Shown in pieces: positions 1-64,000 of a stretch of 64,000 bases of DNA. Source of the DNA: Laetmonice hystrix (taxonomy: Eukaryota); assembly GCA_965235115.1 (NCBI GenBank), contig OZ249436.1, positions 25,732,001-25,796,000 of the forward strand, written 5' to 3'. The notes under the pieces are model-generated. The model was not told the origin of the DNA. It made no database searches and saw only the letters and a program-made list of their open reading frames with translations. Position 1 is the stretch's first letter. Each line of letters opens with the position of its first letter. The translations under genes were made by a program, and so were the position numbers.

Positions 1-551
1 CCTTGTGTGCATAATATGTTTCCTGCTACCATCGGCTTTTCCCTCTGTAGATCAGCATAGCGCTGTGCCCTCGCTGTTAGATCGTTCAGTTGTACTGCCC
101 CGCTCATTACCACGAATGTTTTCATCTCAAACGGTAACCCGTTCAGGAACTGTTCCCTGACTAGTTCTGGCCCCAGGTTCAGCCTCTCTGCTAACCTTCT
201 TAGCTTGTTCGAATATCGCTCCACGCTATCTGGTGGTGTCCACCTGAGCGACCTAAAAGCTTCCAAAGACGCTTCTCTTGACGTTAGTCCTGAGAAATAT
301 AGTGTGAAAGCATCCCTTAAGTTTGCAGGGTTATTAAACTGCTTATTCGCGATCCATTCTCTGGCTTCACCACTGAGTGATAGTTTGAACTGGTTAACCT
401 TGTTGTTATCGTCGTATTGATGCGCTATACAATAGTCCTCCCATTTCAACCAATGACTGTACGGGTTTGAATCACCTTCCCCTGTAAAAAGTCTGGGAAA
501 CAAATCGTGTAACCTTGGGAGATACCCATGTTGTTGATTCGGGTTGGCCAT
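1..551 (-). CDS. gag: LTR retrotransposon (Ty3/gypsy-like) Gag, N-terminal part; runs off the left edge
   Basis: Manual translation from ATG at 551 is open to position 1: MANPNQQHGYLPRLHDLFPRLFTGEGDSNPYSHWLKWEDYC...KVNQFKLSLSGEAREWI...SVERYSNKLRRLAERL...VREQFLNGLP. This has the retrotransposon capsid pattern (F.G...W, L.G.A..W, F..GL) and lies downstream of a PBS and LTR. It is absent from the ORF track because it has no stop in the window. Confidence 0.85.
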   Translation of the reverse strand, partial: MANPNQQHGYLPRLHDLFPRLFTGEGDSNPYSHWLKWEDYCIAHQYDDNNKVNQFKLSLSGEAREWIANKQFNNPANLRDAFTLYFSGLTSREASLEAFRSLRWTPPDSVERYSNKLRRLAERLNLGPELVREQFLNGLPFEMKTFVVMSGAVQLNDLTARAQRYADLQREKPMVAGNILCTQ

Positions 552-793
552 TGCCTTTCTTTGTTTTGTGAGCTTTGCACCGTCTATCGAACTACCTGTA
601 CGTTACAACTGTTAAACTTGTTTTGACTACTTGTTTTGTTTTGTTTTTCACCTTGCTTTTCGTCCACACGGTTATTGCTTACTGACATGAACCTCCGATG
701 CCCTGGTTGAACATAAAGCTAGCACATATCAAAGAATGGGTCTTACCATTTTGTTGTCGTGCAGCTCATTGTCGTTCGAAGCAGATCCGGTTG

Positions 794-803
794 TTCTCCA
801 CCA
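794..803 (-). promoter_or_regulatory. Primer-binding site TGGTGGAGAA (complementary to a tRNA-Ala-type 3' end)
   Basis: TGG-starting motif immediately inside the LTR end and upstream of gag; matches the ...UCUCCACCA acceptor end typical of tRNA-Ala. Confidence 0.65.
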
Positions 804-808
804 TGTTA

Positions 809-1304
809 TGTTGTGAACATGGAAGGGAAGACAGACTTGTTGTGTGCTGAGGTTTTATTCGTCACGATAGACAGTCGCGTCGTGCGTTCTCGTCTCTGTC
901 TATCTCTCTCTCTCTTTCTATTACATTGTTGTACTATATATACTAAAATGCTTATCATTAGTCAGGTGATTACAAATGGGTCCTCTCTGTAGTGGAGGAG
1001 GGTGCATGATACTTATTTGTTTGCATAAGGAAACGTATGTGGTCATGAAAGATTGGAGCTGACATGGTGTGCTTACATTACTGCGGGAGGTGTTCTATCT
1101 TTCCTTAGATGTAATGATTATGCTTCATTACACAAGAGCTCGATTACATGACAGTGGTATGTGTGTTTGGACTTGTTCCTTTGATAGTGTGGTTATCTCT
1201 AACCATGACTGAGAACAAAGGTCTGATAACAGTGTCCAGGCATGTCCATGTTATCTGGTTGGTAAGTATAGTCTGTTGTGTAAAGTTCAGATAAATATAC
1301 CACA
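809..1304 (-). mobile_element. 5' LTR of the gypsy-like element (boundaries approximate)
   Basis: Minus strand starts TGTGGTATAT (1304) and ends TTCACAACA (809; 804 also possible). TATA-like run at 935-942 is followed by AATAAA at 854-859, the expected order. The second LTR is outside the window, so the ends are not confirmed. Confidence 0.65.
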
Positions 1305-1319
1305 CTACTGACGGGAATA

Positions 1320-3672
1320 ACTAGACACGTTGTGGCGATACCACAATTGATCCCATCCCCGGGGAGTCACGTGATATATGACTTCCTATTCCTGTTCAAT
1401 AGTAACCATGGCTCAATCTTTCACCGTTTACGAGTTGGAGGCTTAGGAAAATAATTTTAATATCATTATAATCTCATACGTCATGATCCTGCTTTCATGC
1501 AGGCTCAGATCCAGTACCGCAAGAAAGGAGGGGCACCAAAGGTGCAAGGCGAACATGGGCGCGGGGGGGGGGGGACTTGAATTTAGAAAGTCAAAGAACG
1601 TTACTTCTGGAGCTAGATGTGAAGTTTTTCAAAGTATTTCAGGCGCATGTAGGGGTCCGGGGGTTGGACCCCCTCTCCTGCTCCCCCAGAGCATAGATTC
1701 ATTTTTCCTTAGATTCAGCGGGACACCATCGAACGAAGAGGTGCAAAGCATTCTGCCTATTTTAAACTGGTTGAGTGATGAATAGGCCTACACAAAATAT
1801 AGTGCACTAAATGGGTCCATAAAAGGCTTCTAATTTAAAAAAAAAACATTTCGGCGACCACCCTGCTGAAAATCCTAGATACGTGGCTGTATTTAGACCT
1901 AGCCTAACAATAATGTCAATTCTTCAAAAAGAAAGAGTGCAGATACGCCCCTGACATGTCGAAAGGGATCATAGAGATCTACTGCATGGTATATCTACCT
2001 ATTTTGATATATTAATCATTGTGGAAGGATACATTAAAATCGTAATTATATCTAGAGACTCTGATTGCCAAGCAATACAGGTAGGTCCCATTTCCCGAAT
2101 GGTTTTCTATCATTACCTATATTTTTCTCTCATTTAATTATTGTCCCAACAATAGCGTCATTTCCATTCACATGGAAGTTACTAAGTATCCTTTTGACAT
2201 TATGAAATATTATAGTCCTGATGGATTATATGGATTATACCCGTTACGGGCATCATGAAAAATATCACAGACTCAAGAACAATAGGTGCGAATGTCATCC
2301 ACACCAGGCTGTTGGCTCACGCTGAAACCAAGTGCAGCTGGCCAAAAGTTTGCCGTGTCTCTTGAACTCCACAGCCAACAATCAGTAGTAGCCTAGTGTT
2401 TTATTCAGCTCTCCTATGTAAGATTTAAAAACAAATGCATTAGACAGTTATATCTACAGTTCAAAGGCACAGCTAATTCAGTTATGTCAGTTCTGAATAC
2501 ACAATCATCCTCCACCAAACCGACCCTGACTGGGAGGGAGGGGGTGGAGTCACAACCCGCCTGCCGACCCGGCCGCCTGGCCGGCCCTTATCACCAGCGC
2601 TTACGTAACCCTCTGCCGACCCTGGCTCTGGCCTCCCAGCAGGTGATTTGTGTATTCAGAGATGCCACCTGTCAGAGTGTAAAAATATTATAGTGAAGAC
2701 TATACCCATTAAAACTTACAATTCTGGCCATATTACCTTTCCAAAACAAGAACTAAACAGTCAGTGGTATACCTGAATCTATACACTTTGTAATTGTTGT
2801 ATTTGTATATGGCTATCTTAAACAGGTTTAAGGTAGAGCCTGTCAACGTCAGATTACATTATTTCATCATAAATAAAAAAGATATTGGTAAATTTATGAA
2901 AAGAAATATGCAAAGTGACCAATCGTCAATAGCAGCACATATCTAGTGACCAAATACACGATTCCTATATGACTAAAGCAGTTTTAGAAAAAAATGTCAA
3001 AAGTGACAAACTTCAAAGTCACGTGGTTCGGCGAAAATAGGTCAAATCGCTAATCCTTGGAATCGTATTGTGAACCTTTCGTTAGAGAGTGTTTTTGCCG
3101 AATATTGTCGAATTTTACCAAAAAATAGAGAAGGAGAAGCAATTTAACCGATTTGTGACCAATGACCCAGTTCACCCTAAGGTCAAAGGTCAAAGGTCAA
3201 ATCAAGACTCAAATTAAGGCAGCACCTTTGGCCGATTATGAGGGCATGACGGGTTTTTAAAAAAAATTCCCAATATGAGCTTAAAAATGGCTTCAATTTT
3301 CATAATACGTTTGACGTCATCACGTCATGACGTGACGTTACATGACGTCAGGATTCGATGCCTGACCATACTTTGTCATTGTCAAGATGTGTGCCAAATT
3401 TCATTTTGATATTTTGAAAATTGACTGAGATAGACATACAAGTTTACTACTACTACTACTACAACTACGACGCCAAAAATAATACAGAAGACGAAACCAC
3501 ACAATTTCTAAATCCCATCCCCTCCGTAGGGGATGGGATAATAATAATATGGAAGACGAAACCATACAACTTTAAGATCCCATCCCCCTCCATGGGGGAT
3601 GGGATAATAATACGGAAGATGAAACCATACAATTTTAAGATCCCATCCCCCTATCGGGGGGATGGGATAATA
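1320..3672 (-). mobile_element. Non-autonomous Helentron (HINE) nest: three 5' heads and one family-A body
   Basis: Three ATCCCATCCCC-loop-GGGGATGGGAT hairpin heads (3485-3672), (GTA)n at about 3445-3468, and a 3' end GGGGATGGGAT-caa-TTGTGG tatcg CCACAA-cgtgt-CTAGT at 1320-1360. Reverse complement of the bodies at 7855-24534. Confidence 0.85.
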
Positions 3673-4408
3673 AGACCCACATTATTATGTCCACATTATT
3701 TGGAACAGCAGTTAGTTAGTACTTGGTATATGGGGATCGGGGGTGACAGACGGCCTTCTCCTTAATCGGACTGAAGTCAGCGGGCTGGGGAGGGGGACTG
3801 GTGGTGGAAGGGACGTCCTGGCGGGAGGGAAGGCCGCCACCGCTACTGCTGCAAACCCTTCATCTAGGTATAGGTATGATTCTCTGACCAACAGTTCTCA
3901 GAACAGACGAACCCGATTTTGACCCAAAACCCACAAGATTTACTTTCTACTCACATACACACACCTAGACACTGCCCACTGCACTGCGTTCTGTTTCATT
4001 AAATATCTCCATAAAAGACTGGCGGATGATCCAGGATTTTGCGTTGGGATGGGGGGGGGGTGGTGAAGGCAATTATAGAGACATGATAACTGTGGTATAT
4101 TCTTTCTTTCATACCGCATGTTAAGTAGGGCTGTATAAATAAAGGATATACACCGTTCAAAAGCACGGCTCCCTGGTTTATCATAGATTTAACAATTTAA
4201 CCACCAGATCCCTGCCACTGGCAAAGATGCGCCTTTAAAAACTATATTAAGAAGCATCATTCTGCAGAAGTTCATGGCGCTGCTCGGCAGGCGAAGGGCT
4301 GAGGACACGTGTGTTCCCACGCTTAGCTGCCGCCCCCTGCCGAAAAAGTGGTATTTATTTTTCAAACCTTCAGCCTATATGAACTGTTGTACATTCTGTA
4401 AATAGCTG

Positions 4409-5395
4409 TGTGGCAACCCTTATTGTAAAAATTACCCTTAATGTAAAAATGTTTACATTAAGTAAAAATTATTACATTAAGGGTTGCTGGTTAACCCTTA
4501 ATGTATAATTTTTTTACATTAAGGGTTGCGGCCATAACCCTTACTATAAAAATTTTTACATTAAGGGTTGGAAGTGATGATATTTTTTTTTTACATTATG
4601 GGTTATCGATAAAATGTCCCCGCCTTGAGCTGAGAAGGGGTATACCGTTATCTATGAAGACCACAAGGTGACATACCCGCCACTCGCCCCGCCACTCGCT
4701 CCGCTACTCGCCCCGCCACTCTAATCCTAACCCTAACCCTAACCGGCGGGTAGGTGAGTAGCGGGGCGAGTGGCGGGCCAAGTGGCGAGTAGCGGGGCGA
4801 GTGGCGAGGCAAGTAATGGGGCGAGTGGCGAGTAGCGGGGCGAGTGGCGGGTGGGACATTTCAGGCACATCCCCGTGGCGGCAGCACTGTCGTGCCGGTC
4901 CTTGCTCTAACAAAGTAGCACAAGACTAGATAGGATGACGGAGTTCCAATCTGTGTCAGCATGCCTTGCAACTTTTTGTTATGGAAAATTGTGGTGTGTA
5001 GGACTTCCTGAACTCGTAGAACCTTTAGATGTTTCTATATTTCATAATAAGTACAGTTTATGGCATCTAGACACGGATGAGAACTCCTTCGTCGTATCTA
5101 ATCTTGCGCTACTTTGTTAGAACGAGGACCGGTTCCATGGTGGCGCCACCATGCGTAACAAGATTTCACGAGTCGCCCATTAAATTGAAGCCAAGAGACT
5201 TTATTAGAACTTTTTCACAATGAGGGGCGATATATAATTATGTGATTAACCCTTAGTGTAAAAAATATTATTTTTACATTAAGGGTTGAGGGTGCAACCC
5301 TTAATGTATTTTTTTTTTACATTAAGGGTTGCGGGTTAACCCTTAATGTTAAAGTTTTTACATTAAGGGTAATTTTTACATTAAGGGTTGTCACA
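4409..5395. mobile_element. Foldback-like non-autonomous TIR element with 6-bp TSD
   Basis: Termini TGTGGCAACCCT / AGGGTTGTCACA, flanked by TAGCTG (4403-4408, 5396-5401); arms built from inverted AACCCTTAATGTAAAA repeats. Confidence 0.75.
4675..4860. repeat. GC-rich inverted repeat array around a short (CCCTAA)n tract
   Basis: (GCCACTCGCCCC)-like units face (GGGGCGAGTGGC)-like units, with CTAATCCTAACCCTAACCCTAACC at 4721-4744 between them. Confidence 0.75.
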
Positions 5396-5602
5396 TAGCT
5401 GACTACACCATCTGAAGAAAGGAAATTCTATTTAGGGCCTATCTTGAAAATCATCCCGTTTTACATGCAATTTAATACCTTTCTTTTGCTCCAAAATGGG
5501 CCAAAGCATTCACATCTCAATATTTGCTGAGGCATGTCTTCAGATCCCCTACCGGTCGCCCATTGGTTCTATAAGACCGGGATCGCAGCACCTACAGATG
5601 GA

Positions 5603-6224
5603 GCCACCAAATTGCAGATTGTATAAAGCACTGCTTTGTTTGGCTCAGAGCCTAATCACAAAAATAAAAGAAAAAATGCATAATACTCGCATAGTAACGT
5701 AAAATCACCTTATAAAATTATATTATAAAAGTATGTTCATATTTTTGTATTTAGCCTACTGTGTCACTTAATGATTTTCTTTGGCCTGTAAGTGTAACTG
5801 CTAAACGGTGCCACCAAACTGCAGACTGTATAAAGCACTGCTTTGTTTGGCTCAGAGCCTAATCATAAAAATAAAAGAAAAAACGCATAATACTCGCATA
5901 GTAACGTAAAATCACCTTATAAAATTATATATAAAAGTATGTTCATATTTTTGTATTTAGCCTACTGTGTCACTTAATGATTTTCTTTGGCCTGTAAGTG
6001 TAACTGCTAAACGGTGCCACCAAACTGCAGACTTTATAAAGCACTGCTTTGTTTGGCTCAGAGCCTAATCACAAAAATAAAAGAAAAAATGCATAATACT
6101 CGCATAGTAACGTAAAATCACCTTATAAAAGTATATATAAATGTATGTTCATATTTTAGTATTTAGCCTACTGTGTCGCTTAATGATTTTCTTTGGCCTG
6201 TAACTGTAACTGCTAAACGGTGCC
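5603..6224. repeat. Tandem repeat, 3 x about 206-207 bp
   Basis: GCCACCAAA...CTAAACGGT units start at 5603, 5810 and 6016 and are near identical. Confidence 0.9.
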
Positions 6225-6660
6225 AGATAGGCCCTCAGTTACCACTCAACACGATGGAAAGATATATGCTCTGTCAATTGATACCAATATTTATTATGTC
6301 GCATATCGTATGACGTCATAATGACGTCATTGGCATATTCTATGATTTTTCAGAGGCCTGTACATGCTAAACGGTACTGAACCCTATATCCTTGTCCCCC
6401 CCCTGGAAAAATTATCTTCCGATGGTTATGATAATGATGGCATTGGAATTTCTTTCAATTAACACCAAGATTCATGATGTATAGTAGCGTGCTGTCTGAC
6501 GTTATAATGACATTATTGGCATCTACTAAAGATTATAACTTATAAAAGGTACAAGATGGAACCATGTCTCATGCTGAGAACGAATAGAACAGAATGGGTC
6601 GCAGGGAACGCCCCAGGGGGATGGGATTCATAATGTGGCTATCGCCACATCCTATCTAGT
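6225..6660 (+). mobile_element. 3' part of a divergent Helentron subfamily
   Basis: Degenerate 146-bp-type monomers, then GGGGATGGGAT, stem-loop ATGTGGC-tatc-GCCACAT and CTAGT. Confidence 0.7.
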
Positions 6661-7329
6661 TATCCCATCCCCCCGATAGGGGGATGGGATCTTAAAATTG
6701 TATGGTTTCGTCTTCCGTATTATTATCCCATCCCCGTGGAGTTTAAGTTATCATGGGCGATATACCTGTATTCAGAACTGACTTAGCTGTGCCTTTGAAC
6801 TGTAGGTGTAACTGCCTAATGCATTTGTTTTTGAATCTTATGTAGGAGAGCTGAATAAAACAATACTACTGATTGTTGGTTGTGGAGTTCAAGTGACACG
6901 ACAAGCTTTTGGTCAGCTGCACTTGGTTTAGCCTGAGCCAACAGTCTGGTGTGGATGACATTCGCACCTATTGGTAAAGTTTCATGATGTATGACTACGT
7001 GTTGGCTAAATGGCGAGAGATAGAAGTGAACGAACGGTGTGCACAGTAGACAGGTATGCAGTCGTCCTGGCGAGCGGCACAATAGATGCAGCCATCACTT
7101 CAGCGGGTCTGCAGAGGGACAAGGGGAACGCTCTGTGAGAAATACTTAAGGACTGTTTATAGAAGAGGTACCTTCTCAGTCATATAACATGCCAGCCATC
7201 GGGCGGCAGCTCTCAATCAAATGAGCCGGTCAGGGGCGGTCAGTTAATTGGACGAGGGCCATCGGCCAATGACCAGTGGCCATCCTTTAGACTGGGACTG
7301 GGGCAAAAACGTGAACGAGGGGAAGAGCA

Positions 7330-7385
<56 letters not shown>

Positions 7386-9927
7386 CTAGGGGAGAAGGAG
7401 GAGAGAGAGAGAGCGCCGACCGGCGCCGCCGGGCGTGGGCACATCCCTCTATATCCCCACTCTTTTTTTTTGAAGAATTGACAAAAAATTATTGTTTGGC
7501 TAGCCCCGGGTCCAGGATTTTCAGCAGAGGGGTCACGGGAAGTCTTTAAAAATTAAAATCTCTTAGAAGAGATTTCCCGCCTTTTAGGGGCCATTTTAGG
7601 GCATTATATTTTATGGATTCAGCACTCAACCAGTTCAAAATAGCCGGAATGCTTTGCTCTATACATGCTCTTTCATTTGAGACCAAGATTTATTACGTAG
7701 TATGACGTGTCTCCTCATAATTGGCATCTTCTAAAGCTTATAAGTCATGAACTGTGCAAGATCGAGCCATAGTTTACCCTACTCAGAACATGTCATATAT
7801 CACGTGACTCCCCGGGGATGGGATCAATTGTGGTATCGCCACAACGTGTCTAGTTTTTGGCGATGTAGTAGTAGTTGTAGTAGTAAACAGTACCGTATAT
7901 CTCAGTCACTTTTCAAGATATCTCAACCAAACTTGGGACATAGTCGGAAAACGAGTTATGACGTCACGTCACGTCACGTCATGACGTTATGGTGTAAAGT
8001 GTGTTTTGCACGTTGAGGCCATTTTCTACGCACATATTAGGAATTTTTAAAACCCTTCATGCCATTGTAATCGGGCAAGGGTGATGCCTCAATCTGACAC
8101 TTGATTTGACCTTTGACCTTTGACCTTAGGGAGAACTGGGTCCTTGGTCACAAATCGGTTAAATCGCTACCCCTTCTTCATTTTATGGTAAAATCCGTCA
8201 ATATTGGGTTGATGGAAGGTTCTCCGCCTAATTATGGCGGGAGATGTGCTATCGGGAGAAATCTATAGGTTTGGTCGTATAGAACCTACTTGTGCTGCAT
8301 ACGCAGCGAAAACACGTCCGAGGACAAAATGCTGTGGTAGGATTATTTACTTGGATCCCTAGTACACGGTCATGTTGGATAATTGCCGGAAATCCTCAAA
8401 AACGTGTTTCATAGCATGCCCCTTTAATATTAAGCAAATACCAATAAATAGATTTTTATGGATTTTACACATCGACTTTCTGTTGCTTATTTGCAGTTGG
8501 AAAAATAGTTACAAAAACGTATAAAAGTGCGCTACTCGTTTCTGTTTTGGAGTCATGACATATCTAGTTTTGTGATAAAAAAAGACTCCAAGATGCAAAA
8601 ATTATATGTTTTCTCTTTGCGGATTTCAGAGTCAGGCACACATTTTCCGGGGCGTTGTCACAGGTGAACTCACATGGAGGACACGGCTGCAATACTACCA
8701 TTCGCACAATGGCCCATCTGTACCCACTACACATACACGGACGCCAATATGCGATATGTTTACTAATGGTCAATAAATGATTGTTTATTACTTATGGAGA
8801 TATTTCATACTTATGTTTTATTTTACCCCGAGTCACCCAATATAACCCTAGCGCCGCCACTGATATCCGAGGTACAGGTTAAAAACATCTCAAAATAGCC
8901 CGCGAGGAGCGGTTAACGGGTGCCGGGTCACGCTCGACTGTGCACTTTGCAACACTTGATCACTAGCGGGGATTCCCACTGAGGTCTCTGCAACACTTTG
9001 GCCCGCTAGGGTACCCGTTAGACACTTAACGGGAACCCGTACACATAGCGGCTTTTTATGCAACGGCCCCCAGGGTCGGCAGAGGGTTACGTAAGGGCTG
9101 GTGATAAGGGCCTGCTGGCTGGCCCGTCAGTTGTGACTACTCCCCTCCCTCACAGTCAGGCTGAGGTTGGAGGAATGTGATTGTGTATCCAGAACTAACA
9201 TAAGTGTATTAGCTGTGCCTTTGAACTGCAGGTGTAACTGTCTAATGCATTTGTTTTCTAATCTTACCTAGGAGAGCTGAATACATCTCAGGGACGGATC
9301 TCCACTCCGAAGAATTGACATTATTGTTAGGCTAGGTCTAAATACAGCCATGTATCTAGGATTTTCAGCAGGGTGGTCTCGGAAATGTTTTTTTTTAAAT
9401 TAGAAGCCTTTTATGGACCCTTTTAGTGCATTATATTTTGTGTATTCATCACTCAACCAGTTTAAATTAGGCGGAATGCTTTGCACCTGTTCGTTCGATG
9501 GTGTTCCGCTGAATTTAAGGAAAAATGAATCTATGCTCTGGGGGAGCAGGAGAGGGGGTCCAACCCCCGGACCCCTACCGACATGCGCCTGAAATACTTT
9601 GAGAAACTTCACATCTAGCTCCAGAAGTAACGTTCTTTGACTTTCTAAATTCAAGTCCCCCCCCCCCGCGCCCATGTTCGCCTTGCACCTTTGGTGCCCC
9701 TCCTTTCTTGCGGTACTGGATCTGAGCCTGCATGAAAGCAGGATCATGACGTATGAGATTATAATGATGTTAACATTATTTTCTTAAGCCTCCAAGTCGT
9801 AAACGGTAAAAGATTGAGCCATGGTTACTATTGAACAGGAATAGGAAGTCATATATCACGTGACTCCCCGGGGATGGGATCAATTGTGGTATCGCCACAA
9901 CGTAAACGTGTCTAGTTTTTCGGCGAT

Positions 9928-9960
<33 letters not shown>

Positions 9961-12470
9961 AACAGTACGTCTATCTCAGTCATTTTTCAAGATATCTCAA
10001 CCAAACTTGGTACACATCTTGACCATGAGAAGGTCTGGTAGGACAACGAGTTATGACGTGACGGGACGTCACGTCATGACGTGAAATGTGGTTTTGCACG
10101 TTGAGGCCATTTTCTATGCTCATATTAGGAATTTCCAAAAACCTTCATGCCATTGTCATCGGGCAAGGGTGTTGCCTCAATCTGACACTTAATTTGGCCT
10201 TTGACCTTTGACCTTAAGGAGAACTGGGTCCTTGGTCAAAAATCGGTTAAATCGCTACTTCTTCTTCATTTTGTGGTAAAATTTGACAATATTTGGCAGG
10301 AAGATTCTCTAACAAGAGCTTCACAACTGTTGTTGAACGGATGAGAGATTTGACCTATTTTCGCCGAACCACGTGACTTTGAAGTTTGTCACTTTTGACA
10401 TTTTTTTCTAAAACTGCTTTAGTCATATAGGAATCGTGTATTTGGTCACTAGATATGTGCTGCTATTCACGATTGGTCTCTTTGCATATTTCTTTTCATA
10501 AATTTACCAATTTTTTTTAGTTTGTGATGAAATAATGTAATCTGACGTTGACAGGCTCTACCTTGAAACGTGTTTAAGAAAGCGATATATAAATACAACA
10601 AGTACAAAGTGTATAGATTCAGATATACCACTGACTGGTTAGTTCTTGTTTTGGAAAGGTAATATAGCCAGAACTGTAAGTTTTAATGGGTATAGACTTC
10701 ACAATAATATTTTTGCCGTCTGACAGTTGGCATCTCTGAATACACAGATCTCCCACTCTGATGCGGCCGCCGGTCCCTGGCCAGGCCGGGAGAGAGTTAC
10801 GTGCTGGTGATAAGGGCCGGGCGGGCGGTTGTGACTACTCACCCCCTCCCTTCCTCCCAGTCAAGGTGGATTGGAAGAATATGTGTATTCAGAATAGACC
10901 TAACTGAATTAGCTCTATCTTTGAACTGTAACCTCACCTGAGTAGTTGGTGTTTAACGCCCAGTCAGCAGTATTTCAGCTATTTCAGGGCGAGATAGGTG
11001 TGACTGTCTAATACATGTACATGTTGTGGGGTCTCACATAGGGGAAGAGCTGAATAAAAGGATACTTTGATTGTTGGCAGTGGAGTTCAAGTGATACAAC
11101 AAACTTTTGGTCAGCTGCACTTGGATTCAGCCTGAGCCAACAGTCTGGTGTGGATGACATTCGCACCCATTTTCTTGCGTGAAACTGCCCTGACATGGTG
11201 CTTTATGATATATCTGTGATATTTTTCATAATGCCCGTAACAGGAATCTATGTAATCCATAAGGAGTATAATATTTCATAATGTCAAAGGGATACATAGT
11301 AACTTCCATGTGGATGAAAATGACACTATTGTTAGGACAATAATTAAATGAGAGAAAAATATTGGTAATGATCGAAAACCATTGGGGAAATGGGACCTAC
11401 CTGTATTGCTTGGCAATAAGAATTCCTGGATTTAATTAGTATTTACGATTATAACGTTGCCTTCCACAATGATTAATATCCAAATAGGTAGGTATACCGT
11501 GCAGTAGACCTCTATGATCCCTTTCGACATGTCAGGGGCGGATCCCCACTCTTTCTTTTTAAAGAATTGACAAAAATTAGTGTTAGGCTAGGTCTATATA
11601 CAGCTGCGTGTCTAGGGAATTTTTTTTTAAATTAGAAGCTCTTAGATGCGATTTTTCCTCCTTTTGTGGACCCTTTTAGTGCATTATACCTTGTGGATTC
11701 ATCACTCAACCAGTTTAAAATAGGCAGAATGCATTGCACCTGTTCGTTTGATGTTGTTCCGTTGAATCTAAGGGGAAAAGAATCCATACTCTGGGGGAGC
11801 ATGGGGGGGGGGGGGGGGGTCCGACCCCCGGACCCATGCTGACATGCGCCTGAAATACTTTGAGAAACTTCACATCAAGCATTCTTGACCATCTAAATTT
11901 AAGTCGCCCCCCCCCCCCACCATGTTCGCCTCACACCTTTGGTGCCCTTCCTTTCTTGCAGTACTATTGAACAGGAATAGGAAATCATACATTGTATGCT
12001 CTTTCAATTGACACCAAGATTTATTATGTACTGTATCATATGATGTCATAATGATGCCATTGACATCTTCCAAGGCTTCTAAGTAATAAACCATTCAAGA
12101 TAGAGCCATGGTTACAAACACGAATGGGAAGTCATATATGATCTTTCGCTTGACATTTTTTACATGACGTGTCTCATGACATCATAAGGTGTCATAGAAA
12201 TTTTTCTCAGGGCAATGACTTGTAAATGGTTGCGGTTGAAACTATAGTTAATATTAAACACTAATAGGAAGTACATGCTCTTTCATTTGAAACCAAGATT
12301 TATGTAGCCTGACGTGCCACCTCATAATTACGTCATTTACCTCTTTTAAAGCTTGTAAGTCATTAACCTCGCAAGATTGAGCCATATTGTTTACCCACTC
12401 AGAACGTGTCATATATGACGTGACTCCCCGGGGATGGGATCAATTGTGGTGTCGCCACAACGTGTCTAGT
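6661..12470 (+). mobile_element. Family-A Helentron run: two heads (second truncated), a rearranged body to 7854, headless bodies 7855-9916 and 9917-12470
   Basis: Repeated 3' ends (subTIR, TTGTGG..CCACAA stem-loop, CTAGT) at 7854, 9916 and 12470. The first two are followed directly by TTTT(C)GGCGATG(TAG)n body starts without a hairpin head. Confidence 0.85.
7333..7412. repeat. (GA)n microsatellite, interrupted
   Basis: Direct reading. Confidence 0.9.
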
Positions 12471-12724
12471 TATCCCATCCCCTACGGAGGGGATGGGATT
12501 TAGAAATTGTGTGGTTTCGTCTTCTGTATTATTATTATCCCATCCCCTACGGAGGGGATGGGATTTAGAAATTGTGTGGTTTTGTCTTCTGTATTATTAT
12601 CCCATCCCCTACGGAGGGGATGGGATTTAGAAATTGTGTGGTTTCGTCTTCTGTATTATTATCCCATCCCCTACGGAGGGGATGGGATTTAGAAATTGTG
12701 TGGTTTCGTCTTCTGTATTATTAT
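12471..12724 (+). repeat. Four tandem Helentron 5' heads (62-65 bp, loop TACGGA)
   Basis: TATCCCATCCCCTACGGAGGGGATGGGATTTAGAAATTGTGTGGTTTCGTCTTCTG(TAT)n x4. Confidence 0.95.
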
Positions 12725-12740
12725 TTTTGGCGATGTAGTT

Positions 12741-12779
<39 letters not shown>

Positions 12780-14278
12780 AACAGTACGTCTATCTCAGTC
12801 ATTTTCCAAGATATCTCAACCAAACTTGGTACACATCTTGACCATGACAAGGTCTGGTAGGACAACGAGTTATGACGTGACGCGACGTCGCGTCATGACG
12901 TCATGACGTGAAATGTGGTTTTGGACGTCGAGGCCATTTTCTATTCTCATATTAGGAATTTCCAAAAACCTTCATGCCATTGTAATCGGGCAAGGGTGTT
13001 GCCTTAATCTAACACTTAATTTGACCTTTGACCTTAAGGAGAACTGGGTCCTTGGTCAAAAATCGGTTAAATCGCTACTCCTCCTTCATTTTATGGTAAA
13101 ATTTGACAATATTTGGCAGTAGGACTGTCTAACAAGAGATTAACAAAAGTTAATTAACGGCTAAGAGATTTGACCTATTTTCGCTGAACCACGTGACTTT
13201 GAAGTTTGTCAATTTTGACTTTTTTTTTCTAAAACTGCTTCAGTCATATAGGAATCATGTATTTGGTCACTAGATATGTGCTGCTATTGACGATTGATCA
13301 CTTTGCATATTTCTTTTCATAAATTTACCAATATTATTTTATTTATGATGAAATAATGTAATCTGACGTTGACAGGCTCTACCTTGAAACGTGTTTAAGA
13401 AAGCCATATATAAATACAAGAATTACAAAGTGTATAGATTCAGGTATACCACTGACTGTTTAGTTCTTGTTTTGGAAAGGTAATATGGCCAGAATTGTAA
13501 GTTTTAATGGGTATAGTCTTCACAATAATATTTTTGCCGTCTGACAGTTGGCATCTCTGAATACACAGATCTCCCACTGTGATGCGGCCGCCGGTCCCTG
13601 GCCAGGCCGGGAGAGAGTTACGTAAGTGCTGGTGATAAGGGCCGGGCGGTCGTTGTGACTACTCCCCCCCCCCTTCCTCCCAGTCAAGGTGGATTGGAAG
13701 AATATGTGTATTCAGAACAGACCTAACTGAATTAGCTCTATCTTTGAACTGTATGTGTGACTGTCTAATACATGTACATGTTTTGGAGTCTCACATAGGG
13801 GAAGAGCTGAATAAAATGATACTTTGATTGTTGGCAGTGGAGTTCAAGTGATACAACAAACTTTTGGTCAGCTGCACTTGGTTTCAGCCTGAGCCAACAG
13901 TCTGGTGTGGATGACATTCGCCGCCCGGCGCCGCCCGGTGTGAGATGCAAAATGGACCCCCCATAATATATGGACCCCCGGTCCATATTTCACAGTGAAA
14001 TATGGACTCCCCCCATACGATATGGACCCCCCCTCCGTTTTGCCTCTATTTTATATACAATGACTTGCCAAACTAGCAATATTATACAAAACAATCATTT
14101 CTGTCCGTTTCCATAAAAAAGTTGCTTATTAGTAGGCCTAGGATTTAGGCCTACATCATGCCCTAAGCCTGGACTCCCACCACTCATCCAACATTGTTTA
14201 TGGCAGCTGGGTCCTGAATTAATGACAGTATAAATGTGTTAAAGGAGCTATATTATATTACTAACTTTGAGTATAGCA

Positions 14279-15641
14279 TGTTACGCGCCATCGGTCGATC
14301 TGACCCATCGGCCGATGGGTCAGACCCATCGGTGGATCGGCCAACGGGTCGCCCATCGACCGATGGGCGACCCATCGGTGGATGCGCAGCGCGCGCTAGG
14401 GTCGCGGCCCATCGGCCGATGGGTCGCGGCCCATCGGTGGATGGGTGGTTGGTAAACCAGGAGACATGAAATGACATGAAAACCTAGAGGAGACAACCTC
14501 TCAACCCGAGCCGCAGGCTTCCTTCAGTCAAGAACTCAGATCCCCCAGCCACCTCCGCCCCAGACCACCCAGCCACCTCTTGCCCAGACACGACACCCAC
14601 CTCCTGTCCAGACCCCACACCCACCTCCTGTCCAGACCCCACACCCACCTCCTGGGCAGACCCCACACCCACCTCCTATCCAGACACGACACCCACCTCC
14701 TGCCCAGACCCCACACCCACCTCCTGTCCAGACCCCACACCCACCTCCTGCCAGACCCCACACCCACCTCCTGTCCAAACCCCACACCCACCTCCTGCCA
14801 GACCCCACACCCACCGCCTGTCCAGACCCCACACCCACCTCCTGCCAGACCCCACACCCACCGCCTGTCCAGACCCCACACCCACCTCATGTCCAGACCT
14901 CACACCCACCTCCTGTCCAGACCTCACACCCACCTCCTGGGCAGACCCCACACCCACCTCCTATCCAGACACGACACCCACCTCCTGCCCAGACCCCACA
15001 CCCACCTCCTATCCAGACCTCACACCCACCTCCTGTCCAGACCCCACACCCACCTCCTACCCAGACCCCACACCCACCTCCTGTCCAGCCTCACACCCAC
15101 CTCCTGTCCAGACCCCACACCCACCTCCTGTCCAGACCCCACACCCACCTCCTGTCCAGCCTCACACCCACCTCCTGTCCAGACCCCACACCCACCTCCT
15201 GTCCAGACCCCACACCCACCTCCTGTCCAGGCTCCACACCCACCTCCTGTCCAGACCTAACAACCACATCCTGTCATTAAATCGGTCACCATTGTTGCCA
15301 TGTTTGATTACCCCCGGATTTACCCGCTGTTAACACTACTTAACATTTTCACACACATTTCAAGTTCTGTTAAAGTTTTTAAAGTTAGGGTGCCTACGTC
15401 TAAACGTTTTTTTCTTCATGATAACTACAGTATAGTCCGTTTTATGTACTGCATCCATGTGTTCTGTTTACCAACCACCCATCCACCGATGGGTCAGACC
15501 CATCGGCCGATGGGCCGCGACCCTGGCGCGCCGCGCATCCACCGATGGGTCGCCCATCGGTCGATGGGCGACCCGTTGGCCGATCCACTGATGGGTCTGA
15601 CCCATCGGCCGATGGGTCAGATCGACCGATGGCGCGTAACA
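14279..15641. mobile_element. TGT...ACA TIR element with 5-bp TSD (Ginger2/TDD-like), nested in Ginger1-like copy 1
   Basis: TIRs of about 180 bp (TGTTACGCGCCATCGGTCGATC...); TAGCA at 14274-14278 and 15642-15646; copy 2 shows the empty site at about 28615-28635. Superfamily assignment is tentative. Confidence 0.75.
14545..15258. repeat. C-rich minisatellite, unit CCAGACCCCACACCCACCTCCTGT (24 bp, with shorter variants), about 30 copies
   Basis: Direct reading; explains the repetitive ORFs at 14484-15260. Confidence 0.95.
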
Positions 15642-17600
15642 TAGCATATGAAGTTATCCCTCTATTTTTCCAGGATGTGGGTCGAATTTAAATAGCGGAA
15701 TGTGGACCCACCCCCTCCCCACCCCCACCCCCAGCTAATCTGCCCAGTTTATTTCGACTAAAGGAAGTTGCCCCGAAGGACTATACTTCAAAGCTTGAAA
15801 TCTTGATGAGCAAAACCTTGACAAACTGATATGTCTGAGTATGAATATCATTTCTATTATAAATAGGAGGCTCCAAATATATTTTGACAATGAGCATGAG
15901 CCGGCGACAATATATGCACGGCGACAATATATGCCGTAACAAAGTAGGCTACCCATATTTCTACCAGCTCACTGTGAGATTGGGGGGGGGGTCTATATTT
16001 CATAGTGTAATATGGACACCCCTCTCCCAAGAATGAGAGGGTTCAATATTCATACCAGCTCACTGAGATATTGGGGGAGGGGTGTCATTAGTCACCTAGA
16101 GATTGGGGTGGTGGGGAGTCCAAATTTCATAGTGTAATATGGACGACCCCCCCCCCCGTGAAGAATGAGAAGTACCCATATTTCTACCAGCCCACGGTGA
16201 AATTGGGGGGGGGGGCATAGTCACCTAGAGATTGGGGGGGGGGGGTCCAAATTTCATAGTGTAATATGGACCCCCCCCCCCCAGAAGAATGAGAGGTATG
16301 TTACGGCATATATTGTCGCCGTGCGGCGGCAAAAATATGCCAATGTTCGCCGGCGACAATATATGGACGGCGACAATATATGCCGTAACAAAGTACCCAT
16401 ATTTCTACCAGCTCACTGTGAGATTGGGGGGGGGGGGGTCTATATTTCATAGTGTAATATGGACACCCCTCTCCCAAGAATGAGAGGGTTCAATATTCAT
16501 ACCAGCTCACTGAGAGATTGGGGGAGGGGTTCCATAGTTACCTAGAGATTGGGGGAGGGAGTCCAAATTTCATAGTGTAATATGGACCCCCCCCCCCCCC
16601 TGAAGAATGAGAGGAACCCATATTTCTACCAGCTCACTGAGAGATTGGGGGCGGGGGTGTGTATAGTCACCTAGTGAAAATCTCCCCCCCCCCCCCCCCA
16701 ATGAGAGGCTTCTATATCTATATTCCGACTATATTCCAACTAACATGACCATAAAGAAATTGCTTTCGATTATATATCCTATGAACCTTCAACGTTACAT
16801 TTTAAGTTGTTATTTTCCTTTAAAAACAGTAGTTCAAACCCTAGAGTACAGCATTATTGCGACAAGACGTGCAAGAGGTGGGTGTTATGGAACTTAATTG
16901 TGTTAACGGTAATGTTAATGGAGCCATCAGGGGCGGATCTAGCTTTCAGAAAAGGAGGTGGGTGATGTTTGAGTGGAGGTGTCGAAAAGGGTCCGGAAGC
17001 ATGCCGCCCAGCTATAGCCTGTTGTCTAGATTTTTGGCTTCATTTTGCAACCCCCCCCCCCCCCTCAACCCTTAGATCCGCCACTACCCATACAACCATT
17101 GTATAGGTACGGTGCGCGGTAGCTGCTGACCAAACTTGAGGCACGTGCCGCAATCAACGCCTTGCTCATTGTCATCTCAACCCCAATAATGCTTTCCCGT
17201 GGTTGGTTGATCATGGTCCATGAAATGAACAAAAAATCGAAGGGGTCCATATTTCATGGGGGGAGTCCATATTTCATAGTGAAATATGGACCGGGGGGTC
17301 CAAATGTCACTATGAAATATGGACCGGGGGTCCATAATATGGGGGGTCCAATTTTCATATCACACCGGCGTGGGCACATCCCTCTATATCCCCACTCTTT
17401 CTTTTTGAAGAATTGACAAAAAAATATTGTTAGGCTAGCCACGGGTCTAGCATTTTCAGCAGAGGGGTCTCGGTTTAATCTTTAAAAATTAAAAGCTCTT
17501 AGAAGCGATTTCCCGCCTTTTAGGGCCATTATAGGGCATTATATTTTGTGGATTCATCACTCAACCAGTTCAAAATAGCCGGAATGCTTTGCAACTGTTA

Positions 17601-18492
17601 AGGCCTGTCTCCACTTGAGCGGTATGCCGCGCGTCTTAACGCCGCGTGATACGCACAGTGAAACACGCGGCGGAATACGCGGCGGCGATGCTTGTCCACT
17701 TTGGCGTGAAATTGCGGGCGCATACGGTCACTGATCATCATATTTTATCATATATAGGCTTGGGTTTTTCTCCACCTCTGTGACCAGATGCTCAGTTGTT
17801 CGGTCGTCCGCCTTTCGAGACATCTTGGTGAATGGCCAGGTGCAATTCAGTGCCAACTCTTCACAAAACACGCGGCGTGATCCGCGCAATAAATAGATTT
17901 TCTTTACCGAGCGTATCACACGGCGGTGGGAGTGCGTGTTTTTTTGCCGCCACGCTCAGGTGGACACTCCTTAGACCCAGTCAAATTCCGTGATCCTTGA
18001 CAGGAAATTCCGTTTTGAACTTTTAAAATTCCGTTTTTTTCCGTTTTAGTATTTTCTTAGTATACAAGGTGTCACAAAAAATGCACAACCATATCTGCAC
18101 ACCTGTCACATTTGCGAGTCCAGTCTGTTTGCTCTAAGAAGAGCTCGAGCATATTCATGACTCTCCCACCCCACTCCTCTAGCGGGTCCAGCCAGGCCAA
18201 CCCAGGTCCCAGCTACACTGTATAGATCCTCCTCTACGGTCGGCTGGGGAATTACCAGTAGTAAAAAAGACGTTTTCCGTTATTTTCCGTTTCACACTGG
18301 ATATTCCGTTTCAGATAGTAAATTCCATTTCAAATAGTAAATTCCGCGATTCCGTCCGCGATTCCGCGATCGCGGAAATTGACTGGCTCTAACTCCTGCA
18401 TTGGAATCTGTTGTTCTTTTACTAGGCGTTTTACCGCCGCGTATCACGTGGCGTTATGACGCGCGGCATACCGCTCAAGTGGACACAGGCCT
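17601..18492. mobile_element. PIF/Harbinger-like MITE
   Basis: TIR AGGCCTGT(C/G)TCCACTTGAGCGGTATGCCGCGCGTC; TTA TSD (17598-17600, 18493-18495); internal minus-strand remnant LVTEVEKNPSLY resembles a MADF/Myb-like N-terminus. Confidence 0.8.
17972..18391. mobile_element. Small TIR element with 6-bp TSD, nested in the Harbinger-like MITE
   Basis: TAGACCCAGTCAAATTCC / GGAAATTGACTGGCTCTA; ACTCCT at 17966-17971 and 18392-18397; many internal TTCCG motifs. Confidence 0.75.
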
Positions 18493-19449
18493 TTAGTTGG
18501 GTGTTGAAGGGAAAAAGAATCTATGTTCTGGCGGAGAATGGGGCCGACACGCGCCTTAAATACTTTGAGAAACGTCACATCTATCTCCAGAAATAGCGTT
18601 TTTTTACCTTCTAAATTCCAGCAAAGAACCTCGATACCATATCGAGGTTCTTTGATTCAAGTCCCCGCCCACATGTTCACCTCGCACCTTTGGTGCCCCT
18701 CCTTTCGTGCAGTGCTGGATCTGTGCATGCCTGTAGGAGGAGCATGACGTTATGATGTTATCATTATTTCTTCAGCCTATATAACTTGTAAACGGTGCAA
18801 GATGGAGCCATGGTTACTATTGAACAGGAATAGGAAGTCATATATACATTGTATGCTCTTTCAATTGACACCAAGATTTATGATGTAATGTATCATATGA
18901 TGTCATAATGATGCCATTGACATCTTCGAAGGTTGCTAAATCCTAAACCATTCAAGATAGAGCAATGGTTACCATTTAACCCTACTAGGAAGTCATATAT
19001 GCTGACTTCGACACCATTATCTTTAGGTGACGACGTGACCTATGACGTCAGATGGAAGTCGATATTTTAGTTTGGCTAAAACTTATAAATGGTTGGCGTT
19101 AGAGACATAGTTACTATTAAAAACTCATAGAAAGTCATATATCTTTCACTTGACATTTTTTTACGTGACTTGACTGACATCATAAGGTGTCATAGGTATT
19201 TTTCTCAGGGCTATAACTTGTAAATAGTACAAGTTAGAGCTATAGTTACTATTAAACAGTAATAGGAAGTCATATACATGCTCTTTCATTTGAGACCAAG
19301 ATTTATTACGTAGTATGACGTGTCGCCTCATAATTACGTCATTGGCATCTTCTAAAGCTTATAAGTCATTAACTGTGCAAGATCGAGCCATAGTTTACCC
19401 TACTCAGAACATGTCATATATCACGTGACTCCCCGGGGATGGGATCAAT

Positions 19450-19812
19450 GAGGGACTTTGTTACCGTCTTTTCCGCCTGGCGGCAGCACTGTCAACCCGG
19501 TCCCCTTGGGCCCACATTATTATGACGTTAGATAGGTCGACGAAATGCTAATCTATCGCTGGGTGCCGTAGAGCTATTTGCTATGAAATATTTTGGTACG
19601 TTTAGAAGTTCTACAACATGGTGAAGCCTATCAAGTTATTATTTTTCATAACAAATAGTCTAAACGCATCCTGCCACAGATTAGCATTTCGTCGTCCTAT
19701 CTAACGTCATACTAATGTTTAGCCAAGAGGACCGGGCGACAGTGCTGCCGCAACGCGGACATGACCTGAAATGCGCCGTTGCGCATGCGTCTCAAGGAAT
19801 GTGAAGTCCCTC
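19450..19812. mobile_element. Small TIR element inserted in a Helentron 3' terminus
   Basis: GAGGGACTT...AAGTCCCTC inserted in the CAATTG of the conserved tail with AT duplicated; internal inverted repeat related to 4876-5130. Confidence 0.75.
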
Positions 19813-22800
19813 ATTGTGGTATCGCCACAACGTGTCTAGTTATCCCATCCCCTACGGAGGGGATGGGATTTAGAAATTGTGTGGTTTCGTCTTCTGTATT
19901 ATTATTTTTGGCGATGTAGTTGTAGTAGTTGTAGTAGTAAACAGTACCTCTATCTCAGTCATTTTTCAAGATATCTCAACCAAACTTGGTACATATCTTG
20001 ACCATGACACGGTCTGGTAGGACAACGAGTTATGACCTGATGGGACGTCACGTCATGACGTCATGACGTGAAATGTGGTGTTGCACGTTGAGGCCATTTT
20101 CTATGCTCATATTAGGATTTTTTAAAGCCCTTTATGCCATTGTAATCGGACAAGGGTGCTGCCTCAATCTGACACTTGATTTGACCTTTGACCTTTGACC
20201 TTGGGGAGAACTGGGCCCTTGGTCACAAATCGGTTAAATCGCTACTCCTTCTTCATTTTGTGGTAAAACTTGTCAATGTTGGGCAGATACACTCTCTAAC
20301 GAAAGCTTCACAAGGTGATCGTTGGGATTTAGCGATTTGACCTTTTTTCGCCGAACCACGTGACTTTGAAGTTTGTCAATTTTGACATTTTTTTCTAAAA
20401 CTGCTTTAGTCATATAGGAATCGTGTATTTGGTCACTAGATATGTGCTGCTATTGATGATTGATCACTTTGCATATTTCTTTTCATAGATTTACCAATAT
20501 ATTTTTATTTATGATGAAATATGTAATCTGACTGTTGACAGGCTCTACCTTGAAACGTGTTTAAGATAGCCATAATACAAATACAACTATTACAAAGTGT
20601 ATAGATTCAGGTATATCACTGATTGTTTAGTTCGTTTTTTGGAAAGGTAATGTGGCCAGAATTGTAGGTTTTAATGGGAATAGTCTCCACAATAATATTT
20701 TTGCCGTCTGACAGGTGGCATCTCTGAATACACAGATCTCCCACTGTGCTGCAGCCGCCGGTCCCTGGCCAGGCCAGGAGAGAGTTACGTAAGTGCTGGT
20801 GATAAGGGCAGGGCGGGCGGTTGTGACTACTCCCCCCCCCCCCCTCCCTTCATCCCAGTCAAGGTGGATTGGAAGAATATGTGTATTCAGAACAGACCTA
20901 ACTGAATTAGCTCTATCTTTGAACTGTAAGTGTGACTGTCTAATACATGTACATGTTTTGGGGTCTCACATAGGGGAAGAGCTGAATAAAACGATACTTT
21001 GATTGTTGGCAGTGGAGTTCAAGTGATACAACAAACTTTTGTCAGCTGCACTTGGTTTCAGCTGCACAGTCTGGTGTGGATGACATTTGCACCCATTTTT
21101 CTTGCGTGAAACTGCCCTGACATGGTGCTTTATGATATCTGTGATATTTTTCATGATACCCGTAACAGGAATCTATCTAATCCATAAGGACTATAATATT
21201 TCATAATGTCAAAGGGATACTTAGTAACTTCCATGTGGATGAAAATGGCCCTATTGTTAGGTCAATAATTAAATGAGAGAAAAATATTGGTAATGATCGA
21301 AAACCATTGGGGAAATGGGACCTACCTGTATTGCTTGGCAATAAGAATTTCTGGATTCAATTAGTATTTACGATTATAACGTTTCCTTCCACAATTATTA
21401 ATATCAAAATAGGTAGGTATACCGTGCAGTAGACCTCTATGATCCCTTTCGACATGTCAGGGGCGGATCCCCACTCTTTCTTTTTGAAGAATTGACAAAA
21501 ATTAGTGTTAGGCTAGGTCCATATAGAGCCGCGTGTCTACGATTTTCAGCAGGGCGGTCTCGGGAATTTTTTTTTTAAATTAGAAGCTCTTAGATGCGAT
21601 TTTTCCTCCTTTTGTGGACCCTTTTAGTGCATTATACCTTGTGGATTCATCACTCAACCAGTTTAAAATAGGCAGAATGCGTTGCACCTGTTCGTTTGAT
21701 GTTGTTCCGTTGAATCTAAGGGGAAAAGAATCCATGCTCTGGGGGAGCATGGGGGGGGGGGGGTCCGACCCCCGACCCCTGCTGACATGCGCCTGAAATA
21801 CTTTGAGAAACTTCACATCTAGCTCCAGAAATAACGTTCTTTGACCATCTAAATTTAAGTCGCCCCCCCCCCCCCCATGTTCGCCTCACACCTTTGGTGC
21901 CCTTCCTTCCTTGCAGTACTATTGAACAGGAATAGGAAATCATACATTGTATGCTCTTTCAATTGACACCAAGATTTATTATGTACTGTATCATGTGATG
22001 TCATAATGATGCCATTGACATCTTCCAAGGCTTCTAAGTAATAAACCATTCAAGATAGAGCCATGGTTACAAACACGAATAGGAAGTCATATATGATCTT
22101 TCGCTTGACATTTTTTACATGACGTGTCTCATGACATCATAAGGTGTCATAGATATGTTTCTCAGGGCAATGACTTGTAAATGGTTGAGGTTGGAACTAT
22201 AGTTAATATTAAACACTAATAGGAAGTACATGCTCTTTCATTTGAGACCAAGATTTATGTAGCCTGACTTGCCACCTCATAATTACGTCATTTACCTCTT
22301 TTAAAGCTTGTAAGTCATTAACCTCGCAAGATTGAGCCATATTTTTTACCCACTCAGAACGTGTCATATATGACGTGACTCCCCGGGGATGGGATCAATT
22401 GTGGTATCGCCACAACGTGTCTAGTTATTTTTTGCGATGTAGTTGTAGTAGTAAACAGTACCTCTATCTCAGTCATTTTTCAAGATATCTCAACCAAACT
22501 TGGTACATATCTTGACCATGACACGGTCTGGTAGGACAACGAGTTATGACCTGATAGGACGTCACGTCATGACGTCATGACGTGAAATGTGGTGTTGCAC
22601 GTTGAGGCCATTTTTTATGCTCATATTAGGATTTTTTAAAACCCTTCATGCCATTGTAATCGGACAAGGGTGCTGCCTCAATCTGACACTTGATTTGACC
22701 TTTGACCTTTGACCTTGGGGAGAACTGGGCCCTTGGTCACAAATCGGTTAAATCGCTACTCCTTCTTCATTTTGTGGTAAAACTTGTCAATATTGGGCAG

Positions 22801-24534
22801 ATACACTCTCTAACGAAAGCTCCACAAGGTGATCGTTGGGATTTAGCGATTTGACCTATTTTCGCCGAACCACGTGACTTTGAAATTTGTCAATTTTGAC
22901 TTTTTTTCTAAAACTGCTTCAGTCATATAGGAATCATGTATTTGGTCACTAGATATGTGCTGCTATTGACGATTGATCACTCTGCATATTTCCTTTCATA
23001 AATTTACCAATATATTTTTATTTATGATGAAATAATGTAATCTGACGTAGACAGGCTCTACCTTGAAACGTGTTTAAGATAGCCATATACAAATACAAAA
23101 ATTACAAAGTGTATAGATTCAGGTATACCACTGACTGTTTAGTTCTTGTTTTGGAAAGGTAATATAGCCAGAATTGCAAGTTTTAATGGGTATAGTCTTC
23201 ACTATAATATTTTTACACTCTGACAGGTGGCATCTCAGAATACACTAATCACCCGCTGTGAAGCCAGCGCCAGGGTCGGCAGAGGGTTACGTAAGATAAG
23301 GGCCGGCCGTCTGTTGTGACTACTCCCCCCTCCCTCGCAGTCAGGTTGGGGTTGGAGGAATGTGATTGTGTATTCAGAACTAACATAACTGAATTAGCTG
23401 TGCCTTTGAACTGTAGGTGTAACTGTCTAATGCATTTGTTTTCTAATCTTACCTAGGAGAGCTGAATACATCTCAGGGACGGATCTCCACTCTTTCTTTT
23501 TGAAGAATTGACAAACATTATATTGTTAGGCTAGGTCTAAATACAGCCACGTGTCTAGGATTTTCAGCATTTTCGGAAATGTTTTTTTTGGGTTAAATTA
23601 GAAGCCTTTTATGGACCCTTTTAGTGCATTATATTTTGTGTATTCATCACTCAACCAGTTTAAAATAGGCGGAATGCTTTGCACCTGTTCGTTCGATGTT
23701 GTTCCATTGAATCTAAAAGAAAAAGAATCTATGCTCTGGGGGAGCAGGAGAGGGGGTCCAACCCCCGGACCCCTACCGACATGCGCCTGAAATACTTTGA
23801 GAAACTTCACATCTAGCTCCAGAAATAACGTTCTTTGACTTTCTAAATTCAAGCCCCCCCCCCCCCCCGCGCCCATGTTCGCCTTGCACCTTTGGTGCCC
23901 CTCCTTTCTTGCGGTACTGGATCTGAGCCTGCATGAAAGCAGGATCATGACGTATGAGATTATAATGATGTTAGCCTAACATTATTTTCTTAAGCCTACA
24001 ACTCGTGAACGGTGAAAGATGGAGCCATGGTTACTGTTGAACAGGAATAGGAAGTCATATAGATTATATGGTCTTTCAATTGACACCAAGATTTATTATG
24101 TAGCGTATCACATGATGTCATAATGATGCCATTGACATCTTCTCAGGCTTCTATGTAATAAACCATTTAAGATAGAGCCATGGTTACAACTTGTACGAAT
24201 AGGAAGTCATATGATCTTTCGCTTGACATTTTTTTATGTGACGTGTCCCATGACATCATAAAGTGTCATAGATATTTTTCTCAGGGCAATAACTTGTAAA
24301 TGGTTGAAGTTGGAACTATAGTTACTATTAAACACTAATAGAAAGTACATGACCAAGATTTATTATGTAGCCTGACGTGTCACCTCATAATTACGTCATT
24401 TACCTCTTCTAAAGCTTATAAGTCATTCACTGCACAAGATTGAGCCATATTGTTTACCCCACTCAGAACATGTCATATATGACGTGACTCCCCGGGGATG
24501 GGATCAATTGTGGTGTCGCCACAACGTGTCTTGT

Positions 24535-25680
24535 TATCCCATCCCCTACGGAGGGGATGGGATTTAGAAATTGTGTGGTTTCGTCTTCTGTATTATTATT
24601 ATCCCATCCCCTATCCAGGGGATGGGATCTAGAAATTGTCTGGTTTCGGTTTCCGTATTATTATCCCATCCCCCCGGAGGGGATGGGATCTTGAAATTGT
24701 AGTTGTTACCAAGTTGTTAACATTTGTTAACACTATGTCATAACTCGGTCATTTTTCAAGATATCTCAACCAAACTTGGTACGCATCTTGACCATGACGA
24801 AGTCTGGTCAGACAATGAGTCATGACGTGACGTGACGTCAGCGTCATGACGTCAATTTTTTGGGATATTAGGGACCATTTTTAAAGTTCATATTGGGAAT
24901 TTATAATATCTATCATGGCATTTTGATCAGGCAAGGGTCTTGCCTAAGACTGACCCTTCGTTTGACCTTTGACCTTTGACCTTAGGGAGAACTGGGTCCT
25001 AGGTCGTAAATCGATTAAATCCCTACTTCTTCCTCAATTTTCATTAAAATTTTATGAAATTGCACAGGGATAGTCTCTGGGGAGAGATTCAAAGGAATCC
25101 GCTTTGCTACAATTGATTTGACCTATTTTCGCTGAGTCACGTGACCTGAAAGTTTTGAACAGTGGTCAACATAGCTATATATGGCTAAAACTCGAAGATG
25201 CTTGTCTATAAGAGCCATGTTTTTTATTGTACACAGATAGGAAGTGATATGCTCTTTCATTTGGCACCATAATATTTAAGGGTTTACGCCCTATTTACTG
25301 AACCACGTGACCTGCAAGTTTTAAAATTAGGTCATTTGGAAGATTCCTGGCTGTAACTCCTGAAAGATTTAAGACAGAGCCATAATTGTTCATGAACTGT
25401 ATAAAGGTGTATGTCCTCTTTAATTAGGTACCATAATTTTTTTCTTACATGACTTGTGACATCATCTATAACGTCATTTTTACGGCGCAATTGTGTAAAC
25501 ATGTATGTCTATCTCAGTCATTTTTTAATATATCTCAATGAAATTTGGCACACATCTTTATGACAAAGTCTAATCAGGCAGTGAGTCATGACATCATGTC
25601 ACGTCACGTCATGACCTCATGACATCAAATGTATTTTGAAACTTGAGGTCATTTTTAAAGCTCATGTTGATATTTAACAA
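24535..25680 (+). mobile_element. Three heads of different Helentron subfamilies, followed by a 3'-incomplete body
   Basis: Heads with loops TACGGA, TATCCA and CCGGA, followed by core sequence (TTTTTCAAGATATCTC..., TTGACCTTTGACCTT). Confidence 0.8.
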
Positions 25681-26005
25681 AAAAAACAACATTATGGCTG
25701 GGGACTTCAAACTGTCTACTTTAACATAATATAAATTTTAATTAGAAAAATATATAATTAACAACACAGAGATCAATTAGTTAACAGAGTTGCCACTCTT
25801 CCACTTTTTAATGGAATTCCACTTTTTCTCTCCTCCCCCTCAAAAATGTTTTTCCCCTATACTATAGGCCTACTAGTTACTCTAGTATAGGGCTAATATT
25901 ACTGCTCCCCGAGTGCCTGCCCCTGGGTGCCGGTAGGACGGGCTATCGAGCGCTGCCGCGCCGGCCTACCCAGCCGCTCCCCGGGTGCCTGCCCCTGGGT
26001 GCCGG

Positions 26006-28959
26006 TGTGATATGAAAATTGGACCCCCCCATATTATGGACCCCCGGTCCATATTTCATAGCGACATTTGGACCCCCCGGTCCATATTTCACTATGAAAT
26101 ATGGACTCCCCCATGAAATATGGTCCCCTTCGGTTTTTTGTTCATTTCATGAACAGTGATCAATCAACCACGGGAAAGCATTATTGGGGTTGAGATGACA
26201 ATGAGCAAGGCGTTGATTGCGGCACGTGCCTCAAGTTTGGTCAGCAGCTACCGCGCACCGTACCTATACAATGGTCGTATGGTCAGTGGCGGATCTAAGG
26301 GTTGGGGGGAGGGGGGTTGCAAAATGGAGCAAAAAAAAACTAGACAACAGGCTAGCTGGGCGGCATGCTTCCGTAGCCTTTTCAGGACACCTTCACTCAA
26401 ACATCACCCCCCCCCCCCTTTTTCTGAAAGCTAGATCCGCGCGCCCCTGATGGCTCCATTAACATTACCGTTAACTCAATTAAGTTCCATAACACCCACC
26501 TCTTGCACGTCTTGTCATAATAATGCTGTACTCTAGGGTTTGAACTACTGTTTTTTAAAGGAAAATAACAACTTAAAATGTAACGTTGAAGGTTCATAGG
26601 ATAATCCGAAGCAATTTCTTTATGGTCATGTTAGTCGGAATATAGATATGGAAGCCTCTCATTGGGGGCATTTTCACTAGGTGACTGTGCACACACATCC
26701 CTGCCAATCTCTCAGTGAGCTGGTAGAAATATGGGTACCTCTCATTCTTCAAGGGGGGGGGGTCCATATTACATTATGGAATTTGGACTCCCTCCCCACA
26801 ATCTCTAGGTGACTATGGAACCCCTCCCTCCAATCTCTCAGTGAGCTGGTAGAAATATGGGTACACATGTACTTTGTTACGGCATATATTGTCGCCGGCG
26901 AACATTGGCATATTTTCGCCGCCGACAAAATATGCACGGCGACAATATATGCCATAACATACCTCTCATTCTTCAGGGGGGGGGGTCCATATTACACTAT
27001 GAAATTTGGACCCCCCCCCCAATCTCTAGGTGACTATGGACCCCCCCCCCCCCCCCCAATTTCACAGTGAGCTGGTAGAAATATGGGTACCTCTCATTCT
27101 TCAGGTAATATGATGGTAATATAATGGGTGTCCCTATGACCTGTAAAAATCACAACAAATATTTACTCTATAAGTTCTGGATACAATTAATACTCAACCA
27201 AATATTTGCCCTCTATAAATTCTATAGGAAACAACCTAAACCAACTATTGCTTAAATGCAACCTGAGTAAAATTTGTTACCGGTAGTGTGGCACATGGTC
27301 ATGCTTCAATGAATACAGAAACTGTCGGTAATTTACAAGGAATGGAATAACAAAACCTAACTAGTCATGTCGTGGCGAGACCACGATGGATCCCATCCCC
27401 GGGGTGACATGTCCTTTCTGATATTGAGTTTGAGTAGAGTTACGTTCAAGGCAGACACTTCCCGACACATCTGTAATAGGCAGTGGTGTTTGGGAAGTGC
27501 CAGGTAAGGTGTCAAGTTATGACCCTGAGAGAATATTTATGACATCCTTATGACGTCATAGTAACTATGGCTGCATCTTCAACTATTTACAAGTTATAGC
27601 CCAGGGAATATATAGGTGACCTCCTTATGACGTCATAGGTCACGTCACGTACAAAACAATGGTGCCAAATGAAATATCATATATGACTTCCTATTCGTGT
27701 TCAATAGTAACTATGGCCCTATCTGGCACAGTTTACAAGTTATAGCCATGGGAAAATATTGGCGACAATATCAAGATCCCATCCCCTGACGGGGGATGGG
27801 ATAATAAATGTTGACAATAATTGAGTTGGATATTACTATAACAGTGTTCACATGACAAAACTGACTGACATGAGATAAAATAGCTATTTACCTGGCCATG
27901 AGTGGTCACTAGCGCGAGAGGCACGGAGCCGTCCTGCTCTGCCAAAGGTTTGGTGGTGACTGACACCGGTCCCAGATCACCTGATGGTTGTTTAATATTT
28001 TACCACTAGGGGGACATTAGGTTAGTACTAAAATTTAACACCAGTCTTTTAGGCAAGACCACTAAACTCTATATTAGGCCAAGCAAATTTCAGAGCTACA
28101 TGGCTACATCATTCTTGGGAGAGGGGTGTCCATATTACACTCTGAAATAAAGACCCCCCCCCCAATCTCACAGTGAGCTGGTAGAAAATATGTGGGTAGC
28201 CTACTTTGTTACGGCATATATTGTCGCTGTGCATAGCCTATATTGTCGCCGGCGAACATGGGCATATTGTCGCCGCCGACAAAATATGCACGGAGACAAT
28301 ATATGCCGTAACATACCTCTCATTCTTCAGGGGGGGGCAATATTACACTATGAAATTTGGACCCCCCCCCCATCTCTAGGTGACTATGGACCCCCCCCCC
28401 CCCCCCCAATTTCACAGTGAGCTGGTATGAATATTGAACCCTCTCATTTTGGGGGGGGGGGGAGTCCATATTACACTATGAAATATAGACACCCCCCCCC
28501 CCTCAATCTCGCAGTGAGCTGGTATGAATATGGTACCCTCTCATTCTTCGGGGGGGGGGGGGTTCATATTACACTATTTAAATTCGACCCACATCCCGGA
28601 AAAATAGAGGGATAACTTCATATGCTACTCAAAGCTAGTAATATAATATAGCTCCTTTAACACATTTATACTCTCATTAATTCAGGACCCAGCTGCCATA
28701 AACAATGTTGGATGAGTGGTGGGAGTCCAGGCTTAGGGCATGATGTAGGCCTAAATCCTAGGCCTACTAATAAACAACTTTTTTATGGAAACTGACAGAA
28801 ATGATTGTTTTGTATAATATTGCTAGTTTGGCAAGTCACTGTATATAAAATAGAGGCAAAACGGAGGGGGGTCCATATCGTATGGGGGGAGTCCATATTT
28901 CACTGTGAAATATGGACCGGGGGTCGATATATTATGGGGGGTCCATTTTGCATCTCACA
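26006..28959 (-). mobile_element. Ginger1-like non-autonomous DNA transposon, copy 2 (inverted relative to copy 1)
   Basis: TGTGA...TCACA; CCGG at 26002-26005 and 28960-28963. The empty site GGGTGCCGGTAGGACGGG is preserved in the adjacent tandem duplicate at about 25925-25942. Confidence 0.8.
27360..27806 (-). mobile_element. Compact, complete stand-alone Helentron (HINE), about 447 bp
   Basis: Head hairpin at 27776-27806, about two degenerate monomers, tail GGGGATGGGAT-cca-TCGTGG tctcg CCACGA-catga-CTAGT; flanked by T on each side with no TSD. Confidence 0.85.
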
Positions 28960-31900
28960 CCGGTAGGACGGGCTATCGAGCGCTGCCACGCCGGCCTCGG
29001 CTACCCTTCAGCCCGTAGACCTCTTCCACTATTTTTCCACTTTTTAGTGGAACGCAGCCGTAGGTTAACAGTCTAGCAAAATAGTGGAATACGGGCAAAA
29101 CGGCTGCTTGTTGTTGATTGGTCCAAAATCATTTGGGTCAATGAACCAGTGATAGGAATCCAAGCTCCCTTTAATCGTGTGTGAAGACGCAATCGGCGAG
29201 AAACTTTAAAGATGATACCGAATTTAGCTGTATTTCCACCCGATTTGCGAAATATTTTAACGCCAGTTGTTTAATGCGCTGTCTTGGCGCCGACATCATG
29301 GCCATTCTATCATGTATCCGTTCAGCACGGTGTTTTACCGCTAGTCGGTGTAACGCTATGGAGAAGTGGCGCTGTGGTCGTTAATGACCGGAGCATGGCA
29401 GGGTTACCACACAGACGTTGCATCAACGACCCCCCCCCCCCCCCCTTGTCTCCCTCTGCCGGATAACTGTTATGCCCAGAGCCGAGGTTAGTCCCTATTT
29501 CAAGTGTTGGGGTGATCACCTGTACAGGTGTTATTGGTATTAAAGGTAAACCCCAGGATTCAGGGTGGCAACACATTAGAAGGACTTATAATCCTCAATA
29601 GGTTTATGGGACGAGGAAAAGGCCATTGTTTGCAAAAATGTAGATTTACATTTTCCACTTATTTTTCAAAGTGCGAGTGGCAACTCTGAGTTAAGAGAAG
29701 AACGTGAAGACAGGTGACGAATTTGACCATTCTCTAAGTGGACTACTGACCTACCTTTTGACCCCCACCATCTGGCAACAGCTTGGGAACATTCAGTCTT
29801 TCCCCAAAGTCCCCCTCACATTTGCTCCATAAAATAATCATTTCATTCAATGATATTTAGTCTACAGGAAGCCTAATCTGTCCTCTTTCAGAGAATATAA
29901 AATTCACTTATGGGAAAGCTATATTTATTATGTAAAAAATGTGTTTTAAACAAAGGTTTTATGCGGCAGAGACGCGTGTCCACACGCACGGGGCGCTCAG
30001 TGGGGCCTGCAGACAGGTACCGCTGCTTGGCTCCCACTGGAGTGGCACACACAGGCAGTGCAATGCTGGTGTGTAGGGGCACACAGTCCATACACACAGA
30101 AGGAGGCTGACCGACCCCCGCCCACAGGCGAGGGAAGTGCACCCCCACATACACACACAGCGGGGGCAGGCTGACCAGTGATCACCGACATGTACACTAT
30201 TCATCTCATTGGATGAAAGTGACGTCAGCGCCTAAGTTCCTCCTAGCCGGTCACCTATGGGACCTATAACTTCCCAGCTTAAGAAATAGGGGAGTGAAGT
30301 GCGCCTCGATATGCCTGAAACTGGTGTCAGCCGGGGTCAGGTGTGGAGAGGAATTAGCTACTGAATCACTCCGTTCCTCACTAGGAATCGGAATAAAGCG
30401 TGGACATTGGATTTACTTCAATGCAAATGTTTGGGGTTTGGTTTGTAGCCTCTCAAGGCCAGCGAAAACGCTCTGCTACCCCCAGCTAGCTTACCTTTAC
30501 ATTGGATTATACGGTGGAGAACGACTTAACAGTAACTTAACATCTAAGCTACCGCGCGCTAGAGAATAACATTTCACTCTCACAACAACTTCCACACAAA
30601 CACTCGAAACTACACGAACTACGACAACAAACACACACAACTAAAATCACCCCAACACACTTGCACGCTCTGACAATATAGCGGAAGGGAGTAGGCCTAT
30701 GGGGGTCCGAGACAGAGGGTCTGTTCCGACTACATACGTTCGAACGGCTAACATCAGCTAGATATGTCTGAAGAAATGGTACAGGAACAGGGTCGCCTTA
30801 TGAGAAATAATGAATATCTGGTTTTTAAGAGTCTTTACAGAAGAGATCCATAAATGGGGTTAAAGAAAACCGGCGGTTTATAGTTAGACCCGGTACAACT
30901 GTCGGTTTATTTCCATTACTTCTAAAAAAAACACACGCGTCGCACGCGTCCAGTGAGGATCCAGCTTAACACGCGTAGACAAGGGGGGGGGGATTTTACC
31001 ACTTGTCTACGCCCCTGTCTTAGGGACCATTTCGACGCCCTGGACCCCTGCCGACACGCGCCTGAAATACTTTGAGAAACTTCACATCTATCTCCAGAAA
31101 TAGCGTTTTTTTATCTTCTAAATTCAAGTGCCCCCCCCCCCCCCCCGCCAACGTTCACCTCGCACCTTTGGTGCCCCTCCTTTCGTTCAGTGCTGGATCT
31201 GTGCCTGCATGAAAGGAAGAGCATGACGTATGAGGTTATAATGATGTTAACATTATTTTCTTAAGCCTATAACTCGTAAACGGTGCAAGATAGACCATTG
31301 TTACTATTGAACAGGAATTGGAAACCATATATCGGGTGGATAAAAAAAACGCCCCGAAATTTAACCTTCAATATATCAAAAAGTAATGATTGTAATTCAA
31401 TGAAATTTTTCTTACTATCACTTCATGATGTTGTCTCTTAGTTGTTAATGTTACAACTCAATAGCTTGGATAATATTTCCGTAGCGCTAAAAACAAAAAT
31501 CATTGTACAAAAGGGCAGTGCCGGGCTTAAAGCGAGTTGTAGTTGCACCCAGAGTCCCTGGCCTCACACTAGAGTAGGTGGTCAATCGGTATGACGTTTG
31601 AAGTATGACGTCATATGACGTCATGTCATGACATCATGACGTAAATTGTGTTTTGTGCAGTGAGGCCCATTTTCTAAGCTCATATTGGGAATTTCAAAAA
31701 CGCTTCATGTCAATATAATCAGGCAAGGGTGTTGCCTAAATCTGACCCTTGATTTGACCTTTGACCTTTACGCTTAGGAAGAACTGGGTCAGAGGTCACA
31801 AATCGGTTAAATTGATTCTTCTTCCCCATTTTTTGGTGAAATTTGACAATATCTGGTAGAAACATTCTCCAATGAAAGCTCCACAAACTGGTGCATCGAT

Positions 31901-32355
31901 AAGAAATTTGACCTATTTTTCCAGCAGTTTTTTTTAAGTAAACAGAAGAATCCATAGTGATGGTCATGTTTGAGATCTAAACATAATTTCCTACAACCTC
32001 AAGCTACCTACGCTGGCGGCCATTCCCAATCCTTGTCACCGTAATATAAAACAAGAGTTCTAATTGGTCAGATTTGATGGCTGTTCTAAGAAAACTCCGC
32101 ACCCCTCCCATATTATCATTTGACCTTCCCTCTGGAATCACTGCTTATGGGGTGGATGAACTTTACCTGGAACAGCCTCAGTTGAGTCGAAGCCTCGCTT
32201 CCAGCTAGCAGTGCGGTTATCCAATTCTAAGGTAACGCTAATCGAGGTGATAACTCACGCTAACGACGCCCAGCGTGGTATAACATTAGCTAACGTACAC
32301 TGTCGTCTACCATCTAAGTAAGAACTTAACCATTTAAGAGGAGTACCTGATATTC

Positions 32356-34200
32356 CTAATAGTTCCATCTTGGATTTAAGATCGAATGATCAACAGTATC
32401 AAAAGCTTTACGAAAATCAATAAAGGCGGTTATAGTACATTTCGAATTATTTATATTCAGAAAAACATCATCAGTAAAATCGGCAATAGTGCCGGTGGTC
32501 GAGTGGCCTTTCCTAAAGCCTCCTAGGATTAAGTAAATGGTTCTCCTCAAGGTAAGCAGAAATACGAGAATGTACTATTCTTTCCAGTATCTTGCCAGGG
32601 AGAGGAAGTAGAGAGATGGGCCTGTAATTATTGACATCAGATGAGTCACCACCCTTATACAGAGGAATAACCTTAGCTACCTTCCATGTATCCGGAAACA
32701 TGCCGCTAGTTAAAGATAAGTTAAAAAGTCTCGTGATAATCTCAGGTATTGCCAAAAATGCATCCTTAAGCACTCTTGATGACAGATTATCAATTGCCGA
32801 CGATTTATGGCAGGCAATATCATTACATAATTTGATGACTTCTGACACAGTAGTCGTCATGGTATTAAATACTAAGTTCGATTTGATGGCATTGGTAAAC
32901 CATGGATTATTGAATTTTGCAGCTAGGGAAGGCCCAATTGAAGCAAAAAAATTATTGATGTAATCAGCTACATTGGCCGAGGGAATTGGTTCTTTTGTCT
33001 CATGAGAGATTAAGTTAATTAATTTGCCACTGGCTGATTTAGGTACCAATAAGCTGATATCTTCCCAGAATTTCTTAGCATTATTTTCATGTTTATTAAG
33101 ACAGTCCTTGATGAAATCAGCCTTGGCTAACCTGACCGCGTGTTTAACCTCATTTTTTAATGCTCTAGCGTGCACCCAGTCTTCGTGAAGATTGGTCCGT
33201 TTTGCCCGAGCTCTGACATGATCCTTATCTTGAATCAATTCGGATCGGATCTTTTGATACCCAAGGATCGCCTTTATCCTTAATCCTAATAACTTTCAAA
33301 GGACAGTGTACATACATCAATGACTTGTCTAATATTCGTAATTATAATATCCCAAAAGTAGTTAACATCAGTTACATCGTCTAGTAAATGCCAATCCAAG
33401 CTTCTTAGATCAAGCTGAAGGTTTGCCTTGTCATAATTCACATACGACCGACCATATGAGCAAACAATGTTAAAACGCTCTTTACATTTCTTCCTGTTAA
33501 TGTATACGCTGATATTCCAATGTTTCACTCCGAATTCTTTAATGACATTCGAGTTAGTAAATATTAGGTCAATAGCACTGTTTTTGGAGCCATATCTTGT
33601 TGGCTCATTAATGAGTTGTTTCAATCCTGTAAGTGATTCAAATTCTTTCAAGTATTTTCTATCCGGAGAACTCAAATTTAAATAATCAATATTAAAGTCA
33701 CCCAAAATGAAAACTTCTACTTTTTCTTCGGAGCATATCTGATTAACCCTCTCCTTAAGTAATGTGCACAGTAAATTCATTCAAGTTACCACTAGGTGGG
33801 CGATATAGGATGCATAAGGCTAATTTTTTTTATGTGGATTTGAGACTTTAAGCCAAAGAAGTTCTCCACAGTTAGAGCTAATATTATGAACCTCATAATC
33901 CTTAAGAGAATAATGGACGTTAGTTTTAATATATACAGCGATTCCGCCACCTTTCTTCGTAGCATTACTGCTATTGCAGGACCAAGACCTGTCTAATCTT
34001 ATAGGATTATAACCTTCAAAATCAAGAAGCTCATCAGGAAAGTCTTCGGTCAACCAAGTTTCCGATAAAGTAAATACTTCGTAATCAGAATTCTTAATAG
34101 GGTGCTTAAAAATATCTATCTTATTTCTTACACTCTGGCAATTCAAATGGGCAATATAAAACCCCCTGCCTCTTAGTTTAGCATTGTCAGATAAACACAT
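32356..34200 (-). pseudogene. CR1/L2-type non-LTR retrotransposon ORF2 (APE endonuclease and N-terminal RT), frameshifted and 3'-truncated
   Basis: HLNCQS, LSETWL, GGGIAVY, GDFNID and IDLIF (APE); WKVAKVIPLYK, NYRPISLL, GFRKGHST and DFRKAFDTVDHSIL (RT), spread over four ORF fragments. Confidence 0.9.
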
Positions 34201-34217
34201 CGGCTGTGTCAGGGTAA

Positions 34218-35540
34218 GATATATAAGTCACACAGGAGGTACGACCTATTGCCGACTTCTGACAACCACTGGTCGGTAGTTGGTTGTCAGAGGTTGTATA
34301 CAGGTTTCTGGCAGTCTGTAAAAGGTTACCAGTGTTTGGTAAGTGGTTGTTGGAGCATTTTGGTCGGCTGGAGGTTTATGCTGCTGCATCAAAAACCTTC
34401 TGCTGACCAAACTGGTCGGGAAAAGGATTTTCTTGTCTTTAATCGTTTGTCCGATCCTGGGCGACATTTCTCAGACTGGTCTCAGACTGTCTGCCGGCAC
34501 TTGCCGAGCAGTTTTTGGTCGGCAAACCCTAGCAACTGACCGGCAATCAGTTGGCAAAATATACACGAGCAATCGCCGACCATTGGCCAACCAACAACAA
34601 TACCCGCTGATCTGTCGTCTACCGTTCGTGGACCACTTGACAGGACAGTATAAATTGGTGCGCACAGCAGTGGACAATCATTCCCTCTTCACCTTGCATG
34701 AAAGACGACCTGTCTGCTCTTTCACATCCAAAATACTAAAACCATGCCCTAGGGAGTCTCCACGAAGGCGAGGGGCAAGGGTAAGAGAGCTAGACGAGCC
34801 CAGACAGACAATAACAGTGATGGCAGCCTGATGCCCATGCCCAAACAAGTGGCAAGTGAGGACGAGGAAGAGAGGGAAGAGCCCCTGGTGATGGAGACTA
34901 AAGGTGGTCCCCATCAAACCACAGAGTCAGAGGAGATCCCAGCCTCTCCAGCAGTCCCAGGCTCAGAAACCAGCAAGAAAGACGACCTGCCGTTTTTAGT
35001 CTGCTCTTTCACATCCAAAATCCATGGCCTCATCCAGAACTGTCGCTGTCTTCTCTTTCTTCTTCTCTGGTACAACAGAAGAGCCAATGCAGCAGCGTCA
35101 TTTTCCTCTTCGTGTTGCAGCATCAATCCCAGCATCTGGAGTTGTCTTGGTTGAAATGGCAGAACCATGTTGGGATGTTTCGTCTTTAACAGTTTGTAGA
35201 ATACTAAGCTCCAGGCAGCCCCATATTTATACCCCCTATAGTACTCTTTGAGAGACTGCCGAGCGCCGTACGAACATCGGCAGCTAATCTGCAACAAGTT
35301 GTTCATTATCGCCGATCAGTTGCCAACAAGTGGTTGCCCATCAGTCTTCAATAATTTTCATTGAACGGACAATTTTCGTACGACACTCGGGAACCTGTCG
35401 TACTATCGATCGGCAACTACTCGCCCAATTAAATTTATGGCAAGTTTGAGGATTTTGGTCGGCAGTGGTTGTCGTTGTTCGCAGCTTTTTTTGATTGCCA
35501 GAGGTCGGCAGTTGCTCGTATCTCTTGTGTGACTGGGGTC
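34218..35540. mobile_element. Internally deleted Harbinger-like transposon
   Basis: Imperfect TIRs (AGTCACACAGGAGGTACGACCTATTGCCGAC vs reverse complement AGTCACACAAGAGATACGAGCAACTGCCGAC); minus-strand remnant RRRKRRQRQFWMRPWI resembles a Harbinger transposase N-terminus. TSD not resolved. Confidence 0.6.
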
Positions 35541-36836
35541 TTAGGTGTCTTCTGGTAATCCCACAAGGTGCCACTGCTGGCAAGTCAGCTGAGAGTTTGT
35601 TGTAGAGAATAAGGCATACACGGATGTCAAGTGTTAGTCTCTCCCTTTGATAAAAGAGATTTTTTTTTTTTTTTGACAATCCACAGCCGATACTAGGCCT
35701 ATTGCTGTGTCAGCAGTAGCACAATCCACCACACGGATAATGCTGCCTGACCAAACACCAATACCATTGCTAGAACTCTGCCAGCAACAGCTGGCAGAAA
35801 CATTAACGGTGTCTTAGAAAACAACTGGAAACGGAATGCTCAACTCAACGAGTTTGAACAAATCACTTATCCAGACGTCTCATACAGATGACCAACCCAA
35901 TCGGGTGGGGATCGCACATAGAGACGTACATGAACAAATTGACAAAATAGCGGCAGAACTCTTGTCCACCAATTTCAGGCCCACTGTAAGCGCAAATCCA
36001 ACAACGCATTCAGTGACCCCACACCCACCCACTGAACCCATACCTGGCCCGAGCAACGGACAGGACATGTCCCCCAGTGGGTGAACCAACGAGACAGATC
36101 GGACAGACTGAACGAATTGAACCCACGATCACCGACAACAGCCCGAATCCGACTGCCACCGAATCGGAAAAAAGGAAAAAATGGTCATACAGTGACGTGA
36201 TAAGGAGTCATCCGCCAATGACCCTGACTCCACGCACCCCTTTGCCCCAGCGACCGCCGAGGCAAACCAAAAACAATATGCGAAATATTAAACGCACAAC
36301 CAACCCAGCCACAAAGAACCCTCTCACCCCGCCAGTTGCTAAAAAGACCCCTGTAATTCATAAACCCATCAAAGGGGGCCAATGTCCTGACGTTCCGAAA
36401 AGCTCGGGAACGACGGCGGATCCTACCACATAGTACAGTCACGCAAGAAAGGATCAAATGGCAAAAAGATAATTTCAGACGCCGAACTTATCAGTACCCA
36501 TGTAGCTGATAATATCAGTGATGCTATCAGGACTCTACCGAAAAGGGTAGTCTCCCGCCTCAACGGAGCTGAACCCATTGATATACATGTCTCACCGTAG
36601 GTCTATATCGATCTGTTCATTTCCAGGGGAATGACGAGGAAGCCCCAGTACGCCTCCCAGACTCAACGGCGGTCATATGGAAGCAGGCAAAGACGTGCCT
36701 GATGGCAGCCATAAGGGCAGATGTAAGAACGGATTGGCTGGCCACACTAAATGAGTCCGGCACGGCCACCCTCTGGGGAGCAGGCAAGGCCGACCTGCCA
36801 CAATACGTCGCAGGAGACGAAGAGCTCATGAGCCAG

Positions 36837-37389
36837 GGGGGTGTTTCACTAACGTTTACTTGTCCGACCGGGTCGGACCATCCGTCGCTTGAAAAGTCGG
36901 ACATGCAACGGACAGTGTCCAAAAAGTGTTTCACTAATCTCATCCTACCGTGGTCCGACGGAGTCGGAATGTCCGACTGTCTAATTGGGTCAATCTGGCA
37001 CAGCGAATTGCTTGCAGCATATCGGTTCACTTGTAAAAAACCAATGTCTGTGAATGCTATAATTATCAGATTCATCTAATAAGGGTACGAATACAAACAT
37101 GAAAACATTCATGCCAGGAGGAGTGCACTTTAAACATTAGTAATGACGACGGAATTTCGCAAATTGGCTGCCAAAGTTGACATGTCGAGAATCAAACAGT
37201 AGTTGGTCCGCCATGTTTTTTGGTCCGACCGCCGTGTAGCACAACTCCCGAGTAGTCCTAGAAAGTCGGACAGTCCGACCGGGTCGGACAGTTTAGTGAA
37301 ACACTTTTTTAAAACACAGACGGTCCGACTGGGTCGGACATGGTCCGTCGTTCGGTCGGACTGTCCGTCGCCGTTAGTGAAACACCCCC
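36837..37389. mobile_element. PIF/Harbinger-like MITE with CAG TSD
   Basis: GGGGGTGTTTCACTAACG / CGTTAGTGAAACACCCCC; CAG at 36834-36836 and 37390-37392; internal TGTCCGAC repeats. Confidence 0.85.
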
Positions 37390-37859
37390 CAGATCGCGGG
37401 GGTCCGCCGCGAGTCAGCCAAAGAAGTACAATGGCTCACTAAGGAACACCTCCAAAAGAAAGCCGAGGAAGAGCGAGAGCAGGGAAATACCCTGCTAACC
37501 ACGACAGGGCAACTCTCGGCCAATCACCCGGAGGCCTTCGAGAATGCTATCACCACCACGTGTGGAATGGTCGGTAGGGCCAAGGCCGCCCTCATAAAGG
37601 ACCTATCAATCAAAAGGGACAACCTCGTCAACAGCCAGCTTTCATCTACCCTTTGGGTTGTTTCACGCGCCCAACACCCGCCCAACACCCGCAGACCCAG
37701 CGACAGCACAACACTCAGCTCTCACAACGCGAGTGGGAGCTGGTGCGAGCATTCAGACGGCTGCAGTAGCCAACTCTGGACACTTGCCTAATTACATTAC
37801 AAACAGAAATAACAGTAACGACTGTGACAGCGAATTAAACTCAAATAAAAATTTGAACA

Positions 37860-39190
37860 TGAATGCTGTATTACACTTCCTTTCAGAATACAAGGAAGAA
37901 CGAAAGAATACGGTTGTAAATCCCTCAAAGAGACATCTTACACCCATAGAGGTATCTGTTCTAGCCAAAGGCCTGAACTATTGCCCAACCCCGGGAGAAC
38001 CAGTCTTAGGCGAAAAATACGAAGACTTAGAACGGTTCCACAACAATTTGAGGTGGAAACACCACTTCTCCTCCCTAACCCCAACCATACCAGGTTCCAG
38101 CCTTGAAGAAAAAGAAGAATAAGTAAAGCGCTCAAATATCTTAGACCAAATAGACCAAATACGGGCCCAAAGGCACCCCCAGGGAGTTCTGTTCTAGAGA
38201 CGTTCATTATCCTAAATGAAATCAATCTAATCAATAGCACCACCATCTGCCCCAGAGATAAAAATCTCACCAAAGCAGAGAGAGATGCTATATCCACCTT
38301 AGCCCAGGATAAGGAAATAGTGATCAAACCGGCCGACAAAGGTGGGGCGGTAGTAATCCAAAACACTACAGACTACATAGCTGAAGCTAAATCACAACTG
38401 AACGATAGAAAATATTACACTCAAACGGACCGAGACCTGACCGAGGAGTACACCTCACAGGTCAACCAATACCTCATAGGCCTATACCAGAAAAGGGAAA
38501 TAACCCACAAGGTATTGAAACGCGCAACAACAGAGAAATGGAAAACTCCCCATTCTACATGTTGCCCAAAATACATAAACCTAAGAGACCCCCACCAGGC
38601 CGACCCATAGTATCGGCTAATGGGTGCGCCACTAAGAAAAATTCGGCTCTGGTTGACATAATTCTGAGACCCATCGTACCGAAAACCCGGTCGGTCTCAA
38701 AGACACTGGCCATTTTCTACAGAAACTAGCCAATTACCGCGGTGAAATAACACCGAAGACACTCCTTGTCTCCTTGGATGTTAGTGCACTGTACACTAAC
38801 ATACCAAATGAAGAGGGGAGAAGAGATGCTAGGTGGCTAATCAAACACCGACCGGCAGCCCACATTCGAGAGGGCGAACCGTCTAACATGACGGTACTAA
38901 CCCTGCTGAAAATGGTACTGGAACTGAACAACTTTGATTTCAATGGAGAGCACTTTCTCCAGGTAGGCGGCACCGCGATGGGCACCAGGGTGGCCCCTAC
39001 CCTTGCCAACCTTTTTATGGCTGACTTTGAAGAACGCTTTGTATACATTTACCACACACAACCCGATCTCTGGGGTCGTTTCATAGATGACATTTTCCTT
39101 ATATGGAACTCCGGAGAAGCTGAACTTATGGAATTCATACGACACCTGAACTCGGTACATGATTCCATTAAGTTCACGAAATCTCCAAGA
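37860..39190 (+). pseudogene. Penelope-like element reverse transcriptase, frameshifted, truncated before the GIY-YIG domain
   Basis: VLAKGLNYCPTP, IKPADKGGAVVI, FYMLPKIHK, PGRPIVS, DVSALYTNIP, GTAMGTRVAPTLANLFM and RFIDDIF occur in order across several frames. Confidence 0.9.
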
Positions 39191-39196
39191 ACACAA

Positions 39197-39445
39197 TAGA
39201 GTAGAGAGGGGCAAGGCGCCCCCTTTAAGGGTCAAAGCATTACCAGGCCGTCCCGTTTTATCAGCATGAGTAGTTTTTGTGTGGAAAGAAACATATAAAT
39301 CTTAGCTACTTATTGCTGATATCCTTTAGCTGTATCCTTTTTACAACATTTAAAAAATGAATTATTTCGAATAAAATTGCAAAGGGGCGTCTTGCCCCAT
39401 ACCAGAGGTAAGACGCCCCCCTGGAGGCGTCTTGCCCCACCCGCA
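39197..39445. mobile_element. MITE fragment truncating the Penelope-like RT
   Basis: GGGGCAAGGCGCCCC near the left end and two inverted GGCGTCTTGCCCCA motifs near the right end. Confidence 0.5.
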
Positions 39446-39447
39446 TA

Positions 39448-42438
39448 CACCGCACCAAATCATGTCCCTTACGGCGCAGCGTAATGTCACACTTCCCGCC
39501 CCCTTACGCTGCTTTACGCTTAGCGTAAGGGACTTCCCTCTGCTCGCCGTAAAGTCAATTGTAACGCACTGATGCGCACCCTTACGTCGAGCGTAAGGGG
39601 CTTCACGCCGCTAACCGTAAGGTGATATGTAACGCACTGATGCGCACACCTACGCTCGCCGTAAGGGGCTTCATTCCACTTAGCGTAAAGTCATATATGT
39701 AATGCACAGATATGCACTTTTATGTCCAGCTTAAAGGATCTTTTTGTCATATAGCCTACACCATTATAACAGCTTACCAACAGTGCATTAGGGTTCTCTT
39801 TGGATTTATAACAGCCGTATAATAAAGAAAATATATACTACTGTATGGCAAAGAAGACATGGATTTATGTCAGAAGTAGGCCTATACTTATATTAAAGTG
39901 TGTATTTTAGCACATCGTAGTGCCCTACAATGTGCCATGGTGCTTATAGGTATAGACCCACATCTATATAGGTCAATTTTAGCCGTGGTCACTCAAGCCT
40001 GGCACGCTTTGGTCACCTAGAGGCAGTGAAGGAACCGTCACGCATCACCGGTATGACTGGTCAGGCCAACATGCCCAGCTTCTACCCTCTCGCGCGTTTG
40101 TCCTCCATCCTCTGGTACACAAGCTAGTACGTACACCAGTATACGGTAGTGCTGAGTGTGGAAGGTTATTACCAGATAGTGGATAGATCACAGCCTCTCA
40201 ACTTGCAATCAATCTGCAGAACCGTTTTGTCCTGTAGATTATCCCTATATTTCACATCATTAGTATAATATTATTCAGTTGACCGAGAGGTCAGTTAATT
40301 ATTTAACCTTATACTGGACAACGAGATCAAAACACTCGTTCAGCAATAAAAGTTTCTTTTTGCCTCACTATATTATCTACATATATTTTAACCAACGTAT
40401 GTGGAAGGGCGACATTAAATCTTATGGTACGGCTGTATTATTATCATGGATTGAGACAGATTTGGTTTGCTTATCTGGGCCTTTACAGTATGTATAGACC
40501 TAGTACACAATTCATGTTGTGCATGTGAATGGGGCTTTAATGTGTAGCAAGGAGATATTGAGGTTTGACGGACAGGTACTGTGATACTGCGACTTTTTAA
40601 TCTGTCTCAGTCTGTGGTCTCAGTCCAGTGACTGACGACCCCAACCTGAATGATGTCGGAGACCAATGCCTGAGCGACATATACAAAACAGAGATGCAAT
40701 ATCGACGGTCACCACAATAGTTGGACCATTTCGACTGATGATGGATCTCGTCTCAAAGACAAAAGCACAAAACGAAGCAACATTAGAGGAGCCGTCAATC
40801 CACTTTGGCCCACCAGGTCTTAACTAGGAAAAACAGCCGTTTACATTAATCATAGGAATATAATTATTTGGAGCCACCAGGAAATCATGTTGAAAATCTG
40901 TCCACACACGACCATCATACACGTCTGCATAGCAGTCTGAACGGAACTGGCCAGCTTCTCCAATGTTAGCACTGATCTATCGTTTCTTTGTAGTAATATT
41001 TGCACGATAGGCTGTCAGCAATATACATACACTTTTATGGGACAAAAGTTCTGAAGTCACCACTTCTTCCAATATCTCGGACCCACATGCTACACTCTTG
41101 CCTCTCTTGCTGATCATATTACTGCATTTTTTGCCTTCCTCCCTGCCTCCGAACTTTTAGAATTAGTTCATTGATAGTGTGAGATATATTTCCAAGCACT
41201 GTGGACATACAAAATGACCATGTCTATGCCGAAATACCTTCGAAGAAGGTATAAACTTCGCTATTTTTGCTAAAACACTTAAAATCATCAATAGGCTATA
41301 GTATAGTATGACTTGCGTTCACTTGCACAACCGTGATAATCGAACTCTGTCAGGGTGACACCAATAGCATTTCGATGATCATTCAATAGTTCTAATCCAA
41401 ATTGTATTTAATCTTATGCTTTAATATGTCATCATCAGAATGTAGTACGTATCATCATTCTCTTCACTGTCCATAATATCATATTTGTATTGTTCAGCCC
41501 ATTTAGGGGCCAACCCCCTACATTAGGTAAACAGGTAGAGGTTTTGTTTGTCCAACAATCCCTGCTACATCTGCCCATTACACAGCTCAGTGTACTCAAT
41601 ATTCTCTCAGCATTGGCTAGTATTGCACCTAGCGATGTGTCAGCTGACACTGGGCGAGGTAGCCTCATCAGTTGAGGAGTTGGGGCCACCAGTTTAACCC
41701 TGTTAGCCTGTACTGTGCTGCAAACGCGCTGGAGGGTAGAAGCTAAGATCTGTTGACCTGACCAGTCAGACCGGTGGTGCGTGACGGCCTCTTGACTGAC
41801 CAAAACTTGTCCTTGGGCCAGGCTTGAGTGAGCAGGGCTGGAATTGACCTATATAGCACCTTGGTAAAGAAAATATACCCCCGCCCACCTGCCTGCTACA
41901 GCTATGAGATGAAGTGACCAGCACATTCATAAGCCATATACATATTCTATGGCACTAAAAGACACACATTAAGTATAATCCTGACATTATAATTCCAGCT
42001 CTTGTTTGTCATACAGTAGTAAATATATTCTTTTATTATACTTGGGTGTTATAAATCCAATTATAATTTTATAATTATAATTATAAATCCAAAGGGAACC
42101 ATAAGGCACTGTTAGTAGGTTGTTGTAATGGCGCATGACAATAAGGTCTGCCTAAGGTAGTCCTTTAAGCTGGGAGTGAAGGTGTGCATCAGTGCGTGAC
42201 ATACGACTGTCCAGTGAGTCCCTTACGACAGGCATGGGTGTGCGCATTAGTCGTTACATGTCACCTTACGGTGAGCGGCGTGAAGCCCCTTACGCTCGAC
42301 GTAAGGGTGCGCATCAGTGCGTTACAATTGACTTTACGGCGAGCAGAGGGAAGTCCCTTACGCTAAGCGTAAAGCAGCGTAAGGGGGCGGGAAGTGTGAC
42401 ATTACGCTGCGCCGTAAGGGACATGATTTGGTGCGGTG
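39448..42438. mobile_element. CAC...GTG long-TIR non-autonomous DNA transposon (CMC/EnSpm- or Transib-like termini)
   Basis: About 210 bp of near-perfect TIR (CACCGCACCAAATCATGTCCCTTACGG...), with degenerate inverted similarity continuing to about 40110/41700. No TSD and no transposase. Confidence 0.8.
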
Positions 42439-44161
42439 AAATAGGAAGTCATGGATGCTCTTTCAGTTGACGCCAAGTTTGATGACGTAGCATGACGTAT
42501 GACGTCATAATGAGGTCATCAATATTTTCTAGGGCCTATAACTCCTAAATTGTGGGAGATAAAGCCATGGTTACTATTGAACATGAATAGGAAGTCATAC
42601 ATGCTCTTTCATTTGACACCAACATTTATTAGGTAGCGTGACGTATGACGTCATAATGACGTCATTGGTATCTTCTATGGCCTATAAGTCGAAAACAGTG
42701 CAAGATAGGACCATAGTTACTATTAAACACGAATAGGAAGTCATACATGCTCTTTCAATTGAGGCCAAGTTTGATGACGTAGCGTGACGTATGACGTCAT
42801 AATGACGTCATCAGTACTTTCTAGGGCCTATAACTTTTAAACGGCGGGAGATAAAGCCACAGTTACTATTGAACACGAATAGGAAGTCATGCATGCTCTT
42901 TCAACTGAGGCCAAGTTTAATGACGTAGCATGACGTATGACGTCATAGTGGCGTTATCTATATTTTCTAAGGCCTATAACTCCTAAACGGTGGGAGATAA
43001 AGCCATGGTTACTATTGAACATGAATAGGAAGTCATACATGCTCTTTCATTTGACACCAACATTTATTAGGTAGCGTGACGTATGACGTCATAATGACGT
43101 CATTGGTATCTTCTATGGCCTATAAGTCGAAAACAGTGCAAGATAGCACCATAGTTACTATTGAACACGAATAGGAAGTCATACATGCTCTTTAATTGAG
43201 GCCAAGTTTGATGACGTAGCGTGACGTATGACGTCATAATGACGTCATCAATACTTTCTAGGGCCTTTAACTCCTAAACGGTTGGAGACAAACCCATGGT
43301 TACTATTGGACATGAATAGGAAGTCATACATGCTCTTTCAATTGACACCTACATTTACTAGGTAGCGTGACGTATGATGTAATAATGACGTCAGGAATCC
43401 TATCTCGGTCGTTTTTCAAGATATCTAAGTCAAACTTGATGGACATGTTGATAGTCACCAACTCTGTTTTGACAATGAGTCATGACGTCACATGACGTAA
43501 CGTCATGACGTACAATGACGTCATCAATATTTTGTAGGGCCTATAATTCCTAAACAGTTGGAGATAAAGCCATGGTTACTATTGAACATGAATAGGAAGT
43601 CATACCTGCTCTTTCAATTGACGCCATTATTTTTTTAGGTAGCGTGACGTATGATGTCATAATGACGTCATTGATATCTTATATGGCCTATAAGTCGAAA
43701 ACAGTGCAAGATAGGACCATAGTTACTATTGAACACGAATAGGAAGTCCTACATGTTCTTTCAATTGAGGCCAAGTTTGATGACGTAGCGTGACGTATGA
43801 CGTCATAATGACGTCATCAGTATTTTCTAGGGCCTCTAACTCTCAAACGGTGGGAGATAAAGCCACAGTTACTATTGAACACGAATAGGAAGTCATGCAT
43901 GCTCTTTCAACTGAGGCCAAGTTTAATGACGTAGCATGACGTATGATGTCATAGTGGCGTTATCTATATTTTCTAAGGCCTATAACTCCTAAACGGTGGG
44001 AGATAAAGCCATGGTTACTACTGAACATGAATAGGAAATCATACATGCTCTTTCAATGACACCAACATTTATAAACGTCATAATGACCTTACTAACTCAT
44101 AGGGACATGCCCCCCAAGGGATGGGATCCATCGTGGTTTTCACCACGACAGGTCTAGTTAT

Positions 44162-44424
44162 TATTATCCCATCCCCAATCCAGGGGATGGGATCTAGAAA
44201 TTGTGTGGTTTCGGTTTCCGTATTATTATTATCCCATCCCCAATCCAGGGGATGGGATCTAGAAATTGTGTGGTTTCGGTTTCCGTATTATTATTATTAT
44301 CCCATCCCCAATCCAGGGGATGGGATCTAGAAATTGTGTGGTTTCGGTTTCCGTATTATTATCCCATCCCCAATCCAGGGGATGGGATCTAGAAATTGTG
44401 TGGTTTCGGTTTCCGTATTATTAT
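44162..44424 (+). repeat. Four tandem Helentron 5' heads (loop AATCCA)
   Basis: TATCCCATCCCCAATCCAGGGGATGGGATCTAGAAATTGTGTGGTTTCGGTTTCCG(TAT)n x4, identical except for TAT number. Confidence 0.95.
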
Positions 44425-47400
44425 TTGCGTAGTAGTAGTAGTAAACAATTTGTTAACAGGGTCATTTAACAGGGCCATAACTCGGTCATTTTTCAAGATA
44501 TCTAAGTCAAACTTGATGGGTATGTTCACAGTCACCAACTCTGATGTGACAATGAGTCATGACGTCACATGACGTAACGTCATGACGTCATGACGTTATT
44601 CGTGTTGTGAATATTAGGACAGTTTTCAAGGTCATTATGGATAGTCTTGAGGAACTCATGACACTGACAAAATTGGGCAAGGACCTAATTCATATTTTGC
44701 AAAAATTTTGACCTTTAACCTTTGACATGTCTGAAATCTAGGTCAAAGGTCAGAAAATACTTAAAACCTATCTTCTTCCTCAATTTTCATTAAAATTTTA
44801 TGAAATTGCATAGGGATGGTCTCTAACGAGAGCATCAAAGGAATCCGCTTCGCTACCATTGATTTGACCTATATTCGCTGAGTCACGTGACTTCAAAATT
44901 TTGAACAGTGGTCAATTTGGCTATTTATGGCTATAACTCATAAACGGTGCCAGAAAGGGCCATAGTTACTATTGAACACGAATAGGAAGTCATGCATGCT
45001 CTTTCAGTTGACGCCAAGTTTGATGACGTAGCGTGACGTATGACGTCATAATGACGTCATTAGTATATTCTAGGGTCTATAACTCCTAAACGGTGGGAGA
45101 TAGAGCCATGGTTCCTATTGAACACAAATAGGAAGTCATGGATGCTCTTTCAGTTCACGCCAAGTTTGATGACGTAGCGTGACGTATGACGTCATAATGA
45201 CGTCATCAGTATTTTCTAGGGTCTATAACTCTTTAACGGTGGAAGATAGAGCCATGGTTACTATTGAACACAAATAGGAAATCATGGATGCTCTTTCAAT
45301 TGAGGCCAAGGTTAATGAGGCAGCTGACGTATGACGTCATAATGACGTCAGCAATATTTTCTAAGGCCTATAACTCCTAAACGGTGAGAGATAAAGCCAT
45401 GGTTACTATTGAACATGAATAGGAAGTCATACATGCTCTTTCAATTGACACCAACATTTATTAGGTAGCGTGACGTATGACGTCATAATGACGTCATTGG
45501 TATCTTCTATGGCCTATAAGTCGAAAACAGTGCAAGATAGCACCATAGGTACTATTGAACACGAATAGGAAGTATTACATGTTCTTTCAATTGAGGCCAA
45601 GTTTGATGACGTAGCGTGACGTATGACGTCAAAATGACGTCATCAGTATTTTCTAGGGCCTATAACTCTTAAACGGTGGGGGATAAAGCACACAGTTACT
45701 ATTGAACATGAATAGGAAGTCATGCATGCTCTTTCAACTGAGGCCAAGTTTAATGAAGTAGCATGACGTATGACATCATAGTGGCGTTATCTATATTTTC
45801 TAAGGCCTATAACTCCTAAACGGTGGGAGATAAAGCCATGGTTACTACTGAACATGAATAGGAAATCATACATGCTCTTTCAATTGACACCAACATTTAT
45901 AAACGTCATAATGACCTTACTAAGTCATAGGGACATGCCCCCCAAGGGATGGGATCCATCGTGGTTTTCACCACGACAGGTCTAGTTATTATTTGCGTAG
46001 TAGTAGTAGTAGTAAACAATGTTAACAGGGACAAAAGGGGTCATAACTCAGTTGTTTTTCAAGATATCTAAGTCAAACTTGAGTGACAAAATTGGGCAAG
46101 GACCTAATTCATATTTTGCAAATATTTTGACCTTTGACCTTTGACATGTCTGAAATCTAGGTCAAAGGTCAGAAAATACTTAAAACCTATCTTCTTCCTC
46201 AATTTTCATTAAAATTTTATGAAATTGCACAGGGATAATCTCGAAGGAGAGTTTCAAAGGAATCCGGTTCGATACAATTGATTTGGCCTATATTCGCTGA
46301 GTCACGTGACTTCAAAGTTTTGAACAGTGGTCAATTTGGCTATTCATGGCTATAACTCATAAACGGTGCCAGAAAGGGCCATAGTTACTATTGAACACTA
46401 ATAGGAAGTCATGCATGCTCTTTCAGTTGACGCCAAGTTTGATGACGTAGCGTGACGTATGACGTCATAATGACGTCATCACTATTTTCTAGGGCCTTTA
46501 ACTCCTAAACGGTGGGAGATATACCCATGGTTACTATTGGACATGAATAGGAAGTCATACATGCTCTTTCAATTGACACCTACATTTATTAGGTAGCGTG
46601 ACGTATGACGTAATAATGACGTCAGGAATCATATTTCCATCGTTTTTCAAGATATCTAAGTCAAACTTGGTGGACATGTTGATAGTCACCAACTCTGATT
46701 TGACAATGAGTCATGACGTCACATGACGTAACGTCATGACGTACAATGACGTCATCAATATTTTGTAGGACCTATAACTCCTAAACGGTTGGAGCTAAAG
46801 CCATGGTTACTATTGAACATGAATAGGAAGTCATACATGCTCTTTCAATTGACACCAACATTTATTAGGTAGCGTGACTAATGACGTCATAATGACGTCA
46901 TTGGTATGTTCTATGGCCTATAAGTCGAAAACAGTGCAAGATAGGACCATAGTTACTATTGAACACGAATAGGAAGTCATACATGCTCTTTCAATTGAGG
47001 CCAAGTTTGATGACGTAGCGTGACGTATGACGTCATAATGACGTCATCAATATTTTCTAGGGCCTTTAACTCCTAAACGGTGGGAGATATACCCATGGTT
47101 ACTATTGGACATGAATAGGAAGTCATACATGCTCTTTCAATTGACACCCACATTTTATTAGGTAGCGTGACGTATGACGTAATAATGACGTCAGGAGTCA
47201 TATCTCGGTCGTTTTTCCAGATATCAAAGTCAAACTTGGTGGACATGTTGATAGTCACCAACTCTGATTTGGCAATGAGTCATGACGTCACATGACGTAA
47301 CGTCATGACGTACAATGACGTCATCAATAGTTTCTAGGGCCTATAACTCCTAAACGGTGGGAGATAAAGCCATGGTTACTATTGAACATGAATAGGAAGT

Positions 47401-50400
47401 CATACATGCTCTTTCAATTGACACCAACATTTATTAGGTAGCGTGACGTATGACGTCATAATGACGCCACTGGTATCTTCTATGGCCTATAAGTCGAAAA
47501 CAGTGCAAGATAGGACCATAGTTACTATTGAACACGAATAGGAAGTCCTACATGCTCTTTCAATTGAGGCCAAGTTTGATGACGTAGCGTGACGTATGAC
47601 GTCATAATAACGTCACCGATATCTTCTAGGGCCTGTAACTCTTAAACGGTGGGAGATAAAGCCATGGTTACTATTGAACATGAATAGGAAGTCATGCATG
47701 CTCTTTCAATTGACACCAACATTTATAAGATAGCGTGACGTATGACGTCATAATGACGTCATTGGTGTCTTCGATGGCCTATTACTCTAGAACGGTGGGA
47801 AATAAAGCCATGGTTACTATTGAACACGAATAGGAAGTCATACATGCTTTTTCAATCGAGGCCAAGTTTGATGACATAGCGTGACGTATGACGTCATCAA
47901 TATTTTCTAAGACCTACAACTCCTAAACGGTGGGAGATAAAGCCATGGTTACTATTGAACCTGAATAGGAAGTCATGCATGCTCTTTCAATTGACACCAA
48001 CATTTATAAGATAGCGTGACGTATGACGTCATAATGACGTCATTGGTGTCTTCGATGGCCTATTACTCTAGAACGGTGGGAAATAAAGCCATGGTTACTA
48101 TTGAACACGAATAGGAAGTCATAGATGCTCTTTCAATTGACACTAACATTTATAAGATAGCGTGACGTATGACGTCATAATGACGTCATTGGTGTCTTCG
48201 ATGGCCTATAATTCAAGAACAGTGCAAGATAGGACCATAATTACTATTGAACACAAACAGGAAGTCATATGTCATTTTATTCGAAGCCAAGTTTGATGAC
48301 GTAATGTGACGTATGACGTAATGATGACACCATCAATATTTTCTAAGGCCTTGAACTCCTAAGTGGTGGGAGATAAAGCCATGGTTACTATTGAACATGA
48401 ATAGGAAATCATACATGCTCTTTCAATTGACACCAACATTTATAAACGTCATAATGACCTTACGAAGTCATAGGGACATGCCCCCCAAGGGATGGGATCC
48501 ATCGTGGTTTTCACCACGACAGGTCTAGTTTGCGTAGTAGTAGTAGTAGTAGTAGTAGTAGTAAACAATGTGTTAACAGGGGTCATAACTCGGTCATTTT
48601 TCAAGATATCTAAGTCAAACTTGGTGGGCATATTGCCAGTCACCAACTCTGATCTGACAATGAGTCATGACGTCACATGACGTAACGTCAGGACGTCATT
48701 CGTGTTGTGACTATTTGGACGACTTTCAAAGTCAATATGGATATTTTCCAGGAACTGATAACACTGTTAGAATTGGGCAAGGACCTAATTCATATTTTGG
48801 AAATATTTTGACCTTTGACCTTTGACATGTCATAAAACTAGGTCAAAGGTCAGAAAATGCTTAAATCCCTACTTCTTCCTCAATTTTCATTAAAATTTTA
48901 TGAAATTGCACAGGGATGGTGTGTAACGAGAGTTTCAAAGGATTCAGGTTAGCTACAGTTGATTTGACCTATATTCGCTGAGTCACGTGACTTCAAAGTT
49001 TTGAACAGTGGTCAATTTGGCTATCTATTGCTGTAACTCATAAACGGTGCCACAAAGGGCCATAGTTACTATTGAACACGAATAGGAAGTCATGCATGCT
49101 CTTTCAATTGAGGCCAAGTTTGATGACGTCGCGTGACGTACGACGTCAATATGACGTCATCAATATTTTCTAGGGCCTATAACTCCTAAACGGTGGGAGA
49201 TAAAGCCATGTTTACTATTGGACATGAATAGGAAGTCATACATGCTCTTTCAATTGACACCAACATTTATTAGGTAGCGTGACGTATGACGTCATAATGA
49301 CGTCATTGGTATCTTCTATGGCCTATAAGTCGAAAACAGTGCAAGATAGGACCATAGTTACAATTGAACACGTATAGGAAGTCATACATGCTCTTTCAAT
49401 TGAAGCCAAGTTTGATGACGTAGCGTGACGTATGACGTCATAATGACATCATCAATATTTTCTAGGGACTATAACTCTTAAACGGTGGGAGATAGAGCCA
49501 TGGTTACTATTGAACACAAATAGGAAGTCATGGATGCTCTTTCAACTGAGGCCAAGTTTAGTGACGTAGCATGACGTATGACGTCATAATGACGTCATTT
49601 GTATCTTCTATGGCCTATAACTCAAGAACGGTGCAAGATAGGACCATAGTTACTATATAACACAAATAGGAAGTCATATCCCTTTTATTTGAAGCCAAGT
49701 TTGATGACGTAGTGTGACGTATGACGTCATAATTACGTCATCAATATTTTCTAAGGCCTATAACTCCTAAACGGTGGCAGATAAAACCATGGTTACTATT
49801 ACACATGAATATGAAGTCATACATGCTCTTTCAAATGACACCAACATTTATTAGGTAGCGTGACGTATGACGTCATAATGACGTCATTTGTATCTTCTAT
49901 GGCCTATAACTCGAGAACGGTACAAGATAGGGTCATAGTTACCATTGGATACGAATAGGAAGTCATGCGTGCTCTTTTGATTGACACCAAGTTAAAGGAT
50001 GTAGCGTGACGTATGACGTCATAATGACGTCATCAATATTTTCTAAGGCCTATAACTCCTAAACAGTGGGAGATAAAGGCATGGTTACTATTGAACATGA
50101 ATAGGAAGTCATATCTGCACTTTCAAATGACACCATTATTTATTAGGTAGCGTGACGTATGACGTCATAATTACGTCATTGTATCTTCTACGGCCTATAA
50201 CTCAAGAACGGTGGGAGATAGAGCCATGGTTACTATTAAACATGAATAGCCTAGGAAGTCATAGATGCTCTTTTAATTGACACCAACATTTATAAGATAG
50301 CGTGATGTATGACGTCATAATGACGTCATTGGTGTCTTCTATGGCCTATAATTCAAGAACGGTGCAAGATAGGACCATAATTACTTTTGAACACAAACAC

Positions 50401-53260
50401 GAAGTCATATGCCATTTTATTCGAAGCCAAGTTTGATGACGTAGTGTGTCGTATGACGTCATAATGACATCATCAATATTTTCTAGGGCCTTCAACTCCT
50501 AACTGGTGGGAGATAAAACCATGGTTACTATTGAACATGAATAGGAAATCATACATGCTCTTTCAATTGACACCAACATTTATAAACGTCATAATGACCT
50601 TATTAAGTCATAGGGACATGCCCCCCAAGGGATAGGATCCATCGTGGTTTTATCCACGACAGGTCTAGTTATTTGCGTAGTAGTAGTAGTAAACAATTTG
50701 TTAACATGGTCATTTAACAGGGCCATAACTTGGTCATTTTTCAAGATATCTAAGTCAAACTTGGTGGGTATGTTCACAGTCACCAACTCTGATGGGACAA
50801 TGAGTCATGACATCACATGACGTAACGTCATGACGTCATGACGTTATTCGTGTTGCGAATATTAGGACGGTTTTCAAGGTCATTATGGATACTCTTGAGG
50901 AACTCATGACACTGACAAAATTGGGCAAGGACCTAATTCATATTTTGCAAAAATTTTGACCTTTGACCTTTGACATGTCTGAAATCTAGGTCAAAAGTCA
51001 GAAAATACTTAAAACCTATCTTCTTCCTCAATTTTCATTAAAATTTTATGAAATTGCATAGGGATGGTCTCTAACGAGAGCTTCAAAGGAATCCGCTTCG
51101 CTACCATTGATTTGACCTATATTCGCGGAGTCACGTGACTTAAAAGTTTTGAACAGTGGTCAATTTGGCTATCTATTGCTATAACTCATAAACGGTGCCA
51201 GAAATGGCCATAGTTACTATTGAACACGAATAGGAAGTCATGCATGCTCTTTCAGTTGACGCCAAGTTTGATGACGTAGCGTGACGTATGACGTCATAAT
51301 GACGTCATCAGTATTTTCTAGGGTCTATAACTCCTAAACGGTGGGAGATAGAGCCATGGTTACTATTGAACACAAATAGGAAGTCATGGATGCTCTTTCA
51401 ATTGAGCCCAAGTTTATTGACGTATCGTGACGTATGACGTCATAATGACGTCATTGGTATCTTCTATGGCCTATAACTCAAGAGCAGTGCAAGATAGGAC
51501 CATAGTTACTATTGAACACGAATAGGAAGTCATGCATGCTCTTTCAGTTGACGCCAAGTTTCATGACGTAGCGTGACGTATGACGTCATAATGACGTCAT
51601 CAATGTTTTCCAAGACCTATAACTAAATGGTGGGAGATAAAGCCATGGTTACTATTTAACACGAATAGGAAGTCATGCATGCTCTTTCAGTTGACGCCAA
51701 GTTTCATGACGTAGCGTGACGTATGACGTCATAATGACGTCATTGGTATCTTCTATGGCCTATAACTTAAGAATGGTGGAACATAGTACCATAGTTACTA
51801 TTGAACACGTATAGGAACTCATATATGCCTTTTTGATTGAAGCCAAGTTTGATGACGTAGTGTGACGTATGACGTCATAATGACGTCATTGGTATTTTCT
51901 ATGGCCTATAACTCAAAAACGGTGCAAGATGGGGCCATAGTTACTATTGAACACGAATAGAAAGTCATAGATGGTCTTTCACTGGACACCAAGATTCATG
52001 ACGTAGCATGACGTATGACGTCATAATGACGTTATTGCCATGTCATAGGCCCTATAGCTTGTAAACGGTGGGATATGGAGCCATGGTTGCTATTGAACAT
52101 GAATAGGAAGTCATACATGCTCTTTCGATTGACATCAACATTTATCAGGTTGCGTGACGTATCGTATGACGTCATAATGACGTAATTGGTATTTCTATGG
52201 CCTATAACTCGAGAACGGTGCAAGATAGGACCATAGTTACTAGTGAGCACAAATAGGAAGTCATATATGCCCTTTCAATCGAAGTCAAGTTTGATGACCT
52301 AGTGTGACGTATGACGTCATAATTAAGTCGTCAATATTTTCTAAGGCCTATGACTCCTAAACGGTGGGAGATAAAGCCATGATTACTATTGAACGCGAAT
52401 AGGAAGTCGTACATGCTTTTTCAAATGACACCATTATTTATTAGGTAGCATGACGTATGACGTCATAATGACGTCATCAATATGTTCTAAGGTCTATAAC
52501 TCCTAAACGGTCGGAGATAGCGCCATGGTTACTATTGAACATGAATAGGAAGTCATAGATGCTCTTTTAATTGACACCAACATTTATAACATAGCGTGAC
52601 ATATGACGTCATAATGACGTCATTGGTGTCTTCTATGGCCTCTAATTCAAGAACAGTGCAAGGTAGAACCATAATTACTGTTGAACACAAAAAGGAAGTC
52701 ATATGCCATTTTATTCAAAGCCAAGTTTGATGACGCAGTGTGACGTATGACGTAATGATGACATCATCAATATTTTCTAAGGCCTTTAACTCCTAACTGG
52801 TGGGAGATAAAGCCATGGTTACTATTGAACACGAATAGGAAGTCATACATGCTCCATCAATTGACACCAACATTTATAAACGTGATAATGACCTTACTAA
52901 GTCATAGGGACATGTCCCCCAAGGGATGGGATCCATCGTGGTTTTATCCACGACAGGTCTAGTTTGCGTAGTAGTAGTAGTAAACAATTTGTTAACAGGG
53001 TCATTTAACAGGGCCATAACTCGGTCATTTTTCAAGATATCTAAGTCAAACTTGGTGGGTATGTTCACAGTCACCAACTCTGATGTGGCAATGAGTCATG
53101 ACATCACATGACGTATCTTCTATGGCCTATAACTCAAAAACGGTGGAAGATGGGGCCATAGTTACTATTGAACACGAATAGGAAGTCATAGATGGTCTTT
53201 CACTGGACACCAAGATTCATGACGTAGCATGACGTATGACGTCATAAACGGTGCCAGTAA

Positions 53261-53407
53261 TATGGTTAAAACATCTGTTTATTATCACCTCACTCGTGTA
53301 CACACCACGTCCATGCGTCCCCCGCTGTAGTCTCTTCTAGCGCCCTCTGGCGTCCCGGCTGGGCCGCCCCCATGGCCATCTGGTGGGGGACTAGAGAACT
53401 ATTAACA
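53261..53407 (-). repeat. 3' LTR of the copia element (outer end eroded by a few bp)
   Basis: Direct repeat of 58162-58312; begins TATGGTT instead of TGTTAATGGTT on the plus strand. Confidence 0.9.
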
Positions 53408-53631
53408 CTAAATAAAATGTCTTTTTTTTTTTTCTTTTCTTTCTTTCTTTTTTTTTTTTTTTTTTTTTTGTTGTTGCAAGGTAGTGAAGTATTAAGATAG
53501 GAAATAAATGTCTAGTGGAAGGAAAATTGGATTTAAAAAAAAAACAACTAGTACTACCGTCAAGAGAATATGGAATTGGACGGTAAGAGAATAAGGCGAT
53601 CACTGGGTTAGACTGCCCTCCTGCCTGGGGA

Positions 53632-55014
53632 TTATTCTGCCCCATTTAAGTAGTGTTCCTTCAGCAAAGGAAAGTTCCCGGTCTGCAGAACCACAAGGAG
53701 GCGATGCCCTGGTGCTCCCTTCTTGGTCATACAGTCAGCCAACTGGTCCTGCCCAGGACACCAGTACACGGTATTAACTTGTCCTGTTTGAAGAGCTTCT
53801 CTCAAAGCACTGATGTCCAGTCGCAAGCGTTTGTCATCCACCATCCTGGTGGAATGAAGTGCCTCAACTAAGCTTCTGTTGTCGACGTAGGCGTGAAGTG
53901 GAAGGGACCTATTTGGAAGCCCTAAGAGCTCTTCTAGCATGCCCCGTAGAAAGATGCCATCCTCCACTCCCTCCAGCAGACTAAGGGCCTCAGCTGCAAG
54001 GGTAGATCTCACGACGCGTTTGATCTTGTTAGCTTGCCATGCCAGAGGACAACACTTGCCCTGTTGTCCGAGAAGCAGAATCACGTGGGCCCCCATACTG
54101 CTGACACCATCACACAAATTGGCATGAGCTGCGTCTGAGAAAATCACTATCTTCCAATTGTCAGGATGACCGATGTCTGGAAAGATAAGTTTGGCTTCCC
54201 CCTCTTTCAATCGACCAATGGCTTTTTGTGTTCTTATGAGGTCTGCAACCGTCCCTTTTCTGAACTTGGTGCTCAGTTCTACCATCTCAAAGGCCATGTC
54301 TGGTCTGGATCCCTGTACGACCCAATTGATGCGTCCTACCAAGCCTCTCAAAAAAGTGAGTTCTCTGGCAGTAAGGTTCTCCTGCTTCTGAGCAGCCCGC
54401 TGGGGAGTAATGGGTTCTGTCTCCATATCCTCTACATACTGCGTTTGGTCGAGGATGAGACCTTCCTGAACTTGTCTCACGTGGAATCCAACATACCTGA
54501 AGTAACCGTGCTCTAACTTTCCTGCCAGGAAATGTCTCCTGAGATTTTCCATCACTTCAGTATCGAAAGCCTGTTCTCCGGCATGGAGAAAGTCATCAAT
54601 GTGGCTGGCGACCATGCCTTTCAGACGTCCCTCCTTTCTCCAAAAAAAGAAGGCAGTATCAAGTGAGGATTGCTGGCAGCTCAGGTCTTCCAGTACCTGC
54701 ACGACACTCAGGAAAAACTGTCTGGCTGCGTCGTTCAGTCCATACAGACATCTCTTCAATTTCCAAAGAGTTCCTTCTGGTGCCTCAGCTTCTCTTGGTG
54801 GAATTAGAAAAACTTCTCTGTCGAGCCCCCTTCCCTGCAGAAAGGCAGACTTTATGTCGGTAGTCTTCACATGCCATCCTCGACTGGCAGCAATAGCCAG
54901 GAACACTCTCATAGCGCTTCTGGAGATCGTTGGTGAATCTGTTCTCATATCTTCTTCTTCCTCAAAGCCTCTGGCTACCAGCCTAGCTCGGACTTCCGTT
55001 CCTTTGTTCCACAT
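53632..55014 (-). CDS. pol: Copia reverse transcriptase (N-terminally incomplete) and RNase H
   Basis: RARLVARGFEE, DIKSAFLQG, LYGLNDA, HIDDF, FSDAAHANL, STLAAE, DNRSL, KRLR and QLADCMTK. The H(V/I)DD and KRLR motifs are characteristic of the GalEa clade. Confidence 0.9.
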   Translation of the reverse strand: MWNKGTEVRARLVARGFEEEEDMRTDSPTISRSAMRVFLAIAASRGWHVKTTDIKSAFLQGRGLDREVFLIPPREAEAPEGTLWKLKRCLYGLNDAARQFFLSVVQVLEDLSCQQSSLDTAFFFWRKEGRLKGMVASHIDDFLHAGEQAFDTEVMENLRRHFLAGKLEHGYFRYVGFHVRQVQEGLILDQTQYVEDMETEPITPQRAAQKQENLTARELTFLRGLVGRINWVVQGSRPDMAFEMVELSTKFRKGTVADLIRTQKAIGRLKEGEAKLIFPDIGHPDNWKIVIFSDAAHANLCDGVSSMGAHVILLLGQQGKCCPLAWQANKIKRVVRSTLAAEALSLLEGVEDGIFLRGMLEELLGLPNRSLPLHAYVDNRSLVEALHSTRMVDDKRLRLDISALREALQTGQVNTVYWCPGQDQLADCMTKKGAPGHRLLVVLQTGNFPLLKEHYLNGAE

Positions 55015-57847
55015 TGACGTTGTAAGAGTTTTTGTTTTTACCCGTCACTTTCCCTGCTCTGCTCAGTATGGTTGCTTTGGTCCAAGGATCAGCTGCACTG
55101 GTTTTAAACTGAATCATTTCATCGCGGTTCATATGTATGCGCCCATCGGCTTCACTGGCACCCGCGACGCGCACGTCCCGCTCAGGTAAGCCGCCTTGTT
55201 GTTGGCCAATGGCCTCTGTATCTTCCTCGTCACCATGCAAGTCAAGGTCTTCAGCCAGGTCTTGTCTGTGACTCATCAAGTTATCAACATTTCCAGTAGT
55301 TCCAGCAATCCTTTCTGATCCTCCCCTTTTGGAGTCACCCGGCCCTTTCTCTTCAACTGTGTTCTCCCTTTCTACTTCTTCATCCTGCGGCGTTTCCCCA
55401 GTCTTAGCCGTAGAGAATTCCTTTCCAGCCTTCAGCAGACGATTGGGGGAAACTCGAAGAATCACACCTCCATGGCGCACAAAGATGACTTTTCCATCCT
55501 GAAGCAGAACCTTTCCGGGCCCTAGCCATCTGTCGTGTCCTTCTCGTTTGTAGAAGACCCTGTCTCCAATTTGGAAGTCTTGCTGGGATGCTCTGATTTT
55601 GCACCGCAAGGCTCTTCTGATCCTCTCGTCTGCCTCAGATTCGATGAAAGCCCTCCGTGCAGCATGGAGAGCATTCAAATGCTTGGCCAACACTTCACTT
55701 CGGGTCTTGCCTCCTAGTGCTGGTGGAGTGTCTGTCATTATGTTGGGCAGATTAGGGTTTTTTCCAAAGACTAGTTGGTAGCTACTGTACCCATGCCACA
55801 TTTGTAAGGAGTTCCTGGCCATATCAGCCCAACACAGCAGCACTTCAATAGGGGTCTGTGGACACTGTTCTTCCAGTTTGAGGAGCATGAGGTCAGTCAC
55901 GGCGTGAATTCTTTCACAGAGTCCATTTTGAAAGGGACTCGGAGCAGCTGTGGTGTAGACCTGTACGTTGAGTATACTGGCTACCTCTCTCGTTTCATCT
56001 GAGCTAAACTCTCCACCATTATCGGTCAAAATGGCCTCCATGACTCCAAACGCCGCACCTCCAACCCAGTGAAGCAGGATCTGATCGATGATTTCACTTG
56101 GTTTCTTTCTGTTAACGAAAACTGAAACGGTAAGCCTAGACCACATATCTACAAGATGAAGAATCCACTTGTTTTTCCACTTCTTCAGGTCCATGGCTAC
56201 TTTCTCATTGAAGGTTGTTGCCATGGGCATCGCTACTGCTGGACGGGGTGGTGTCCGGGCAAACACCTTGCAGAGATCACAACTCTCATAGATCTCTCTC
56301 AGCTCTTCACTGAAGTCTTCTCTCCACACCCCGGCATCCTTCATCAGAGCTGTCAGTTTACTCTCTGGGGGATGGGCAAATTGCCTGTGTAGCTTGAGTA
56401 GGGCATTGTGCCTCTCCTTCTTGTCTAACTCATGAAGTTTCACTGCAAAGACTGTTTGTGCTGTCAATGTCTCTGTCTTATCGATGGGCAGGCAGTAGTG
56501 ACCGGATGAAGTATGGTTGAGCATCACCTTCTTTCCCAGGATTTCAGCTGTGTCTCTCTCCAGGTCGAGCTTGACCTTGGCCTCCTTCATGGCTTTTAAG
56601 GAAAGGAGGAGTGGGATGTCTGAGTTTACCACATCTGTCTTGATAGTGACTTCCTCTCCAACCAACATCGCAGGTAGATCAACAGAGGCTGAAGATTGGA
56701 GAATTTCCCCACCGCCGAATTTAAACACTTTAACTCCTGGCTTGTAGACGACTTTTGACCTGTCTGTCTTCTCCAGTGATTCCAGGTAAGCATCCAGCCA
56801 TCTCTGCCCACATACTGTACTAGAACAGGCGCAATCAAAGACAACACAGTTATGGGCTTCCTTTCCTAGCTGCAACATATCCTGCTTGTTATAGCCAGTG
56901 AAGAGGACCACTTTCTCATCATGATGTCTGCCGTCTTGCTGCTTTTCACCTTTATACTGCTCTTCATCTGTTATACTGACTTTGGCCAAGTTCTCCCAAC
57001 TGTCGGGGCAATCGGCCATCAGGTGCCGATATGACCCACAGGAAATGCATGTCAAGGGTTTACCATCGGGGCCAGCTGGATTCACTCGTCTCTTTCCTCC
57101 TGTGCTTGCTCCCCGCCAGCTTCTCTGTCCCACCCGTGTGCCTCTGGCGCCCCGTCCACCACCTCTGGTGCCGTATGGTGCAGAGAATCGCCTTTTGTGC
57201 ACGTACCCTGCCGCTGCCAACACCTCCTCATTAGCCGCCAGGAAGGCTGGTTCCAGTTTGATGGCTGAACCACTATGCTCCCCATTGTTTGGGGGATGTC
57301 CTTTGAATTTCTTGAGTGACTTCTTAGCCTGGTCATAAAGTGTGTCTCTCAAAGCATAATTCATTCCTGTCAGCACTAGTTGCTTCTCTTCCCATGTGAT
57401 GTTGGCTCGGCGGAGCAACTGGAAAGCTAACACCTCACTAGGTAGCATTATTCCTTTTTTGAGAATCTTGTTGTATTTCTGGTCAAATTTCGCAATAAAC
57501 TCTGTTACAGCTTGACCAGCCTGTCTCTTGCAATCCTCAAATTCTTCATATTTCTCTAAACAGTCTTCCAAATCATCCTTCCCTAACTTCTGATCCATAA
57601 AGGCGATCAACGTTTCCAACCCATCCTCCTGCTTCAACTCACCGAGTTCAAGTTCATCAAAAACTTTTTCACGGACGCCAGATTCACCATCTTCGGGCAG
57701 TGACAATGCTATTGCTATGCCTTGCTTTTCTTTCGGCACGTCTGTCACCTCACGCCAAGCTAAGAGTTCTTGTTTGTATCTTTCGTAAGATTTGCATTTC
57801 AAATAGTCAGGAGGATTAATTCTCATTGCCATGGTGTTGGTGTTCAC
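54983..57847 (-). CDS. gag-pol: Copia Gag-protease-integrase polyprotein (954 aa)
   Basis: Zinc knuckle CISCGSYRHLMADC; protease-like VFDCACSSTVCG; integrase HRQFAH...CDLC, VAMDLK, TDNGGEF and QNGLCER. Confidence 0.92.
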   Translation of the reverse strand: MNTNTMAMRINPPDYLKCKSYERYKQELLAWREVTDVPKEKQGIAIALSLPEDGESGVREKVFDELELGELKQEDGLETLIAFMDQKLGKDDLEDCLEKYEEFEDCKRQAGQAVTEFIAKFDQKYNKILKKGIMLPSEVLAFQLLRRANITWEEKQLVLTGMNYALRDTLYDQAKKSLKKFKGHPPNNGEHSGSAIKLEPAFLAANEEVLAAAGYVHKRRFSAPYGTRGGGRGARGTRVGQRSWRGASTGGKRRVNPAGPDGKPLTCISCGSYRHLMADCPDSWENLAKVSITDEEQYKGEKQQDGRHHDEKVVLFTGYNKQDMLQLGKEAHNCVVFDCACSSTVCGQRWLDAYLESLEKTDRSKVVYKPGVKVFKFGGGEILQSSASVDLPAMLVGEEVTIKTDVVNSDIPLLLSLKAMKEAKVKLDLERDTAEILGKKVMLNHTSSGHYCLPIDKTETLTAQTVFAVKLHELDKKERHNALLKLHRQFAHPPESKLTALMKDAGVWREDFSEELREIYESCDLCKVFARTPPRPAVAMPMATTFNEKVAMDLKKWKNKWILHLVDMWSRLTVSVFVNRKKPSEIIDQILLHWVGGAAFGVMEAILTDNGGEFSSDETREVASILNVQVYTTAAPSPFQNGLCERIHAVTDLMLLKLEEQCPQTPIEVLLCWADMARNSLQMWHGYSSYQLVFGKNPNLPNIMTDTPPALGGKTRSEVLAKHLNALHAARRAFIESEADERIRRALRCKIRASQQDFQIGDRVFYKREGHDRWLGPGKVLLQDGKVIFVRHGGVILRVSPNRLLKAGKEFSTAKTGETPQDEEVERENTVEEKGPGDSKRGGSERIAGTTGNVDNLMSHRQDLAEDLDLHGDEEDTEAIGQQQGGLPERDVRVAGASEADGRIHMNRDEMIQFKTSAADPWTKATILSRAGKVTGKNKNSYNVNVEQRNGSPS

Positions 57848-58147
57848 AGGCTATTGTCTAGAGCTCAAAAACACAATAAGGCCTAATATCACTGGCTTAT
57901 AAGGCACACCTAGTGTCACCACACTGGTTATAGTACGCTGGCTCAGTTTACACGAACAGACAATCCTGAAGTGGAATTGTGGTTACGCAGCTCACCTCAG
58001 TGTTGCGGACACGCGCTTCCCTGAATCGCCCTGTATTATCGCTCACCGTTGTCCACTCGCTTTAACACCGGCTTTCGCTCTTCTCCACACCCACGCTTGT
58101 TCACTGAGCACGGATGTTGTTCCCTGAAGGTCCCTGGCCGGAACCAC

Positions 58148-58159
58148 GCTCTGCTACCA
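58148..58159 (-). promoter_or_regulatory. Primer-binding site TGGTAGCAGAGC (initiator tRNA-Met type)
   Basis: Lies 2 nt inside the 5' LTR end; complementary to ...CUCUGCUACCA. Confidence 0.9.
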
Positions 58160-58161
58160 TT

Positions 58162-58312
58162 TGTTAATGGTTAAAACATCCGTTTATTATCACCTCACTC
58201 GTGTACACACCACGTCCATGCGTCCCCCGCTGTAGTCTCTTCTAGCGCCCTCTGGCGTCCCGGCTGGGCCGCCCCCATGGCCATCTGGTGGGGGACTAGA
58301 GAACTAGTAACA
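58162..58312 (-). repeat. 5' LTR of the copia element
   Basis: TGTTA...TAACA inverted ends; direct repeat of 53261-53407. Confidence 0.92.
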
Positions 58313-61300
58313 GTAAGGGCCATAGTTAATATTGAACACGAATAGAAAGTCATACATGCTCTTTCAATTGAGGCCAAGTTTGATGATGTAGCGTGACGTA
58401 TGATGTCATAATCACGTCATCAATGTTTTCTAGGGCCTATATCTCCTTAACGGTGGAAAATAGAGCCATGGTTACTATTGAACATGAATAGGATGTCATA
58501 CATGCTCTTTCAATTGACACCAACATTTTTTAGGTAGCGTGACGTATGACGTCATAATGACGTCATTGGTATCTTCTATGGCCTATAAGTCAAAAACAGT
58601 GCAAGATAGGACCATAGTTACTATTGAACACGAATAGGAAGTCCTACATGCTCTTTCAATTGAGGCCAGGTTTGATGACGTAGGGTGACGTATGACGTCA
58701 TAATGACGTCAACAATATTTTCTGGGGCCTATAACTCTTAAACGGTGGGAGATAAAGCCATAGTTACTATTGAACACGAATAGAAAGTCATGCATGCTCT
58801 TTCAACTGAGGCCAAGTTCGATGACGTAGCGTGACGTATGACGTCATAATGACGTCATCAATATTTTCTAGGGCCTATAACTCCTAAACGGTGGGAGATA
58901 TACCCATGGTTACTATTGGACATGAATAGGAAGTCATACATGCTCTTTCAATTGACACCTACATTTTATTAGGTAGCGTGACGTATGACGTAATAATGAC
59001 GTCAGGAGTCATATCTCGGTCGTTTTTCAAGATATCAAAGTCAAACTTGGTGGACATGTTGATAGTCACCAACTCTGATTTGACAATGAGTCATGATGTC
59101 ACATGACGTAACGTCATGACGTACAATGACGTCATCAATATTTTGTAGGGCCTATAACTCCTAAACGGTGGGAGATAAAGCCATGGTTACTATTCAACAT
59201 GAATAGGAAGTCATACGTGCTCTTTCAATTGACACCAACATTTATTAGGTAGCGTGACGTATGACGTCATAATGACGTCATTGGTATCTTCTATGGCCTA
59301 TAAGTCGAAAACAGTGCAAGATAGGACCATAGTTACTATTGAACACGTATAGGAAGTCATACATGCTCTTTCAATTGAAGCCAAGTTTGCTGACGTAGCG
59401 TGACGTATGACGTCATAATGACATCATCAATATTTTCAAGAGACTACAACTCTTAAACGGTGGGAGATAAAGCCATAGTTACTATTGAACACGAATAGGA
59501 AGTCATGCATGCTCTTTCAGTTGACGCCAAGTTTGATGAAGTAGCGTGACCTATGACGTCACAATGACGTCATCAGTAATTTCTAGGCTCTATAAGTCCT
59601 AAACGGTGGGAGATAGAGCCATGGTTACTATTGAGCACAAATAGGAAGTCATGGATGCTCTTTCAACTGAGGCCAACTTTAATGATGTAGCATGACGTAT
59701 GACGTCATAGTGACGTCATCAATATTTTCTAAGGCCTATAACTCCTAAACAGTGCGAGATAAAGGCATGGTTACTATTGAACATGAATAGGAAGTCATAT
59801 ATACACTTTCAAATGACACCATTATTTATTAGGTAGCATGACGTATGACGTCATAATTACGTCATTGTATCTTCTACGGCCTATCACTCAAGAACGGTGG
59901 GAGATAGAGCCATGGTTACTATTGAACATGAATAGGAAGTCATAGATGCTCTTTTAATTGACACCAACATTCATAAGATAGCGTGACGTATGACGTCATA
60001 ATGACGTCATTGGTGTCTTCTATGGCCGATAATTCAAGAACGGTGCAAGATAGGACCATAATTACTATTGAACACAAACAGTAAGTCATATGCCATTTTA
60101 TTTGAAGCCAAGTTTGATGATGTAGTGTAACGTATGACGTAATAATGACATCATCAATATTTTCTAATGCCTTTAACTCCTAACTGGTGGGAGATAAAGC
60201 ATGGTTACGATTGAACACGAATAGGAAGTTATACATGCTCTTTCAATTGACACCAACATTTATAAACGTGATAATGACCTTACTACGTCATAGGGACATG
60301 CCCCCCAAGGGATGGGATCCATCGTGGTTTTATCCACGACAGGTCTAGTTATCCCATCCCCAATCCAGGGGATGGGATCTAGAAATTGTGTGGTTTCGGT
60401 TTCCGTATTATTATTTGCGTAGTAGTAGTAGTAAACAATTTGTTAACAGGGTCATTTAACAGGGCTATAACTCGGTCATTTTTCAAGATATCTAAGTCAA
60501 ACTTGGTGGGTATGTTCACAGTCACCAACTCTGATGTGGCAATGAGTCATGACATCACATGACGTAACGTCATCACGTCATGACGTTATTCGTGTTGTGA
60601 ATATTAGGACTGTTTTCAAGGTCATTATGGATACTCTTGAGGAACTCATGACACTGACAAAATTGGGCAAGGACCTAATTCATATTTTGCAAAAATTTTG
60701 ACCTTTGACCTTTGACATGTCTGAAAACTAGGTCAAAGGTCAGAAAATACTTAAAACCTATCTTCTTCCTCAATTTTCATTAAAATTTTATGAAATTGCA
60801 TAGGGATGGTCTCTAACGAGAGCTTCAAAGGAATCCGCTTCGCTACCATTGATTTGACCTATATTCGCGGAGTCACGTGACTTAAAAGTTTTGAACAGTG
60901 GTCAATTTGGCTATCTATTGCTATAACTCATAAACGGTACCAGAAATGGCCATAGTTACTATTGAACACGAATAGGAAGTCATGCATGCTCTTTCAGTTG
61001 ACGCCAAGTTTGATGACGTAGCGTGACGTATGACGTCATAATGACGTCATCAGTATTTTCTAGGGTCTATAACTCCTAAACGGTGGGAGATAGAGCCATG
61101 GTTACTATTGAACACAAATAGGAAGTCATAGATGCTCTTTCAATTGAGCCCAAGTTTATTGACGTATCGTGACGTATGACGTCATAATGACGTCATTGGT
61201 ATCTTCTATGGCCTATAACTCAAGAGCAGTGCAAGATAGGACCATAGTTACTATTGAACACGAATAGGAAGTCATGCATGCTCTTTCAGTTGACGCCAAG

Positions 61301-64000
61301 TTTCATGACGTAGCGTGACGTATGACGTCATAATGACGTCATCAATGTTTTCCAAGACCTATAACTCCTAAATGGTGGGAGATAAAGCCATGGTTACTAT
61401 TGAACACGAATAGGAAGTCATGCATGCTCTTTCAGTTGACGCCAAGTTTCATGACGAAGCGTGACGTATGACGTCATAATGACGTCATTGGTATATTCTA
61501 TGGCCTATAACTTAAGAATGGTGGAAGATAGTACCATAGTTACTATTGAACACGTATAGGAACTCATATATGCCTTTTTGATTGAAGCCAAGTTTGATGA
61601 CGTAGTGTGACGTATGACGTCATAATGACGTCATTGGTATCTTCTATTGCCTATAACTCAAAAACGGTGCAAGATGGGGCCATAGTTACTATTGAACACG
61701 AATAGGAAGTCATAGATGGTCTTTCACTGGACACCAAGATTCATGACGTAGCATGACGTATGACGTCATAATGACGTTATTGCCATGTCATAGGCCCTAT
61801 AGCTTGTAAACGGTGGGATATGGAGCCATGGTTACTATTGAACATGAATAGGAAGTCATACATGCTCTTTCGATTGACATCAACATTTATCAGGTTGCGT
61901 GACGTATCGTATGACGTCATAATGACGTAATTGGTATTTCTATGGCCTATAACTCGAGAACGGTGCAAGATAGGACCATAGTTACTAGTGAGCACAAATA
62001 GGAAGTCATATATGCCCTTTCAATCGAAGTCAAGTTTGATGACCTAGTGTGACGTATGACGTCATAATTACGTCGTCAATATTTTCTAAGGCCTATGACT
62101 CCTAAACGGTGGGAGATAAAGCCATGATTACTATTGAACGCGAATAGGAAGTCGTACATGCTTTTTCAAATGACACCATTATTTATTCATTATTTTGACC
62201 TTTGACCTTTGATGTCAGAGGATGGCCAGATAATTGGCCGTGGGCAACGCGCCAATGACGGCCCGCCCGCCAGTGACCATTGTCCATCCTTATATACTGG
62301 GACGGGGAAAACCGTGAAGGAGGGGATATATAGGGGCACCAATAGAGAGTCTAGGGAAGAAGGAGGAGAGAAAGGATACTATAGTTGACGATGAGGAACA
62401 TATAGACATTGACCGCATGATACATGTATATTAGATGGGTCGAAGAAGACATGTGTGCCTCAGGAATTATTGTTTCAAAACTCAAGAAACGACTCTACTG
62501 ACTTATTCTCCCAACTACCAAAAACAAATGTGAACTGAGTATAGCTGTAGGAAAGAAAAATAGTTATAGGAAAGAAAAAATTGATTGCCAGGCGGTAGTC
62601 TTGTGCTAGCACCGAAGGATCCCCCGGCGCCGCCCGGCGTGGGCACATCCCTCTATATATCCCCACTCTTTCTTTTTGAAGAATTGACAAGAATTATTGT
62701 TAGGCTAACTCAAAATACAGCCACGGGCCCAGGGTTTTCGGCAGAGGGGTCTCGGAAATCGAAATGAAAATGAAAATTGATGTTGATAGATCACCAATAT
62801 TATTGAAACAGTTGTAACTCTGAAAGGGGGCCAGATGAGGACTACGTTTGACGGAAGGGCACGGCCTACATAGTATCGTTACTATTGAAGCCATAATAGG
62901 AATATGTTCTTTCAAAAGATACCAAAATCTATGATGTAGGGTGACGTGTTACGTGACAATGACGCAATTGATAGATGACCAATAATAATTATTGAGGTCA
63001 TATAGGAAGTAATAATATATGCTCCTTCGACTCACGGGCCTATCGATGACATGGAGGTAGTCTAACATGATAATGGATCTATGATTTTCGTTGCCAGGGG
63101 ATGGGATACAAGATGTTGGCCCTAGCCACATCGGCGCTAGTTATTTGCGTAGTAGTAGTAGTAGTAAACAATGTTAACAGGGACAATAAGGGTCATAACT
63201 CAGTTGTTTTTCAAGATATCTAAGTCAAACTTGGTGGGTATGTTCACAGTCACCAACTCTGATGTGACAATGAGTCATGACGTCACATGACGTAACGTCA
63301 GGACGTCATGACGCAAAGGTCAGAAAATACTTAAAACCTATCTTCTTCCTCAATTTTCATTAAAATTTTATGAAATTGCATAGGGATGTTCTCTAACGAG
63401 AGCTTCAAAGGAATCCGCTTTGCTACAATTGATTTGACCTATATTTGCTGAGTCACGTGACCTGAAAGATTTGAACAGTGGTCAATATAGATATATATGG
63501 CTATAACTAAGAAACGGTGCCAGATACGGCCATAGTTACTATTGAGCACGAATAGGAAGTCATGCATGCTCTTTCAGTTGACGCCAAGTTTCATGACGTA
63601 GCGTGACGTATGACGTCATAATGACGTCATCAATGTTTTCCAAGACCTATAACTCCTAAATGATGGGAGATACAGCCATGGTTACTATTGAACACGAATA
63701 GAAAGCCATGCATGCTCTTTCAGTTGACGCCAAGTTTCATGACGTAGCGTGACGTATGGCGTTTGCGTAGTAGATGTAGTAGTAGTTGTAAACAATTTGT
63801 TAACATTTGTTAACAGGGGTCATAACTCGGTCATTTTTAAAGATATCTAAGTCATACTTGGTGGGCATGTTGCCAGTCACCAACTCTGATCTGACAATGA
63901 GTCATGACGTAACATGACGTAACGTCATGACGTCATGACGTTATTCGTATCGTGATTATTAGGACGGTTTTCAAAGTCAATATGGATACTTTCCAGGAAC

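Follow-up and report, generated by a model that had tools for sequence, protein, structure and literature searches.

How do four 5' termini come to stand in a row, followed by one intact element and then by several bodies without heads? This arrangement is found in the window, the 64,000-nt stretch of Laetmonice hystrix DNA analysed here (C1:25732001-25796000, in a genome of 627 Mb and 35 contigs). A preliminary description of this DNA proposed that the elements insert into their own (TAT)n linker, so that heads and bodies would pair last-in-first-out (LIFO), like nested brackets, and the junctions would record the order of insertion. When the sequence was reread, the four heads, the TAT counts and the headless bodies were as described. 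The relevant features of the window are the following.

12471..12730, + strand: family-A stack of four heads behind a tail (CTAGT/TATCCC), fitting a one-TAT terminus
24535..24701, + strand: mixed stack of three heads (family A, a family-B variant and a short-head type), which opens a larger nest
42440..44158, + strand: 3' portion of an older copy, with 146-bp repeats, a stem-loop at 44131-44148 and a CTAGT end
44159..44164, + strand: remnant of an outer host linker, two TAT (three TAT precede head 1, one of them being the start of head 1 itself)
44165..44229, + strand: head 1 (5' subTIR and hairpin, 56 nt) and three linker TAT, interrupted by head 2
44230..44297, + strand: head 2 and four TAT of its own linker
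44298..44359, + strand: head 3 and two TAT of its own linker
44360..45986, + strand: innermost copy, an intact non-autonomous Helentron (head 4, linker, (GTA)n, core, 146-bp repeats, tail)
45987..48529, + strand: two TAT and body 2; LIFO partner head 3, host linker of 4
48530..50669, + strand: body 3; LIFO partner head 2, host linker of 4
50670..52963, + strand: one TAT and body 4; LIFO partner head 1, host linker of 4
52964..60349, + strand: body 5, split by an LTR element at ~53261-58312
60350..62190, + strand: copy joined head-to-tail to body 5 (CTAGT/TATCCC), with a 3-TAT linker and an interrupted 3' portion

The four heads are identical over their 56 nt and have TATCCC starts at 44165, 44230, 44298 and 44360. 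Up to the next CCC, heads 1-3 are followed by 4, 5 and 3 TAT, and head 4 by a linker of 3 TAT (44416-44424) and TTGCG; the CTAGT tails end at 45986, 48529, 50669 and 52963 and are followed by 2, 0, 1 and 0 TAT and TTGCG. The arithmetic of brackets is as first reported, with LIFO sums of 5, 5 and 5 and first-in-first-out (FIFO) sums of 6, 5 and 4. Equal sums arise in one of the six permutations of this pairing and in ~2.3% of draws from independent family-B marginals, and the window stack alone is weak evidence for nesting. An additional tail, missed in the preliminary description, ends at 44158, three TAT ahead of head 1, which indicates that the entire stack itself lies inside the linker of an outer copy. 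The older copy that ends there (42440..44158) has lost its 5' portion to another element; it holds the 3' subTIR GGGATGGGAT at 44118-44127, and its final 450 nt are 97.1% identical to body 1.

Along the element we find, in order, the subTIR ATCCCATCCC with its hairpin, (TAT)n, (GTA)n, a core, 146-bp repeats, the reverse subTIR, a stem-loop and CTAGT. The 5' subTIR, ATCCCATCCC(C), is 1 nt away from the 5' terminus, and GGGATGGGAT lies some 31-40 nt before the 3' end; their exact match of 10 bp, slightly below the published 11-15 bp, still agrees with Helentron subTIRs. DNA folding gives a 5' stem of 11 bp and a 3' stem of 7 bp, with -13.7 kcal/mol for the head hairpin (DNA parameters). The (GTA)n microsatellite and the central 146-bp tandem arrays are those of a Helentron, and unique sites carry a T on both sides, as in T-T insertion without target duplication. 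The innermost copy of the window (44360..45986) shares 98.2% identity with an intact C2 copy whose head is the same. On these sequence features the elements, ~1.5-3 kb long, are non-autonomous Helentrons (HINE/DINE-1-like, HLE2). Canonical Helitrons (HLE1) start with a 5' TC, insert at A^T and lack terminal inverted repeats; the present elements, with a 5' TATCCC, a T^T site and subTIRs, have only the CTAG-like end in common with them.

To define termini and target we relied on 66 parsed regions (896 kb including the window), a non-random set picked for stacks or tail-body junctions, which yielded 328 heads and 245 tails; at L112, one of its 40 stack loci, no head was parsed. A single TAT is present at 27 of the 53 heads that have a non-element left flank. 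Six of these 53 'unique' heads were dropped (unrelated hairpins, a truncated head, altered tails); the left flanks of the other 47 end in TNAT in 42 cases and in TNRT in 46, and all 22 tails without a parsed head or body behind them have a T next. From the flanks of unique heads and the T after non-linker tails, the element is TATCCC...CTAGT, with one TAT, and the site is TNAT^T (TNRT^T), without duplication. The TATTAT start given in the preliminary description has to be abandoned, since a two-TAT start fits five of 40 pairs against 29 for one TAT (zero TAT fits seven and three TAT three). Its insertion at T^T without a duplicated target stands as regards the duplication, but not as regards any TT being a target, and the family-A stack at 12471, set aside there as an exception, follows the one-TAT rule.

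The tail (TAGT^T) and the left junction both regenerate the motif, so that CTAGT/TATCCC joins are common, including those at 60350 and at the family-A stack. Such junctions fit circles, and they also fit tandem insertion. Where a linker is preceded by G or C, TNAT^T is present after the second and later TATs and absent after the first; the first linker TAT was used in 0 of 54 simple nests. The first permitted site, which is the one nearest the hairpin, is favoured, being used in 21 of 41 hosts with at least three TAT (expected 13, p=0.005). No opposite-strand inserts within linkers were found, as the motif predicts. General targeting of (TAT)n microsatellites was considered and rejected: there are 8,919 (TAT)3T runs genome-wide (~10 among the first 100 coincide with listed heads), yet only two of the 47 unique insertions follow TATTAT.

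The order of nesting could be read from 55 simple cases composed of outer head, inner head, body, tail and body, for which the head belonging to the second body was looked up in intact copies elsewhere. When the two heads are at least four edits apart, the second body is nearer the outer head in 16 of 19 cases (p=0.004), and two of the three exceptions lie within one family; when any head difference is admitted, the outer head is favoured in 27 and the inner in 8 of 36 pairs, and the mean head distance is 1.6 against 6.1 for shuffled pairs. The TAT counts lead to the same order. Among the 40 cases that have a close intact relative, to which this test is limited, subtracting one from left plus right TAT gives the linker length of intact copies with that body type 29 times (18.3 when shuffled, p=5e-5), and 11 sums miss that length; the agreement is 25 of 36 after removal of identical junctions. 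The Spearman coefficient is 0.77. Intact linkers thus serve as empty sites, which the sum minus one restores in those 29 cases. Both tests bear out the LIFO insertion into the linker put forward in the preliminary description and its reading of the junctions as a record of order. A constant sum of 5, on the other hand, is right for the window but is not universal: sums in the 55 simple pairs are specific to the subfamily and range from 3 to 10.

Single loci illustrate the same rule. L141 and L146 each combine two families, unique flanks and exact sums; at C11:25.44 Mb an outer family-B head meets its diagnostic body 11 kb later, after four family-A tails, with counts of 3+1; and at C2:39.79 Mb seven heads are followed by closure in the order C, C, B. 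Among 16 deeper stacks LIFO beats FIFO in six, loses in two and ties in eight. A comparison of ages, asking whether inner copies are younger than outer ones, gave 20 versus 14 of 35 (p=0.22), which is not significant. Nineteen loci are closed by unique flanks, and here the bracket grammar holds in part: seven are balanced, 11 have surplus tails and one has surplus heads. The surplus bodies are likely to result from re-mobilised composites or from head loss between tandem units of 62-68 nt. One such one-head/two-body unit, marked by a rare CTAGC junction, is solitary at C1:11.50 Mb and recurs as a host within a nest at C1:70.28 Mb (97.5% identity over 5.3 kb), and its presence at two loci shows that read-through composites move.

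The window stack can now be compared with intact copies elsewhere. Those closest to body 2 (98.9%) have 4 TAT and a TATCCA head variant, those closest to body 3 (96.4%) have 3 TAT and the same variant, and those closest to body 4 (98.7%) have 3 TAT and an AATCCA head. All four window heads are AATCCA, one base off the usual heads of bodies 2 and 3, which are paired with heads 3 and 2; the match of head and body subfamilies under LIFO is good across loci, but not for these two bodies. A sum of 5 corresponds to three hosts of 4 TAT each, while the closest intact relatives have 4, 3 and 3, so that two of the three sums exceed them by one TAT. The head mismatch of bodies 2 and 3 and the 3-TAT relatives of body 4 suggest that the window stack was probably homogenised or rearranged, and the three fives are probably in part luck.

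Body 5 lacks a clearly matching head, as the preliminary description had said: its best intact match reaches only 85%, a formal LIFO pairing assigns it to the head at 24600, and it may have hosted the entire stack or be a passenger acquired by read-through. To assign body 5 and the tail at 44158 to the stack at 24535 is doubtful: the short-head copy of that stack, at 24662, is 98.3% identical to a complete relative over 1.1 kb, but 42440-44158 is only 85-89% identical to that relative, and body 5 is without a close intact match. The mixed stack at 24535 predicts a family-A body behind a family-B tail beyond the window, and one is found 10.8 kb past the window end (C1:25806788).

Genome-wide, exact patterns detect 2,891 heads. 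TGGTTT lies within 10-40 nt before 1,023 of them (by eye, linkers in 94 of the first 100), and 705 stand directly behind CTAGT (clean junctions in 98 of the first 100). This places ~960 heads (~33%) in the linker of another copy and ~690 (~24%) right behind a tail, both values being lower bounds from exact matches only. The landing spot consists of about ten bases just inside the 5' end of the resident copy. At the TNATT density of the fetched DNA (14.8 per kb), three sites per linker would lead one to expect 0.09%; linker use exceeds this expectation ~350-fold. Head-linker-head junctions between two subfamily groups number 479 and tail-(TAT)n-TTGCG junctions 112 in the genome, with 0 in the control of each. 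Adjacent heads differ in 130 of 175 head-head junctions, 133 of which are distinct in type; their independence is only partial. Re-mobilised composites inflate the junction counts.

We consider it very probable that non-autonomous Helentrons insert at TNAT^T, with a marked preference for splitting resident linkers, and that the nests are later reshaped. Rep-helicase-endonuclease partners of the same genome would mobilise TATCCC...CTAGT elements, and the incoming copy, probably a circle joined CTAGT/TATCCC, would be transferred at TNAT^T; circle intermediates joined end to end are described for other Helitrons in the portion of the source available (PMC5148889). Each new copy would tend to split a resident linker ~56 nt inside the 5' end, a landing site that different subfamilies have in common. 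Heads would accumulate on the left and bodies would close on the right in reverse order, with left plus right TAT equal to the host linker plus one. Copies would also enter the regenerated site before a head or after a tail (TAGT^T), giving head-to-tail junctions, and transposition from an inner head that reads through a tail would mobilise one-head/two-body composites, while near-identical adjacent heads would probably be lost or homogenised. Beyond the termini, motif, nesting order, enrichment and composite at two loci that we observe, we infer that the linker excess comes from transposase that stays at the resident 5' hairpin/subTIR or opens the DNA next to it, or from single strands exposed at that place.

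Could a sequence preference combined with survival bias give the same picture with no tethering, any TNAT^T being hit, harmless insertions within elements being kept and composites being multiplied later? The linker consists of repeated motif sites, insertions elsewhere should be selected against, and the CTAGC composite at two loci, 97.5% identical over 5.3 kb, agrees with such multiplication. However, TNATT sites in bodies (~33 per body) are equally harmless and ~tenfold more numerous than linker sites, yet at most two of the 328 heads sit in a body, so that survival bias alone fails; the rare use of non-element (TAT)n runs, the 133 distinct types among 175 junctions and the preference for the site nearest the hairpin also speak against it, and we regard it as unlikely. 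Still less likely is a separate origin of head stacks and body arrays, whether by slippage, by unequal crossing-over or by rolling-circle amplification from truncated circles, a process put forward for plant Helitron arrays that have many 5' ends. It would accommodate identical adjacent heads (45 of 175, including all four in the window), adjacent bodies at least 99% alike (10 of 102), the frequent unbalanced loci and the one-base difference between window heads 2 and 3 and their bodies, but it is at odds with adjacent heads at least four edits apart (68 of 175), adjacent bodies less than 97% alike (82 of 102), a next body that goes with the outer rather than the inner head in 16 of the 19 mixed pairs, and TAT halves that sum to the host linker. 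Separate amplification may act as a secondary process; as the main cause it is contradicted.

An assembly artefact is barely credible. The region is highly repetitive, and the fragmentation of the public contigs of the organism lets them speak neither for nor against a locus: five public runs contain part of the window, four of them from one sample, and at the two-level nest L141 four public runs gave short contigs, with no flank-to-flank joint among those listed (38 further joints). An allele without an inner copy was not seen. Nevertheless, the junctions number in the hundreds, are spread over many contigs, mix subfamilies and obey a strict motif and base-exact TAT sums, which is unlike collapse or chimerism. 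Returning to insertion into resident linkers, a more far-reaching version of it, which we hold tentatively and rate just short of an even chance, is that Helentron transposase homes in on resident copies and, bound at their 5' hairpin/subTIR, guides circles, whatever their subfamily, to a TNAT array kept for the purpose 60 nt downstream, that the linker is a selected, self-regenerating safe harbour, and that multi-terminus Helitron2 elements of the FoHeli1 type follow the same rule. If this homing were true, each insertion would bring a new linker, the opposite of target immunity.

Xiong et al. in 2016 reportedly attributed tandem Helitron arrays to rolling-circle amplification, and McGurk and Barbash in 2018 are said to have derived TE dimers from target preference. 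The available portion of a review presents both tandem arrays with many 5' ends, made by rolling-circle amplification, and head-to-tail dimers from a common target preference (PMC12628747). These systems resemble ours in their many 5' ends in a row and head-to-tail joins, but their order, as presented there, is tandem, whereas here heads are nested, often of mixed subfamilies, and bodies close in reverse. In the excerpts at hand, HINE/DINE-1 elements have a 5' subTIR with an inverted repeat, a microsatellite, central tandem repeats, a 3' subTIR and a stem-loop, and insert at TT without TSD (PMC4067079, Thomas et al. 2014; oyster Cg_HINE, PMC7492417). The anatomy and an endonuclease-bearing RepHel partner are shared; these accounts, in the same excerpts, give T-rich or TT targets and a variable terminal T, in contrast to TNAT^T and the CTAGT end found here, and contain neither a fixed internal landing site nor closed nests.

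Another comparison is offered by the Fusarium oxysporum Helitron2 elements FoHeli1/2, for which the available parts of two papers report a TNAT target and 2-5 stacked 5' termini of 31-85 nt and propose self-insertion followed by re-mobilisation (Chellapan et al. 2016, PMC5148889; PMC13342296). The target and the stacked short 5' termini are as here; in those parts, however, FoHeli1/2 have a single 3' end and self-insertion is hypothesised from one nested copy, whereas in the present family the nest is complete on both sides, the site is a single short linker, and roughly one copy in three uses it across subfamilies. For maize Helitrons with multiple termini, the portion consulted describes nested insertion and then transposition from the inner 5' end, which leaves one 5' and several 3' ends (Dong et al. 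2011, PMC3288121), as at our surplus-body loci; these are canonical Helitron1 elements, and that portion does not show a defined internal target site. Two further sources, as far as their available text goes, report TT targets and tandem arrays only (PMC11417382; bioRxiv 2024.11.21.624632). A full-text literature search (mostly open-access, main texts) found no paper that describes closed nests across subfamilies together with a fixed landing site inside the element. The preliminary description had thought its idea undescribed; self-insertion was in fact already hypothesised in Fusarium and maize, and the built-in fixed landing site with closed nests would be the new part.

Helentron target choice and stacked Helitron termini are open points, with few inferred cases so far. 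The roughly thousand junctions here give the termini, the motif and the insertion order among more than 10 head variants, and with them a simple prediction for a transposition assay. Arrays of satellite-bearing elements tens of kilobases long can, on this evidence, grow from inside, and annotation software would divide such nests at the wrong places.

The Helitron Rep domain has 125 matches in the genome, most of them in frames of more than 1,500 codons and over 100 in long open frames, so that a transposase is at hand for testing. On C2, an intact partner has a 2,974-codon ORF with Rep (PF14214), Pif1 helicase (PF05970) and endonuclease (PF03372) domains, and its last 39 nt are the last 39 nt of the window tails. 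The LIFO parse places it within a body that starts from a family-B linker and has two copies of another subfamily nested inside. A degenerate head 7.9 kb before the Rep domain was rejected as its 5' end and is internal, since similarity continues past that head in three other copies; partial matches of 82-86% to a second locus point to the start of the body as the probable true 5' end of the partner.

Nested Helentron arrays of 70-85 kb were found at G000:C2:39829500-39914000 and G000:C2:39720000-39791000; both consist mostly of these Helentrons in one orientation. The length of the linker behind the heads varies by subfamily, being 2 in family A and 6-9 in one family-B type.

The autonomous Helentron itself contains a degenerate head on the minus strand (G000:C2:39766082, locus L075), ~3.2 kb upstream of its long frame, and the stretch that carries this head is common to three other copies; the head is possibly a fossil self-insertion. 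Short-head Helentron variants without a TAT linker take the innermost position in the stacks at loci L131 and L120 and at window position 24662, and, because no landing site comes with them, such variants would terminate a nest. Two heads (locus L059, ~7800; G000:C2:24795625) have inserted at TAGT^T within a (GTA)n run, a second, minor Helentron insertion site.

Further features of the window:

14537-15275, 24-bp tandem array of 31 copies, within a family-A body region
27361-27803, minus strand, solo Helentron copy of another subfamily (440 nt), at a TTAT^T site
~39448-42440, 3-kb element bounded by long terminal inverted repeats
53261-58312, minus strand, Copia-type LTR retrotransposon, within Helentron body 5

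The Copia-type element is recognized by its LTRs (~150 nt each, 98% alike), by coding frames of 955 and 470 codons and by domain matches to integrase and RVT_2. In the 3-kb element the terminal inverted repeats begin CACCG and the subterminal repeats measure 68 bp; its right end adjoins a truncated Helentron body at 42440. The 24-bp tandem array shows a strong GC skew.
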